Below the pieces are notes generated by a model. It was not told where the DNA came from and did not search any database. It worked only from the letters and a program-made list of their open reading frames with translations. A stretch of 60,655 nt of DNA from an uncultured Thermotogae bacterium (GTDB lineage Bacteria > Bipolaricaulota > Bipolaricaulia > UBA7950 > UBA9294), in NCBI GenBank assembly GCA_964530075.1, contig CAZGXU010000006.1, positions 1 through 60,655 on the forward strand, given 5' to 3'. Shown here one piece after another: positions 1-60,655 of this stretch. Position 1 is the first letter of the stretch, and the number at the start of each line of letters is the position of its first letter. Made by a program: the position numbers and the translations under genes.

Positions 1-4
1 CGAG

Positions 5-554
5 GTGGCTCAATTCCTGGCCGTCGAATGGCTCACTTCCTCAGCGTCGCGAACAGTACACGTTACTCGACTTCACGTCCTACAACGAGCCAAGGATCTG
101 GGCAATGTGAGTGCCGCCTGCCGTGAGGCAGGGATCTTGCGGTCGCTCTGCTACCGGTGGAAGAAGCGCTTCGAGCTGTACGGAGTGGATGGACTGCATC
201 CGCGCAGAACAGCTAGACGCCCGGGGCGCCGTCCGCGCAGCTGGACACGATGAAGGAGCGCAGGATCGTCGCCATGGCGCTGTCGTGGCCTACCTGGGAC
301 CGAAGCGTCTATGCGTTCAGCTGGAAAGGGAAGGCGTGGTTGTCTCGTCGAGCACGGCGTGGAGGGTACTACACCGACTGGGATTGGGAACACGAGCTGA
401 CCGTCTGCTCGTTCTGGAGACCCACAGCGCCAACCGTGCAGGGCTTCTCACCGAGCGAACACGACGGAATCTCTCACGCCGCAAGGTCTGTCACGTACAG
501 GCAGACAGACCTGGAGATCTCATCTGCATCGACACGTTCTACCTCGTTATATGA
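5..554 (+). pseudogene. IS481-family transposase remnant, frameshifted and 3'-truncated
   Basis: Joining three frames (5..253, the 250 frame, 111..554) gives an HTH (GNVSAACREAG..YRWKKRF..YGVDGL), then MALSWPTW/GPKRL..., then RPGDLICIDTFY. Frameshifts lie near 237 and 297, and the frame stops just after the first catalytic Asp. Confidence 0.8.
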
Positions 555-564
555 GAACTCGCCG

Positions 565-1437
565 CTAGTCCGCGAAGGCCCCAGCCATCAGGGCGCCGAT
601 CTCGGCCGGGCTCTCCGCGACGCGGACCCCCGCCTGTCGAAGGGTGGAGATCTTGGCTTCGGCGGTTCCCGATCCGCCGGTGATGATCGCCCCGGCGTGC
701 CCCATCCGCCGCCCGGAGGGCGCGGTCCGTCCGGCGACGAACGCGACGATCGGCTTGGTCACGCCTTCGGCGATCGCCGCGGCGGCCTCTTCCTCCGCCG
801 AGCCGCCGATCTCGCCGATCAGCGCGATCCCCTTCGTCTCCGGGTCGGCCTCGAACATCGGAATCAGCTCGGCGAACGAGAGGCCGACGATCGGATCGCC
901 CCCGATCCCGATGCACGTCGATTGCCCGATCCCGAGTCCGGTCAGCTGATGGACGACCTCGTAGGTGAGGGTGCCGCTTCGGGAGACGATCCCGATCGGG
1001 CCCGGCTTGTGGATGTAGCCGGCCATCACGCCGATCTTGCACTTCCCGGGGCTGATCAGCCCCGGGGTGTTCGGGCCGACCAGCTTCGCGCCGCACAGAT
1101 CCAGGTAGCGACGGACCTCGATCATGTCGTGAACGGGAATCCCCTCCGTGAGGCAGACGATCAGCGCGATTCCCGCCTCGGCCGCCTCGAGGACGGCGTC
1201 GGCGGCGAACGCGGGCGGCACGAAGATGATCGACGCGTTCGCGCCAGCGGACTCGACGCCCTCGGACACGGTGTCGAAGACGGGGACGCCCTCGACGTCC
1301 TGCCCGCCCTTCCCCGGGGTCACGCCGGCGACGATTCTCGTCCCGTATTCGAGCATCCGGCCGGTGTGGAATCGGCCTTCGTTCCCGGTGATCCCCTGGA
1401 CGAGAACGCGGGTCGAATCGTCGATCAGAATGCTCAC
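565..1437 (-). CDS. sucD: succinyl-CoA synthetase alpha subunit
   Basis: [37 protein letters not shown] (phospho-His). Confidence 0.97.
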
Positions 1438-2600
1438 GATCCCTCCTTCACCGCGGCGGCGACCATCGACGCCGCCTCCCTCAGGTCCGAGGCGGTGCGG
1501 AACGCCAGACCGGAGGCCCCCAGGATCGCGCGTCCAGCCTCGACGTTCGTCCCCTCAAGGCGGACGATGACCGGGACATCGACGTCGACAGCCTCGGCTG
1601 CGGCGACGACCCCCTCGGCGAGGACGTCGCAACGGAGGATACCGCCGAAGATGTTGATGAAGACGGCCTCGACGTCCGGGTCGGCGATCAGGATCCGGAA
1701 TCCCTTGTCGATCATCTCGGCCGTCGCGCCGCCGCCCACGTCGAGGAAGTTCGCCGGGCGGGCGCCGGCATGCTGGATCAGGTCCATCGTCGCCATCGCG
1801 AGTCCGGCGCCGTTCACCAGACAGCCGACGTTCCCGTCGAGCTTGATGTAGTTCAGGTCGACCGACGTCGCTTCGACCTCCAGGGGGTCCTCCTCGTTCA
1901 GGTCGCGCAGTTCGCGGATCTCGGGATGGCGGAACAGGGCGTTGTCGTCGAAGGTCAGCTTGGCGTCGACGGCGATCGGCTCGCCGTCTTCGGTCAACCC
2001 GAGCGGGTTGATTTCGGCCAGGGAGCAGTCCGCTTCGCGGAACAGCCGGCAGAGGGAGACGACGACCTTCGCGACGCCGCGCGCCGGCGGACCGGAGAGG
2101 CCGAGCCGATGCGCCAGGCGGAACGCCTGGAACGGCCGGAGGCCGATCATCGGGTCGACCCACTCCTTGAAGATCGCGTCCGGGTTCCGGCGGGCCGTCT
2201 CCTCGATGTCGACGCCCCCCGCACGGCTCGCGATGGCGACGATCCGCCGCCGCGCGCGATCGACGATCACTCCGAGGTACAGCTCGCTCGCGGCCCGCAC
2301 CGCCTTCTCGACGAGCAGAGTTCGAACGACGCACCCCTCCGGGCCGGTCTGGTGCGTGACCAGCGGGGCCCCGAGGAGCCGCTCGGCCGCACGGCGAACC
2401 CCGTCGGTCGTCGTCGCAACGACGACCCCACCCGCCTTCCCCCGCCCGCCGGCGTGGATCTGCGCCTTGACGACGACGGGGAGCCCGATCTCCTCCGATG
2501 CGGCCACGGCCTCCTCGACGTCCGTCGCCGGACGGGAGGGAGCGATCGGGATCCCGTGTTCGGCGAAGAGCCGCTTGGCCTGGAATTCGTGAATCCGCAT
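1434..2600 (-). CDS. sucC: succinyl-CoA synthetase beta subunit
   Basis: Start trimmed to MRIHEFQAK. Motifs [41 protein letters not shown]. Overlaps sucD by 4 bp. Confidence 0.97.
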
Positions 2601-2634
2601 CGAGGCACCCCCTTTGTGCGCCGCCCGCGGCCGA

Positions 2635-2663
2635 ACAGTATGCGAACCCAGACGGCGGTTCAA
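2635..2663 (-). promoter_or_regulatory. sigma70-type promoter for sucCD
   Basis: Minus strand TTGAAC-N17-TACTGT, about 35 bp upstream of the sucC ATG. Confidence 0.5.
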
Positions 2664-2745
2664 GCTCGATCGCGCGTTCGCTCGCGGGGACGCGCCGAAG
2701 GCCCCGAATTCCGGGGGGACGACGGAAAGTCCCAAGGGGATAGGA

Positions 2746-2774
2746 TTGACAACACCAGGCAGCTTGGGTAGTGT
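2746..2774 (+). promoter_or_regulatory. sigma70-type promoter for apgM
   Basis: TTGACA-N17-TAGTGT. Confidence 0.6.
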
Positions 2775-2807
2775 TCGGACGATCATCGGGAGGAGAACGG
2801 AGGACGG

Positions 2808-4058
2808 ATGAAAGCGATCTTGATCATCTCGGACGGGCTCGGCGGGAGGCCGACCGACGTCGACGGTCGAACGTGCTTGGAGGCGGCGAAGACCCCGCAT
2901 CTCGATTCGCTCGCGACGCGGGGCGCGCTCGGGTTGGTCGATCCGATCGGACCGGGCATCCGGCCGGGAAGCGACACGGCGCACCTTTCCTTGCTCGGCT
3001 ACGATCCGTTCACGCTCTACACCGGGCGCGGTGTGTTCGAGTGCCTCGGGATCGGCCTCGACGTCAGGACCGGCGACATCTGCTTCCGGGCGAACTTCGC
3101 CACCGTCGAAGCGCGTGGCACGGACTTCGTCGTCATCGACCGACGGGCCGGTCGGATCGAATCAGGGCAGGACGAGCTCGCCGGTGCGTTGAACGGAATC
3201 CGGTTGGAGACCGTACCGGGCGTTTCGCTCGAGTTCCGCGCGAGCACGCAGCACCGCGGCGCCCTCCTCTTCCGTGGGGAGGGCCTGTCGCGACACGTGA
3301 CGGAGAACGATCCGCACGAGGCGGGTAAGCCGGCGCTCCGGTTCGAGGCGCAGCCCGGCCACGAGGACGAGCCGGCGCGGCGGACGGCCGAGGCGCTGAA
3401 CGAGTTCGTGGCACGGAGCCACGAGGTCCTGCGGGATCACCCCGTGAACCGGCGACGCATCGAGGACGGCAAGCCGCCGGCCAACTTCGTGCTCGCCCGG
3501 GGCGCGGCCGACTGCCCGGACATCCCGTCGATCGAGTCGATCTACGGGGTCCGGGGAGCGGTGATCGCCGGAGGCGCCCTCTATCGGGGCGTCGCCCTCG
3601 CCTGCGGGATGACGGTGATTGACGTCCCCGGCGCGACCGGCGGGCTCGACACCGATCTCGGCGCGAAGGCGCAGGCCGCGATCGAGGCGCTCGACGAATT
3701 CGACTACGCCTTCGTCCACGTCAAGGGAACGGACAACGCGGGACACGATCGGAACGCAGCGGCGAAGGCGGGGTTCATCGAACGGATCGACGCGGAGCTG
3801 ATCGGACCGCTCGCCGAACGGCTCGATGGGGTCGCGACCCATCTCGCCTTCACCGGGGATCACACGACGCCGATCGACTACGGGGACCACACCGTCGAAC
3901 CGGTCCCCGTCCTCTACGCCGGGCCGAACGTGCGCACGGACGACACGACGTCTTTCGGGGAGCGGGAGGCCGGGCGCGGGGGGCTCGGGCGGTTCAGCGG
4001 GCGCGTTCTGCCGATCCTGCTCGGCTACAACAACTGGGCGCCGAAGTTCGGATCGTAG
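2808..4058 (+). CDS. apgM: 2,3-BPG-independent phosphoglycerate mutase, ApgM (archaeal-type)
   Basis: DGLGG, TPHLD, PGSDTAHLSLLGYDP, FRANF, DRRAGRI, HVKGTDNAGHD, TGDHTTP. Confidence 0.92.
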   Translation: MKAILIISDGLGGRPTDVDGRTCLEAAKTPHLDSLATRGALGLVDPIGPGIRPGSDTAHLSLLGYDPFTLYTGRGVFECLGIGLDVRTGDICFRANFATVEARGTDFVVIDRRAGRIESGQDELAGALNGIRLETVPGVSLEFRASTQHRGALLFRGEGLSRHVTENDPHEAGKPALRFEAQPGHEDEPARRTAEALNEFVARSHEVLRDHPVNRRRIEDGKPPANFVLARGAADCPDIPSIESIYGVRGAVIAGGALYRGVALACGMTVIDVPGATGGLDTDLGAKAQAAIEALDEFDYAFVHVKGTDNAGHDRNAAAKAGFIERIDAELIGPLAERLDGVATHLAFTGDHTTPIDYGDHTVEPVPVLYAGPNVRTDDTTSFGEREAGRGGLGRFSGRVLPILLGYNNWAPKFGS

Positions 4059-4065
4059 GGAGACG

Positions 4066-5337
4066 ATGAACCGGAGACGGCGTCGCGTGGCTCGACGCAA
4101 GTCGGCCTGGCTCCATCGCGTCGAGGCGTGGCTCTTCGGCTGGGCACTCCGGGACTCGCGCCGGCCGCTGTCGCGCGACCCTCACTTCTGGGTGGTCGTC
4201 GGCCTGTTCGGCGTGCTCATCGTCGTCTACTACGGCGAACAACTGAGGCTCGCCACCTACCTGCCCGGGCTTTCCGGATTCCTTACCACGGTGCACGACC
4301 TGCACCGCGCCCTGTTCTTCATACCGATCCTCTACGCCAGCCTTCTGTTGCGCCCGCTGGCGGGGCTGATCTCGTGCGCCGCGTCCCTCGTGATCATGCT
4401 TCCCCGCGCGATCTTCTTTTCGACGTTCCCGCATCCGGTCGTTCGCGTGATCGTGTTCGTCGTGCCGGCGGCGGTGACCAGCCTGTTCGTCTCCGCGATG
4501 CTCGACCAGATCAAACGAGGTCGCGCGGCACGGGCTCAGCTCGCCGATCTCCACGACGAACTCGCGGAGTCGCTGATCCGGTTGCAGGAGAGCGAGGAGC
4601 AGTTGATCCAGGCGGAGAAGCTCAGTTCTCTCGGTCAGATGGCGGCGTCGATCGCGCATGAGATCAACAACCCGCTCGCTGGTGTCCTCGTCTACACGCG
4701 GTTGATCGCCAGGAAGCTGGCGTCCGGCACGCTGTCCCGCGACGAGGCGTTGAGGGACCTCGAGAAGATGGCGAGAGAGATCGATCGCAGCTCGCGGATC
4801 ATCCGCAACCTGCTCGATTTCGCGCGGCCGTCCGAGCTCAGCCTCGGTGACGTGGACGTGAACCGGGTGATCGAGGACACGCTGGGATTGGTCGGCCATC
4901 GAGCAGCGCTCGGGCGGATCGAAGTGGTGAAGCAGCTGCAGCAAGACCTGCCGAAGGTCTACGCCGACCGCGATCAACTCCGGCAGGTGCTCGTCAATCT
5001 GACGTTGAACGCAATCCAGGCCACGCCACCCGGCGGGCGGATGACGCTGCGGACTCGGACGACGGAAGAGGGGACGCTGACGGTGGAGGTCGAGGACACG
5101 GGCCACGGGATCTCGGACGCGAATCGATCGAAGCTGTTCACCCCGTTCTTCACCACCAAGGAGAAGGGCGAAGGCGTCGGGCTCGGGCTCGCGGTGGCGA
5201 AGGGGATCATCGAGAAGCACGCCGGTATCATCTCGGTTCGCAGCGTCGAAGGTCAGGGAACGACGTTCTCCGTCTCTCTGCCGGTCCAAGTCCGTCCGAG
5301 CGGAGCGGCCGACGCCGAACCCGAGGCGCCGTTCTGA
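4066..5337 (+). CDS. membrane-bound sensor histidine kinase (NtrB-like transmitter)
   Basis: Several N-terminal TM segments, H-box IAHEINNPL, N-box NLTLNAIQA, DTGHGI, FTPFFTTK, GVGLGL. ATG is 7 bp after the apgM stop. Confidence 0.93.
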   Translation: MNRRRRRVARRKSAWLHRVEAWLFGWALRDSRRPLSRDPHFWVVVGLFGVLIVVYYGEQLRLATYLPGLSGFLTTVHDLHRALFFIPILYASLLLRPLAGLISCAASLVIMLPRAIFFSTFPHPVVRVIVFVVPAAVTSLFVSAMLDQIKRGRAARAQLADLHDELAESLIRLQESEEQLIQAEKLSSLGQMAASIAHEINNPLAGVLVYTRLIARKLASGTLSRDEALRDLEKMAREIDRSSRIIRNLLDFARPSELSLGDVDVNRVIEDTLGLVGHRAALGRIEVVKQLQQDLPKVYADRDQLRQVLVNLTLNAIQATPPGGRMTLRTRTTEEGTLTVEVEDTGHGISDANRSKLFTPFFTTKEKGEGVGLGLAVAKGIIEKHAGIISVRSVEGQGTTFSVSLPVQVRPSGAADAEPEAPF

Positions 5338-5378
5338 TCGATCGGCTTCCGATCCGTCGGCGGCCCACCGACGCTCTC

Positions 5379-6668
5379 CTACTTGATGAAGCGCACTTGC
5401 AGCAGGTGCGTCGAACAGGAGATGCACGGATCGTACGCCCGGACGAGCATCTCGAGTGTCCTCCGGATCTCGTCCTGAGGCCGGTCGAGGATCGCCGGGA
5501 CCAGCGCCTCCATGTCGTGCTGGATGTTGTTGTGGTTCTGATTCGTCGGGATGACGCAGTTCGCGTCGGTGAGGATTCCATCCTCGTCATACGAGTACTC
5601 ATGGAACAGGGTTCCGCGCGGTGCCTCGACCGCGCCGACGCCGCGCCCGGGCCGAATCTCGGTCACCTCGGGCTCCTCCTGAACGCCCGTCTCGAGGAGC
5701 CTGTCGATCAGCCGGATACTGTCCTCGGCCGCGTGCACCGCCTCGACGACCTGGGCGACCGTGATCTTGAACGGATTGTGACAAGGGGCCTTCAGCCCGA
5801 GTTCGACCGCCGCCTCTTGGGCGCGCGGAAGGAGCTGCTCGTGATTGAGATTGAACCGTGCGAGCGCGCCGACCTGGTACGCCTCCCGTTTGTTCCTGGT
5901 GTACTTCGCTGTCGAATGGGGAACGCAGAACTCGTTCGCTACCGAGCGGTACTCGTCGATCGGCACGATCCCGGCGTCGCTCGACGCGATGTCCCCGCTC
6001 GTGAACGCGTAGCCGTTCGGGTCCTTCAGCGCGACGTACTCGGTCTCGCGCTCGAAGTCGGGGACGGCGATCGTCTTGAACAGCTCGACCGTCGCATCGA
6101 AGTCATCGAGCGCGTCGCCGAGGGCGTCGCCGACCTCGGCGAGCTTCTCCAAGTCGGGGAGCTTGGCGAAGCCTCCGACGATGCAGGAGATCGGGTGGGT
6201 CTTCCGTCCTGCGAGCAGCTCGGCGATGCGGTACGCCAGCCGCTTCAGCGTCATCGCGCGGACGACGACCTCCTTGTGGGTGTCGATCAGCGAGATGACG
6301 CTGCCCACGCCGAAGAAGTCCGGCGCGGCGAGGCAGTAGGCATGCAGGACGTGGCTCTCCAGGATCTCGGCGTTGAACAGGAGCCTGCGCAGGAGACGTG
6401 TCTGCTCCGACACCGAAACGCCGAGCGCCGCCTCGGAGGCGTGCAGCGACGCGGTGGAGTGCGCGATCGAGCAGATGCCGCAGATCCGCGACGCGATGTG
6501 CTGGACGTCGCTGTAGTGGCGGCCGCGGAGCATCGCCTCGAACAGGCGAGGCGACTCCACGACCTCCCAGCGGACCTCCTCCAACCGGCCGTCGGTCGCG
6601 TTGACCAGGACGTTTCCGTGCCCCTCGACCCGGGTGACATGATGGACGTGGATGTCGAACGAGCTCAC
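5379..6668 (-). CDS. hydA: group 3b [NiFe] hydrogenase (sulfhydrogenase-type) large alpha subunit
   Basis: GTG start overlapping the delta stop. Motifs HVTRVEGHG, RICGICSIAH, EAPRG, DPCISCSTH plus a short C-terminal extension. Confidence 0.92.
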   Translation of the reverse strand: MSSFDIHVHHVTRVEGHGNVLVNATDGRLEEVRWEVVESPRLFEAMLRGRHYSDVQHIASRICGICSIAHSTASLHASEAALGVSVSEQTRLLRRLLFNAEILESHVLHAYCLAAPDFFGVGSVISLIDTHKEVVVRAMTLKRLAYRIAELLAGRKTHPISCIVGGFAKLPDLEKLAEVGDALGDALDDFDATVELFKTIAVPDFERETEYVALKDPNGYAFTSGDIASSDAGIVPIDEYRSVANEFCVPHSTAKYTRNKREAYQVGALARFNLNHEQLLPRAQEAAVELGLKAPCHNPFKITVAQVVEAVHAAEDSIRLIDRLLETGVQEEPEVTEIRPGRGVGAVEAPRGTLFHEYSYDEDGILTDANCVIPTNQNHNNIQHDMEALVPAILDRPQDEIRRTLEMLVRAYDPCISCSTHLLQVRFIK

Positions 6669-7405
6669 CGGGCCACCTCCGTGTACGTGTTGTAGATTTT
6701 GAACTTCTCGACCACCTGATCGACCGTGAGCCCATATTTCTCGAGCACGTCCTTCTGCGAATCGATGTTCGGGTCGTCGACCAGCCCGCGACAGCCCCAA
6801 CAATGGCGGCCGGCGGTGACGCAAATTGCGTTGCACCCGGCGCGGGTCACCGGACCGAGGCAGCTGCGGCCCAGTTCGAACACGCAGACGTTCCCCGCCA
6901 TCTTGCACTCGACGCAAACCGGGTAGTTCGGCAGCTCCGGCGTCTTGCCGAGCAACAGCTCCTTGACGATCCGCAGCAGTTCGGCGGTGTTGATCGGGCA
7001 GCCCGGCACGCAGTAATCGACCGGGATCACCGCGTGGATCGGGCGTGCGGGAATCGTGTCGTAATCCCCGGCATCGTCGCCGTAGACGATCTCCAACGCC
7101 TCGTCCATCGCGAGGTGATTCTTCAGGCAATTGACTCCGCCGATGTGAGCGCACGCGCCAAGCTCGATGACGATGTCGGCCCGCTCACGGATCTCTTTCA
7201 GCCGCGGGATCTCGGACTCACGGGAGATGCTCCCTTCGACGAACGCGATGTCGTAGCGATCGGCCCGACCGGTCAGCACTTCGCGAAACTCGACGATGTC
7301 GACGGCGCTGACCAGATCCACGAGATCCTGTCCCTCGATGTTGAGCGTATCGAGCTGGCAGCCTTCGCAGCAGGTGAAATCGAAGAACGCGACCTTCGGC
7401 TTCAT
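6665..7405 (-). CDS. hydD: group 3b [NiFe] hydrogenase small delta subunit
   Basis: TCCEGC, VEGS, LGACA, PGCP, VCVEC..C, CLGPVTRAGC, CWGCRG. Confidence 0.92.
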   Translation of the reverse strand: MKPKVAFFDFTCCEGCQLDTLNIEGQDLVDLVSAVDIVEFREVLTGRADRYDIAFVEGSISRESEIPRLKEIRERADIVIELGACAHIGGVNCLKNHLAMDEALEIVYGDDAGDYDTIPARPIHAVIPVDYCVPGCPINTAELLRIVKELLLGKTPELPNYPVCVECKMAGNVCVFELGRSCLGPVTRAGCNAICVTAGRHCWGCRGLVDDPNIDSQKDVLEKYGLTVDQVVEKFKIYNTYTEVAR

Positions 7406-9732
7406 TACACCGCCTCCCGCAGATTCCGAAGCTCGGCCAGGGTGAACACCGGCCCCTCCTCACAGACGTAGACGCCGTTGATCTGGCAGTGTCCGCACTT
7501 GCCGACGCCGCACTTCATCCGGCGCTCGAGCGACAGGATGATCTGTTCGTCGGCGAGCCCCTTCTTCTTCAGCTCACCGATGACGAAGCGATACATGATC
7601 GGCGGGCCGACGACGACCGACATCGTCCTGGCAGGGCTGATCTCGATTTCCGGGATCAGCGTCGTGATGACGCCGACGTGCCCCCCCCAGGTGTCGTTGC
7701 CGCGATCGACCGTCTCGTGGAATTCGATCCCGGCGTCCTGCTTCCAGGCCGCCAGCTCGGCTTGGAACACCCGCTCCTCCGGCGAGCGGGCGCCGTAGAG
7801 GATGATGAGGCGGCCGAACGCGTCCCGCCGATCGATGGCGTATTCGATCAGCGAGCGAAGCGGGAACAGGCCGATCCCCCCGGCGATCAGCAGGAGATCC
7901 TTCCACTCGAGCGCCTCGATCGGGAAGCCGTTCCCGAACGGTCCGCGGATCCCGACGGTCGCGCCTTCCACGAGGTCGTGCAGCGCGCGGGTGACGTTCC
8001 CGACGTTCCGCACGGCCAGCTGGAACGTGGCGCCCCGCGTCGGGGAAGACGAGATCGAGATCGGCGCCTCCCCGACGCCGAGGACCGAGATCTCGACGAA
8101 CTGGCCGGGGGTGTGGACCAGCGCGGCTCCGTCCTCGAACGCGAACTCGAACGCCTTTTCGTTCGCGGCGAGGTCCTCGACACGGAGCAGCTTCGCCCAC
8201 TTCGGCGCGTAGAGGCCGAAGTCGGGCGTGATCTCGCCGATCAGTCGGCGCGCCGTCTTGATCTTCGCCTTCTCCGCGATCGCGTTGAACGCCTCGGCCG
8301 GGCTGGCGATGTCGGCGAGGCAGGCCGTGGTGCAGCGACCGCAACCGACACAACCGACGATCCCGTATCGCTCGAGCACGTACTTCCCCTTCCGGAAGAT
8401 CCGGTGTCGGAAGCGGCTCGCCTTGTCGTGGCGGAAGTTCTCGCCGCCTGCGACCTTGGCGAAGTCGGTCAGCATGCAGCCGTCCCACTGACGGATCCGT
8501 TCGCCGGTCTTCAGGTCGAGCGACACTTCGTCCACGACGTCGAAGCAGAAACAGGTCGGGCAGACCATGATGCAGGAGCCGCAGCTGAAGCAGGTCGCGC
8601 TCCGCTCCTGCCAGTACTCGTCGTCGTAGTGGTCCTCGAGCAGTTTCGGGAGTCGCTCCCGGGCGACGTTGAGGGAGACCCGGTATTCGGCCCGCGCGGC
8701 GTCGAGGAGCGCCTTCTGGATTCCGATCTCCTCGTCCGACGGTACCCTGGCCTCGGCGTACTCCTCGAGGAGGGACGCGCCCCGCTGGGAGCCGACGCGG
8801 ACCATGAACCGGCCGCCGATGTCGGTGAGAAGGAGGTCGAACCCGCTGTCGGTCCGATCCGTGCCCATGCTGGGGGCGAACGCGTTCGGAGACGGGCGGA
8901 GACAGTCGACGCCGACGATCACCGTGTTCTGCCGGCGGGAGATGTAGTTCGGATCGGGGTGCTTCGTCATGAACACCTCGTCAAGGAGCTCGATTGCCGT
9001 GATGTCGTACGGATGCACGCCGAACAGCACCTGCGGCGCCGCGTCGACCGTCGGCTCGGCCGCGGGAGGCTCGCCGAGTTTCAGCCTCAACATCGCCTCG
9101 CGCGTAGGGAACAGGCAACGGGTCGGCGGATGAACGGTGACGTCGTAGTCGAGGCACACGTCGTCGAACCGCTTCACCCGGTCGAACACGTAGTGCTCCT
9201 GCCTCTCCACGACGCCGATCATCCGCATCGAGGCGGCGAGGCCGTCGAACAGCCGGCGAAGGTCGTCGCGATCGACGACGAACGACGCCTTCACCCCGAT
9301 GGCCTCCACGACCGGGGGGGCCGGAGTCGGCGCCTTGGCCTCGGCGATCACCGTCGCCTCAGGGGGGATCGACGCCAGCGTGTCGTCGATCAAGCGCTCC
9401 AGGCTGTCCGGGGCGAACGGCTTGATCACGTAATCGACCGCGCCGAGTCGCCTGGCTTCCTGTGCGGTCTCCGCCGACGGATACGCCGTGATCACGATCG
9501 TGCGGATCCACGGGCGTTCCGATTTCACCGCCTCCAATACCTTGATCCCCGCGCTGCCCGGGAGTCGAAGATCGACCACCAATACGCTGAAATCCCGGGT
9601 CGCCACCAGTTCCAGAGCTTCTTCGCCCGTCTCCGCTGTGGCGACCTGATACCCTGCTTCGGTGAGCCAGTCCCGGATCGATTCGCGCACAATCGGCTCG
9701 TCATCGACGACCAGAACCGAGTGCTCTCGCAT
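7405..9732 (-). CDS. fusion protein: receiver domain + sulfhydrogenase beta (4Fe-4S) + gamma (FAD/NAD(P), 2Fe-2S), 775 aa
   Basis: Start MREHSVLVVDDE. REC: DLRLPG, ITAY, KP. Beta: CFSCGSCIMVCPTCFCF, CVGCGRCTTAC. Gamma: PGQF, GPFGNGF, GGIG, MKCGVGKCGHC. All in one frame. Confidence 0.9.
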   Translation of the reverse strand: MREHSVLVVDDEPIVRESIRDWLTEAGYQVATAETGEEALELVATRDFSVLVVDLRLPGSAGIKVLEAVKSERPWIRTIVITAYPSAETAQEARRLGAVDYVIKPFAPDSLERLIDDTLASIPPEATVIAEAKAPTPAPPVVEAIGVKASFVVDRDDLRRLFDGLAASMRMIGVVERQEHYVFDRVKRFDDVCLDYDVTVHPPTRCLFPTREAMLRLKLGEPPAAEPTVDAAPQVLFGVHPYDITAIELLDEVFMTKHPDPNYISRRQNTVIVGVDCLRPSPNAFAPSMGTDRTDSGFDLLLTDIGGRFMVRVGSQRGASLLEEYAEARVPSDEEIGIQKALLDAARAEYRVSLNVARERLPKLLEDHYDDEYWQERSATCFSCGSCIMVCPTCFCFDVVDEVSLDLKTGERIRQWDGCMLTDFAKVAGGENFRHDKASRFRHRIFRKGKYVLERYGIVGCVGCGRCTTACLADIASPAEAFNAIAEKAKIKTARRLIGEITPDFGLYAPKWAKLLRVEDLAANEKAFEFAFEDGAALVHTPGQFVEISVLGVGEAPISISSSPTRGATFQLAVRNVGNVTRALHDLVEGATVGIRGPFGNGFPIEALEWKDLLLIAGGIGLFPLRSLIEYAIDRRDAFGRLIILYGARSPEERVFQAELAAWKQDAGIEFHETVDRGNDTWGGHVGVITTLIPEIEISPARTMSVVVGPPIMYRFVIGELKKKGLADEQIILSLERRMKCGVGKCGHCQINGVYVCEEGPVFTLAELRNLREAV

Positions 9733-9758
9733 CGCAACGGCCTCCTTCACGCGCGGTC

Positions 9759-10124
9759 CTATTCGGAGAGCGCCGCTCGAATCCGCCCTTCCAGTTGATC
9801 CGGAGCGATCGGCTTCGATAGGTAATCGATCGCTCCCAGCTTCATCGCCTCCGTCCGTAGCTCCGGTGAAGCGTACGCGGTGATGATGATCGCCTTGATC
9901 CCCGGCTTCGTTTCCTTCATCTCTTGCAGGGAGCGGATCCCGGTCTTTCCAGGAAGTCGGACGTCCAGGATCACGAGGTCGAAGTCCTGTCGCGCCACGA
10001 TCTCCAACGCTTCCTCTCCCGTCCTCGCGGTCGTGACGCCGTATCCGGCATCGACCAGCCAATCGTGAATCGCCTCTCTCACGATCGGCTCATCGTCGAC
10101 GATCAGAATCCGTGCGTTCGTCAT
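9759..10124 (-). CDS. single-domain response regulator
   Basis: ILIVDDE, DVRLPG, ITAY, KP; 121 aa with no output domain. Confidence 0.93.
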   Translation of the reverse strand: MTNARILIVDDEPIVREAIHDWLVDAGYGVTTARTGEEALEIVARQDFDLVILDVRLPGKTGIRSLQEMKETKPGIKAIIITAYASPELRTEAMKLGAIDYLSKPIAPDQLEGRIRAALSE

Positions 10125-10305
10125 GTCCCCACACGTCCTTTCGGCGGCCTTCGACCCCCGGTGTCGTCCCTCGAACCCGATCCCGGGGCAAAGGCCGTCG
10201 CGTCATGAGGAGGCCCCTCCCGTCAATCCGGGCGGCTCCGCTCCCCTGCCACGTATCGCGAATCCGCGTCCCATCCCCCCTCGCAAGCGGTTCGGGAATC
10301 GCGGG

Positions 10306-10335
10306 ATCATACTCACGCCTCGGAGTCGCTTTCAA
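10306..10335 (-). promoter_or_regulatory. sigma70-type promoter for the REC-hyd operon
   Basis: Minus strand TTGAAA-N18-TATGAT. Confidence 0.55.
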
Positions 10336-10442
10336 GGATTCCGCACGCGGAACCGCGCGCCGATGAGAGGACGGACCTACAGGGGGAGGACGCCGCGCTC
10401 GACCGAGGCACGCGCGACGAGGCAGCCGTCGAGCCGTCCGCG

Positions 10443-10934
10443 CTACCCGAGCGCGACGAGCTGCCCGCGCAAGAGCGCGACGTGCGACATCTCCTCTTTC
10501 AGGATCCGCTCAACCTTCTCCTTGCCGAGCTTCACCGGGACCAGATCGCGCAGCCCGAGGTAGAAGACGATCGATTCCTTCTCCAGTCCGATGGCGATGT
10601 TCAGCAGCTCCTCGATCGTCTTGTCGTCGACGAGGTCGACCGGGTCGGTCTTGAGACCGAAGACGTTGGCGTCGGCCATCGCCGCGAGATAATCGGCCGC
10701 TTCACCCCGGGGATCGAACGCCACGGGCTGGAACTCCTCGGCGCGGAGCGCCTCCCGCATCTGCGCGAACGTCCGCTCGTGGCGACCCTCCATCTCCGCC
10801 AGTTCGAGGAGCTTCCCCTTCGTCCCCTCGTCCGCGTCGCCCGCCTCGGCCGCACGGCGATAGAAACGCGCGCCGTTCCGCTCGATCCGCACCGCCATCT
10901 GCAGGATCTCGTCCGCGTTGAAACCGAATCCCAT
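10443..10934 (-). CDS. rubrerythrin-like/ferritin-family di-iron protein
   Basis: E(RNG)..FY, ExxH (EGRH), E(KES)IVFY, EEMSH. Confidence 0.88.
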   Translation of the reverse strand: MGFGFNADEILQMAVRIERNGARFYRRAAEAGDADEGTKGKLLELAEMEGRHERTFAQMREALRAEEFQPVAFDPRGEAADYLAAMADANVFGLKTDPVDLVDDKTIEELLNIAIGLEKESIVFYLGLRDLVPVKLGKEKVERILKEEMSHVALLRGQLVALG

Positions 10935-11042
10935 CGTCGTATCTCCTTGCCCCTCGTCGTGCGGGCGCCCGGTCTGTGCCGACGCCGTGCATGGTAGCGG
11001 GAGAGATCGATCGATGCCAAACCGGCGGGCGGCGCCCCGTAT

Positions 11043-11885
11043 CTAGTACTCGGCGGGAAGCCCGGAGAGCTGTTCGAGGGTGAACACCGGCCCGTCCTTG
11101 CACACGTACTTGCTGCCGATGTTGCAGCGGCCACACTTGCCGATCCCGCACTTCATCCGCATCTCGAGCGAGAGGATCGTGTCCGCCGGCGCGAAGCCGA
11201 GTCGCTCGATCACCGGGAGGGTGAACTTGATCATCACCGGGGGGCCGCAGACGACGATCAGCGCGTCCTCGGCGCTGGGTGCGACGTCGCCGAGAACCGT
11301 CGGGACGAAGCCTTCGTGGCCGGTCCAGTTCTCGTCTCCCTCGTCGACAGTGATGTGCGCTTCGAGGTCGTCGCGCGACCGCCACTCGTCGAGTTCGGCC
11401 TTGTAGAGCAGTTCCCCCGGGTTGCGAGCGCCGTAGATCACGGTGACGTCGCCGTAGTCGGTTCGATGGTCGTCGTGGATCACGTACCGGATCAGCGCGC
11501 GGAGCGTGGTGAACGCGAACCCTCCCCCGACGACCACGAGGTCCTTCCCCTTCATCCGCTCGATCGGGAACGAGTTGCCGAGCGGTCCTCTCACGCCGAT
11601 GACCCGACCCTCCCGCGATCGGTGGAGTTCCTCGGTGACGACGCCGGTCTTCTTCACCGTGAACAGCAGCGAACCGGTCTCGGTCGGGGAGGAGGCGATG
11701 CCGATCGGGCACTCGCCCGTACCGAGGACCGACAGCTCGGCGAACTGGCCGGGCGCGTGCTGAAACGCCTTCTCGTGCGCCGGGTCGAGGAAGACGAGCT
11801 CGAACGACTTCAGATCGCGCTCGTCGTTCTCGATCGTGATCCGATCGATCCGGACTGGATAGGGCACGTACGGGTTGTTCATCAC
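11043..11885 (-). CDS. flxA: FlxA, FAD/NAD-binding flavin oxidoreductase subunit
   Basis: PGQFAELS, GPLGNSFP, GGGFAFTTLR, MKCGIGKCGRC; located in the hdr-flx cluster. Confidence 0.85.
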   Translation of the reverse strand: MMNNPYVPYPVRIDRITIENDERDLKSFELVFLDPAHEKAFQHAPGQFAELSVLGTGECPIGIASSPTETGSLLFTVKKTGVVTEELHRSREGRVIGVRGPLGNSFPIERMKGKDLVVVGGGFAFTTLRALIRYVIHDDHRTDYGDVTVIYGARNPGELLYKAELDEWRSRDDLEAHITVDEGDENWTGHEGFVPTVLGDVAPSAEDALIVVCGPPVMIKFTLPVIERLGFAPADTILSLEMRMKCGIGKCGRCNIGSKYVCKDGPVFTLEQLSGLPAEY

Positions 11886-12916
11886 ACCGATCCCCCCGCC
11901 TTCGAGGTCGTTTCTACGAGACGCTCGAGGATCCTACGGATGTCGATCCCCGATGGGCAGTTCACGATGCACCGCCCGCAGCCCACGCAGAACGCCTCGC
12001 CGAAGTTCTCCGGGCAGTACGAGAACTTGTGGAGAATCCGCTGCCGCAGCCTCGCTCCCTTCGTCGGCCGTGGGTTGTGGCCCGAGCTGTGCAGCGTGAA
12101 CAAGGGAAACGAGCACGTGTCCCAGCTGCGCACCCTTCGCCCCGCGCCCTTTCGTCCTTCGTCGGTGATGTCGAAACAATGGCACGTCGGGCACGAGTAC
12201 GTGCAGGCGCCGCAGCCGAGGCATCCGAGCGCCAGATCGGACCACACGTCCGCCTCGAACGCCTCGACGAGCCCCTCCGCATCGGTCGGGATCGTCACCG
12301 GCGTCAACCGGCCTTCCGCCTTCGCGGCCAACTCCCTTGCCTTCGCGGCGGCGGCGGCGGCGGCCGGCCGCGCCGCATCCCCGGCGCCCCGGAGGAGCAC
12401 CTCGCCGCGGTCGGTGACCGCTCGGAGGAGGAGCGCGTCGCCGAGATCGGTCGCGAGCACGTCGGCGCCCGTCTCGTCGCCCGGCGACCCGCCGACCGAG
12501 GTGCAGAAACAGGTCGGTCCCGGTTCGTTGCACGCGAGCGCCACTACCGTCGTCCTTCCTCGCCGTTCCAGGTAGTACGGGTCCTCGGTCCCGTCCCAAC
12601 GGAACACCTTGTCGAGCATCGTCAGCGAACGCGCGTCGCAGGGCCGGACGCCGAACAGCACGGTCTCCGGCGCCTCGGGGATCCGCTCCGTTCCCCCCCC
12701 GTCGCGAAACGCCAGCAGCGTCTCGGTCTGAGGAAAGACGACCCCCTTCGCCGACAGCGAGGTGTTCCGGTAGTCGAGTCGTACCTTCGCGACGTCCCCG
12801 ACCACGCCGAACGAAGCGCCCGTCCGATCGTCCAACGGCGCGATCAGCCGCCGCTCCCTCGCGAGGGTGCTGAGGAACGTCGCGAGGTCGGTCTTTCCGA
12901 GGATCAGCTCGTTCAT
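11882..12916 (-). CDS. flxB: FlxB, 4Fe-4S subunit (AsrA-like)
   Basis: GVRPCD, CFCTS, CLGCGACTYSCPTCHCF, CVGCGRCIVNCP. Confidence 0.85.
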   Translation of the reverse strand: MNELILGKTDLATFLSTLARERRLIAPLDDRTGASFGVVGDVAKVRLDYRNTSLSAKGVVFPQTETLLAFRDGGGTERIPEAPETVLFGVRPCDARSLTMLDKVFRWDGTEDPYYLERRGRTTVVALACNEPGPTCFCTSVGGSPGDETGADVLATDLGDALLLRAVTDRGEVLLRGAGDAARPAAAAAAAKARELAAKAEGRLTPVTIPTDAEGLVEAFEADVWSDLALGCLGCGACTYSCPTCHCFDITDEGRKGAGRRVRSWDTCSFPLFTLHSSGHNPRPTKGARLRQRILHKFSYCPENFGEAFCVGCGRCIVNCPSGIDIRRILERLVETTSKAGGSV

Positions 12917-12933
12917 CGATGTCTCCGTTCCCT

Positions 12934-13932
12934 CTACGGCTCGGTCATGAACCCCTCGTCGTCCGTCATCTCGAACCGCATCAGCGGTTCGGGCTCGTCG
13001 AGGGAAGCGCCCACGTCTCCTCCGAACAGCGACTTCACGTCATGGTTGACCTTCTGATTCAGCAATCTCAGATCGATCCCCTGAGGGCACGCGGCGACGC
13101 ACGCGCCACAGTCGACGCATCGCCCCGCCTGGTGAAACGCTCGGCCGATGTGGAAAAGCATCAGATCCGACAGGTCGGTCGTGACGCCGATCCATTGAGG
13201 CGCGGTCTCTTGTGCGAAGCACTCGGTGCAGTAGCAGTTGGGACACGCCTCGCGGCACGCGTAGCAGCGGATGCAGCGGGAAACCTCCTCCTGGAACGAC
13301 TGCCAGCGCTCCTCGATCGGTCGTTCGGCGAACGCTTGCACGTCGGCGAAGCGCGCGATGTCGTCGTCAGGCGGGATCGGATCCCCGATCGACTCGTCGG
13401 CGAGCACGGCGTTGTGATGCCCGCACTCCCGACAGCCTCCGAGCAGGACCTCCGCAAGGTCGACCTCCCGCTCCAGGCCGTTCGTCGCGCGAAGCCGCAG
13501 TCGGTCTCCCTTCAGGAACTCCGCCTCGACCAGCTCGGCCGGCCCGAGCAGACGCGACGCGCGGTGCCGGTCGACCATCCCCCCACAGCTGACGCCGATG
13601 ATGTACATCGCGTCGCGGGGGATCTGATGTGCCTTGATCAGCCCGACGATCGAGCGGCTGACGCAGCCCTTGGCGACGACGCCGACGCGCGGCGGCGTCC
13701 ACTCTCCGCGGAACCCGGAGGGGCGCTTGAGGAGGTCCGGCAGGAGTGCAGCGAGATTCGACGTGCAGCAGGCGTTCCACACCAGCGCCTCGGCGTCCTG
13801 GGCGGAGCGGGCGACGTGCACCGACGATTTGAGCGGCACACTGGCGTCCGCGTACCCGATGAACAGGTCGACGGTCCCTTCGCGAAGCAGCTCGGCGACG
13901 CGCCGTCTCAATTGCTCCTGAATCTCGCTCAT
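12934..13932 (-). CDS. flxC: FlxC, 4Fe-4S subunit
   Basis: Start MSEIQEQL. Motifs AKGC, CIRCYACREACPNCYC, AGRCVDCGACVAACP. Confidence 0.82.
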   Translation of the reverse strand: MSEIQEQLRRRVAELLREGTVDLFIGYADASVPLKSSVHVARSAQDAEALVWNACCTSNLAALLPDLLKRPSGFRGEWTPPRVGVVAKGCVSRSIVGLIKAHQIPRDAMYIIGVSCGGMVDRHRASRLLGPAELVEAEFLKGDRLRLRATNGLEREVDLAEVLLGGCRECGHHNAVLADESIGDPIPPDDDIARFADVQAFAERPIEERWQSFQEEVSRCIRCYACREACPNCYCTECFAQETAPQWIGVTTDLSDLMLFHIGRAFHQAGRCVDCGACVAACPQGIDLRLLNQKVNHDVKSLFGGDVGASLDEPEPLMRFEMTDDEGFMTEP

Positions 13933-14393
13933 CGCACCGTCTCGATCTCCTTGATCATCCGCGTCGCCGGGCCGATCTCGCGAACGGTCTCGATCACCCC
14001 GAGCAGCAGCTCGGCGAATCGGATCCCCTCCGCTGCTGATACCCACGCGAAGTGGACGCGCTCCGGCTCGATCCCGACGTACTCGAGCAGGCTCTTCATC
14101 AACGCGAACTTGCGGCGCGCGTAGAGGTTCCCGCTGATGTAGTGACAGTCGCCGGGGTGGCAGCCGCTGACGAGCACGCCGTCCATCCCGCTCTGCAGCG
14201 CCTTGACGATGAACAGCGGGTTGATTCGCCCCGAACACGGGACGCGGATGACGCGGACGTTCGGCGGATACTGGATGCGGCTGACGCCGGCGAGATCGGC
14301 ACCGGCGTAGCTGCACCAGTTGCACAGGAACGCGACGATCCGCGGCTCCCATCCCGCTCCTCGCTCGCCCCGGCCTTTCGTCAGGTCGGTCAT
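13929..14393 (-). CDS. flxD: FlxD/MvhD-family 2Fe-2S subunit
   Basis: FLCNWCSYAGAD, CSGR, GCHPGDCHY, WVSAAEG. Confidence 0.87.
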   Translation of the reverse strand: MTDLTKGRGERGAGWEPRIVAFLCNWCSYAGADLAGVSRIQYPPNVRVIRVPCSGRINPLFIVKALQSGMDGVLVSGCHPGDCHYISGNLYARRKFALMKSLLEYVGIEPERVHFAWVSAAEGIRFAELLLGVIETVREIGPATRMIKEIETVR

Positions 14394-17392
14394 ACGACAG
14401 CCTCCAGCATCGCGAGGATCTGCTCGTCTTTGAACCCTTTCAGATCGATCGCCGCCGCGAGGCACGACGCGGCGCAGACGCCGCATCCTTTACAGAGCGC
14501 CTCGTTGACCACCGCGTAGCCCGCGTCGGGATCGAGCTCGATCGCCTTGTACGCGCACACCTCGACGCACGTCCCGCAGCCGCTGCAGCGGGCGGTCCGG
14601 ACCGTCGCCACCTTTCCCTCCGTCTCGAGCGCGCCCTTGGACAGGACGGTCGCCGCCCGTCCGGCCGCCGCCTTCGCCTGTGCGATCGCCTCCGACATGT
14701 CCTTCGGGTAGTGCGCCAGCCCGCAGACGAAGACGCCGTCGGTGGCGAAATCGACCGGTCGCAGCTTGACGTGCGCCTCGAGGAAGAATCCGTCCTCGTC
14801 GAGGGGCACCTTCAGCATCTGCGACAGCTCCTTGTTTCCCGGGTTCGGCGCGACGCCGGACGACAGGACGACGAGATCCGGTTCGAACCGGAGCGATCGG
14901 CCGAGGATGAGGTCGTCGACGTCGACGAACAGACGATCGTCCTCGATCCGCACGACCGGCTTCTCATCTCGGTCGTAGCGGCAGAAGAGAATCCCCTTCT
15001 CGCGGGCGTCGCGATACAGCAGCTCCTTGAGGCCGTACGTGCGCACGTCGCGGTAGAGGATGTGGATCGCCGCGCGGGGATTGAGTTCGCGCAGCTTGAG
15101 CGCGTTCTTCACCGCGCTGGTGCAGCAGATCCGGCTGCAGTAGGGGCGATCGTCGTCGCGCGATTCGACGCACTGGATCATCACGATCTCCCCCGCCTGC
15201 CGGAGCGCCGGATCGCCGGCTGCCAGCCGGCCCTCGAACGAACGGAGCGTGATCATGCGGCTGTCTTCCCCGTAGTGGTACGAGGTCGGGACGACCGCGT
15301 CGGCGCCCGTGGCGACGATCACCGCGCCGTGCTCGAACGGCTCCGACCCGTCGGCGAGGGTGGTGACGAAGTTGCCGACGTACCCGGCGACCTCGGCCAC
15401 CGTGGTCCCGGTGTGTACGGTGATCCGCTCGTCCGTCTTCACCTTCTCGATCAGCGTCCGCAGCGAAGGGGCGGTCGGCTGACCGTCGTGGGTGAAGTGG
15501 ACGTGCCGCAGGTTGCCGCCGAGCTCGTGCTCCCTCTCCACCAGGTGCACCGGGAACCGTTGCGCGGCCAGTTCCAGCGCCGCCGACATCCCGGCGACCC
15601 CGCCGCCGATCACCAGCGCCGACTTCTGGATCCCCAGCGTCATCCTGGTGAGCGGCTCGAGGCGGACCGCCTTCTCGAGCGCCATCTCCAGCAGCCCCTT
15701 CGCTTTGGCGGTCGCCTCGGTCGGTTCCTTCTGATGCACCCACGAGCATTGCTCGCGGATGTTGACGAACTCGAACAGGTGTGGGTTCAGCCCGGTCGCC
15801 TGCAACGTGCGCTGGAACAGCGGTTCGTGCGTGCGCGGCGTGCACGCCGCGACCACGACACGGTTGAGGTTCTTCTCGCGGATGACGTCGGAGATGGCCT
15901 TCTGGGCGTCCTGGGAGCAGGTGAACAGGAATTCTTGCGCGTGTTCGACGGACGGGAGCCCGCCGGCGTGGGCGACGACCTCCGGCACGTCGACCGTCGC
16001 ACCGATGTTGATCCCGCAGTTGCAGACGAACACGCCGACTCGCGGCGGCTCGCCGCGGATGTCGCGTTCCTCCGGGTACTCGACCGCGAACTCCGCCGGC
16101 GGCATGTCGGCGACGACGCCGGCGGCGGCCGACGCCGCGGCCGACGCCTCGACGATCGACTCCGGAATGTCCTTCGGCCCGGAGAGTGCGCCGCAGACGA
16201 AGATCCCCGGCCGCGGGGTGCCTACCGGATCGAACGCCGACGTCGGCACGAACCCGGAATCGTTGATCGGAAGGCCGAGCCGCGCCAGAGCCGCCCGCTG
16301 CTCGGGGCGGGTGACCAGCCCGAGCGACAGGACGAGCAGGTCGAACTCCTCGCTGACGACGCTCGATCCGTCCGGCGTGTACCGAAGCACGACGTTGTCC
16401 GTCGTCGGATCGGTCTCGACCGACGAGATCCGCGCGCGGACGAACCTGCAACCCCGCTCCCGTTCCGCCCTGTCGACGAACCGGTCGAACCCCTTCCCGA
16501 ACGCGCGGACGTCCATAAAGAACACGGACGTCTCGACATCGTCGAGGTGCTCGCCGAGGATGATCGCGTCCTTCGCCGCCTGCATGCAGCAGATCGAGGA
16601 GCAGTACTCGTTGCCGACTTGGCTGTCGCGGGAGCCGACGCACTGGAGGAACGCGATCCGCCTCGGCTCTCTGTCGTCGGACGGTCGGGTCACGTGACCG
16701 CGGCTCGGGCCGCTGGCGGACAGGATCCGCTCGAACTCGATGCTCGTCACTACATTGGGGAACGTCTTGTAGCCGTACTCGTCCTTCTGGATCGCGTCGA
16801 ACTCGGACGCCCCGGTGGCGAGGACGACGCTTCCGACCTCCACCTGCTCCGTCGCCGGTTTCTGGTCGTAGTCGATCGCGTCCGCCTCGCACACCTTAGA
16901 ACAGACCCGGCACGTGCCGCGCGTGAGGTAGAGGCACTTCGACTCGTCGATCATCGCCGCCGCGGGCACCGCCTGGGGAAACGGGACGCGGATGCACTTG
17001 GTCATCCCCAATCCGACGTTGAACGGGTCGGGCACCTTCACCGGGCACTTGTCGGTGCACGCGCCGCATCCGGTGCATCGGTCCACGTCGACGTAGCGCG
17101 GCCGCGTATGCAGCGTGACCGAGAACCTCGGCGCCTCGCCGTCGACGGCGAGCACGTCGGTGTTGGTGAAAATGCGGATGGAGGGGTGGGCTCCGGCCTC
17201 GACGAGCTTCGGCGAAAGGATGCACATCGCGCAGTCGTTGGTCGGGAACGTCTTGTCGAGCTGGGCCATCCGGCCGCCGATGCTCGGGCCGCGCTCGACC
17301 AGCAACACCTCGATCCCCATCTCGGCGAGATCGAGTGCCGCCTGGACGCCGGCGATCCCGCCTCCCACGACCATCACTCGTTTGTGATCCAC
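14390..17392 (-). CDS. hdrA: heterodisulfide reductase subunit A family protein (1000 aa, two FAD modules)
   Basis: GGGIAG..IGGRMAQLDKTFPTNDC, QCVGSR, CSSICC, GVFVCNCG, CTPRTHE, second GGGVAG, LRPVDF, C-terminal 2x4Fe-4S. Confidence 0.93.
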   Translation of the reverse strand: MDHKRVMVVGGGIAGVQAALDLAEMGIEVLLVERGPSIGGRMAQLDKTFPTNDCAMCILSPKLVEAGAHPSIRIFTNTDVLAVDGEAPRFSVTLHTRPRYVDVDRCTGCGACTDKCPVKVPDPFNVGLGMTKCIRVPFPQAVPAAAMIDESKCLYLTRGTCRVCSKVCEADAIDYDQKPATEQVEVGSVVLATGASEFDAIQKDEYGYKTFPNVVTSIEFERILSASGPSRGHVTRPSDDREPRRIAFLQCVGSRDSQVGNEYCSSICCMQAAKDAIILGEHLDDVETSVFFMDVRAFGKGFDRFVDRAERERGCRFVRARISSVETDPTTDNVVLRYTPDGSSVVSEEFDLLVLSLGLVTRPEQRAALARLGLPINDSGFVPTSAFDPVGTPRPGIFVCGALSGPKDIPESIVEASAAASAAAGVVADMPPAEFAVEYPEERDIRGEPPRVGVFVCNCGINIGATVDVPEVVAHAGGLPSVEHAQEFLFTCSQDAQKAISDVIREKNLNRVVVAACTPRTHEPLFQRTLQATGLNPHLFEFVNIREQCSWVHQKEPTEATAKAKGLLEMALEKAVRLEPLTRMTLGIQKSALVIGGGVAGMSAALELAAQRFPVHLVEREHELGGNLRHVHFTHDGQPTAPSLRTLIEKVKTDERITVHTGTTVAEVAGYVGNFVTTLADGSEPFEHGAVIVATGADAVVPTSYHYGEDSRMITLRSFEGRLAAGDPALRQAGEIVMIQCVESRDDDRPYCSRICCTSAVKNALKLRELNPRAAIHILYRDVRTYGLKELLYRDAREKGILFCRYDRDEKPVVRIEDDRLFVDVDDLILGRSLRFEPDLVVLSSGVAPNPGNKELSQMLKVPLDEDGFFLEAHVKLRPVDFATDGVFVCGLAHYPKDMSEAIAQAKAAAGRAATVLSKGALETEGKVATVRTARCSGCGTCVEVCAYKAIELDPDAGYAVVNEALCKGCGVCAASCLAAAIDLKGFKDEQILAMLEAVV

Positions 17393-17393
17393 G

Positions 17394-18506
17394 TTACGCT
17401 CCCAGTCGCTCCTTCGCCCTTCCTCGCTTCCGACTCGTGAACGACACGATCTTCGCCATCATCTCGGTGGCGTGATTCCGGCGGCCTTCCGGCGCGGTGA
17501 ACGTCAACTCCTGGATCGCCCGGGCGTTGCGCGCACCGTTGTACACCCTCTCCCCCTGCGAGCTGCGGACGACCACGGTCGTGTATCCGCCGGGAGACCC
17601 GAGTCCGCCGCACGAGATGTCGGCAAACTCGTTGGAGAAGTCGGAGCACGCGAAGCAGGCCGGGCGGGCGAACTCGTCGACCAGGTAGAACGGCACGTGC
17701 AGCGTCTCCCCCTCACGGGTCGTCACGATCACGTCGTCCTTCACGTTCAGCCTCGCGATCTTGTCGAGCTGAACGCCGAGGACCTCCTCCAACCGCCCGC
17801 GCGCCGGTTCGTCGAACGCGAAGCTCTCCATGCAGAAGAGCCCGATGGTCAGCGCCACGGTGTCGGACGGGAGGACGTTCAGCAGCTGCATCTTGCGGAT
17901 CGTGCGGATCTGGCACGGCGTGCCGACGACGGCGATCCGCCGGATGTCCTGTTGATGCAGATCCCGTATCTCTCGGACGGTCGGTGAGAACGTGGTGTAC
18001 TGCCGTCCCGCCTCGTGGAGTTGGCGCGATTCGTCGTAGTGCGACCCGGCCGCTTCGGCGATCGCTGCGGGGGTTGTCGCGACGATCACCTCACGACCGA
18101 ACGTGTCCGTCTCCCGTGACACGACGGCCGCCTGGACGATGTGCTTCTCCAGCGCGTGGATGAGCAACGCGGTGACGACCCCCCCGTCGGTCCCCGCGGC
18201 GCGCACGGCATCGTCCGCCGCGGCCGCGGACGTCATCTTCCGTACCGGACCGATCGGTGCGGTCCAGGCATGGCGATCGCGCAACTCGTCGTCGAGAACC
18301 CGAATCTGCGGGCAGATCAGATAGCAGATTCCGCACTTGAGACAGCGCTCCTCGTCGGCGTATCTGGGCGAGCCGTCCTCGTCGAGCGTCAGTGCGTTGA
18401 ATTCGCCGGCGGAGCAGAACGACACACAGCCCCCGCACTTGCCGCAGATTCCGCGCTCCTGGACTTCGGCGATGAGGTCGCTGAACGTCTTGACGTCACC
18501 CTTCAT
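17394..18506 (-). CDS. FrhB/FdhB-family flavoprotein with N-terminal ferredoxin
   Basis: Start MKGDVKTF. Motifs CGKCGGCVSFC, CLKCGICYLICP, DGGVVTALL, VGTPCQ, IGLFC, CFACSDF, ADISCG. Confidence 0.88.
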   Translation of the reverse strand: MKGDVKTFSDLIAEVQERGICGKCGGCVSFCSAGEFNALTLDEDGSPRYADEERCLKCGICYLICPQIRVLDDELRDRHAWTAPIGPVRKMTSAAAADDAVRAAGTDGGVVTALLIHALEKHIVQAAVVSRETDTFGREVIVATTPAAIAEAAGSHYDESRQLHEAGRQYTTFSPTVREIRDLHQQDIRRIAVVGTPCQIRTIRKMQLLNVLPSDTVALTIGLFCMESFAFDEPARGRLEEVLGVQLDKIARLNVKDDVIVTTREGETLHVPFYLVDEFARPACFACSDFSNEFADISCGGLGSPGGYTTVVVRSSQGERVYNGARNARAIQELTFTAPEGRRNHATEMMAKIVSFTSRKRGRAKERLGA

Positions 18507-19059
18507 CGACGGCCTTCTCACCGGCCGGCGACCCGTCGCCTGCCGTTCCTTCCTCTGACAAGGCCTCGGCACCGCCACCTTCCTTCGACGATTTCTCCGC
18601 CTCCGCTGCGGCGCGGCGCTTGACGAACGCGGCCAGCTCCTGTTCGAACGCCGCACGCACCCGCTCCGTTCGTGTCTCCTGGATCTCGCGGTCGATCCGC
18701 GCCACCTCGGCGAGCACCTCGGGCGGCGCGTGATTCCCTTTCATCGCCATGTAGCGAAGCGCGCGCATCACGTCGGTGAAGTTGACGCCCTGCGGGCAGC
18801 GCGCGGTGCATCGGTAGCAGAGGAGGCAGTACCAGATCAACGGCGAGGAAAGGACCTCCTCCCGCATGCCGAACAGGATCTGGCGGATGATCTTGCGCGG
18901 ACTGTACTCCGGCGCGACTTCGCTGACGGGACAGCCGGCGACGCACGTTCCGCACGCGAAGCAGCGGCGCACGTGTTCGCCGCCGGGCTGGGACGCGAGT
19001 TCGTCACAGAACGTCGGGTCCAGCTTCCCGATCTCCAGGGTCTCCATCGTTTCTGGCAT
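18496..19059 (-). CDS. hdrC: heterodisulfide reductase subunit C
   Basis: CFACGTCVAGCP, IWYCLLCYRCTARCPQGV, followed by a low-complexity C-terminal tail. Confidence 0.88.
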   Translation of the reverse strand: MPETMETLEIGKLDPTFCDELASQPGGEHVRRCFACGTCVAGCPVSEVAPEYSPRKIIRQILFGMREEVLSSPLIWYCLLCYRCTARCPQGVNFTDVMRALRYMAMKGNHAPPEVLAEVARIDREIQETRTERVRAAFEQELAAFVKRRAAAEAEKSSKEGGGAEALSEEGTAGDGSPAGEKAVDEG

Positions 19060-19073
19060 TCTCCTTCCCCCCT

Positions 19074-19607
19074 TCACGGCGATCGCGCGGCCGCCGGCTC
19101 GCGAAGGAATCGGTCCGCGATCATCGCCCCCGCCCGATCGATGGCCGCTTCCACCGCGGGGGACCTCTCCTCCGTCATCTCTTCCGGGATCCTCGACACT
19201 TGGCAAGCGATCACCGTGACGCGGACGTCGCCGACCTGTCGGAGCTCCCGAAGCAGGTTCGACGTCGGCGCTTGATGCAGTGAAAACTCGGAGACCTGGA
19301 CCCTCGGAAGCCGATCGAGCGGGATCTCGAACACCTCTCCCGGCGTGCGGCCGAGATCGACGGCATCGACGACGACGACGAGCCGAGGTCGACGCTCGCT
19401 CAGCACCATGTCAAACAGCAACGAGCGCACTCCGGTCCCCGCGTCGATCACCGCCGCCCAGTCAGGGATCGGGACGGTGGCGTTGAGCCGCGAGGCGACG
19501 GCCGGCCCGAACCCGTCGTCGCCGAACAGCGTGTTCCCGCAGCACAGCACCACGACGTCCTTGGCGCAGTGATCGGGCAGGGCCTCGTCCGTCCAGGTGT
19601 CCGACAT
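19074..19607 (-). CDS. hydrogenase maturation protease (FrhD/HycI-like)
   Basis: GNTLFGDDGFG, IDAGT, VDAVD, FSLH. Confidence 0.9.
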   Translation of the reverse strand: MSDTWTDEALPDHCAKDVVVLCCGNTLFGDDGFGPAVASRLNATVPIPDWAAVIDAGTGVRSLLFDMVLSERRPRLVVVVDAVDLGRTPGEVFEIPLDRLPRVQVSEFSLHQAPTSNLLRELRQVGDVRVTVIACQVSRIPEEMTEERSPAVEAAIDRAGAMIADRFLREPAAARSP

Positions 19608-19633
19608 CCGATCTTGTCCTCCTTCGCTCCGGG

Positions 19634-21082
19634 CTAGGACGTGTTCGTCAGGCTTGAGATTCGTTCTCCCCTGTTGTCGAAGATGTCGATCCGTACCGGG
19701 AGTGTCCCGTCGAGCTTGTGCGTCGCACAGGACAAGCACGGATCGTAGGCACGGATCGCCATCTCGACCCTGTTCAACGTCCCTTCGTCGTACACGCCGT
19801 TCTTGATCAACGACTTCGCGGCCTGATTGACCGACATGTTAATCGACGCGTTGTTGTGCGTCGTGCCGACGATCAGATTGACGTTGGTGACGAGGCCGTC
19901 GTCGTCGGTCTCGTACTCGTGGATCAGCGTTCCTCGCGGCGCTTCGACGCAGCCGACGCCGCGTGCCGCACGGGGCGCCACCGGGACGCGCGTCTCTTTG
20001 CCGGTGATCGCGGGGTCGTTGAGCAATTCGATCGTGTGTTCGGCGTTGTAGACCAGCTCGATCAATCTTGCGTAGTGGTAGAGAAGCGTCTGCTGCGCCG
20101 GGCGGCCGTACTTGTCGCGGAACTCCTCGAACTCGGCTTGCGCCAACGGCGTGGCCATCCCGTCGGCGACGTTGATCCGGGCGAGGGCGTTCGTGCGATA
20201 GATCCCCCCCGGAGCCTCTGGATCCATACTGAAGTCGCCCCACTTCTTCGCGTACGGGAACTTGAGGTACGTCCACGGCTCGATGTGCTCGGCGATGAAG
20301 TCCTTGTACTGAGGGGGAGCGAACTCCTCGTACGTGCCGTCGGGCCTCATCAGCCGGAGCTTCCCGTCGTAGAGGTTCAGCGTCCCGTCGTGGGTCACCG
20401 TACCCAGGAATCCGGTCTCGATGACGCCGAGGGAATCGATCTCCTCGGTGTACTTGGGAAAGATGTCCGTTTTGGCCATCGCAATGGCGAACTTGGCGAA
20501 TTCGAGCACTTCTTCTGCCATCGGCAGCAGCTTCTGCCGTTCCGCCTCGGTCAACGGCTTGCTGTATCCCCCGGGAACGGCGGTGACCGGATGGATCGCC
20601 TTCCCGGACGCAATCCCCAGCATCTGGGTTCCCAAATGCCTCGCCCGTACGACCTTCCGGCCAAGCTCCGAGTTGCTGCCGATGATGCCCATTACGTTGC
20701 GGACCGAGTAGTCCGCATCGGGGCCCATGATCAGATCGGGGCCGGCGAGAAAGAAGAAGTGGAGGATCTTGTCCGAGCAGAACGCGATGCTTTGGCAGAG
20801 GTCGCGAAGCTTCGCCCCCGCAGGCGGAGGAGTGACACCGAAGATGGCGTCGTTCGCCTTCGCCGAGGCCAGATGATGGTGCCAAGGGCACACCCCGCAG
20901 ATGCTGGTGACGATACGCGGCAGCTCTTCGACCGGACGGCCGATGCAGAACTTCTCGAACCCCCGCAACTCGACGACGTTGACCTGCGTGTCGGTGACGT
21001 TGCCGGCGTCGTCGAGTCGGATCGTGACCTTCGCGTGTCCCTCGATCCTCGTCACCGGCGCGATGGTGATGGTCTTGTTCAC
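19634..21082 (-). CDS. mvhA: group 3c [NiFe] hydrogenase large subunit
   Basis: TRIEGH, RGFEKFC, SICGVC, EAPRG, NLIVGT, DPCLSCATH plus extension. Confidence 0.92.
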   Translation of the reverse strand: MNKTITIAPVTRIEGHAKVTIRLDDAGNVTDTQVNVVELRGFEKFCIGRPVEELPRIVTSICGVCPWHHHLASAKANDAIFGVTPPPAGAKLRDLCQSIAFCSDKILHFFFLAGPDLIMGPDADYSVRNVMGIIGSNSELGRKVVRARHLGTQMLGIASGKAIHPVTAVPGGYSKPLTEAERQKLLPMAEEVLEFAKFAIAMAKTDIFPKYTEEIDSLGVIETGFLGTVTHDGTLNLYDGKLRLMRPDGTYEEFAPPQYKDFIAEHIEPWTYLKFPYAKKWGDFSMDPEAPGGIYRTNALARINVADGMATPLAQAEFEEFRDKYGRPAQQTLLYHYARLIELVYNAEHTIELLNDPAITGKETRVPVAPRAARGVGCVEAPRGTLIHEYETDDDGLVTNVNLIVGTTHNNASINMSVNQAAKSLIKNGVYDEGTLNRVEMAIRAYDPCLSCATHKLDGTLPVRIDIFDNRGERISSLTNTS

Positions 21083-21095
21083 GGTTCATCCCTCC

Positions 21096-22049
21096 TTATC
21101 GTCCCGGTCGCTGTGGCAGCGGTCGGAGTCGATTCTGCGCGCCGATGTATCGGTTGAGCAGCGCGCGCCGGTCGACGACTTGCTTCGCGTCCAGCCCGAT
21201 CGACGACAGCGCGCCCATCATGTCGACGAGCGGATTCGCCTTCATGCGGATCGGCCCGAAGCAGCCCCGGCAGGGCATGTATCCCTGGATGCAACGGGGC
21301 ACCGGTGGGCCGCCTTCCTCCCTCGGTTGGGCGCATCCCGAGCGGGTGACCGGTCCGAGGCAGAGGTAACCTTGCTCCATCAGGCAGCGGGTGTTCTCCC
21401 ATGGGCCTTCCTGGTCGAACTGCACGTCCTCGAGCGGGCGCTTGACCTCGCCGCCGCCGGCCTTCTTCTCGCGCTTCAGCGGGCAGTCGTCGCAGACGCT
21501 CCGCTCGGACAGCTCGAACGGCCTGCCCTCGAGTAGCGACGTCAGCGCGTCGGCGATCATGCTCGGGTTCATCGGGCAGCCGGGCAGATACATGTCGACC
21601 GGAACGACCTCGTCCACGGCGTACACCCGATCGAGCAACGGCGGGACGTTTTCCGACGGCGTATCTCCCGCGGTCGTCGTCACCGAACCTCGGTAGACCT
21701 TCTCGTGCAGGTCGTCCAACGGGTACATGTTCGCCAGCGCGGGGATCCCACCGTAGGAAGCGCACGATCCGAGCGCGATCAGCGTGTTGCACCGCTTTCT
21801 CATCTCTTCGGTGACGCGCTTCTCCTTCTCGTTGCGCACGCCGCCGGAGATCATCCCGACGTCCGCTTCGGGGATCGTCAACTCGGCGAGCTCACCGGTC
21901 TGGCCGTAATACTTGTGGTCCATCAGTACGGGCATGTGGACGAATTCGAGGTTAGGAAGGATATCGAGAAGCGGCTCGCCGATATCCAGGATCGAGACTT
22001 CGCATCCGCCACAGATATTCAGCCATTCCTCCGCGACTTTCACTGTCAT
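21096..22049 (-). CDS. mvhG: group 3c [NiFe] hydrogenase small subunit
   Basis: CGGCE, GSCA, PGCP, VCDDC, CLGPVT, PCRGCFG. Confidence 0.92.
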   Translation of the reverse strand: MTVKVAEEWLNICGGCEVSILDIGEPLLDILPNLEFVHMPVLMDHKYYGQTGELAELTIPEADVGMISGGVRNEKEKRVTEEMRKRCNTLIALGSCASYGGIPALANMYPLDDLHEKVYRGSVTTTAGDTPSENVPPLLDRVYAVDEVVPVDMYLPGCPMNPSMIADALTSLLEGRPFELSERSVCDDCPLKREKKAGGGEVKRPLEDVQFDQEGPWENTRCLMEQGYLCLGPVTRSGCAQPREEGGPPVPRCIQGYMPCRGCFGPIRMKANPLVDMMGALSSIGLDAKQVVDRRALLNRYIGAQNRLRPLPQRPGR

Positions 22050-22064
22050 TCGATACCTCCTATC

Positions 22065-22274
22065 TTAGAGCGGGGCGTCGCCCTCGATGACGATCTCCGT
22101 GACCACGCGGCGGGTGTACACCGAAAACGTTCCCTCCGCCTCGACGACCTGCGTCTGGAAGCCGTCTTCCGCGTACGATGCGGCGCGGGTTTCGGCCTCC
22201 TCACGCGTCGCGCAGGTCCCGCCGTCCCACATGTACTTGTCGCCGTCGACCCAGATGACCTCGTCGATCGCCAT
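22065..22274 (-). CDS. hypothetical 69-aa acidic protein between mvhD and mvhG
   Basis: RBS GAGGAG then MAIDEVIWVDGDKYMWDG...; fills the operon gap. Confidence 0.75.
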   Translation of the reverse strand: MAIDEVIWVDGDKYMWDGGTCATREEAETRAASYAEDGFQTQVVEAEGTFSVYTRRVVTEIVIEGDAPL

Positions 22275-22287
22275 CGCTGGCTCCTCC

Positions 22288-22707
22288 TCACATCGCGTAG
22301 GGGCTCGGCCCCAGTTCCTTGATCGTCTCCACCATCTCACGCATGACCTGCGCAAAGCGGGGTCCTTCCGACGCCGAGATCCACTCCAATCGAAACCGCT
22401 CCGGCTCGAGCCCGAAGTCCTCGAGCAACAGAGCGAGCGCCTCGGCGCGGCTCTGGGCTCGGAGGTTTCCTTCCAGATAGTGGCAGTCGCCGGGATGGCA
22501 GCCGCAGATCATCACCCCGTCCGCGCCCTTGGTAAGCGCTTCGATCACCAGGTTCGGATGCACCATCCCGCTGCACATCACGCGGATGATGCGGACGTTG
22601 GCCGGATACTGAAGGCGCGAGGTTCCCGCGAGGTCGGCCCCCGCGTACGAGCACCAGTTGCAGCAAAACGCGATGATCTTCGGCTCGAAGGCATCGGTCT
22701 CGTCCAT
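22288..22707 (-). CDS. mvhD: MvhD 2Fe-2S subunit
   Basis: FCCNWCSYAGAD, MCSG, GCHPGDCHY, WISASEG. Confidence 0.92.
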   Translation of the reverse strand: MDETDAFEPKIIAFCCNWCSYAGADLAGTSRLQYPANVRIIRVMCSGMVHPNLVIEALTKGADGVMICGCHPGDCHYLEGNLRAQSRAEALALLLEDFGLEPERFRLEWISASEGPRFAQVMREMVETIKELGPSPYAM

Positions 22708-22710
22708 CGC

Positions 22711-25700
22711 TCAGCCGACCTCCAATGCGGCATCGACCATCGCCCCCAACTGTCCGGGGCGGAAGTTGCGTACGAAGATCCCCTCCTTGGGACACGTCGC
22801 CATGCAGACGCCGCAGCCCTTGCACAGGGCCGGGTTGTTCTGCACGGTCTTCTTGATCTGATCGCCGCGCACGTATTCGATCAACGTCAGCGCATTGTAC
22901 GGGCACGGCTCGATGCAGTAGGCGCACCCGTCGCAGTTCGCATCGATCACCTCGCTGACGGTCGCCTCCAGCTCGAGTACGTCCTTCGACAGGAGCGTCG
23001 CCGCGCGCGCCGCGGCGCCCATGGCCTGCGCGATGCTCTCCTTGACGCCCTTCGGGGCGTGCGCCAGTCCGCAGAGAAAGACGCCGTCGGTGGCGAAATC
23101 GATCGGCCGGAGCTTCATGTGGGCCTCGAGGAAGAAACCGTCCCCGGTCAGCGGGACTTTGAACCTCTGCGCGATCTCCTCGGCGTCCTCCGGGGGGACG
23201 ATCGCCGGCGCGAGGACCACAGTGTCCGCCTCGAGAAGCACGCGCTGACCGAGGACCGGGTCGTGGACGCGGACGCGGATGCCGGCTTCCGTCGCTTCCG
23301 TCTCGGGCTTCGCCTCCGGCGTGTATCGGATGAACTGCACGCCGACCTCGCGCGCCCTTGTGTACATCTCTTCATAGAGGCCGTACGTCCGGATGTCTCG
23401 ATAGAGGACCGTCACTCGGCCGGACGGATTCTGCTCGACGAATCGAAGCGCGTTCTTCATCGCCTGCGAACAGCAGACGCGGCTGCAGTAGGGCCGTTCT
23501 TCCTCGCGGCTCCCGACGCACTGGATCATCACGATTCGCTTCCCGACGTCCTCGCCGCTTTCGAGCTTGGCCTCGAACTCGCGCTGCGTGATCACTCGAC
23601 GATCCGAGCCGTACAGGTACTCGTTCGGCTCGAATTCCCGGGCGCCGATCGCGACGATCGCCACGCCGTGCTCGACCGCCGTCACGTCGCCGTTCCTGTC
23701 GATCGTCGATGTGAAGTGGCCGACCGATCCCTCGACCGCGACGAGGCGGCTCGAGGTGTGGACGGTCACGTTCGGGTGCGCCGACGTTCGATCGATCAGG
23801 TCGCCGAGCCAGGTCTGCGGCGAGTCGTTGTCGTGCAGCGTCGTGACGTGGCGGAAGTTGCCCCCCAAATCCGCTTCCTTCTCGACGAGGTGGACTCGGA
23901 AGCCCTGGTCGGCGAGGTTCAGCGCGGCGGACATTCCGCTCACGCCGCCGCCGATCACCAGCGCATCCGGGTTGACGGAGATGAAGCGACGCTCGAGCGG
24001 CTCGAGGAGGCTCGCCTTGGCGACGGCCATCCGCACGAGATCGCGGGCCTTCTCGGTCGCCGCCTCCGGCTCGTGCATGTGGACCCAAGAGCATTGGTCG
24101 CGGATGTTCGCCATCTCGAACAGGTACGGGTTCAGCCCCGCCTCGCGCAGCGTGTCGCGGAACAGCGGTTCGTGGGTGCGCGGCGTGCAGGACGCGACCA
24201 CGACCCGGTTGAGGGAGTGCTCGGCGATCTTCTCGCGGATCTTGGCCTGGGTGTCGCTCGAGCAGGTATAGAGGTTCTCCTCGGCGTACGCGACGGCCGG
24301 GAGGTCCCGAGCGTACTCCACTACCGAAGGCACGTCGACGACACCACCGATGTTCCTCCCGCAGTGGCAGACGAAGACGCCGACCCGTGGCTCCTCATCG
24401 CGAACGTCCCGTTCCTCGGGGTATTTCCGCTCGGTGATGAGCACACCGCGGGCACCGGCGAGAAGGCCCATCGCGCTGGCTGCGGCCGCGCTCGCCTCGA
24501 CGACGGTCTCGGGAATGTCCTTCGGTTCGGCGAACGGCCCGCAGACGAAGACACCGTCCCGGGAACTCGCCACCGGTGCGAGCGACGAGGTCGACGCGAA
24601 CCGATGGGGACCGAGTTGGATCCCGAGCCGCTCGGCGAGGGCCTCCGCGTCCTCCGGGGCCTCCAGCCCGGTCGAAAGGACGACGAGATCGAAGTCCTCG
24701 GCCGCGAATACGCCGTCCTCCCCTTCGTACTGGATCCGGTACCGCCCGTCCGCATCGGCGGGCTCGACCGCGCTCGGGCGGCAGCGCACGTACTCGACCC
24801 CGAGCTCGAGCGCCCGCTCGTAGTAGGCGTCGAACCCCTTGCCGAACGCGCGCATGTCCATGTAGAAGACCGTGCATTCGAGATCGTCGTCGGCGTGCTC
24901 CTTGGCGATGATCGCCTCCTTGGTCGCGTACATGCAGCAGACCGACGAGCAGTAGTCGTGCTCGTCGTCGCGCGAGCCGACGCACTGGATGAACGCGATC
25001 CGCTCAGGGGGCTTCCCGTCGGATGGCCTCAAGACGTGCCCGCCGGTCGGGCCGGTCGACGAGAGGATCCTCTCGAACTGGATGCCGGTGATGACGTCTT
25101 CGAAACGGGCCGATCCAAGCTCTGGGCGTTCGTCGGGATCGTACGGTTTGAACCCAGGAGCAACGACGACGGCCCCCACGTTGAGCTCGACGATCTCCTC
25201 GGCTTGGTCGTGCTCGATCGCGTCGGCACCGCAGGCCTTCTCGCATTCGCGGCATTCCGAACACCGCGTGCAGTGGAGACACCGAAGGGCCTCCGCGACG
25301 GCTTGCTCCTCCGTGTAGCAGAGCTCGACCTCGGAGAAGTCCTTGATCCGATCCTCCACGGAGAGGACGGCGGCAGCGATCCTCCGCGCTCTCTCGTGTC
25401 GTCCCGCGGGAATCGGGGCCAGATCCTCCGGGCACCGAGTTATCGCCGCGGCCTCATCGCCTCGCAGATCCTCGCCGTTCAGGAAGCGATCGATCGACGT
25501 CGCCGCACGATGACCGGCGACGATCGCCTTGACAGCGACGTCCGGTCCCGAAACGACGTCCCCGCCGGCGAAGATCCGCTTGATGTTCGTCGCGAGCGTG
25601 TCGGGATCGACCCGGAGGAGCCCGGCCCGGGTCTCGAGCAATCCGTCGGCCGCCGACAGGAGGTCCCAATCGACCGCCTGCCCGATCGCGACCACGACGG

Positions 25701-27696
25701 AGTCCGCGGCCATGATCCGCTCCGAGCCGGGTCTGACCACCGGGCTGAACCTTCCCGCATCGTCGAAGACGGATAAGCATTCCCGGAACTCGACGCCCGT
25801 CGCGCGTCCGTTCTCGCCGACGATTCGCTTCGGGGAAAGGCGGTGGTGGATCGACAGCCCTTCCTCCTCGGCCGCTCGGATCTCGCCAGGATTCGCCGGC
25901 ATCTCCACCGCCGACTCCAGGCAGGCGAGGTGCACGTCCTTGGCGCCGAGGCGGATGACCGTCCGGGCGACGTCGATCGCCACGTCACCGCCTCCGATGA
26001 CGATGACCTTCTCACCGACGTCGACCGGCTCCCCGGCGCTGACAGCGCTCAGCAGGTCGGTGAAACCCCGGACGCCCTTGAGGTCCGTCCCCGCGACCGG
26101 GATGAGCACCGTCTCCATCACCTGAACGGCCTTGAGCCCATCGAGGACGCCGTTGTCCACGTCCTGCCCGATGGCGGGGATGACGATCTCGGCCTCCAGG
26201 AAGAACTTCGAATCCTCCACCGGGCATGGGCGTCGTCGCCCTGACGCATCCGGTCTGCCCAGCTCCATCCGGACACACTCCAGCGCCCCGACGCGTCCCC
26301 CGACGCCGAGGATTCGCGTGGGCGCCGCGAGGAAGCGAAATTCGATCCCCTCTTCCTCGCAGGCGCGGATCTCATCCGCTCGAGCGGGCATCTCCTCGCG
26401 CGATCGACGGTAGAGAATCGTGACCCGCCTCGCGCCGAGGCGAAGGGACGTGCGAGCCGAGTCGATGGCGGCGTTCCCCCCGCCGACCACGACGACGGCC
26501 TTGTCGGTGATGTCGGTCGGCTGCATCATTTTGACGCGATGCAGGAACGCGGTCCCGTGCATCACTCCGTCCATGTCCTCGCCCTCGATCCCCAGTTCGC
26601 GGCTCTTATGGGTTCCGATGGCGACGAAGATCGCCTCGAAACCCTGATCGAACAGGTCGTTCAGGGTCAGGTCCGGTCCGACCGGCGTCCCGAGCCGGAT
26701 CTCCACCCCGGCCCTGCTGATCGCTTCGATCTCGTAGTCCAGGACATCGACCGGCAATCGGTAGCGGGGAACCCCTACGCGGAGCATCCCCCCGGCCACA
26801 TCGATCGCCTCGAATACCACCGGTGCGTAGCCCATGTTGGCGAGATCCCACGCGCAGGTCAGTCCCGCGGGCCCGCCTCCGACGATGGCAACACTCCGAC
26901 CGGCACCCCGCTGTGGGATCTCGGCTCCTCCCACGATGGACTCGGCGGGAGGAGTCTGAGGGCGACCCTGGCGCACGGCTTCGATCTCGCGGTCGGCCAG
27001 GAAGCGGTGGAGGTTGCGGATGGCGATCGCTTCGTCCAGCTGCCCTCGGTTGCAGGCCACCTGACACGGGTGGTCGCAGATCCGACCGCACGTCGCGGGG
27101 AACGGATTGCGCTGTCGGTACAGCGCGAGAGCCTCATCGAATCTTCGCTGCGCGAGCAGTGCGATGAACCCCTGTACGTTGACCCCTGCGGGGCAAGCGT
27201 CTCGGCAGGGCGGGAAGAGCCGCTTGTCGATGGCAAAGGCATTCGGGAAGGCCTGCGCGTAGGGTCTGTAGATCGCTTTGCGCTCAGCGAGGCCCGAATC
27301 GAACTCGTTGATGACGCTCACGGGGCAGGCTTCCTCGCAATCGCCGCAGCCGGTGCACTTCTCGAGGTCGACGTACCGTGGGTGCTTTCGAATCCTGGCG
27401 GTGAAGCTCCCCGGCCCACCCTCGATCGATTCCAGCTCGCCGAGCGTGATCAGCTCGATGTCTTCATGTCGCCCGACTTCGACGAGCCGCGGGGCCAGCG
27501 TGCACATCGCGCAATCGTTGGTAGGGAAGGTCTTATCGAGCTGGGCCATGGCGCCCCCGATGGCGGGCTGCCGCTCCAAGAGAAACGCCTTGAATCCAGC
27601 GTTGGCAAGATCCAAGGCTGCTTGCATACCGCCGATGCCGGCTCCGACAACGAGCACTGCACCGACTTGGTCGTTCGCTGCTGTTCCGTCGAGCAT
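22711..27696 (-). CDS. hdrL: HdrL-type protein: HdrA with inserted GltD-like NAD(P)-binding module (~1660 aa)
   Basis: HdrA N-terminus (DKTFPTNDC); inserted PPCRDACP/CGRICDHPC/GGGPAG/GGGNAA GltD-like module; then HdrA core and a second HdrA repeat. Start set at MLDGTAAND. Confidence 0.9.
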   Translation of the reverse strand: MLDGTAANDQVGAVLVVGAGIGGMQAALDLANAGFKAFLLERQPAIGGAMAQLDKTFPTNDCAMCTLAPRLVEVGRHEDIELITLGELESIEGGPGSFTARIRKHPRYVDLEKCTGCGDCEEACPVSVINEFDSGLAERKAIYRPYAQAFPNAFAIDKRLFPPCRDACPAGVNVQGFIALLAQRRFDEALALYRQRNPFPATCGRICDHPCQVACNRGQLDEAIAIRNLHRFLADREIEAVRQGRPQTPPAESIVGGAEIPQRGAGRSVAIVGGGPAGLTCAWDLANMGYAPVVFEAIDVAGGMLRVGVPRYRLPVDVLDYEIEAISRAGVEIRLGTPVGPDLTLNDLFDQGFEAIFVAIGTHKSRELGIEGEDMDGVMHGTAFLHRVKMMQPTDITDKAVVVVGGGNAAIDSARTSLRLGARRVTILYRRSREEMPARADEIRACEEEGIEFRFLAAPTRILGVGGRVGALECVRMELGRPDASGRRRPCPVEDSKFFLEAEIVIPAIGQDVDNGVLDGLKAVQVMETVLIPVAGTDLKGVRGFTDLLSAVSAGEPVDVGEKVIVIGGGDVAIDVARTVIRLGAKDVHLACLESAVEMPANPGEIRAAEEEGLSIHHRLSPKRIVGENGRATGVEFRECLSVFDDAGRFSPVVRPGSERIMAADSVVVAIGQAVDWDLLSAADGLLETRAGLLRVDPDTLATNIKRIFAGGDVVSGPDVAVKAIVAGHRAATSIDRFLNGEDLRGDEAAAITRCPEDLAPIPAGRHERARRIAAAVLSVEDRIKDFSEVELCYTEEQAVAEALRCLHCTRCSECRECEKACGADAIEHDQAEEIVELNVGAVVVAPGFKPYDPDERPELGSARFEDVITGIQFERILSSTGPTGGHVLRPSDGKPPERIAFIQCVGSRDDEHDYCSSVCCMYATKEAIIAKEHADDDLECTVFYMDMRAFGKGFDAYYERALELGVEYVRCRPSAVEPADADGRYRIQYEGEDGVFAAEDFDLVVLSTGLEAPEDAEALAERLGIQLGPHRFASTSSLAPVASSRDGVFVCGPFAEPKDIPETVVEASAAAASAMGLLAGARGVLITERKYPEERDVRDEEPRVGVFVCHCGRNIGGVVDVPSVVEYARDLPAVAYAEENLYTCSSDTQAKIREKIAEHSLNRVVVASCTPRTHEPLFRDTLREAGLNPYLFEMANIRDQCSWVHMHEPEAATEKARDLVRMAVAKASLLEPLERRFISVNPDALVIGGGVSGMSAALNLADQGFRVHLVEKEADLGGNFRHVTTLHDNDSPQTWLGDLIDRTSAHPNVTVHTSSRLVAVEGSVGHFTSTIDRNGDVTAVEHGVAIVAIGAREFEPNEYLYGSDRRVITQREFEAKLESGEDVGKRIVMIQCVGSREEERPYCSRVCCSQAMKNALRFVEQNPSGRVTVLYRDIRTYGLYEEMYTRAREVGVQFIRYTPEAKPETEATEAGIRVRVHDPVLGQRVLLEADTVVLAPAIVPPEDAEEIAQRFKVPLTGDGFFLEAHMKLRPIDFATDGVFLCGLAHAPKGVKESIAQAMGAAARAATLLSKDVLELEATVSEVIDANCDGCAYCIEPCPYNALTLIEYVRGDQIKKTVQNNPALCKGCGVCMATCPKEGIFVRNFRPGQLGAMVDAALEVG

Positions 27697-27765
27697 GACC
27701 CTCTTCCCGAGGCGAGCCAAGCCGCCCCTCAGGCGCAGCACCAAGACGTCGGATAGTTCTCCAGG

Positions 27766-27794
27766 ATTCTAGGGGTTCGACCGGTGCTCATCAA
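27766..27794 (-). promoter_or_regulatory. sigma70-type promoter for the hdr-mvh-flx cluster
   Basis: Minus strand TTGATG-N17-TAGAAT. Confidence 0.6.
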
Positions 27795-28054
27795 GAGGGA
27801 ACCCGCGAAGCAGCCTGCTGTCCCGCGATCCCGCGTTCGGCTTCCATCGGTCCGATCGGCGGCATGACGGAGTCCACACGCGACGAACACCCGCTGCATA
27901 CGACCTCTTCATCTGGCACGGGCAGCCTGGACCCCGTACGACAAGGTCGTACCACCAAGACGTTGCGACGGTCCGGGATCGGGCATCACGTCCTCCCGGG
28001 CCGCCGCGTCTGTGCGGGGCGCTCCACCCCTTGCCGGAACGGTCGTGTTCCTCC

Positions 28055-28083
28055 TTGATTCGGCAGGGAAACGCGGTTACAAA
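28055..28083 (+). promoter_or_regulatory. sigma70-type promoter for guaB-purB
   Basis: TTGATT-N17-TACAAA upstream of RBS GAGGAGG. Confidence 0.5.
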
Positions 28084-28112
28084 CGGGTATTGGGAGATCG
28101 CGAGGAGGCCGA

Positions 28113-29609
28113 ATGGCGCGCAACGTGCAGTTCGAACCGTCGCGGACGCTGACCGAGTTCCGGCTCCTTCCTGGCTTGACGACGGAGGAGACAACGATCG
28201 ACCGCGTGTCGCTGAGAACCTCGCTCGTGCGGCGCCCGGACCGCGACGAGGCCGTCATGCTGAAGGTCCCGCTCGTCGCTGCGGCGATGCAGTCGGTCTC
28301 CGGCGTGCGGATGGGGATCGAGCTGGCCAAACTCGGCGGCGTCGCGTTCATCTACTCCTCTCAGCCGATCGACGATCAGGCGGAGGTCATACGCCAGATC
28401 AAGTCGCACAAGGCCGGGTTCGTCGAGCCGAGGACGATCCGTCCGGACGTTCTCCTCCGGGAGGTCGACGCGCTCCGCAAGGAGGCCGGCTTCTCGACGT
28501 TCCCCGTCGTGTCGGAGGACGGTCGGCTTCTCGGGCTGATCACCCGGCGCGACTACGACGTCCGCGCGCACGGCGACCTTCCGGCGAGCGAGCGGATGAT
28601 CCCACGGGAACAGCTCGACGTCGGTGTCGGTCCGACCGACCTCGAGGAGGCGAACGCGATCCTGATCGAGGGCCACCGCTCGGTCCTCCCGGTCGTCGAC
28701 GAGGACGACAGGCTCCTTTCGCTCGTCTTCCGCAAGGACATCGAGGATCATCTCGACAATCCCGATCAGGTCGTCGACGGGCGGAAGCGGCTCGTCGCGG
28801 TCGCTGCGATCAACACCCGTGACTACGCGGAGCGCGTCCCGGCGCTGGTCGAGGCCGGGGTCGACGTCGTCGGGATCGACTCGTCCGACGGCCATTCGCG
28901 CTACCAGCAGGCGGCCATCGAGTCGGTGCGGAGCGAGTACCCGTCGCTCCCGGTGATCGGCGGGAACGTGGTCACCGGGGAGGGGTTCGACTTCCTCGTC
29001 GAAGCCGGCGCCGGCGCGGTGAAGGTCGGGATGGGCGGCGGCTCGATCTGCATCACGCAGGAGCAGAAGGGGACCGGCCGCGGGCTGGCCACGGCGGTGA
29101 TGAAGGTCGCCGGGGCGCGCGATCGGCATCGGGAGAGGACCGGGATGTACATCCCGATCATCGCCGACGGGGGAATCGTCGATTCGAAGGACGTCGTGAT
29201 CGCCCTCGCCCTCGGCGCCGACGCGGTGATGATGGGGCGCTACTTCGCCCGGATGGACGAATCCCCGACCGAGAAGATCCGGATCGGCGGGCGGGTGATG
29301 AAACCCTATTGGGGGGAGGGATCGGCGCGTGCGCGCGCCTGGAGCCCGGCGCGCTACGACCAGGCGGGCTTCCTCGAGGGGGTGGAGGGGTTCGTCGAGT
29401 ACGCCGGAAAGCTGGGGGACAACCTCCCGGAGCTGACCGGCAAGGTCCGCGCGGCGATGGCGTCGTGCGGTTGTGCGACGATCGCCGAGCTGCACGAAAA
29501 GGCCGATCTGGAGCTTGCTTCCGCGCTCTCGATCCGAGAGGGGAAGGTCCACGACATCATCCAGTTCGGCCGGGGCGAAGCCGATTCCCTGTCCAACTGG
29601 AGCGCGTAG
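28113..29609 (+). CDS. guaB: IMP dehydrogenase with CBS pair
   Basis: IDSSDG, GGNVV, KVGMGGGSICIT (catalytic Cys), IADGG, MMG. Confidence 0.95.
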   Translation: MARNVQFEPSRTLTEFRLLPGLTTEETTIDRVSLRTSLVRRPDRDEAVMLKVPLVAAAMQSVSGVRMGIELAKLGGVAFIYSSQPIDDQAEVIRQIKSHKAGFVEPRTIRPDVLLREVDALRKEAGFSTFPVVSEDGRLLGLITRRDYDVRAHGDLPASERMIPREQLDVGVGPTDLEEANAILIEGHRSVLPVVDEDDRLLSLVFRKDIEDHLDNPDQVVDGRKRLVAVAAINTRDYAERVPALVEAGVDVVGIDSSDGHSRYQQAAIESVRSEYPSLPVIGGNVVTGEGFDFLVEAGAGAVKVGMGGGSICITQEQKGTGRGLATAVMKVAGARDRHRERTGMYIPIIADGGIVDSKDVVIALALGADAVMMGRYFARMDESPTEKIRIGGRVMKPYWGEGSARARAWSPARYDQAGFLEGVEGFVEYAGKLGDNLPELTGKVRAAMASCGCATIAELHEKADLELASALSIREGKVHDIIQFGRGEADSLSNWSA

Positions 29610-29619
29610 GAGGCGAGCG

Positions 29620-30984
29620 ATGACCGAGCGTGAAATCTCCCCCCTCGACGGGCGCTACCGGGAGCGCCTCGCGGAGCTGCCGGCGTACTTCTCCGAGTTC
29701 GCGCTGATGGAGGCCCGGTGCGAGGTCGAACTCGCCTATCTGGAGGCGCTCGATCGGACCGGCCTGTTCCCGACGCTCTCAGCCGAAGAGCGGAAACGGA
29801 TCGACGGGGCGAAGGCCTCGTTCTCCGACGGCGACTTCGAGCGGATCGTCGAGATCGATCGCGAGATCGACCACGACGTCAAGGCGTGCGAGCGGTTTCT
29901 CCGCGAGAGGCTCCGGCTCTCTCAGTCGAACATGATCCACTTCGGCCTCACCTCGGCCGATATCAACAACCTGGCTTACGTGCTCCTGTTGACGCGCTTC
30001 CGCGACGAGCAGCAGCTCCCGCTGGTACGGAGGCTGATCGAGCGCCTCGCCGATCTGGCGGAGGCGTGGAAGTCCGTCGTCTTCCCCGCCCGGACCCACG
30101 GACAGGCGGCTTCCCCGACGACGCTCGGCAAAGAGCTGGCCGTCTTCCTCTCGCGCCTGCTCCGGCAGGCGCGGCAGCTCGAGGCGCATCGTTTCCGCGG
30201 CAAACTGACCGGAGCGACGGGCAACCACTCGGCGTTGGCGGCGGCGTTCCCGGACCACGACTGGATCGCCTTCTCCGCCGAGTTCGTCGGGTCCTTCGGC
30301 CTCGAGCCGAACCGGTGCACGACCCAGATCGAGGACCACGACACGCTCGCCGAGTACTTCGCCATCGTCTCCCGGATCAACAACGTCGTCTCCGACCTCG
30401 ACCGGGACCTGTGGGAGTACATCTCGCGCGGCGATCTCGTTCAGAAGGCCGTTGCCGCCGAGGTCGGTTCGTCGACGATGCCGCACAAGGTGAACCCGAT
30501 CCGATTCGAGAACAGCGAAGGGAACGTGACGATCTCCAACGCGCTGCTGCACGCGTTCTCCGACAAGCTGACCCGATCGCGGATGCAGCGCGACCTGTCC
30601 GACACGACGGTGAAGCGGAACATCGGCGTGGCGCTGGCGCACAGCCACCTGGCGATCGGGCAGACGCTTCGGGGCCTCGAACGGATCGGCGTGGACGAAG
30701 AGGGGCTCCGACGGAGGGTCGATTCGACCCCCGAGGTCCTCGCCGAGGCGTACCAGACGGTCCTTCGTGCCGCGGGGATCGACGATCCCTACGAGCTCCT
30801 CCGCGGGCTCACGCGCGGAGAGCCCCTCACGCTCGATCGGCTCCATCGGTTCGTCGATGGGCTTCCGGTCTCGGATGACATCAAGGATCGACTGCGCGGC
30901 CTCCGGCCGGCCGGCTACACCGGCCTGGCGTCGCGCGTCTGCGACGCGGTCCTCGAGAGCGCTCGGCGCTGGCTCGAGAGCTAG
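29620..30984 (+). CDS. purB: adenylosuccinate lyase
   Basis: ISPLDGRY, HDVKA, HFGLTS, ARTHGQ, GSSTMPHKVNPIRFENSEGN, SRMQRDLSD. Confidence 0.96.
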   Translation: MTEREISPLDGRYRERLAELPAYFSEFALMEARCEVELAYLEALDRTGLFPTLSAEERKRIDGAKASFSDGDFERIVEIDREIDHDVKACERFLRERLRLSQSNMIHFGLTSADINNLAYVLLLTRFRDEQQLPLVRRLIERLADLAEAWKSVVFPARTHGQAASPTTLGKELAVFLSRLLRQARQLEAHRFRGKLTGATGNHSALAAAFPDHDWIAFSAEFVGSFGLEPNRCTTQIEDHDTLAEYFAIVSRINNVVSDLDRDLWEYISRGDLVQKAVAAEVGSSTMPHKVNPIRFENSEGNVTISNALLHAFSDKLTRSRMQRDLSDTTVKRNIGVALAHSHLAIGQTLRGLERIGVDEEGLRRRVDSTPEVLAEAYQTVLRAAGIDDPYELLRGLTRGEPLTLDRLHRFVDGLPVSDDIKDRLRGLRPAGYTGLASRVCDAVLESARRWLES

Positions 30985-31079
30985 CCGATCTTCCGGCGCA
31001 CGATCCCCGGTCGCTTCCGGTTGCCGGCCCGCCCGTTTGGCGGTACTCTGGGCGCGGGAGGCTGCGCGCGAGGAGGCCC

Positions 31080-31721
31080 ATGTTCTGGAGGAAGCAGAAG
31101 GAGATCGAGACCCTCGTCCTCGAGCATCTCGGACACGTCGACGCCACGCTTCAGGCGTTCTCCCAGTCGTTGAACGCCTATCTCGGCGAGGGGGACGTCG
31201 AAACGGCCGACAAGTTCGCGCTGGAGACGCACCGCGCCGAGGGACGGGCGGACGACGCTCGTCGTCGGATCGAGGCGCAGCTCCTCTCGGGATCGCTCCT
31301 CCCCACCTCGAGGCGGGACATCCTGCAGGTCATCGAGCAGGTCGATCGACTGGCGAACGCCGCGGAGGAGATCCTCGACTATCTCCTCCTCCAGCGGGTC
31401 CGCGTACCGGACGAGATCATGCCGGAGATCACCGAGATCGGCGTCCAGTCGAACAACGTCTTCGCTGAGGTCAAGGAGGCAGTCACCAGCCTCTTTGAGA
31501 AGATCGATGAGGCGCTGGAGCACACGAAGAACATCGAGCACCTCGAGGGGGAAGTCGACCACCTGGAGCGGAGGGCGACCAAGCGGCTCTTCGCGCTCGA
31601 CATCGAACTCGCCCGGAAGCTCCAGATCTCCGGGTTCATCCAACGTCTGGTACGGCTCTCGGACCGCGCCGAGGACCTCTCGGACCTGATCGAGCTGATC
31701 GTCGCCGCGCGCCGAGTCTAG
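31080..31721 (+). CDS. DUF47/TIGR00153 PhoU-related protein
   Basis: Two repeats of E..AD..RR / EGEVD..ER, with DRLAN and SDRAED. Confidence 0.88.
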   Translation: MFWRKQKEIETLVLEHLGHVDATLQAFSQSLNAYLGEGDVETADKFALETHRAEGRADDARRRIEAQLLSGSLLPTSRRDILQVIEQVDRLANAAEEILDYLLLQRVRVPDEIMPEITEIGVQSNNVFAEVKEAVTSLFEKIDEALEHTKNIEHLEGEVDHLERRATKRLFALDIELARKLQISGFIQRLVRLSDRAEDLSDLIELIVAARRV

Positions 31722-31788
31722 GATCGAGAAGAACGGTGACCGACCGCTCGGACCGGCCACCGTTACCGCATGCTGGATCGCGCGAGGG

Positions 31789-31941
31789 CTACTCTTCCAG
31801 CTCCTCGAGCATCACAGGATTCTCGTCGATCACCTCAAGCAGAGCGTCGCAGTTGGGACAGTAGACGCGCCCGTAGAGGACCGCTTCGTCCTCTTCAAGG
31901 CGGAATCCTCTTCCGCACGCTGGACAGGTTGCTCGTGGCAT
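31789..31941 (-). CDS. 50-aa LysW-like zinc-ribbon protein (not in ORF track)
   Basis: Manual translation MPRATCPACGRGFRLEEDEAVLYGRVYCPNCDALLEVIDENPVMLEELEE; RBS GAGGAGG; two CxxC motifs spaced as in LysW. Confidence 0.82.
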   Translation of the reverse strand: MPRATCPACGRGFRLEEDEAVLYGRVYCPNCDALLEVIDENPVMLEELEE

Positions 31942-32000
31942 CGAACCCTCCTCTCTCTCAGCGCCCGTTCAGGTAGGCGCACCCGTCGCCGTCAGTCGCG

Positions 32001-32057
32001 TTACTTCTTCTTGGGGGTGGCTTTCTTCTTCGTTCCCTTCTTGGCCTTTGCCGGCAC
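32001..32057 (-). CDS. 18-aa lysine-rich peptide MPAKAKKGTKKKATPKKK (not in ORF track)
   Basis: GTG start 7 nt after GGGAGGAGGT, 9 Lys codons, TAA stop, own promoter upstream. Confidence 0.68.
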   Translation of the reverse strand: MPAKAKKGTKKKATPKKK

Positions 32058-32100
32058 GACGAGCACCTCCTCCCACCCCTTCGAGATGAAGGGACAGCGC

Positions 32101-32129
32101 AGCATAGCATCGAGGATCTCCTCCGTGAA
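32101..32129 (-). promoter_or_regulatory. promoter for the Lys-peptide/LysW-like unit
   Basis: Minus strand TTCACG-N17-TATGCT with an extended -10 TG. Confidence 0.55.
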
Positions 32130-32317
32130 TGGTCGAGAACGTCCCGTTGGTCCATCGGTCGGATCGAGGATTGTAACGGTCCTAAGATACGGAGAATGCC
32201 TCGCTTCAAATTGCGCCGAACGCCTACCTTGTTGGAGGATTAATTACACGATTCGAGATTCACCCAATCTACCGCTTCCAATTGGGGGCAGAAGTCCCAA
32301 AGGCGGAGCGATGGCCC

Positions 32318-33115
32318 TCACGTGCCGGCCAGCTCGCCGCGGAGCACGGTGACAGCGTGGCCGGAAAGGAGGACGCGATCGCCGGCGACGCGACAGTGGA
32401 TGGCCCCGCCCCGGGCCGACGCCTGGTACCCGACGAACTCGTCGCGCCCGAGCACCTCCGCCCAGTAGGGGGCCAGGGCGCAGTGGGCCGAGCCGGTGAC
32501 CGGGTCCTCGTCGATCCCGGCGCCGGGGGCGAAGAACCGCGACACGAAGTCGAACGCGTCCTCGTCGCTCCTCGCGGTGATCATGACGCCGCGCACGCCG
32601 AGGCGCTTCAGTCCGAGGAAGTTCGGGGCCGCGCCGCGAACGGCGCTCGCCTCGACCAGCTCGACGAGGTAGTCGAAGCGCGTCCGGCCGACGTAGGTCG
32701 CCGCGACGCCGAGGGCGTTGAGGAGTCCGCGGGGTGGCTCGATCGCTTCCGGGGGATTCGCCGGGAAGTCGAGCGTGATCCGGTCGTCTTCGCGGACGGC
32801 GGTCAGCAGGCCGGAAGCGGTATGGAAACGAGCCTGCGCACCAGTCGGCAACATGCCCGTCTCCCACAGGACGTGCGCCGCCGCGAGTGTCGCGTGCCCG
32901 CAGAGCTCGACCTCGACCGCCGGGGTGAACCAACGGAGGTCGAACGCCCCGTCGGCGCGCCGCCGGACGAACGCCGTCTCGGACAGGTTCATCTCCGCGG
33001 CGACGCGCTGCATCCACACCTCGTCGGCCGCCGCATCGAGGATGCAGACCCCGGCCGGGTTCCCCTTGAACGGCACGTTCGTGAACGAATCGACCTGGTA
33101 GATCGGGATGCCCAT
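32318..33115 (-). CDS. PhzF-family isomerase/epimerase
   Basis: YQVDSF, GNPAGV, EMNLSETAF, LRWFTP, LCGHATLA, EDPVTGSAHC. Confidence 0.93.
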   Translation of the reverse strand: MGIPIYQVDSFTNVPFKGNPAGVCILDAAADEVWMQRVAAEMNLSETAFVRRRADGAFDLRWFTPAVEVELCGHATLAAAHVLWETGMLPTGAQARFHTASGLLTAVREDDRITLDFPANPPEAIEPPRGLLNALGVAATYVGRTRFDYLVELVEASAVRGAAPNFLGLKRLGVRGVMITARSDEDAFDFVSRFFAPGAGIDEDPVTGSAHCALAPYWAEVLGRDEFVGYQASARGGAIHCRVAGDRVLLSGHAVTVLRGELAGT

Positions 33116-33221
33116 CTTCGCCCCTTTCGACGCTCGACCGCCGACCGTTCGACCCCCTGATTCTACCGTGTCGCCGCGGCGACGGGGAGCCGGAATCGTC
33201 CTCAGCGTCCCCCCGCACGAA

Positions 33222-33237
33222 CGTGACACGTGTCACA
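33222..33237. promoter_or_regulatory. CRP/FNR-like palindromic site
   Basis: CGTGA-cacgtg-TCACA, containing the perfect 14-bp palindrome GTGACACGTGTCAC, in a divergent intergenic region. Confidence 0.45.
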
Positions 33238-33410
33238 TTCGCCCCGCACGTCTGGGCGCTCCGTGTGTGATGAAGGACACACTCCCGCCAACCCCGGGTC
33301 CCCTCCCTCCGAACGTGCCGGGCATACCATCGATCGGAATGGCTCGGAGAGCCATTCCGCCCGGCTGACGTCGGGCTGCTAGCTGTCTGCGGCCTTCGGG
33401 CCGAAAGGGA

Positions 33411-34481
33411 GTGGTGCGATTGATCGATCGGCTCCGGGTGGTGAGAAGATGGGGAGGGTGTCTGTCGATTGTCGCTGCCGTCGCGCTTCTTCCGGTGATC
33501 GGACTCGCCGACGATCCTTGTACTAAGCTGCCGGATCTCTGGCTCCCGCCGGACGGAACGCCCGGCCTGCAAGGCGGCGGGATCTCCGTGCAGGAGGTGA
33601 CGGGGGACGTCTGCCAGGGGGGCGAGGTCACGATCACCGTGACGATCGACAACCTGAGCTGCGGTGACGCGGACGCGTTCGACGTCACCGTGACCTATAA
33701 CGGGACGACGGAGCTGATCGGCACGCAGCGCGTCGAAGGCGGTCTGCCCGGCTGCGAGTTCACGGTCCTGACGTTCGTCTGGGACACGACGGGCGCGGCG
33801 CCCGGCGAGTACGACATCGTCGCCTGCGCCGACACCGGACACGAGGTCAACGAGCTGAACGAGACCAACAACTGCCTGACGATCGAGACCGATCTCCGGA
33901 TCCTACCGAACGTGCCGCTGATCGAGGTGGAGAAGGCGGCCGTCGATACCGACGGCGGGGCCGTCTACCCGGGGGACACGATCCGCTACGAGGCGGTCCT
34001 CCGGAACGAGGGCTGCGCCGATCTGGAGGACGGACCGGACCACGAGTTCACCGACGCGCTGCCGGCCGGCGTTGCCCCGACGACGTACGTCACCTCGACG
34101 TCCGGGACGGCCGCGTTCGAGGGGGACGAGCTCGTCTGGGACGGGGGGATCCCGTCCGGCGGGACGGTGACGATCAAGTATCGAGTCACCGTCGACGCGG
34201 ACGTCGAAGTCGGGACCGAGATCTGCAATCAGGGAACCGCACGCTGGGACAGCGACGGGGACGACACCTACGACAGCAGCGAGCCGAGCGACGACCCGGC
34301 CACGTCGGCGGAGGACGATCCGACCTGCTTCACGGTCGAGGAGAAGCCCAAAGGCCCCGCCCCGATGTCCGGGACGATCGACGCCCCGACGCTGTCGGAA
34401 TGGGGAATGATCGTCCTGGCCAGCCTGTTCGCGATCGCGTTCGGCTGGCGGCTGGTCCGACGACGCGTCGCCGCCGCGTAG
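33411..34481 (+). CDS. IPTL-CTERM surface protein (CARDB-like + DUF11-like domains)
   Basis: Signal peptide; VNELNETNN (CARDB-like); PGDTIRY..FTDALP (DUF11-like); C-terminal APTLSEWG-TM-RRR. Start codon uncertain. Confidence 0.88.
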   Translation: MVRLIDRLRVVRRWGGCLSIVAAVALLPVIGLADDPCTKLPDLWLPPDGTPGLQGGGISVQEVTGDVCQGGEVTITVTIDNLSCGDADAFDVTVTYNGTTELIGTQRVEGGLPGCEFTVLTFVWDTTGAAPGEYDIVACADTGHEVNELNETNNCLTIETDLRILPNVPLIEVEKAAVDTDGGAVYPGDTIRYEAVLRNEGCADLEDGPDHEFTDALPAGVAPTTYVTSTSGTAAFEGDELVWDGGIPSGGTVTIKYRVTVDADVEVGTEICNQGTARWDSDGDDTYDSSEPSDDPATSAEDDPTCFTVEEKPKGPAPMSGTIDAPTLSEWGMIVLASLFAIAFGWRLVRRRVAAA

Positions 34482-34491
34482 GGGAGGTATC

Positions 34492-35016
34492 ATGGTCGAC
34501 ATCCGGGAACGACGTCCGAAGGGCCTTCTCCACCGCCGTGTCTGGTTGTCCGTCCTGGCCGCCCTGGGCACCGCGGCCCTGCTGATCTGGATCGCGGGAA
34601 ACGGGGCGGTGATGGACGCGGTTCAGGGCGGGCTCGCGCGGATCACGAGCGGGATCCTCAACGGGTTCGGACAGCGGACGATCGTGGTGGCGGGGAGCAC
34701 GGTCTCGTCGGACGCCTTCGCGATCACCGTCGTCGCCGCCTGCACCGGCCTGTTCACGACGGGCCTGTTCCTGATCGCGGTGATCGCCTACCCGACCGGG
34801 TGGCGGTCGAAGCTGATCGGCGCCGGCATCGGCCTCGGCGGCGTCTTCCTGCTGAACATCGTCCGCCTCGTCAGCCTGTACTACATCGGCGTGCACCTGC
34901 CCCGGTTCCTCGATCAGGCGCATCAGCTGATCTGGCAATCGGTGCTGATCGTCTTCGCGGTGGCGCTCTGGCTTCTGTGGGCGGGGAGGTGGGCGCATGC
35001 GCCGGAAACGGCCTAG
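34492..35016 (+). CDS. exosortase H-like/archaeosortase-family protein
   Basis: Triad motifs ACTG (Cys), NIVR (Arg), AHQ (His); multi-TM; adjacent to the IPTL-CTERM gene. Confidence 0.87.
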   Translation: MVDIRERRPKGLLHRRVWLSVLAALGTAALLIWIAGNGAVMDAVQGGLARITSGILNGFGQRTIVVAGSTVSSDAFAITVVAACTGLFTTGLFLIAVIAYPTGWRSKLIGAGIGLGGVFLLNIVRLVSLYYIGVHLPRFLDQAHQLIWQSVLIVFAVALWLLWAGRWAHAPETA

Positions 35017-35635
35017 TGCGACGCCGACCGCGAGGTCCGACCTGGCGAGACTGGTCCTCCGCTTCGTGCTGATCTTCCTCGTCGCGACGGCCGTCCTGGC
35101 CGGGCTCTGGCCGTTCATCGCGCCCGGGTACACGGCCGCGGTGACCGGTCTGGCACGACCGCTGTTTCGATCGGTCGAGGCTCCGAACGTGTCGGTCCTC
35201 GAGGCGCGGGGCGCCGAGATCTGGATCTACCGGGTCGTCGGACCGGGGGAGATCGCCCCGTTCACCTGGTTCGATCGATACACGTTCTTCGCTGTCATCC
35301 CGCTGTTGGCGCTGCTCGTGGCGACGCCCGGGCTCGGATGGCCGCGAAGGCTCGCACGGCTCGGATTCGGCGTCGGCGGGCTGTTCCTCGCCCACGTTGG
35401 CTATCTCGTCGCCTCGGTCGAGCTCTCCTACGCAGCGATCGGCCTGACGCCCGTCGGCCCGTTCCTGGCGCGAACGCTCGACCTCTGGCAGACCGGCGTG
35501 CGCGTCCTGTGGGAGGCCGCACCGGTGGCGATCTGGGTCCTGCTGACGCTCGGGGTGTGGCGGCGGGTCTTGGGGCGGAACCGAAGCGAGAGGGATCAGA
35601 ACCTCTCCGCTGGAGCGGTAGGGGCGTGCGGCTAG
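34997..35635 (+). CDS. exosortase H-associated membrane protein
   Basis: Multi-TM, PLLALLVATP motif, overlaps the exosortase gene. Confidence 0.65.
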   Translation: MRRKRPSATPTARSDLARLVLRFVLIFLVATAVLAGLWPFIAPGYTAAVTGLARPLFRSVEAPNVSVLEARGAEIWIYRVVGPGEIAPFTWFDRYTFFAVIPLLALLVATPGLGWPRRLARLGFGVGGLFLAHVGYLVASVELSYAAIGLTPVGPFLARTLDLWQTGVRVLWEAAPVAIWVLLTLGVWRRVLGRNRSERDQNLSAGAVGACG

Positions 35636-35670
35636 GGAATGACCATGGGCACAGGGGAAGGACGGGAATC

Positions 35671-38600
35671 GTGAAAGCCAGATGGACGGTCGTCGCAGGC
35701 CTGATCCTTTTGTCCGTGGCGGCTTCGTTCGCCGCGGCCTGGGCGTCGGACGCGCAGCTGTACTTCTCGACCGACAAGAGCGGGGAGAACCGCGTCACGA
35801 AGGTGAGGGAGGGGGACGAGATCTGGATCGTCGTCGTCGATCCGGACGAGGACATCGACTGCGACGTGCGGGACAAGTTCTGGACCGACATCAAGGTGAT
35901 GGACACCAAGACCGGCGCCCACATCGTGTGGGAGAGCTACATCGACGAGGACGGCGTCGACACCGATGGCGACGGGAATGGGGACCTTGTCTTCCGCGGG
36001 GACCCGGAGTACGTCCCGCACAGAGGACACTGGCCGGGGACGACGGCCGGCTGGCTCGGGGCGGACTACATGGAAGAAACGAACCACAGCACGGGCGTCT
36101 TCGTCAGCCAGCGGCCGTTCCAGATCGGGACGCGCGTCGACTACGGGGACGACGGCCGGCTCCACGCGCACATCGTCGGCCCGTACGACACCCAGGCGGA
36201 CGGCGCCGTCGATCCGACTGACTTCGAGTGGGGAGGCTACCTGTACGCCGACGGCGACGGAGACGAACATGGCGACGATCGGATCTGGGTCGATCAGAGC
36301 GGCGCGTTCATCCTCGCCCAGGATCCCGACGAGATCCCTACTGTCGATACCACCGACGGCGACGGAGATGCGTGGCTCCCGCCCGGGACGAAGACTCTGG
36401 GTGGCGGCGAGGACTACATGCTCGGCCGATTCGAGAACATGGACACGCTGGTCGGGCTGTACGTCGACCCGAACGACCCGAGCGATGTGGCACTCGGCCT
36501 CGGGAAGATCACCGACGAGAAATCGTCGGTCGAATGGGGGCGCGAGATCTACCACGACGCCAACGAAGCGGCCCTGGTGACGGTCATCGATCCGGACGAG
36601 AACCTCAACTGCGACGCGGTCGAGTCCGTGCCCGTCTTTATTCTGGTCAACCCGGGGTCGTGGAACCCGAGCGTCGACACGAGCCCGACCACGTTCTGTG
36701 CCCTCAAGCGGTACGGCGGGGTGATCGATCTCGCCGGGACCATGCCGGTCGTTGCGAGACCGATCGTCTGGTACAACATCTACGACAGCGGCGTCTCAAT
36801 CGATCTGGCTTTCGATGGAAGCGACCAGCCGAACGTCGATGGGACGTACTACGTCGACTACCCGACGCGGACCGAGTTCGAGACGCCGGGCGATCCAAAC
36901 GAGGGGGTCACCTGGTTCGATACGGCCAGCGAGTCCGGGGTCACCCGGGTGATGTTCTACGCGCAGGAGACCGGGCCGGACACCGGCGTCTTCCAGTTCT
37001 GGATCAACGACATTCTGCGCGATCTCGGGTTCGAATCGCTGAACGTGCGGGACGTGCTCGTCGCCTACTACGTCGACCCGAACGATCAGGACGACTTCAG
37101 CCTGGCGACGGCGTACATCGGCGAGAAGAATCACAGCCAGCTCCGGTTCACCGACTCGGGGCGGAACGACGAGTCGGTCTTCTGGATCGGGCGGGATCCC
37201 GTCTACATCGAGGTCACCGACGCCAACGCCAACACCGATCCGTGCTGTCCGGAGAAGGTCGTCGTCCACGTCTGCGACCCGCACGAGGTCGACGACGCCG
37301 AGTGGCTCGTCCTCGACGAGCTATCGAGCAACTCGCCGGTCTTCTTCACCAACCTTGGGATGCGGCTGGACTCGGTTTGGGACGCCTTGGGCATCGGCGA
37401 TCCGGGGCTCATCGGCGGCTACTCGCTCCGGCTGGACAACTGGGAGCTGGAAGCGTTCAACGAGGATTCGGTCTACGCTCGGTACAACGACGTGCTCTAC
37501 GTGGAGGGCGATCTCGCACAGATCGGAGACATCGATACGGGAACGGCCTTCCCGCCTGAGATCCAAGAGACGCGCGTCGCCAACGACGTGTCGTTCTCGC
37601 TGTTTCACGTCGGGGACACGCAGGTCTACGACGGCGAGGAGATGACGATGTACTTCCTCGATCGGCAGGGGGACCGGGTCGACGGCTACCTCAACTCCGA
37701 CTGCGTGTTTATCGAGGTGGTCGACCCCGATCAGGACGAGGACCAACAGCGGCGCGAGCGGATCGACGGGTACTGGGACGGCCACCAGAACGTGCCGTTC
37801 GGCCCGCAGCACCGGCCGTGGAACCGGCTCGAATGCGGATATCGAGACGACGACGTCCACATCGTCAACGAGCTTCTCGGCGACACGAACATCTTCGCTC
37901 CGTTCGTCGTTGGGGCCGCCGACGGCGATCCGGCCGATCCGGACAACAGCTGGGCGAAGCTGTACGTCCTCAACCCGCGTAGCGGACGGTGGGCGGTCGT
38001 CGACCTGTTGGAGACGGGGATCGACACCGGCGATTTCGTCAGCGTCACGTGCATCGATCTGGTCGACCAACACGAGTGCGTCCCGTCCCTCGGCGTCCTA
38101 CCGGGGGACACCTTGCTGGCGGTGTATCACGATCCGTCGAACCACTCGGACGTCGCGTGGATCTCGATCAAGGTCGAGATCGGCGGCGCCCTGCCGACCG
38201 GCTCGACGCTGTCGTTCGTCGACGCGGAGGGAAGCGCGGTGGCCGCCTACGTCGAGGGGGATCCGATCTACGTCCAAGTCGTCGATCCGTCCGTCGCTGA
38301 CGCGGGGACGCTCGCCGACGCGGTGACGATCGACGGGGTCACCTACGATCTGACGCCGTTCCCCGGGGCGGCGCCGGGAACGTTCATCGCCGGGCCGTTG
38401 GAGCTCGGGGTCGCTGCCGGAGAGACGGTGACGGCGACCTACGTCGATCCGAGCAACCCGGACGACACGAGCACCGCGACGGTGTCGATCGTGGCGACGG
38501 AGTTCCACGTCGAGCGGTTCTACGCCGCCCCGTCGCCGTTCGCAGACGAGGCCCGGTTCGGGTTCGTCGGAAGCGGCATGGCGGAGACGTTCGCGGTGAC

Positions 38601-38784
38601 AGTCTACGACCTGGTGGGACGCCCCGTCTGGCACGCGGAGGAGGAGAACGTCCTCTCGGTCGCCTGGGACGGACGCAACGAGGGCGGGGAGCAACTCGCC
38701 AACGGCGCCTACATCTACGTCGTCGTGGCGACCGGCTCGGAGAGCGCGTTCACCGACAAGGGGAAGGTGTTCATCCTGAGGTAG
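35671..38784 (+). CDS. large acidic secreted repeat protein with C-terminal FlgD-Ig/T9SS-CTD-like domain
   Basis: GTG start and signal peptide; five internal repeats; C-terminus PSPF..VYDLVGR..WDGRNEGGEQLANGAYIY. Confidence 0.85.
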   Translation: MKARWTVVAGLILLSVAASFAAAWASDAQLYFSTDKSGENRVTKVREGDEIWIVVVDPDEDIDCDVRDKFWTDIKVMDTKTGAHIVWESYIDEDGVDTDGDGNGDLVFRGDPEYVPHRGHWPGTTAGWLGADYMEETNHSTGVFVSQRPFQIGTRVDYGDDGRLHAHIVGPYDTQADGAVDPTDFEWGGYLYADGDGDEHGDDRIWVDQSGAFILAQDPDEIPTVDTTDGDGDAWLPPGTKTLGGGEDYMLGRFENMDTLVGLYVDPNDPSDVALGLGKITDEKSSVEWGREIYHDANEAALVTVIDPDENLNCDAVESVPVFILVNPGSWNPSVDTSPTTFCALKRYGGVIDLAGTMPVVARPIVWYNIYDSGVSIDLAFDGSDQPNVDGTYYVDYPTRTEFETPGDPNEGVTWFDTASESGVTRVMFYAQETGPDTGVFQFWINDILRDLGFESLNVRDVLVAYYVDPNDQDDFSLATAYIGEKNHSQLRFTDSGRNDESVFWIGRDPVYIEVTDANANTDPCCPEKVVVHVCDPHEVDDAEWLVLDELSSNSPVFFTNLGMRLDSVWDALGIGDPGLIGGYSLRLDNWELEAFNEDSVYARYNDVLYVEGDLAQIGDIDTGTAFPPEIQETRVANDVSFSLFHVGDTQVYDGEEMTMYFLDRQGDRVDGYLNSDCVFIEVVDPDQDEDQQRRERIDGYWDGHQNVPFGPQHRPWNRLECGYRDDDVHIVNELLGDTNIFAPFVVGAADGDPADPDNSWAKLYVLNPRSGRWAVVDLLETGIDTGDFVSVTCIDLVDQHECVPSLGVLPGDTLLAVYHDPSNHSDVAWISIKVEIGGALPTGSTLSFVDAEGSAVAAYVEGDPIYVQVVDPSVADAGTLADAVTIDGVTYDLTPFPGAAPGTFIAGPLELGVAAGETVTATYVDPSNPDDTSTATVSIVATEFHVERFYAAPSPFADEARFGFVGSGMAETFAVTVYDLVGRPVWHAEEENVLSVAWDGRNEGGEQLANGAYIYVVVATGSESAFTDKGKVFILR

Positions 38785-38796
38785 GAGCGAGGGCAT

Positions 38797-38834
38797 CGCG
38801 CCGTCCGGGACGCACCGGGCGGCGCGTTCTTGTT
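38797..38834 (+). terminator. intrinsic terminator
   Basis: Stem CGCGCCGTCCGG/CCGGGCGGCGCG followed by TTCTTGTT. Confidence 0.7.
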
Positions 38835-38881
38835 GATCGCCCCTCGCCGGATCGTCTAGTATCGCGGAGGGAGGGGGAGCG

Positions 38882-39814
38882 ATGTCCGACGACCGGCCTC
38901 TCGCGATACAGTTCAGCGATCTGCGGGAATTCACCGCGATTACGGCGGAGCGCGGCGACGAGGAGGCGTTCCGCCTCGCGCGGGCGTTCGCCGGGCTCGT
39001 CGAGAGTCGGGTGACGGACCACGGCGGGCGCGTCCTCAAGACGTACGGCGATGGCGTGATGACCTCGTTCGACGACCCGGTGCGGGCGGTCGAGTGCTCG
39101 ATCCGGATGCAGGACGCCCTGTGCACGGAGTACGGTCACGGGGAGGAGACGACCCTCTCGGCGGGGATCGGCCTGACATGGGGGACGGCGATCCGGACCG
39201 ACGACGACCTGTTCGGCAGCTCGGTGAACCTCGCCAAGCGGATCGCCGACGTTGCGAAGGGCGGTCAGATCATCGTCTCATCGACCGTCGCGCGACACGC
39301 GGCCCTGGCGGCGACCGGCCACGATTTCCGCGATCTCGGCGAGCGGCCGCTGAAGGGGCTGGGCGAGCACCGCCTGTACGAGGTCGTCTGGCGGAACGAG
39401 GTCGCCACGCTCGAGACCGTCCGCGACGACATGGAGTTCATCCTGACCGACGACCACAAGCTGGTCATCCAGTTCGCCAAGGAGGCGCGGGAGCAGCTTC
39501 GCAACGTCCAGGAGAAGCTGGCGTCGCTCGGGGAGGGAGAGACCGGCCTTGAGGGGAGGATCAAGCGTTCGATCGGAAGGCGGGTCGCCCGGAGGCTTCC
39601 CGATGTCGTCGAGTGGGCCGCCGCCCGGGCCGGGATGGGGATGGAGCACGAGCTGGGGGACGTCGAAGCCAGGCTCGAAGGGGGCAAGCTGGTCCTGTTC
39701 ATCAACGGGCGGAAGCGGATCACCCTCGGCGACAAGAGCGTCGACCTCTCGGCGGCCGAGCGGTTCATCGATCGCCTCGCAGCGTTGAAGCGCACGGAGT
39801 CCGAGAGCGCGTAA
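38882..39814 (+). CDS. class III adenylate/guanylate cyclase with unrecognised C-terminal domain
   Basis: FSDLREFT, KTYGDGVM, DLFGSSVNLAKR, LKG. Confidence 0.9.
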   Translation: MSDDRPLAIQFSDLREFTAITAERGDEEAFRLARAFAGLVESRVTDHGGRVLKTYGDGVMTSFDDPVRAVECSIRMQDALCTEYGHGEETTLSAGIGLTWGTAIRTDDDLFGSSVNLAKRIADVAKGGQIIVSSTVARHAALAATGHDFRDLGERPLKGLGEHRLYEVVWRNEVATLETVRDDMEFILTDDHKLVIQFAKEAREQLRNVQEKLASLGEGETGLEGRIKRSIGRRVARRLPDVVEWAAARAGMGMEHELGDVEARLEGGKLVLFINGRKRITLGDKSVDLSAAERFIDRLAALKRTESESA

Positions 39815-40146
39815 GGCCCAGCCTGGCCGCGATGCCGAAACCGGCGAGGAGCTCCTCGGCGATCGTCCTGTCTCGTCCCGAGCGTAGAACGCGCGGATCT
39901 TCTTTTGATGTCGGGCTTCTCGATCCCCCCTGCGGCGTCCCCCGCGCGGTGCTCGTCGGCCTGTGCGGGCCCCGGACGCGGTCCCCGATGGAAGACCTCC
40001 TCGAAGTCCCCTCTCGAGGGCGACGGCGATCGGGATCGCCCGTCCGCCGTTCGTCAGGTAGCGGTCGATCAGCTCGGTGTGCGCTTCGGCCGGAAGACCC
40101 TCATCGAAAGACCCTCGCAGTCCCGTCCCACCTCCCGGTGACCCCT

Positions 40147-41010
40147 CTACGAGCCCCGCACCCCCCACCGCCACAGCTCTCGGAGGGACGCCGACTTCCC
40201 GGTCATCAGCATCCCGACTTCGAAGACCTTGGTGGCGAACCGCATCATCAACACGGTGCCGACGGCGAGCGAGAGCAAGCTCAGCCCCATCTCCCACGCC
40301 GGAACGAACTTCGTCCCCTCGGAGATCGTGGGCGTCGCGCCGATGCGAAGAAGCATCACGCCGGGCGTGAACGGCGGGATGAATCCGGCGATGCGGACGA
40401 GCAGCGAGTCCGGCTTCTGGATGATCAGCGCGGCGAACATCATCGGGACGTACGGGACGATGCCGGCCAATCCGATCGCGCCGCCGGAGTGGATGTCCTT
40501 GATCGCCGCGCCGACGGTGGCGTAGATGGAGGCGATGAACAGGTACCCGAGGCAGAAGTACAGGGGGTACGTCACCCAGTGCGCCAGGGAGAGCGACGCC
40601 AGGGAGAGGGGGAGGAAACGCCCCGCCACGAAGTAGGCGGTCGCCGCCCACGCGATCACCTGGATGAGGCCAGCGAGGCCGAGACCGATCACCTTCCCGG
40701 CCATCAGGTCCCACGCGGAGACGCTCGAGAGCATCATCTCGACGACGCGGCTCTGTTTCTCCTTCATGACGCCGTACATCGTCATCACCCCGGAGATGAA
40801 GGCGCCGATGAACAGGATCAGCGCGAGGAAGAGGCCGATGATGAACGGCGGCGGCGGCTCGGACGGAGTCGACACCTCCCCCTCCATGGCCAAGGTGATG
40901 GCGAAGACGGCGACGCCGATGATCGCGGGGATAAAGACCGTCATGACCAGGAATTGCTTCGAGCGGATCGTCTGGGTGAACTCCCAGCGGATGACCTTCG
41001 CGAGTTTCAC
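40147..41010 (-). CDS. ABC-2 exporter permease (NatB/YhaP-like)
   Basis: EKQSRVVEMMLSSV, GKVIG, multiple TMs. Confidence 0.9.
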   Translation of the reverse strand: MKLAKVIRWEFTQTIRSKQFLVMTVFIPAIIGVAVFAITLAMEGEVSTPSEPPPPFIIGLFLALILFIGAFISGVMTMYGVMKEKQSRVVEMMLSSVSAWDLMAGKVIGLGLAGLIQVIAWAATAYFVAGRFLPLSLASLSLAHWVTYPLYFCLGYLFIASIYATVGAAIKDIHSGGAIGLAGIVPYVPMMFAALIIQKPDSLLVRIAGFIPPFTPGVMLLRIGATPTISEGTKFVPAWEMGLSLLSLAVGTVLMMRFATKVFEVGMLMTGKSASLRELWRWGVRGS

Positions 41011-41921
41011 GCGTCGCCTCCTTCGATCGTCCGGATGAAAAGGTCGTGCAGCGGAGGTCGATCCACGTGGAGCGCGAGGATCTCGATCGTTTCGGGCAGA
41101 CAGCGGATCAGCGCGTCGGGCTCCGTCCCCGGCAGGAGCGTGAACGCGGCGCGGCCCGATCCGAGGCGCAGGTCCGCGATGCCTTCGATCGACCGGAGCG
41201 ATGTCCCGTCGCCGGCGAATCGGAGGAGGACCGCGTGTTCGCCGTGCGCCTCCTTGATCTCTTCAAGCCCTCCGTACAGGACGCGGCGGCCGCGGTGGAT
41301 GAGGAAGATGCGGTCGCACAGCTCCTCGACGCGGTTCATCTGGTGCGAGGAGAGGAGGACGGCCGCTCCGTCCTCGCGGAGTCGATGGATGACCTCCTTG
41401 AGCAGATCCTGATTGACCGGATCGAGGCCGGCGAACGGCTCGTCGAGGACGACGAACTGCGGCCGGTGGACGATCGCGGCGATGAACTGAACCTTCTGTT
41501 GCATCCCCTTGGAGAGCTTCTCGATCTTCTTCAACGACCAGTCGCCGAGGTCGAACCGGCCGAGCCATTCGCGAGCCCGGTCGCGGGCATCGGCGCGGGC
41601 GAGGCCTTTCAGTTCGCCGAAGTAGACGAGCAGATCGAGGACGCGCGCATCGCCGTACAAGCCGCGTTCCTCCGGAAGATACCCGGTGTGCTCTTTCGGA
41701 GCCATGGGCGCCGGGTCGGCCGCCCCGAATCGGATCTCGCCGCGATCGGGGCGGAGGATCCCGAGGATCATCCGGAGGGTCGTCGTCTTCCCCGCGCCGT
41801 TCGGGCCGAGAAACCCGAGGATCTCCCCGCGCTCGACGCAGAAGGAGACGTCGTCGACCGCGCGGACGGACTCGAACGTCTTGCTGACGCCCTCGACGCG
41901 CAATAGCTCGCTCCTGTTCAA
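41007..41921 (-). CDS. ABC exporter ATP-binding protein
   Basis: GPNGAGKTT, LSKGMQQ, LDEP, SSH. Confidence 0.95.
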   Translation of the reverse strand: MNRSELLRVEGVSKTFESVRAVDDVSFCVERGEILGFLGPNGAGKTTTLRMILGILRPDRGEIRFGAADPAPMAPKEHTGYLPEERGLYGDARVLDLLVYFGELKGLARADARDRAREWLGRFDLGDWSLKKIEKLSKGMQQKVQFIAAIVHRPQFVVLDEPFAGLDPVNQDLLKEVIHRLREDGAAVLLSSHQMNRVEELCDRIFLIHRGRRVLYGGLEEIKEAHGEHAVLLRFAGDGTSLRSIEGIADLRLGSGRAAFTLLPGTEPDALIRCLPETIEILALHVDRPPLHDLFIRTIEGGDA

Positions 41922-42086
41922 CGATCGTCCCTCCTCTCAGGAAGCCGGCGGATTGTACCGACGCCATGCCATTCGATCATGCCTCCGTCACAGCCTCGTG
42001 TCGGGAAGCGGCTCGACCGGCCCGGCCGTCGAGGCACAGGCACGACGGCGAGGGGCCCCGTCCCCTCGTGGAAGAGGTGGGGGGCG

Positions 42087-42764
42087 TCAGTCGTCCGCCC
42101 CGGGGCGTCGGGCCCTCCGGCGGGCGTAGTTGCGCCGGGCCTTGGCCCGGTTGCCGCAGCTGCTCATGTCGCACCATCGACGGCTGCGGTTCCGGCTTCG
42201 GTCGATGAACAGCCAGCCGCACGTCTCGTCGGCGCACTGGCGGATGCGCTGAAGCGATTCCGAAGTGAGGAGCGCGACGGCGGACCGGGCGAGCTCCCAG
42301 ACCGGACCTTCGAGGTCGCGACCGCTCCCCGCGTCGAGGGCCCAAGCGAATCCGTCTTTGCGAGGTGCCAAGCGGGAATGAGCGTTCGCCCTGCGGGCCG
42401 AAGCCGTGATCGCGGTCAGATCCTCCCTGTCCGGTGGCTCGCCGGAGACCGCGGCGACGAGGATCCGGTACAGGCTCGCTCGAAACGAACGCGCCCTGCG
42501 AAGGACCCGCTCGGCCGCATCCGGGCGCTTCGACGCCTCCTCCTTCAGGGATGAGAGCCGCGGGCCGTCGAGGAGACCCGCCTCCTCGGCCCATTCCAGA
42601 AGGTCGCCGTAGGACTCCAGCCGGTCGGTGGGGGCATCACCGAGCCACTCATCGACCGTGTTGACGAAGTCGACGCTCGGATCTCCGCCGAGGAAAGCGA
42701 AACGGGCGCGCGCGGGATCCGCCTCCTTCGGCGCATCGCTCATCCTGGAACTCGCCGCCTTCAT
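42087..42764 (-). CDS. ABATE domain/CGNR zinc-finger putative regulator
   Basis: DFVNT; C..CGWLFIDRSRNRSRRWCDMSSCGNRAKARR. Start could be either Met. Confidence 0.92.
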   Translation of the reverse strand: MKAASSRMSDAPKEADPARARFAFLGGDPSVDFVNTVDEWLGDAPTDRLESYGDLLEWAEEAGLLDGPRLSSLKEEASKRPDAAERVLRRARSFRASLYRILVAAVSGEPPDREDLTAITASARRANAHSRLAPRKDGFAWALDAGSGRDLEGPVWELARSAVALLTSESLQRIRQCADETCGWLFIDRSRNRSRRWCDMSSCGNRAKARRNYARRRARRPGADD

Positions 42765-42866
42765 GTCCGTCCTCCGGCCCGACCTGCGTTCGAGACTCCG
42801 CCTACTATCTGGACCCCATTCTACCGAGCAGGGAGGCGGCTCCCAAGCGAGCGGTCGACGGGAGAA

Positions 42867-42942
42867 CTAACCTACAACATTCATTTGACAGGTTTGAATG
42901 GTTCGAGTACTCTTACCCGGTGAACGAGAGTACGATAGTTAG
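42867..42942 (+). promoter_or_regulatory. promoter with two candidate operator sites
   Basis: TTGACA(42885)-N17-TACTCT; TAACC-N18-GGTTT over the -35 and TACCC-N18-AGTTA just after the -10. Confidence 0.6.
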
Positions 42943-43003
42943 CCGATCGGGCTGCGAGAGGCATGCACGTAAGACGAATGAGACCTGGACCGAGGAGGTT
43001 GCG

Positions 43004-43957
43004 ATGCGTCGAGGGGGTTCCGCGGAATCCGTTGTCGATCTGCTGAGCGAACACGGCTGGGCTGCGCGGTTCGTGCCGATCGGGCGGGTACTCGATGCCT
43101 GGAGCGAGTTGGAGGGGCGGCGCACGAGCGGGGAGCTCGACGGCGCGCTCTTCCGGGAGTACCTCGCTCCGCTCGGTGGGGCGATCGATTCGCCCCCGAA
43201 GGGGATGCGTTCCGTTCTGGTCGCGGCCGTCCCGGATCCGATGATTCGAATCCGATTCGCCTGGCGCGGCGGCGAGGTCCCCGTCACGGTCCCGCCGACG
43301 TACCTTCATTGGCGGGATCGCGACGGGGAGGTCGAGGGCGTCGTCGCAGCCGCGCTCGACGGAGCCGGGCATCGCGTCCAGCGGACCAACGTCCCGAAAA
43401 AACTCCTCGCGACCCGCAGCGGTCTGGCAAAATACGGCCGGAACAACATCACCTACGTCGAAGGGACAGGCAGCTATCACCGGTTGGTCGCTCTGCACAC
43501 CAGCGTTCCCTGCGCTGCGGACCCGTGGCGGGAGCCGGAGATGATGTCCGCGTGCGAGGAGTGCCGTGCCTGCCTCGAGAGCTGCCCGACCGGCGCGATC
43601 GCGGGAGAACGGTTCCTCTTACAGGCCGAGCGGTGCCTCACGTTCTGGAACGAGAAGCCGGCCGACGTTCCCTTTCCGGAGGGGCTCGACCCGAGTTGCC
43701 ACAACCAGCTGGTCGGGTGCATGCGCTGTCAGGCGGTCTGTCCGGCGAACGCCGGGCACCTCACGATCGAGGAGGCCGATCCGACGTTCACCGAGGAGGA
43801 GACGGCCGCGTTCCTCCGCGGCGCCGCGGCCGACGAACTCACAGCGGAGACGATCGACAAGCTGAGGGAGCACGACCTCCTCGACTACCTGGAGGTCTTC
43901 CCGCGGAACCTCAGAGCCCTTCTCCATCTTCCGTCGGCGGGACCGGCAATCGGGTGA
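43004..43957 (+). CDS. QueG (epoxyqueuosine reductase)-like 2x[4Fe-4S] protein
   Basis: RBS GAGGAGG; SGLAKYGRNN, GSY, CEECRACLESCPTGAI, RCLT, GCMRCQAVCP. Confidence 0.8.
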   Translation: MRRGGSAESVVDLLSEHGWAARFVPIGRVLDAWSELEGRRTSGELDGALFREYLAPLGGAIDSPPKGMRSVLVAAVPDPMIRIRFAWRGGEVPVTVPPTYLHWRDRDGEVEGVVAAALDGAGHRVQRTNVPKKLLATRSGLAKYGRNNITYVEGTGSYHRLVALHTSVPCAADPWREPEMMSACEECRACLESCPTGAIAGERFLLQAERCLTFWNEKPADVPFPEGLDPSCHNQLVGCMRCQAVCPANAGHLTIEEADPTFTEEETAAFLRGAAADELTAETIDKLREHDLLDYLEVFPRNLRALLHLPSAGPAIG

Positions 43958-44018
43958 CCGTGACGCTGCACGGAGGCGGTCCGGATTCAGCCGGGTGATG
44001 CGGGATCGGTTGGCCGAC

Positions 44019-45194
44019 CTACTTCGATCCGAGCGCGCGCCGGATCCGCTGGAGACCTTCGGTGAGCATCGTGCGGGGGCAGGCGAGGTTGAGCCGGACG
44101 AACCCCTCGCCGCCGGGCCCGAACATCGCGCCGTCGACGGTCGCCAGGCGCCCCTTCTCGAGGAGGAGCTCGTGGGGGTTCCCGTCGATCCCCGCTCCGC
44201 GGCAGTCCAGCCACGCGAGGTACGTCCCCTCGAGCGGCGTCATCGCGACGCCGGGCAGCTCCTCCCGGACGAACTCGGCGGCGACGTCGCGGTTCGCCCG
44301 GAGGTACTCGACCAGCTCGTCGAGCCACGGATCGCCGTCCCGGAAGGCGGCGACGGCGGCGATGTAGCCCATCACGCCGGGACCGGGGACCAGCCCCATC
44401 TTCGCTCCCTCGTACCGCGTCCGGAGCCGCGGATCGGAGATCACCGCGAACGCGAACGGGATCCCGGCGACGTTGAACGACTTGGCCGGCGACATCAGCG
44501 TGATCGTCCGTCGATCGATCTCCGGCGACAGCGACGCGATCGGGATGTGACGGTGTCCCTCGTAGACGAAGTCCGCGTGGATCTCGTCGGAGCAGAGGAT
44601 CAGGTCGCGCGCCTCGCAGATCTCGGCGAGCCGCTCCAGCTCCGGCTTCGTGTAGACGCGGCCGATCGGGTTGTGCGGGTTGCAGAAGATGAACAGGCGA
44701 CTTCGCCCGTCGATCGCACGTTCGAATCCGTCGAAGTCGATCTCGTACCGAAGGCCGTCGGAGCAGGCCATCTCGCTCAGCCGCCCTCGCAGGCCGACGT
44801 TCTTCGGGACGGAGAGGATCGGGAAGTAGACCGGCGGCGTGATCAGCACCCCGTCCCCGGGCCGCGTTACCGCGTGGGCGGCGAGGTGGAACCCGGTGTA
44901 CACGCTCGGAAGGAAGACGATCGCCTCGGCCTCGATCGACCAATCGAACCGGCGCTTCAGCCGGTCGACGATGATGCCGCGCAGCGCCGCCGGCTCGCTC
45001 GGGTAGCCGAAGATTCCGCGCTCCGTCCGCTCTCGGAGCGCCTCGATGATCGGGTCGGGACAGCGGAAGTCCATGTCCGCCACCCACATGGGCAGCACGT
45101 CTTCCGGATAGTAGGTCCACTTGATGGATTCGGTGCTGCGTCGGTCGACATGCTCTCGGAATCGGGCATTGTCAAACGTCGAATCGTCGTGCAT
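44019..45194 (-). CDS. MalY/PatB-family PLP-dependent C-S lyase
   Basis: PMWVADMDF, GIFGY, CNPHNP, SDEIHAD, SPAKSFN, YLAWLD, RLNLAC. Confidence 0.94.
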   Translation of the reverse strand: MHDDSTFDNARFREHVDRRSTESIKWTYYPEDVLPMWVADMDFRCPDPIIEALRERTERGIFGYPSEPAALRGIIVDRLKRRFDWSIEAEAIVFLPSVYTGFHLAAHAVTRPGDGVLITPPVYFPILSVPKNVGLRGRLSEMACSDGLRYEIDFDGFERAIDGRSRLFIFCNPHNPIGRVYTKPELERLAEICEARDLILCSDEIHADFVYEGHRHIPIASLSPEIDRRTITLMSPAKSFNVAGIPFAFAVISDPRLRTRYEGAKMGLVPGPGVMGYIAAVAAFRDGDPWLDELVEYLRANRDVAAEFVREELPGVAMTPLEGTYLAWLDCRGAGIDGNPHELLLEKGRLATVDGAMFGPGGEGFVRLNLACPRTMLTEGLQRIRRALGSK

Positions 45195-45275
45195 GGCGCC
45201 TCCAGCGCAAGAGACGCCCCATTCTCATGCATGAACCGTGCAAGCGCAATGGGCGCGCCGCGTGCCGACGGACCA

Positions 45276-45333
45276 TCAGTTCTACATCAACAGGTGCAAA
45301 ACCCTTGAGTTGGAGCGAGAATCCATCTACTGT
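45276..45333 (+). promoter_or_regulatory. promoter of regulator 1 with upstream 11-bp-spaced TCA pair
   Basis: TCA at 45276 and 45287; TTGAGT(45305)-N17-TACTGT; homologous to 48707-48764. Confidence 0.6.
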
Positions 45334-45339
45334 CTTCGA

Positions 45340-46293
45340 GTGACGAGACAATCGCTCGGAAGACTCGGAACGCTATGGATCGGACTCGGCCTTCTGGCAC
45401 TGCTCGGCGTGGGCGCATGCGTCGTGCGTTGGGACATCGGCCGACGATCCGGGTCGGAGTACGACGCCTTCACCAAACAGAACATCCAGTTGTCGAGGGT
45501 GTTCGCCCGCGCTGCCGACGCCTGGCTGGATCGCGGCAACGCAGACACCGTCGAGGAAGCTGCGGATCTCCTCTTGGTTGGAAGCGCTCAGTACGTGCGA
45601 ATCACCGTCGACAGCGTCATCGTTCTCGACAAACGACGGGCGAACGGCGCGGTCATGCCCCCGGATCTGACGGAGATCGATCGCCTGTCCGACGCGGATC
45701 CGTGGCATCGGCTTCGCGACGACGGACTGGACGTGGCGATTCCGATTGAACTCGCGGGGCTGGGAGAGCCGGACGAGGGCATCGTCCAGGTCGGATTCTC
45801 CGATGCGCAGGCCGATTCCCGACTGGCTCAATATCGCCGACTTGTCCTCTTCATGGCAGGAGGAAGCTGGTCCGCCTTGGCGCTCATGGCGGTCCTCGTC
45901 GGTCGGCTTCTGGCCCTTCGAAAGCGAATCGCAGGGGTGCAGAACGGCGGGATTCCACCGGATGGCATCATCCGCCGCGGAGGACCGGAAATCGACACGG
46001 CGAGCCGTACGGTACGGCTGAACGGTCAACCGGTCGATCTGACGCCGAAGACCTTCGAATTGCTCCTGTTTCTCGCGCGCAACGAGGGGAAGACGTACTC
46101 GGATGCCGAACTCCTTGAAGCGCTGTGGGCAGATGCGTCGTATGCGGCATCGAATGACGTCAAGCAGTGCATCTACCTGCTGCGCCGAAGGCTGGGCGCT
46201 GTATTCGAAGATCCCAAGCGCATCATCGTGAACATCAAGGGGTTCGGATACCGGTTGGAATCTCCGAATGAGACAACACTGAACGAGGACTGA
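45340..46293 (+). CDS. membrane-anchored one-component regulator 1: TM-extracytoplasmic sensor-TM-OmpR/PhoB-type wHTH
   Basis: Two hydrophobic segments around a ~130-aa loop (LDVAIPI..GIVQVGFS); C-terminal LTPKTFELL..LW..IYLLRRRLG..IVNIKGFGYRL; no receiver. GTG start inferred. Confidence 0.85.
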   Translation: MTRQSLGRLGTLWIGLGLLALLGVGACVVRWDIGRRSGSEYDAFTKQNIQLSRVFARAADAWLDRGNADTVEEAADLLLVGSAQYVRITVDSVIVLDKRRANGAVMPPDLTEIDRLSDADPWHRLRDDGLDVAIPIELAGLGEPDEGIVQVGFSDAQADSRLAQYRRLVLFMAGGSWSALALMAVLVGRLLALRKRIAGVQNGGIPPDGIIRRGGPEIDTASRTVRLNGQPVDLTPKTFELLLFLARNEGKTYSDAELLEALWADASYAASNDVKQCIYLLRRRLGAVFEDPKRIIVNIKGFGYRLESPNETTLNED

Positions 46294-46304
46294 TGGACAA
46301 CTGA
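46269..46304 (+). repeat. 4x TGA-N8 phased array, candidate wHTH operator
   Basis: TGA at 46269, 46280, 46291 (stop codon), 46302. Confidence 0.72.
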
Positions 46305-46342
46305 CTTCGACTGCGATTGAAATGGGCGGCGAAGGAGGCAGC

Positions 46343-48610
46343 ATGAACGCAACAAGACGACTCATGGCGGTCCTGCTCGTCCTCGCCCTGCTGGCGGCCG
46401 GGGTGGGGGCGATGGCACAAACGACCGCACAGGAGCAATTCGCGGCCGATGTGGCCGATCTGTTGGACCTGTTGGATCGCGCCCTGTACCTGGCGATGAC
46501 CGGTTTCTCCGCCTACGACCACGAGGACCAGCTTGTGGCCGCGCAGCGGCTGATCAACCTGTTGGAGGGTCCAACCGGCGCCGAGTACGCCACATCGGTG
46601 GGGGAGACCGAGGGGAGCGGCATGTTGCTCAATCCTGCTTTGGATCCGAGCTATGACTGGTCAGGTTTGGCAGAGCAGTCAAGCGGCTCCGAGATTTACG
46701 TCTGGCGTGATGCGGCGGTGAATACCTCGAGGTTTCTCAGACTCGCTCTCGACGCGGCCCTTGATGCACGGGACACGGCGTACAGCCTCCTCGGACCCGA
46801 AGACGCCTTCCGAACGGCCTATGCTTGCTTGGTCGCGGCACGCGGCGGCCTGGAGGACCCCTTCCTCCTCGCGGGGATCGCGGATCTAGCGGAGCTGTAC
46901 CCATCAAGCGCTCTGACGTCAGAAGCAGTCCAAGTCCGGGAGAATACATTGCAGGATCGACTACTGGGTGAACCCACCGGCGGTGTCATCCAGTTGGACG
47001 CCGGAATCTATCGGGACCGAGTCGTGATCACATGGGATGTCACGATCCAGGGGAGGTCTCCTGAGGAGACGATCCTTGAGGGCGTCGCCTGGGATGCCGT
47101 CTTGGCGGTCATTGCCGAGGAGCCGGTGCATCTCGTGTTGAAGGACCTTACGATCCGCGGCGGAGACAGTGGTGTGGCGTCGTGGGCCTACGACGAGGAC
47201 GCGTCCGTGAACCTAACGCTAGACAACGTCACGCTGGAAGAAAACGGAATCGGCGTCAACGCATCCACGCGAACGAGCCTGGATGCCACAGAGTGCCGTT
47301 TCGTGCACAACGAGCTGGGATTGGAGAGCAAGGCTCCCGGAAGCGAAATCCTCGTTCGTCTGACCGATTGTCTGTTCGATGGGAACGACAGTGCCCTGTC
47401 CGTGGGCGGGGAGCAAATGATCATGCTGAGCGCGTGCCGAATCCTCGACGGCACGGACGCAAGCGGCGACATCGTGATTCGGGGCTCTGCTCGATTGGAG
47501 ATGCGCGACTGCGAGCTTCATCGGATGACCGGCCGGGGAATCGTGCTCGCGGAAACGGCGTCGATGACGTTGATCGACAGCGTCATTGAGACCGCCTATG
47601 CGCACGCCATCGCCGTGGCGAGCACGAGCCCCGATGCATCCGGCCGCGTGGTGCAGGATTGCGGCATTTCCTTCGGATCCAGCGTTGGTGGCGGGACGGA
47701 TCTCCCGCTGGGAACGATCAGCGGCTACGGCAACACCATCACCGGCGGCGTGTGCCCGGTGACCCTGCGGTTTCTCACCGATCCGGCGCCCGATGAAGCG
47801 ACGGTCTCGGCCGGCCGATCGATTCAAACAGCGATCGGTTCCGTCGCGGACGGCGGGACTGTCTCGATCAACGAGGGCACCTATCATGAGAACCTCACGA
47901 TCACGAAACCGATCACGTTGACCGCGACGGGGACCGTCATCATCGTGCCCGTGGATCGCTCACGCCCGGTCATCGATGTCTCGTCGACATCGGATGTCAT
48001 CATTGAAGGGATCCACGTCGAGGACGCCGCGGTCGGGATCAGGGCCGCGCAGGCAAGTTGTCTACTCACAAACTGCCGCATCCAGTCAACCGCCGTCGGC
48101 GTGGACGTGGCCGCCTTCGAGGCGGACGACGTTCGCGTCGAGGCAACGACGTTTGCCGGGCAAGGTGTCGGGATCAAGACGCTTGGAGACGGACGGATCG
48201 AGATCGTGGACTGCACATTGCGGGAGCTTGCGACGGGTGTGCTAATCGGCGGCCTGACCTCAGTCGTCGTCCGGAACTCGGCTTTCGCGGACACGTTCGA
48301 GGGGATCGTGATGGCCGGCAGCGCAACGGCGACACTCTCGGGCAACACGATCGACGGCGCACGGCTCGGCATTCGTGTGAGCGATGTACCGAGCGGCCCG
48401 AAGGGCACCTTAAACATTGACTCCAATACGATTCGGAACTGCACGGAAGGGGCGATCAGTCTCTGCACAGACCTCGCGACGAACGACCTCGCGTTTACCG
48501 GGAAGCTCTCAGGAGCGGGCAACGTCGTGGAAGGCGGCATCGATGCCCTTTGCCCGTCCTGGTTCGCGTGGCCCGACGGATTTCTGACCGCTGAGCACCC
48601 CGCGGACTGA
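46343..48610 (+). CDS. secreted protein 1: unrecognised helical N-domain + two right-handed beta-helix (pectin-lyase-like) modules
   Basis: RBS AAGGAGG; signal peptide; helix-cap motifs GIYRDRVVI and SIQTAI..GTYHENLTITKPITL; repeated GI/GV strands. Confidence 0.85.
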   Translation: MNATRRLMAVLLVLALLAAGVGAMAQTTAQEQFAADVADLLDLLDRALYLAMTGFSAYDHEDQLVAAQRLINLLEGPTGAEYATSVGETEGSGMLLNPALDPSYDWSGLAEQSSGSEIYVWRDAAVNTSRFLRLALDAALDARDTAYSLLGPEDAFRTAYACLVAARGGLEDPFLLAGIADLAELYPSSALTSEAVQVRENTLQDRLLGEPTGGVIQLDAGIYRDRVVITWDVTIQGRSPEETILEGVAWDAVLAVIAEEPVHLVLKDLTIRGGDSGVASWAYDEDASVNLTLDNVTLEENGIGVNASTRTSLDATECRFVHNELGLESKAPGSEILVRLTDCLFDGNDSALSVGGEQMIMLSACRILDGTDASGDIVIRGSARLEMRDCELHRMTGRGIVLAETASMTLIDSVIETAYAHAIAVASTSPDASGRVVQDCGISFGSSVGGGTDLPLGTISGYGNTITGGVCPVTLRFLTDPAPDEATVSAGRSIQTAIGSVADGGTVSINEGTYHENLTITKPITLTATGTVIIVPVDRSRPVIDVSSTSDVIIEGIHVEDAAVGIRAAQASCLLTNCRIQSTAVGVDVAAFEADDVRVEATTFAGQGVGIKTLGDGRIEIVDCTLRELATGVLIGGLTSVVVRNSAFADTFEGIVMAGSATATLSGNTIDGARLGIRVSDVPSGPKGTLNIDSNTIRNCTEGAISLCTDLATNDLAFTGKLSGAGNVVEGGIDALCPSWFAWPDGFLTAEHPAD

Positions 48611-48706
48611 TCGATCGAGCACCAAGGCGGATGGTTCACTGCGCGGGGAGCTTTTCGGAGCCCCGTGCGGCGTATCGTCAGGCAAGCTCTAGGATCTCGG
48701 TGTTCC

Positions 48707-48764
48707 TCAAATCCGCATCAACCGGTGCAAACGCCTTGCGTTGGAATGGAAAGGCTTCTACCGT
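48707..48764 (+). promoter_or_regulatory. promoter of regulator 2 with upstream 11-bp-spaced TCA pair
   Basis: TCA at 48707 and 48718; TTGCGT(48736)-N17-TACCGT. Confidence 0.6.
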
Positions 48765-48773
48765 AGTGAGGCG

Positions 48774-49700
48774 ATGAACGGGCGGCGACGATGGATCGGG
48801 TATGCAATCGTCGGGAGTCTCCTTCTTGGGATCGGAACCGTCATCGTCGTGCGGGACGCGGCCGGCTTCCGGGCCGCCACTCGAAGCGCGTTTCGAACCA
48901 GCTGCCGACGCCAAGCCGTCACGTTCGAGGAGTTCGCGGAGCAGTGGATCGTCCGCGATCAGCTGGACTCCCTTCGCAACGCGGGACGGCTGCTGATCAT
49001 GGGCGACGGGCTCTATGTCGACGCCGTCGCCTGGGGCGAGACCCTCCTCGCTCAGCGGGACGAGGCGCTGCGCGCGGACCCGGATGCCCTCGACGTCGGC
49101 GAAACACCGTCCAAGGAAACGGCGGTCGTCGACCTCGCGGGGGGAGACGTGGAAGTGACGGTTCCGCTTGTCCTCTCGGGGTATCCAAACTCACCCATCG
49201 GACGGCTTCGGATCGGGTTTTCGGGGACGTACGCGAACGCACGGATCCGTGGACACCTGCTTCAGATCGCGGGAATCGGACTGGGAGCGTGGATCGCGGT
49301 GATGGCGACCGGCGCCGCCCTGATCTGGTGGGATGGACGCTCGCGCGGAGACGGTTCGGCCGACCGGCAGATTCTTCGCAGCGGAACGATCGAGATCGAC
49401 ACGCAAGCGTGTCACGCGACGATGGACGGCGTGGCGCTGGATTTGACCCCGAAGCTCTACGAGCTGCTCCTCCTGTTTGCTCGACACGAGGGTGAGATCC
49501 TATCGGATCGGGACATCCTCGACGCCGTCTGGGCGGACTCCGCCTACGCCGCATCCCCGGACGTGAAGCAGCACATCTACCTGCTTCGACGGGCATTGGG
49601 AGAGGTTCATCCCGATCCGAAGCGCGTGATCGTCAACATCAAGGGGTTCGGATACCGGCTGGATCCCCCGACGAATGAGGGCGGTTTGAAGGTCGATTGA
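48774..49700 (+). CDS. membrane-anchored one-component regulator 2 (paralog)
   Basis: Same TM-loop-TM-wHTH layout; LTPKLYELL..VKQHIYLLRRALG..IVNIKGFGYRL. Confidence 0.87.
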   Translation: MNGRRRWIGYAIVGSLLLGIGTVIVVRDAAGFRAATRSAFRTSCRRQAVTFEEFAEQWIVRDQLDSLRNAGRLLIMGDGLYVDAVAWGETLLAQRDEALRADPDALDVGETPSKETAVVDLAGGDVEVTVPLVLSGYPNSPIGRLRIGFSGTYANARIRGHLLQIAGIGLGAWIAVMATGAALIWWDGRSRGDGSADRQILRSGTIEIDTQACHATMDGVALDLTPKLYELLLLFARHEGEILSDRDILDAVWADSAYAASPDVKQHIYLLRRALGEVHPDPKRVIVNIKGFGYRLDPPTNEGGLKVD

Positions 49701-49711
49701 TGGTCATTTGA
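49676..49711 (+). repeat. 4x TGA-N8 phased array, candidate wHTH operator
   Basis: TGA at 49676, 49687, 49698 (stop codon), 49709. Confidence 0.72.
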
Positions 49712-49751
49712 GCGACCGGACGTGGAGAATGCCCGTATCGAAGGAGGAAGA

Positions 49752-51206
49752 ATGAATCGAACGATCTTAGGCAGCGTCTGTGCAGCGCTTCTCGTCGTCG
49801 TTGCCCTGGGGCAGACGGGGATTGCCCAGGACGATTCCGCTCAGGCTTCCGACCTCGCCAGGGTGAGGGTGTATCGGGATGCATGGCTTGACTATGAGCG
49901 ATTCGTGGAAGTGATGGATGAGATGCGAGAGCCGCTCGTCCAAGCACTGCTGCTCGCGTACGAAGGGCTGCAGGCGTTCTCTCCCGATGAGCAGGTGCTG
50001 AAGGCCCAAACCATCGTCAACCTGCTCGAGGGGGCGGAAAGCCCGTTGTATGACCCGGCCATTGAACTGGACGAGTCATTGAAAACCGGCATTCGCGTCA
50101 TCCTCGATGGCTATCGGGTCCCTGCGACCGGAGATTCGGGGACAAGTGAGGGGGACCTGAGTTGGAACGGCATCGATGTGCCCAATCCGTCCCTGTTGGC
50201 GAGCATCGTTCCCGATCTCAGGGACCTTCTCCGCCTCGCTTCGTCATCCGCGCAACGCGCCGCGGACCGCGGCGCGACTCCGAGCGGCCGACGCGATGCA
50301 CTGCTCACGGCCCAGGCCTTGCTCGGCATGTTCTCTCTGGAGACCCGCGCGCTCACGGCGCCCCTGCGAATCACAGTCACACCGGGGGAGTCCATCCAAG
50401 CCGCGATCGATTCGGCGATTCCGGGAGCGACGATCACGATCGAGCCGGGGATCTACCGGGAGACCCTCGACATTCAGAAGAGCGTTACGCTTCAGGGGTG
50501 GGGGCCGGATGTCGTGATTAAGCCCGTCAACTCACAGGTCGGCATCCTCGTGCACTCGGACGAGGAGATTGCCGTCAACATCCAGTGGCTGACGGTTCGT
50601 GCCGCGAGCATCGGCGTGGATGTGCGGGGAAACGCCCGGCTGCAGTTCGAAGCGGGCGACGTGACCGATTGTGGCACAGGACTGCTCGTCGAGGAGAATG
50701 CGAATGTCACCGCAGATCAAGTTCGCCTTCTGAACGACGGCATAGCGATGGCTGTCACGGGGAGTGGGTCCGCTCGACTCACGGATTGTCACCTCGAGAA
50801 CTCGACCGGCTCCGATACTGCCCTTCTTGTGATGGACGACGCGTCGGTGACTTTGGAGAGCAGCTTCGTACGCAACAATGCCGGAAACGGCATACGGTTG
50901 GCGAATCGAGCTACGCTCACCCTCGTCGACGGACTGATCGACGGCAACGGGCTCGACGGAACCCTCCTATGGGATCAATCCACGCTGCACATGACGGGGT
51001 CGAAGTTCTACTCCAACCTCGGCTACGGAATCCGGGCGCTGTCCGGTGAGTGCCCGACGTCGGATGGGACCCTCGGCGAATCATTCTCCGGGACGATCAC
51101 GGGCTATGGCAACTTCTTCGCCGATCCCGAGAACGAACTCGTGGGGAACAAGCTCGGGAAGTTCTGCCCCGAGGACTTGGGCTTTCTGACCGAAGGTCCC
51201 GACTGA
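49752..51206 (+). CDS. secreted protein 2: same helical N-domain + one beta-helix module
   Basis: RBS AAGGAGG; signal peptide; ESIQAAID..PGIYRETLDIQKSVTLQG; N..NGI repeats. Confidence 0.85.
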   Translation: MNRTILGSVCAALLVVVALGQTGIAQDDSAQASDLARVRVYRDAWLDYERFVEVMDEMREPLVQALLLAYEGLQAFSPDEQVLKAQTIVNLLEGAESPLYDPAIELDESLKTGIRVILDGYRVPATGDSGTSEGDLSWNGIDVPNPSLLASIVPDLRDLLRLASSSAQRAADRGATPSGRRDALLTAQALLGMFSLETRALTAPLRITVTPGESIQAAIDSAIPGATITIEPGIYRETLDIQKSVTLQGWGPDVVIKPVNSQVGILVHSDEEIAVNIQWLTVRAASIGVDVRGNARLQFEAGDVTDCGTGLLVEENANVTADQVRLLNDGIAMAVTGSGSARLTDCHLENSTGSDTALLVMDDASVTLESSFVRNNAGNGIRLANRATLTLVDGLIDGNGLDGTLLWDQSTLHMTGSKFYSNLGYGIRALSGECPTSDGTLGESFSGTITGYGNFFADPENELVGNKLGKFCPEDLGFLTEGPD

Positions 51207-51299
51207 GACTCCGATCGCCCTCGGCCGGCGAGGGTGCGTTCAGGAAGGTCTGTCCGCCGTTGTTTCTTGAGCAGAGCGGCCCGCAAACGCGTCGACGGG

Positions 51300-51983
51300 C
51301 TACTCGGCTTCAGCGGGCGACGACTCGAAGAGCTTCCCGTCGTGCATGGTCAGCTGTCGGGGACAACGGTTGGCGACGGACGGATCGTGCGTGACCAGAA
51401 CCAGCATCCGCTCGTCATCGCGAAGGGACAGGATATGACGAATGATCCGATCGCCGGTCTCCGTGTCGAGGTTCCCGGTCGGCTCATCAGCGAGCAGGAG
51501 GCGGGGCTGGATGACCGTCGAACGAGCGATGGCGACCCGCTGCTCCTCGCCGCCGGAGAGCTGCGAGGGAAGGTGGCGGGCGCGATCGGTCAGACCGACG
51601 GCCTCGAGCGCGGCCATGGCCCTCTTCTTACGCTCGGCGCGCCGTACGCCTCCGTAGCGCAAAGGAAGCGCGACGTTCTTCCAGGCGGTCAGTTCGGGGA
51701 TAAGGTTGTAGCATTGGAAGACGAAGCCGATGCTGCGGGCTCGCAAGAAGGACCGCCGTCTGTCGGACAGGTTCCAGACATCCTCACCGTCGATCAGGAT
51801 GGTTCCCGACGTCGGACGATCCAACGTTCCCAGCAGGCTGAGCAACGTCGTCTTGCCCGACCCGGACGGTCCCTGAATGGCGACGACCTCGCCGTCGTGT
51901 ACTTGGAAACTGACGTCATCGAGCGCACGGATCTCCGCCGATCCGCGGTAGTAGATGCGCGACGCACCGCGTGCTTCGATCAT
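51300..51983 (-). CDS. LolD/MacB-type ABC ATPase
   Basis: [37 protein letters not shown]. Confidence 0.95.
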
Positions 51984-51992
51984 TGTGGCGTA

Positions 51993-54380
51993 TCACCCCC
52001 GAAATCGAATCGTGTCCATGGGAGAGAGCGTGGCTGCCCACAGCGCCGGGATCCCTCCTCCGAGCGATGCGGCAACCAAGACAGCGGCTGCCGTCCACGC
52101 CAGCCATTGCCATTGGAAGCGCACATCGAAGAAGAACCAGCCCGACAGCAACCGGACGCCGAAGACGGCGACTCCCATGGAGAGGACGCCGGCAACCGCT
52201 GTCGTAAGCAACGCTTGGCGGAAGACACTCAGAGACACTCTCGTCGCAGTCGCCCCCACAGCGCGTTGAATTCCGAGCTGCCTTCTCCGGCGCATCGTCT
52301 GCGCCCAGAAGAGATTTCCCAATCCGAAGGCACTCACGATCAATGCCAGCATCCCCAATCGCAGCGAACCGAGAGTGACGCTGTTGGCTAGGGCGATCAT
52401 CTGCCCCATCTCCTGCGCCGGACCCTCGATCTGAGCCGGCGCACTACCGGGGTGCAGATCCCGAAGCACGGCCCGGATATTGCCCACTGTTGCCTCGACG
52501 TTCACTGCCGGATCCATCCGAACCCAGGTCCGATAGCCGGTTGCGAGTTCGTTCTCGACGGCCCCGGCAGGGATCATCATCATCCACTGGCTGGCACCTC
52601 CAACGTTCGTTTTTGGAGCGTTGAGGACGCCTATGACGACGAATTCTTCGGACCCAAATGTGATCACCTGTCCGAGTGGATCGAGCGTACCGAACGTCTC
52701 GTCGGCCACCTTTTTGCTCAGCACGATGACATGGGCTCTGTCGCCAAACTCCTTGGATGTCGGGATGCGCCCCTCAACGAGCGATCCGGCCAAGAAGGCG
52801 TCCCCGACGGACACCACCTCGACCAGCGTCCCCATGACCTCGTGTCCCTCGAACGTCGCTTGGTCATAGAGAATGGTCCCGTCCTCCGCGTACCCGTGAA
52901 TCGACAGGACACTCCGCTCCGCTGCGACGCTTGTCACCCCGGCAACGCCGAAGATGCCATCGATATCCTTCCGTTGCAGGTCGTAACCTGTCTCGGCCTT
53001 GCCCGGAGTCGAGCGTCCTCCGACAACGGCGACGACGTTGGGTTCCAGGTCGCCGTACATCTCTCGATAGGCGGCGGCGATGGAATCCGATAGCGCAACG
53101 ACGAACACGACCGACGAAATGCCGACGACGCAGGCCAATGTGATCAGCCAACCCCATCCCTGCAAGGGACGTTTCTCGTGTCGAAGTGGGTCGAGGCGGA
53201 TGGCACGAACAGGCGGGATCCGCGAGGCGCGGAAAGCGGGAAGCGTGCCGGCAAGCAAGGCGGCGCCCACCAGCAGGCCGGCGCCCACGAAATGAAGAGG
53301 TCCGAAACGCAGCGGAATGGACAGCAGCCGCTCGAATACGTCCGCCATCCAGATGGCCAGTCCGCTTCCGGCAATGACACCGGCCACCGTTAATCCCAAC
53401 AAGCGAAGCAGGCTGCTCAGCCCCGTTCTCATGCGCCCCGCCCCCAGCGCTCGCCGCGTGCCGATCGCCGGTGTACGCTGCGCCACGGTGGTCAAACCGA
53501 CGGCGAATGCGTTGACCGTTCCGATGAATAGCAATGCCAATGCGATGATCGCGAACAGCTGAACCGTTCGCCGCCGCAGCAGGAATGTGAAGTCGTACAG
53601 AACGCTGATCGTGGACACGTCACCTCGATCGCCGAGCACGGCGAGGACGCTCGCCATGCCTGCCTCGGGGTCGTCAACGTTCAGTCGGATCCACAATTGG
53701 GAGAATGGATTCTCAAGGCAACGTTCGATGTCCTGAGGGCGGAAGTTGTATCGGCAAAGATCGGGCACCGGCAGCAGCGCATCGACGCTCTCGGCTTCCG
53801 CCCACGAGCTGTCCTCTCCCAGGGAAGCGAGTACCCCGATGACCTCTTGCTCTCCGAATCCGACGTCCAGAATCTGACCGATCGGGTCCTGCGCTTGGTA
53901 GTAAGACTGAGCGAATGACTGGCTGAGCACGGCAACGCCGGTCTCACCATCTTCGAACATGCGCCCGCGTGACAACTGCAGATGGTGCATCTCGACGTAG
54001 TTGGGAGTTACGCCCAGCACCTTGAGTTGCAGCTGGGCAAACTCGTGGGTGCTCGTGGCCCCTGCCACAGATTCGATGCCCGGACCGGCTCGAAGCCGAT
54101 CGATGTCCGAATCGTCGAAGCTGTCGACAGCAGGATTGGATGAACTCACCCGGAGGAGGTTTCGTCCGACGGCATCGACGACCTTGTCATACTCGTATTC
54201 GACGCCGTTCCGTGCCGCGATGGCAAGCGCAAGGCCCAGGGCGATGCAGGTCATGCCGATCAGAATACTGATACCGCCGAACCAGCGGCGAAAGGCCGCT
54301 CGATGTCTCATGATGGTTCGCTTGGCTCCCATTCGGATGGCTCGCCTGACAAGTGTCACGATGGGAGCGGTGGTCGTCAA
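51993..54380 (-). CDS. MacB/FtsX-family ABC permease, internally duplicated
   Basis: Two repeats of TM-periplasmic domain (GR.., DP.GQ, V.GV)-IGxxRAxGA-TMs. Start uncertain. Confidence 0.88.
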   Translation of the reverse strand: MTTTAPIVTLVRRAIRMGAKRTIMRHRAAFRRWFGGISILIGMTCIALGLALAIAARNGVEYEYDKVVDAVGRNLLRVSSSNPAVDSFDDSDIDRLRAGPGIESVAGATSTHEFAQLQLKVLGVTPNYVEMHHLQLSRGRMFEDGETGVAVLSQSFAQSYYQAQDPIGQILDVGFGEQEVIGVLASLGEDSSWAEAESVDALLPVPDLCRYNFRPQDIERCLENPFSQLWIRLNVDDPEAGMASVLAVLGDRGDVSTISVLYDFTFLLRRRTVQLFAIIALALLFIGTVNAFAVGLTTVAQRTPAIGTRRALGAGRMRTGLSSLLRLLGLTVAGVIAGSGLAIWMADVFERLLSIPLRFGPLHFVGAGLLVGAALLAGTLPAFRASRIPPVRAIRLDPLRHEKRPLQGWGWLITLACVVGISSVVFVVALSDSIAAAYREMYGDLEPNVVAVVGGRSTPGKAETGYDLQRKDIDGIFGVAGVTSVAAERSVLSIHGYAEDGTILYDQATFEGHEVMGTLVEVVSVGDAFLAGSLVEGRIPTSKEFGDRAHVIVLSKKVADETFGTLDPLGQVITFGSEEFVVIGVLNAPKTNVGGASQWMMMIPAGAVENELATGYRTWVRMDPAVNVEATVGNIRAVLRDLHPGSAPAQIEGPAQEMGQMIALANSVTLGSLRLGMLALIVSAFGLGNLFWAQTMRRRRQLGIQRAVGATATRVSLSVFRQALLTTAVAGVLSMGVAVFGVRLLSGWFFFDVRFQWQWLAWTAAAVLVAASLGGGIPALWAATLSPMDTIRFRG

Positions 54381-54531
54381 ATACCGGATCAGTTGTTCAT
54401 AAGGAGGATACAGCCTGGGCCAGTGCCGAGTGATTTGCCGTGATTGCAGGACGCGGTGTTGATGGGCTGAGATGCTCTCAGCTTGTGACGAGCTCTACAA
54501 CGACAACTCCGCCGGACGATGTCCCGTCGAA

Positions 54532-55444
54532 GGGGTTAGGTCTTGCAATGACATATCCATCATGCTGGGCTGGAGTCATGGCCAGACCACTGCGTATCGA
54601 GTACCCTGGCGCCGTCTATCACCTCACTTCCAGGGGCAACGCGCGACAAGACATCTTTCTCGACGATGAAGATCGCACAAGGTTTCTTGAGATCCTTGCG
54701 AAGGCCATCGATCGCTTCCATCGGCTCTGTCATGCGTACTGCCTCATGAGCAATCACTACCATCTCCTTGTCGAGACTGTAGATCCGACGCTCGCCCGGG
54801 GCATGCGCCATCTGAATGGTGTCTACACCCAGGAGTTCAACGGACGCCACAAGCGATCTGGCCACGTCTTCCAGGGGCACTACAAGGCGATCCTCGTCGA
54901 GAAGGATTCACATCTCCTCGAGCTGGCGCGATATGTCGTTCTGAATCCTGTCCGCGCCCGGATGGTTCGCTCATGCAAGGACTGGCGGTGGAGCAGCTAC
55001 AGGGCTACGGCGGGGTTGGAGTCCGCGCCGTCGTTCCTGACCACCGACTGGATCCTCGCTCAATTCGCTCAGTCCCCATCCAAGGCTCGCTGTGCCTATC
55101 GACGGTTTGTGTCGGCCGGGCGCGGCGAGCCGGCTTGGGACAAGCTCCGAGGACAGATCTACTACGGGAGCAATGCGTTCATTGGGCAGCACGTCCCGGA
55201 AGGAAGCCTCACATTCCGAGAGATTCCGCGCGAGCAGCGCCTTGTCAGTCGTCCTCCGCTCGAGGACATCTTCGGGGCAGCCTCGGAGGAGCGTGCACTG
55301 GCCACTGCGTATCGCGAGTACGGCTACAAACTCCGTGAGATTGCGGACTTCCTGGGTGTCCACTACTCCACAGTCAGCCGTCGGCTCAAGAAGCAGGAAG
55401 AGCTAACCGAGTGACTCATCGATGTGTTACTGAAAGACCTTACC
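54532..55444 (+). mobile_element. RAYT/TnpA(REP)-type element bounded by imperfect inverted repeats
   Basis: Left GGTTAGGTCTTGCAATGACATAT (54534-54556) matches the reverse complement of 55422-55444 at 18/23 positions. Confidence 0.75.
54578..55414 (+). CDS. REP-associated tyrosine (HUH/Y1) transposase with C-terminal HTH
   Basis: MARPLR, YH..SRGN, YCLMSNHYHLL (HUH), YVVLNPVRA, WSSY, EIADFLGVHYSTVSR. Confidence 0.93.
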   Translation: MARPLRIEYPGAVYHLTSRGNARQDIFLDDEDRTRFLEILAKAIDRFHRLCHAYCLMSNHYHLLVETVDPTLARGMRHLNGVYTQEFNGRHKRSGHVFQGHYKAILVEKDSHLLELARYVVLNPVRARMVRSCKDWRWSSYRATAGLESAPSFLTTDWILAQFAQSPSKARCAYRRFVSAGRGEPAWDKLRGQIYYGSNAFIGQHVPEGSLTFREIPREQRLVSRPPLEDIFGAASEERALATAYREYGYKLREIADFLGVHYSTVSRRLKKQEELTE

Positions 55445-55495
55445 TTGCTCTCGTCCGTCAGCGCCGTAGGGGAACTTGATTGAGTAGGTTGTTCC

Positions 55496-55524
55496 TTGAC
55501 AAAACGGCGACCGCTCGGTAACCT
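55496..55524 (+). promoter_or_regulatory. sigma70-type promoter for the DeoR-sugar operon
   Basis: TTGACA-N17-TAACCT. Confidence 0.65.
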
Positions 55525-55558
55525 TACGAAGGCCATATAGATATCAAAAACAAGCGAA

Positions 55559-56320
55559 ATGCTAGTCGATGAAAGACGCCACCTGATCGCGGAATCCGTC
55601 ATTGCCCAAGGGGTAGCAACGGTCGCGGAATTGAGCGATCGCTACGGGGTCTCTCGGGTCACAATCCGCTCCGACCTCAAAGCGCTCGAAAAGCAGGGGA
55701 CCCTAACGAGAAACCGCGGTGGTGCCGTTGCCAACCGAATCTCCCGCTTCACCCCGGCGTTTCAACAGCAATCGAGTGTCAACCGAAAGGCGAAGGAGGC
55801 GATCGCCACAAAGGCGGCGGAGACGATCCGGGACGGCGATCGGGTGATCCTCGATGCGGGCAGCACGACGCTATACCTCGCCGACCGGCTCTGCCATAGA
55901 CGGCTCACGCTCGCCGTCAATTCCGTCTACTCGATGAACAAGCTCGTCGACGCACCGAACGTGGAGCTTATTCTAATCGGTGGGACGCTGTACGGGCCCG
56001 TGCTCAGCTTCACCGGCGAATTGGCCGAGGGGTTTCTCGATCGGCTCCACTTCGACAAGACGGTGCTCGGAGTCAACGGCGTGACGGAGCACGGTATCTC
56101 GGTGAACAACTCGCAAGAGGCGGGAATCAAACGAAAGATGATCGAAAGGGCCGAGTGCGTCGTCGTTCTCGCCGATTCGTCGAAGATCGGCATCGAGAGC
56201 TTGGTCAAGATCGAGCCGCTCAATCGCGTCGACGTCCTTGTTACGGAGAGGCCGATCCCCGCAGCCGTGGCGAAGCGCCTGAAGAACGCGCACCCGAGAC
56301 TGGAGGTGCTGGTTGCCTGA
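55559..56320 (+). CDS. DeoR/GlpR-family transcriptional regulator
   Basis: VSRVTIRSDL..LE, RGGA, LDAGSTT, LADSSK. Confidence 0.95.
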   Translation: MLVDERRHLIAESVIAQGVATVAELSDRYGVSRVTIRSDLKALEKQGTLTRNRGGAVANRISRFTPAFQQQSSVNRKAKEAIATKAAETIRDGDRVILDAGSTTLYLADRLCHRRLTLAVNSVYSMNKLVDAPNVELILIGGTLYGPVLSFTGELAEGFLDRLHFDKTVLGVNGVTEHGISVNNSQEAGIKRKMIERAECVVVLADSSKIGIESLVKIEPLNRVDVLVTERPIPAAVAKRLKNAHPRLEVLVA

Positions 56321-57548
56321 AGCCACCTTCGCGATGATCACACCCCACGGCGATCCGCTCGGCCGAATCGGCGAGCCGGACATCGGGGGGCAGTGTGTCT
56401 ACGTCCGCGAGCTGTCGGCCCACCTTGCGAAGGCCGGTCATGTGGTCCACGTTTACACGAGGGATCGAGGCGAGGGGAAGCCGGAGCGAGAAGGGTTCGT
56501 GCCGGGCGCAACGGTGGTACGCGTCCCGTGCGGTCCGGCTGGGTTCATCCCGAAGGAAGACCTCGGTCCCTACCTCCCGGAGTTCGCCGACCGTGTCCGA
56601 AAGGGGCTCACCGGCGGCGAGTTTCTCCATTCACACTACTGGGACGGGGGGTACGTCGCCGGTGCGCTTCGCAATGGACACCGCTGGTTTCACACGACCC
56701 ACTCGATCGGGAGGTTGAAGCAAGTCGCGCTTCCTGACGGCGAGGAGTACCGCTACGACGAGCGGATCCAGATCGAGACAGGGATTTACCGCAGCTGCGA
56801 CCGCGTCGTTGCCCTGACCGAGACCGAGAAACATCAGATCCACGAGCTGTACGACGTCCCGACCGATCGGATCGTCGTCATCCCTCCCGGGGTAAACTCG
56901 GACGTCTTCGCGCCCTTGGCCGACAAGAAGAAGACGCGGAGAGCGCTCGGACTACCCGAAGAGGACACGATCGTCTTCACCCTCGGCCGGCTCGACGAGC
57001 GAAAGGGGTTCGACCTCTTCCTCGAAGCGGCTGGGCGCCTCGCCCGACGCGATGACCTGCCTTCGACGCTTTTCCTGTTCAGCGCCGGAGACGGAACCGA
57101 GCGAGAGGCTCGGGAGCGCGAAAGGCTCGAAGCAATCGTCGGATCGCACGCGCTCGATACCAAGTTGCGGTGGTTGCCAGTCTTGCCCGAGGAGCAGCTG
57201 CCTCTCTACCACGGTGCGGCGGACATCTTCGTCCTCCCGTCTCGATATGAGCCGTTCGGCATCGTGATGCTCGAAGCGATGGCCTGTGCGGTCCCTGTCG
57301 TCGCGACGAACACCGGCGGTCCAGCGACGGTTATCGAATCGGGGGTCACCGGGATCCTCGTCGATCCGACCGACACCGAAGCACTCGCGGATGCTCTCGC
57401 TGGACTGATCCGAGCGCCCGAACGACGGGACGAGTTCGGACGACGCGGTCGAGCAAAGATGGAGAGAAGCTACAGCTGGGAGATCATCGCCGATCGACAT
57501 CTTGCGGCATACGGACTTGAGGCAAGGGATGGATCCGATGCACGGTGA
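56313..57548 (+). CDS. GT4 glycosyltransferase, sucrose-phosphate/mannosylfructose-phosphate synthase-like
   Basis: HG..G.PDIGGQCVYVREL, HSHYWDGG, HSIG, GR..RKG, EPFGIVMLEAMA. Confidence 0.85.
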   Translation: MPEATFAMITPHGDPLGRIGEPDIGGQCVYVRELSAHLAKAGHVVHVYTRDRGEGKPEREGFVPGATVVRVPCGPAGFIPKEDLGPYLPEFADRVRKGLTGGEFLHSHYWDGGYVAGALRNGHRWFHTTHSIGRLKQVALPDGEEYRYDERIQIETGIYRSCDRVVALTETEKHQIHELYDVPTDRIVVIPPGVNSDVFAPLADKKKTRRALGLPEEDTIVFTLGRLDERKGFDLFLEAAGRLARRDDLPSTLFLFSAGDGTEREARERERLEAIVGSHALDTKLRWLPVLPEEQLPLYHGAADIFVLPSRYEPFGIVMLEAMACAVPVVATNTGGPATVIESGVTGILVDPTDTEALADALAGLIRAPERRDEFGRRGRAKMERSYSWEIIADRHLAAYGLEARDGSDAR

Positions 57549-58191
57549 CAGGTTGATCATCGACCACCGGCATCGGGAAGCGGCGGCAAACCTCGCGTCG
57601 CTCCTCGAAAAGCGATTCTCCGACCGCGATGCGCCGCTCATCGTCAGCATAGGTGGAGAGTCCGGGAGCGGAAAGAGCGAACTGGCGGAGGCTCTCGCCG
57701 ACGAGCTGCGAGCCCGAGGCGTTTCGGCCCTCGTCATCCAGCAGGACGACTACTTCATCCACCCGCCGAGGACGAACGATCGGAAGCGGAGAGAGGAGAT
57801 CGGTTGGGTCGGACCGCAGGAGGTCAGACTCGACCTCCTCGACGCCAACCTCAAGGCCCTGATCGACGGAGCGGAAGCGATCGTCAAGCCGCTCGTCTTC
57901 TACGACGAGGACCGAATCGGCGAGGAGCGGCTGTCCGCTGAAGGCGTGAGAGTCGTCATCATCGAGGGGACATACACGTCCTTGCTGCGGAACGTCGACG
58001 TACGGGTCTTCGTCGATCGCACGTTCAGAGATACCCGAAGCGCGAGGACCGAACGCGCCCGCGAGACGCAAGACGCGTTTCTCGATCGGGTACTGGAGAT
58101 CGAGCACGGAATCATATCAAGGCACAGGGATCACGCCGACATCCTGATCGAGGCGGACTACTCCGTGAAGGAGCTGGTCCCCAAGACGTAG
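57538..58191 (+). CDS. uridine kinase/PRK-like P-loop kinase
   Basis: GGESGSGKS, QDDYF, IIEG; overlaps the GT gene. Confidence 0.8.
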   Translation: MHGDRLIIDHRHREAAANLASLLEKRFSDRDAPLIVSIGGESGSGKSELAEALADELRARGVSALVIQQDDYFIHPPRTNDRKRREEIGWVGPQEVRLDLLDANLKALIDGAEAIVKPLVFYDEDRIGEERLSAEGVRVVIIEGTYTSLLRNVDVRVFVDRTFRDTRSARTERARETQDAFLDRVLEIEHGIISRHRDHADILIEADYSVKELVPKT

Positions 58192-58387
58192 TGAATCACC
58201 GGAGGGACGCCGACCAATGCGAACCAGAGCGCTAGCCAAGGGATCGCGCGAGCCCGGCCGTAAGGACGATGTTGGCCTCTCCACAACCGATTCATGCCAG
58301 ACATCGAACAGGGAGGTGGTACGCTCGAAGGACAGCATGGCCAGCTGTTGGGAAGGACCTATGGAAAGGTAACCAAGGAGGCAGAAC

Positions 58388-59659
58388 ATGCGTAAGGCTC
58401 TAGTTGCGCTTCTCGCGCTTTCGCTTGTCGGACTAGCCACGATCGTTGGATTCGCTGAGATGAAGTACGTCACTGTGATGCACGGTTGGCCGGGCGAACA
58501 GGCCCCGGCGTTCCAGAAGATCGTCGCCGCGTTTGAGGAAGCCAATCCGGATATCACGGTCATTGTTGAGATCGTCGGACGTGACCGGCCGGCTATCCTG
58601 GCGACGCGTCTCGCGCAAGGAAACCCGCCGGATCTCACCCCCCACCCGTGGATTGGAACCATGCGGCAGTGGGCGGATGCCGGCCAGATCGTCAACCTTA
58701 ACGGTCTCATCGACACGTCGGACATCAACCCGGCGCTTCTCCCAATCGGGGAGTACAGAGGCGGTCTATACGGCCTGTTTATCTTCCCGAACGTGAAGAG
58801 CTTGGTCTGGTACGACCCGAAGGTGTTCGCAGCCGATGGGTACGCCGTGCCGAGCACGTGGGACGAGCTGCAGGCTCTGAGCCAGCAGATCGTCGACGAC
58901 GGGGGTGCTCCGTGGTCGATCGGTCTTGAGTCCGGCGCCGCCAGTGGTTGGCCGGGCACCGACTGGATTGAGGACATCATCCTGCGGACGGCCGGCGCGG
59001 ACTTCTACGACCAGTGGGTTGCCCACGAAGTTCCGTGGACGGACCAGCGTGTCAAGAGCGCGTTTGAGGTCTTCGGTGACATGTTCGCGGACAACTACGT
59101 CCTCGGTGGCGCCACAGGTGCGCTGACGACGAACTTCGGCGACGCCGCCGATCCGCTGTTCTTCGATCCGCCGGCAGCCTACATGACCAAGCAGGCCACG
59201 TTCATCAACGGCTTTATCACGGATCACTTCCCGAACCTTGTCGCCGGGGAGGACTACGCCATCTTCCCGCTTCCGGGCATCTCGCCGGACGCGACTCCCG
59301 ACGGGTCGATCCCGCTGCTCGTGTCGGGCGACGTCGTGACGGTGTTCAACGACCGCCCCGAGGTGATCAAGTTCGCCCAGTTCCTGACCTCGGAGACCGC
59401 GGCCAGCATTTGGAGCTCCGAACTCGGTGAGCTGTCGGCGTACGTCAACGCCGATCCGAACCAGTTCACGAATCCGATCACCCGGCAGGCACAGGGAATG
59501 CTGCTCAACGCGGCTGTGTCGCGTTATGACGGCTCCGACATGATGCCGGCTGAGATCGGTACCGGTGCATTCTGGACGGGCATTCTCGACTACGTCAGTG
59601 GGATGGATCTGGATACCGTCCTCCAGAACATCGAGGATGTAGCCAAGGACGCTTACTAG
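58388..59659 (+). CDS. sugar ABC substrate-binding protein (AglE/alpha-glucoside-like)
   Basis: Signal peptide; VKSLVWY, W.IGLESGAASGWPGTDWIED, DGSDMMP. Confidence 0.9.
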   Translation: MRKALVALLALSLVGLATIVGFAEMKYVTVMHGWPGEQAPAFQKIVAAFEEANPDITVIVEIVGRDRPAILATRLAQGNPPDLTPHPWIGTMRQWADAGQIVNLNGLIDTSDINPALLPIGEYRGGLYGLFIFPNVKSLVWYDPKVFAADGYAVPSTWDELQALSQQIVDDGGAPWSIGLESGAASGWPGTDWIEDIILRTAGADFYDQWVAHEVPWTDQRVKSAFEVFGDMFADNYVLGGATGALTTNFGDAADPLFFDPPAAYMTKQATFINGFITDHFPNLVAGEDYAIFPLPGISPDATPDGSIPLLVSGDVVTVFNDRPEVIKFAQFLTSETAASIWSSELGELSAYVNADPNQFTNPITRQAQGMLLNAAVSRYDGSDMMPAEIGTGAFWTGILDYVSGMDLDTVLQNIEDVAKDAY

Positions 59660-59665
59660 GAACGT

Positions 59666-59703
59666 GAGGGAGCCTAGGGGCTTGTCCCCTTGGCTCCCTC
59701 TTC
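59666..59703 (+). terminator. intergenic hairpin after the binding-protein gene (partial terminator or mRNA stabiliser)
   Basis: GAGGGAGCCTAGGGG..CCCCTTGGCTCCCTC followed by only a short T run. Confidence 0.6.
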
Positions 59704-59727
59704 AGTCCTCACAGAGAGTGCGTTGTC

Positions 59728-60618
59728 ATGATTCACACTGGCCGATGGAGACCGTGGCTTTTCGTCGGGCCCGCGTTGCTGCTCATCGGATTCTTCTTGG
59801 TCTATCCCACCGTCATGACGGTAGCACGGTCGTTCTTCGGCCGGGGAACCACTCTCTTCGGCCCCAGCGTTGAGTACGTGGGCTTCACCAACTGGAAGTA
59901 CGTGTTTACCAACCAAACCATGCTTACCGCGTTGCGCAACAACGCGCTGTGGGCAGTCCTGTTCACCTTCTTCACCGTCGGTTTCGGCCTCGTTCTGGCT
60001 GTGTTGCTGGACCGAGTGAAGTACGAGAAGATTGCGAAGTCGATCGTCTTCATCCCCGCCGCGATTTCGATGGTCGGCGCATCCATCATCTGGAAGTTCG
60101 TCTACGCGTACAAGCCTGCGAATCTGTCCCAGATCGGTTTCCTCAACGCGATTGTCGTCGCTCTCGGGGGAGAACCGATCGGATGGCTGATTCAGCGCCC
60201 CTGGATCAACAATTTCTGTTTGATCGTCGTGGGCATCTGGATGTGGACAGGATTCTGCATGGTGATCCTGTCGGCGGCCTACAAGAACATCCCCAAGCAG
60301 TTGCTGGAAGCCGCGCGCATCGATGGCGCCAATGAATGGCGCGTCTTCCGCAACGTCATCCTACCGCTGCTCAGCCCCACCGCAGCCGTGGTCGCCACAA
60401 CCATGGTCGTCCAAGTTCTCAAGATCTTCGACATCATCTACGTCATGACGAACGGCAACTACTCGACGGAAGTCATCGCCAATCGGATGTACAAAGAGAT
60501 GTTCAACTACTTCAACTACGGCCGCGCCAGTGCGATAGCTGTCGTGCTCCTGATCCTCATCATCCCGTTCATGATTCTGAATATCCGCCGATTCGTAGCG
60601 CAGGAAGGGGCTCGATGA
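59728..60618 (+). CDS. carbohydrate ABC permease (AglF-like)
   Basis: PWLF, YVG.TN, W..GF.MVILSAA, EAARIDGA, KIFD. Confidence 0.94.
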   Translation: MIHTGRWRPWLFVGPALLLIGFFLVYPTVMTVARSFFGRGTTLFGPSVEYVGFTNWKYVFTNQTMLTALRNNALWAVLFTFFTVGFGLVLAVLLDRVKYEKIAKSIVFIPAAISMVGASIIWKFVYAYKPANLSQIGFLNAIVVALGGEPIGWLIQRPWINNFCLIVVGIWMWTGFCMVILSAAYKNIPKQLLEAARIDGANEWRVFRNVILPLLSPTAAVVATTMVVQVLKIFDIIYVMTNGNYSTEVIANRMYKEMFNYFNYGRASAIAVVLLILIIPFMILNIRRFVAQEGAR

Positions 60619-60655
60619 TGAACCTTCGAAGAACCGTGTCGCGAATCCCCCTTCA
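60615..60655 (+). CDS. 5' end of probable second ABC permease (cut by window edge)
   Basis: ATGA overlap with the previous stop; reads MMNLRRTVSRIPL. Identity is inferred from operon order only. Confidence 0.55.
   Translation, partial: MMNLRRTVSRIPL

Follow-up and report, generated by a model that had tools for sequence, protein, structure and literature searches.

Gene organization at the locus

The window analysed here is a stretch of 60,655 nucleotides from an uncultured bacterium of the phylum Bipolaricaulota. We annotated the following features in it, listed with coordinates, strand and basis:

4066..5337, plus strand: membrane histidine kinase, 423 aa, convergent with hydA (HisKA 189-255, HATPase_c 301-408)
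5379..6668, minus strand: hydA-like [NiFe] large subunit (NiFeSe_Hases; solved relatives; CxxC motifs)
6665..7405, minus strand: hydD-like small subunit, 246 aa (Oxidored_q6; HydD/ShyD models)
7405..8247, minus strand: HydG-like FAD/NAD(P) and 2Fe-2S module, aa 496-775, including the stop codon (Pfam; PDB 9nez chain C)
8248..9285, minus strand: HydB-like Fe-S module, aa 150-495 (Fer4_22; ShyB/HydB models; PDB 9nez chain B)
9286..9372, minus strand: Pro/Ala-rich variable linker, aa 121-149 (alignment A1; AlphaFold2 pLDDT)
9373..9732, minus strand: fused receiver domain, aa 1-120, phospho-acceptor D54 (Pfam; alignment of homologues)
9759..10124, minus strand: stand-alone receiver, 121 aa, paralogue of the fused receiver (Pfam Response_reg, 112 bits)
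10306..10335, minus strand: sigma-70-like promoter match TTGAAA-18-TATGAT, some 180 nt ahead of the stand-alone receiver (consensus match only)

The central gene (7405-9732, on the minus strand, a point absent from the original prediction), which we name REC-HydBG, is a single open reading frame of 775 amino acids in which a receiver domain (REC) is followed by a flexible Pro/Ala linker, a HydB-like Fe-S module and a HydG-like FAD/NAD module. Translation of the minus strand gives the N-terminus MREHSVLVVDDEP, and a Shine-Dalgarno sequence (GAAGGAGG) lies 8 nt ahead of the ATG at 9732. Pfam places Response_reg at residues 6-115 (97.6 bits, cut-off 30.2), Fer4_22 at 380-475 in the β part, and FAD_binding_6 (514-601), NAD_binding_1 (615-717) and DHODB_Fe-S_bind (736-768) in the γ part. 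NCBIfam sulfhydrogenase β models span residues 155-476 and γ models 506-767, all of them scoring below the equivalog cut-offs. Among solved structures, the HydB-like module matches chain B of PDB 9nez (sulfhydrogenase 1 β, E 2.7e-52) and the HydG-like module chain C (E 1.7e-60). Translation and both profile collections bear out the 775-aa frame with an intact receiver, an AEAKAPTPAPP linker, HydB and HydG that the original prediction had described.

The linker varies in length and sequence in alignment A1, and its residues 125-147 have a pLDDT below 50 in an AlphaFold2 model of the whole protein made from that alignment. Because the quality of this model is poor (mean pLDDT 69, pTM 0.39, Fe-S regions below 50), we drew no placement of the REC on the enzyme from it. 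A complex prediction of REC 1-125 against the β-γ body 150-775, made from 26-row alignments and without controls, scored 0.00 against a mark of 0.32 and is neutral on docking.

The stand-alone REC, in whose translation the DD pair, D54, T82, Y101 and K104 are all found, stops 26 nt upstream of the fusion gene. The stop codon of REC-HydBG (TAA) and the ATG of hydD share 1 nt, and the hydD stop and the hydA GTG start overlap in GTGA, so that the operon reads stand-alone REC, 26 nt, REC-HydBG, 1-nt overlap, hydD, 4-nt overlap, hydA. REC-HydBG is translationally coupled to hydD and hydA. The sigma-70-like consensus occurs 3 times in the region, where 0.3 occurrences are expected. For positions 5300-10200 the listing of sequencing runs contains no RNA run. 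The histidine kinase gene is found 42 nt off the operon end. We set its start at the ATG at 4066, because a start at 3826 would make the frame run into the phosphoglycerate-mutase gene upstream, and because the homologues measure about 400-435 aa. The kinase carries the H-box AHEINNPL and a membrane motif conserved in an alignment of 14 neighbouring kinases. Its N-terminal ~170 residues consist of hydrophobic segments, to which no Pfam family was matched; its only atlas results are clusters without a name and leads resembling MASE/DUF4118 (0.87-0.93). Neither the kinase nor the stand-alone REC figured in the original prediction; both belong to the hydrogenase unit, and the unit contains no DNA-binding regulator.

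Authenticity and spread of the fusion

An assembly or gene-calling artefact can be dismissed as the source of this frame with near certainty, and we found nothing in its favour. REC, β and γ domains are all present in 119 of the 120 best database homologues (759-798 aa, 62-100% identity). Both junctions, across which read mapping had been called for, are bridged by contigs from separate sequencing runs: a 3770-nt contig of run X2 spans 6600-9899 with 3 differences, and contigs of run X3 cover 8981-9704 (the REC-β junction) and 8084-8583 (the β-γ junction). The same open frame recurs in 39 loci and in two genome samples, REC-HydBG being carried by 11 of 401 Dehalococcoidia genomes and by 7 of 184 genomes of the host phylum. 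The homologues and the independent contigs contradict both an artefact and absence from relatives, two of the outcomes named beforehand as fatal to the idea.

The two joints of the protein differ in how unusual they are. In 80 loci, β and γ form one open frame in 50, of which 43 lack a REC, and a stop separates them in the other 30, where the gene ends are genuine and a Met follows; these loci were ranked in a way that favours in-frame β-γ, and a frequency of the fusion is therefore not derivable from them. Since β-γ fusion without a REC is common, it is the REC alone that is special, and of the earlier view that the combined REC and β-γ fusion is unusual only the part concerning the REC holds.

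A distant member of the group 3b hydrogenases

The closest solved relative of hydA is the α subunit of the cytosolic NiFe-hydrogenase of T. kodakarensis (5yxy, 1.6e-69), followed by that of P. furiosus sulfhydrogenase 1 (9nez_D, 5.5e-67). Its ligand motifs RICGICSIAH and DPCISCSTH, both with CxxC, align with those of 5yxy, its best NCBIfam models are ShyA and HydA, and the C-terminus reads DPCISCSTH-LLQVRFIK, so that residues remain past the last His. Together with the HydB-like Fe-S module and the HydG-like FAD/NAD(P) module, which make up the diaphorase arm, and the HydD small subunit, the solved relatives, ligand motifs and best models identify a group 3b-type [NiFe] hydrogenase, for which reversible H2:NAD(P)+ activity is predicted. 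It is a distant member of the group and no equivalog of Pyrococcus SHI or SHII, since the scores fall far below the NCBIfam cut-offs (HydG 211 bits vs 650, ShyB 219 vs 690). Group 2b sensors have a large subunit without C-terminal extension and a soluble PAS-kinase partner. Here the best matches of hydA are 3b and 3c enzymes, and the kinase sits in the membrane and matches no PAS domain.

REC-HydBG might instead be an AsrAB-type electron module of a sulfite reductase, or another flavoprotein unconnected with the hydrogenase. AsrA and AsrB models do match (TIGR02910, 132 bits; TIGR02911, 219.5 bits) and JGI labels several homologues 'sulfite reductase subunit B', but the curated cut-offs, 323 and 288.6, are above both scores, and the closest solved structures are sulfhydrogenase β and γ. 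Moreover, the adjacent, overlapping genes are hydD and hydA, where an AsrAB module would have AsrC as a neighbour; hydD comes next in 80/80 loci and hydA is present in 76/80, the remaining 4 ending at a contig edge. We regard this assignment as highly improbable.

The receiver pocket and its co-variation with the kinase

The fused REC carries D10 and D11, D54 (in VVDLRLPG), T82, Y101 and K104-P105. Across 26 aligned full-length homologues none of these residues varies, and the REC is among the best-conserved stretches of the protein. Its nearest solved structures are receivers of the NtrC1, FleR and Spo0F type. Judged by profile, acidic pocket and switch residues, it is a canonical CheY-like receiver (PF00072).

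Pocket and kinase could both be assessed at 27 of the 39 fusion loci. An intact pocket occurs with a kinase homologue at 14 of them and an altered pocket without one at 12, counts that overstate independence because the loci are related, the co-variation covering three lineages only. No locus combines an altered pocket with a kinase, and a single one has an intact pocket and no kinase (L091, where only 1.3 kb is visible past hydA), which puts the kinase homologue at 14/15 assessable intact-pocket loci. A REC directly upstream of the fusion was found at 18/25 intact-pocket loci and 0/12 altered ones. The 12 altered loci reflect 3 independent changes on the β-γ tree: D11 became S or A at L173-L181; L185 and L186 have D11 replaced by R or G together with T82A and K104R; and L002 has K104R. 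Some altered-pocket copies are found in closed or near-closed Dehalococcoidia genomes.

A genome-wide check agreed with the neighbourhoods. In all five intact-pocket genomes a kinase match that extends over the full length, membrane part included, shares the contig of the fusion, and 4/5 altered-pocket genomes have only unrelated kinase-core matches (35-41% identity) or none; the exception, G806 (locus L002, K104R), has a 59%-identical kinase core on a different contig. An intact phospho-acceptor pocket thus co-varies with the presence of the kinase and, judging from neighbourhood and co-variation, the neighbouring kinase is probably cognate to the fused REC.

Full-length hydD and hydA are kept at 12/12 altered-pocket loci, so the enzyme must do more than sense and have its own function. 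As these kinase-less lineages keep the receiver as well as the enzyme, the REC must also have some value independent of phosphorylation. The same retention is what favours taking the REC of our copy for a structural or assembly module, a pseudo-receiver to which phosphorylation is irrelevant. We consider this very unlikely here: the pocket is complete in this copy and in its nearest relatives, the kinase and the stand-alone REC adjoin the fusion, and an altered pocket accompanies a kinase in 0/27 loci.

Origin of the fusion and related architectures

In the β-γ tree, 34/34 REC-bearing sequences and one REC-less member form a single clade (SH-aLRT 100), and in the REC tree 25/25 fused RECs form one clade, sister to the stand-alone RECs. 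These single clades fit one origin through duplication and fusion.

Among the best 120 matches of a further search we also found 19 proteins of the type REC-HydB and 21 of the type REC-HisKA-HATPase-HydB, in which a kinase core lies between the receiver and HydB. Pockets are intact in 16/19 of the former, with 2 more having E as the first Asp, and in 19/21 of the latter. At locus L172, the genes after REC-HisKA-HATPase-HydB are hydG, hydD, hydA and one for a stand-alone REC. This class occurs in 1/401 sampled Chloroflexota; none was seen at E <= 1e-120 in the 401 genomes sampled from the phylum to which G001 belongs (locus L041, Anaerohalosphaeraceae), nor in five hand-picked genomes. REC-HydB, with its separate γ subunit, was absent from the genome loci examined and from the Dehalococcoidia sample. 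We hold with moderate confidence that REC-HydBG, REC-HydB and REC-HisKA-HATPase-HydB represent an undescribed class of signalling-coupled [NiFe] hydrogenases, in which either a phosphorelay gates the enzyme or the relay reads its redox state.

Output or input of a proposed phosphorelay

A built-in receiver together with an adjacent sensor kinase suggests direct phosphorylation control of the hydrogenase, of which we found no account for any hydrogenase. In our judgement there is about an even chance that REC-HydBG is a response regulator and that its output, in a dedicated phosphorelay, is the diaphorase (β-γ) arm of a group 3b-type [NiFe] hydrogenase that is cytoplasmic and NAD(P)-linked. The neighbouring membrane kinase would autophosphorylate on a membrane-associated cue, and the phosphoryl group would move to D54 in the tethered REC and to the stand-alone paralogue. 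The phosphorylated REC, on its linker of about 30 residues, might then change how active the REC-HydBG/HydD/HydA enzyme is, its oligomeric state or its choice of partners, so that H2 evolution or uptake could be switched without synthesis and maturation of new enzyme. The stand-alone REC would most likely set a threshold, by competing as an acceptor or partner. In this scheme we infer the phosphotransfer, which way control runs, whether it raises or lowers activity, and how it works physically. The N-terminal position of the REC relative to the enzyme module is the usual receiver-to-output order. The original claim that the enzyme itself is the phosphorylation-gated output is strengthened in its premises by the canonical REC, this order and the conserved kinase that tracks the pocket; the gating and its direction keep the standing of an inference.

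The hydrogenase could conversely be the input. The redox state of the β-γ Fe-S and flavin centres, a readout either of H2 or of the ratio of NAD(P)H to NAD(P)+, would alter the rate at which the tethered REC gains or loses phosphate. The tethered REC would be a redox-dependent phosphate sink, with the stand-alone REC as the true output, and a metabolic enzyme would here serve the same function as the HoxBC-HoxJ sensor complex. The relatives that join the kinase core directly to HydB speak for such an arrangement, as do the gene order at L172 and the presence of one kinase and two receivers in the window. To these can be added kin kinase/REC sets that adjoin Hdr/Mvh-type clusters together with a sigma-54 NtrC-type regulator, which indicates that this kinase/REC family feeds transcription elsewhere. 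Against it, the unit lacks a DNA-binding regulator, and none of the 15 receiver matches in the 84.7%-complete genome shares its frame with a sigma-54 domain, as judged for the 13 that lie outside the window by reading their frames. The kinase also owns a membrane input region, the enzyme module is C-terminal to the REC, hydA retains both CxxC pairs and residues past the last His, unlike group 2b sensors, and three lineages dropped the kinase and the intact pocket and retained the enzyme. On balance, we think the input reading, the main rival of the output model, rather unlikely.

Two features of the family sit uneasily with the hydrogenase as output. The fusion of a kinase core straight to HydB fits a redox-sensing kinase at least equally well, and two receivers also permit a phosphate-sink design, in which the tethered REC would not be the output. 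The preference for output over input expressed in the original prediction is accordingly qualified, as the kinase-HydB fusions also allow an input of the kind known from HoxBC/HoxJ.

Comparison with known systems

All four modules have their closest solved relatives in P. furiosus soluble hydrogenase I/sulfhydrogenase (9nez, 9nf0) and the T. kodakarensis enzyme (5yxy), at E 1e-52 to 1e-69, and share with them the NiFe ligands, the Fe-S and FAD/NAD modules and the order β, γ, δ, α. Unlike the four separate subunits of Pyrococcus, β and γ here are one polypeptide with an N-terminal receiver; the unit further differs from these enzymes in its kinase and second receiver, and identity to the solved large subunit is moderate.

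In the HoxBC and HupUV systems the enzymes belong to group 2b, the kinase is soluble and the output is a DNA-binding regulator. HoxBC-HoxJ-HoxA and HupUV-HupT-HupR resemble our unit in that a [NiFe] hydrogenase is physically linked to two-component signalling; PMC2974642 describes how the kinase HoxJ, which has HoxA under its control, interacts with the sensor HoxBC. Here, in contrast, the enzyme is NAD(P)-linked and of group 3b type, the REC is fused to the diaphorase arm and the kinase is in the membrane.

Response regulators with enzymatic outputs are represented by the methylesterase CheB, the diguanylate cyclases PleD and WspR, and RpfG, in which phosphorylation gates by relieving inhibition or through dimerisation. 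REC-HydBG shares with these a REC that precedes a catalytic module and is joined to it by a flexible linker, but its output would be an electron-carrying subunit of a multi-subunit metallo-enzyme and not a signalling enzyme. Our searches of the literature, supplements aside, turned up no account of a hydrogenase subunit carrying a receiver and no redox enzyme complex as response-regulator output, in agreement with the earlier statement that no characterised example was known. A word search of PMC5847659 gave no mention of hydrogenase, oxidoreductase, Fe-S or ferredoxin.

Hydrogenases are known to be regulated at the levels of transcription and of maturation, which is slow and costly. A switch in the electron-transfer arm, if real, would let anaerobes toggle H2 production or uptake within seconds, and models of H2 and NAD(P)H balance would change for sediment Dehalococcoidia and Bipolaricaulota. 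A subunit of a multi-cofactor redox complex would be a new kind of response-regulator output and, should the phosphorelay gate the hydrogenase, the enzyme would become the first known case of a redox enzyme complex in this direct role. The idea is made testable by a natural series that comprises intact receivers with a kinase, three kinase-less lineages with degenerate pockets, one REC-less relative and the kinase-fused relatives.

Architecture of the fusion protein and its operon

Translation, Pfam, NCBIfam and solved relatives all confirmed the architecture of the original prediction, a single 775-aa frame joining a receiver domain (REC), a linker, a HydB-like Fe-S module (beta) and a HydG-like FAD/NAD module (gamma), here called REC-HydBG. 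The gene, its domains and its putative signalling partners are the following:

7405-9732 (-), REC-HydBG fusion gene, 775 residues, beginning MREHSVLVVDDEP
Residues 6-115 of the fusion protein, receiver (Pfam, 97.6 bits against a cut-off of 30.2)
Residues 380-475, Fer4_22 dicluster domain (Pfam)
Residues 514-768, FAD_binding_6, NAD_binding_1 and DHODB_Fe-S_bind (Pfam)
Stand-alone receiver, 121 aa, upstream of the fusion gene with 26 nt between the two
4066-5337 (+), histidine kinase (HisKA, HATPase_c) running convergently to hydA, the two genes ending 42 nt apart

NCBIfam placed sulfhydrogenase beta models at residues 155-476 and gamma models at 506-767, all below their equivalog cut-offs, and the best solved relatives were chains B (E 2.7e-52) and C (E 1.7e-60) of P. 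furiosus sulfhydrogenase 1 (PDB 9nez). To judge by its sequence, the enzyme belongs to the group 3b sulfhydrogenase type as a distant member. D10, D11, D54, T82, Y101, K104 and P105 are invariant among 26 aligned homologues, and by its residues REC is an ordinary CheY-like receiver. In the same alignment the linker (120-150) varies in both sequence and length; it is predicted to be disordered, in a structure model of the whole protein that is poor.

A ribosome-binding site (GAAGGAGG) lies 8 nt ahead of the fusion-gene ATG at 9732. The TAA shares one base with the ATG of a hydD-like small [NiFe] subunit gene, whose TGA overlaps the GTG start of the hydA-like large subunit gene as GTGA. HydA has both CxxC ligand motifs, and among solved proteins it best matched the cytosolic NiFe hydrogenase of T. 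kodakarensis (5yxy) and the SHI alpha subunit of P. furiosus. Upstream of the stand-alone REC, a 318-nt gap contains a sigma-70-like promoter match, at the level of consensus only. The kinase, for which we infer a start at 4066, opens with ~170 hydrophobic residues in which no sensor domain was recognised. Its membrane region (4066-4580, +) carries a motif, T-x-HD-[LI]-[HY]-x ... LFF-x-P-[ILM]-[LIM]-YA, found in most neighbouring kinases, for which no family match was found.

Authenticity and distribution of the fusion

Both the REC-beta and the beta-gamma junctions are bridged by contigs of other sequencing runs, labelled salt-marsh metagenome: a 3770-nt contig of run X2 spans window 6600-9899 with 3 differences, and contigs of run X3 span 8981-9704 and 8084-8583. 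In a search of 5.8 billion proteins, REC, beta and gamma occurred together in 119 of the 120 best matches (759-798 aa, 62-100% identity; source names include Bipolaricaulota and Chloroflexota/Dehalococcoidia), so that the predicted fusion is shared by relatives. The architecture of the homologues and the bridging contigs rule out an assembly artefact as its source. At the 3' end of the gene (window 7439-7539, the LERRMKCG...CGHC motif region) the same contigs of runs X1 and X2 also match at a second position, with 21 differences, presumably the HydG-like paralogue at about 11.1 kb; word depth in this part of the gene is also raised by contigs from other organisms.

The REC form is patchy across representative genomes. 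It was found in 11 of 401 sampled Dehalococcoidia genomes (41 with a HydB match), in 7 of 184 genomes of the window's phylum (46 with a HydB match), all seven in the window's family, and in 3 of the 8 genomes of the window's genus. When clustered at 50%, the REC-HydBG proteins as a whole reduce to one representative among 1.84 billion.

What is unusual is REC, present in just seven of the 80 best genome loci for the fusion protein (L001-L007), and not the beta-gamma fusion, since beta and gamma form one open frame in 50 of the 80. None of the counts from this set is a frequency, because its ranking favours in-frame arrangements. Fusions without REC are common, as 43 of these loci have them (by record titles mostly Bathyarchaeia and Thermoplasmatota, with some bacteria); in the remaining 30 a true stop and a new Met separate beta from gamma. 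The next gene is hydD in 80/80, followed by hydA in 76, contig ends cutting the other four.

Integrity of the receiver pocket and presence of the kinase

We compared the phospho-acceptor pocket (D10, D11, D54, T82, K104) with the presence of the kinase at 39 loci with REC and HydB in one frame: the window itself, 17 loci from metagenomes, 7 from genomes and 14 further genome regions. Of these, 27 were assessable, either because they showed a kinase homologue (identity of 44% or more across 150 or more kinase-core residues) or because the visible sequence reached 2 kb or more upstream and 1.3 kb or more beyond hydA.

Pocket state and kinase at the assessable loci
Intact pocket (DD, D, T, K): kinase present 14, kinase absent 1 (L091)
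Altered pocket: kinase present 0, kinase absent 12

Because the loci are related, this co-variation amounts to three events and not 26 independent points; on the beta-gamma tree the altered pockets need three independent changes. The first group comprises nine related Dehalococcoidia genomes, with D11 replaced by S or A, A83D and Y84H. The second, L185 and L186 (genomes G1298 and G1293), belongs to the window's family, one of them to its genus, and shows D11 replaced by R or G, PG by DN, T82A, Y101H and K104R; both loci lack the kinase and the stand-alone REC and keep hydD and hydA intact. The third is L002, with K104R. Full-length hydD and hydA occur at every altered-pocket locus. A stand-alone REC lies directly upstream at 18 of the 25 intact-pocket loci versus 0 of the 12 altered ones. 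The window, with pocket, kinase and stand-alone REC all in place, has the full set of parts and would be the form able to signal. Genome-wide, a full-length kinase match including the membrane part was found on the same contig in 5/5 intact-pocket genomes, whereas four of five altered-pocket genomes had no kinase-core matches other than, at most, unrelated ones of 35-41% identity; in G806, an altered-pocket genome, a 59% kinase-core match remains on a different contig.

Other couplings of receivers to HydB

REC-HydB proteins without gamma comprised eight 50%-cluster representatives in an all-against-library search, and a profile built from these gave 2535 matches at E <= 1e-30. Among the best 120 of these 2535, 19 are REC-HydB proteins of 463-531 aa (pocket intact in 16, two more having E in place of the first Asp) and 21 are proteins of 731-863 aa with Response_reg, HATPase_c and Fer4_22 (pocket intact in 19, HisKA listed in 15), from sources whose names include Phycisphaerae, Planctomycetota and Anaerolineae. 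The longer class has the H-box His, and the Pfam order was REC, HisKA, HATPase_c, HydB in all six proteins scanned, HisKA exceeding the 1e-6 scan E-value limit in three. The sole context obtained was that of L172, a Chloroflexota genome locus (region 5540-16600, -):

9443-11674 (-), REC-HisKA-HATPase-HydB gene

After it come hydG, hydD and hydA as separate genes, a 165-aa ORF and a stand-alone REC. On its upstream side are two further kinases and a REC.

The kinase and REC of the window have close relatives (55-62% core identity for the kinase) next to Hdr/Mvh-type clusters at two other loci (L126, 5197-16360; L112, 7860-14483), where the neighbours are HdrBC-like, HdrA-like, NfnAB-like and Mvh-type genes; an NtrC-type sigma-54 regulator accompanies them, as does a REC-TPR protein. 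The kinase/REC family seems to be linked more broadly with H2 and Hdr metabolism.

Proposed direction of signalling

The comparisons support a functional tie of the phosphorelay to the HydB arm, one that recurs in three architectures. In the window the relay would pass from kinase through REC to enzyme, a direction to which we give about an even chance. It is favoured by the canonical N-terminal receiver, by a kinase that is separate and has a membrane input of its own, by a unit without a DNA-binding regulator, and by the lineages that lost the signalling parts but retained the enzyme. Fusions of a kinase to HydB, and the layout with two receivers, leave room for the reverse, in which the redox state of the enzyme would modulate the relay; we regard this as rather unlikely, and the two readings are not mutually exclusive.

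No characterised example was known to the original prediction, and we likewise found no description of a REC combined with a hydrogenase subunit in the portion of the full-text literature that our searches reached; as far as that portion goes, the combination of REC with a group 3b-type enzyme is new. The closest analogies are H2 sensing by HoxBC-HoxJ-HoxA, where the hydrogenase is instead the input to transcription, and response regulators whose output is an enzyme, as in CheB or PleD.

Origin of the cassette

The beta-gamma tree used 39 of 77 extractable sequences, namely all 34 with REC and five chosen without, the other 38 REC-less ones being left out. The 34 REC-bearing sequences form one clade (SH-aLRT 100) with L008, a Chloroflexota beta-gamma gene without REC and with no kinase within 10 kb, whose nesting inside the REC-bearing clade points to secondary loss of the receiver. 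The nine sequences from the window's family group together (SH-aLRT 99) within Chloroflexota sequences, a nesting that, with weak rooting, hints that the cassette moved by lateral transfer.

A receiver tree of 150 sequences placed the 25 fused RECs together in a single clade of 35 rows (SH-aLRT 90), whose other ten rows are one stand-alone REC directly upstream of a fused REC and nine not scored as fused, most of them at, or just upstream of, a contig end. The sister group consists of neighbouring stand-alone RECs. This would fit duplication of the stand-alone REC followed by fusion, a reading that is only suggestive because the receiver tree has few columns.

Other hydrogenase genes in the window and genome

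In the window's genome (2.02 Mb, 84.7% complete) the NiFe large subunit is matched 6 times, at four loci, two of them within the window. Receiver matches number only 15, two of which are part of the REC-HydBG hydrogenase unit, and the frames of the remaining 13 were judged by eye. Directly upstream of this unit, on the same strand, is a second set of genes for hydrogen and electron bifurcation (10443-21082, -):

19634-21082 (-), MvhA-like NiFe large subunit
19074-19739 (-), HycI-type maturation protease
Between the preceding and following genes (-), Fe-S protein
17394-18656 (-), FrhB/FdhB-like protein
14390-17392 (-), double HdrA-like protein, 1000 aa
13929-14486 (-), MvhD
Between the preceding and following genes (-), second Fe-S protein
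11882-12916 (-), unfused HydB-like paralogue
11043-11885 (-), unfused HydG-like paralogue
10443-10934 (-), rubrerythrin-like protein
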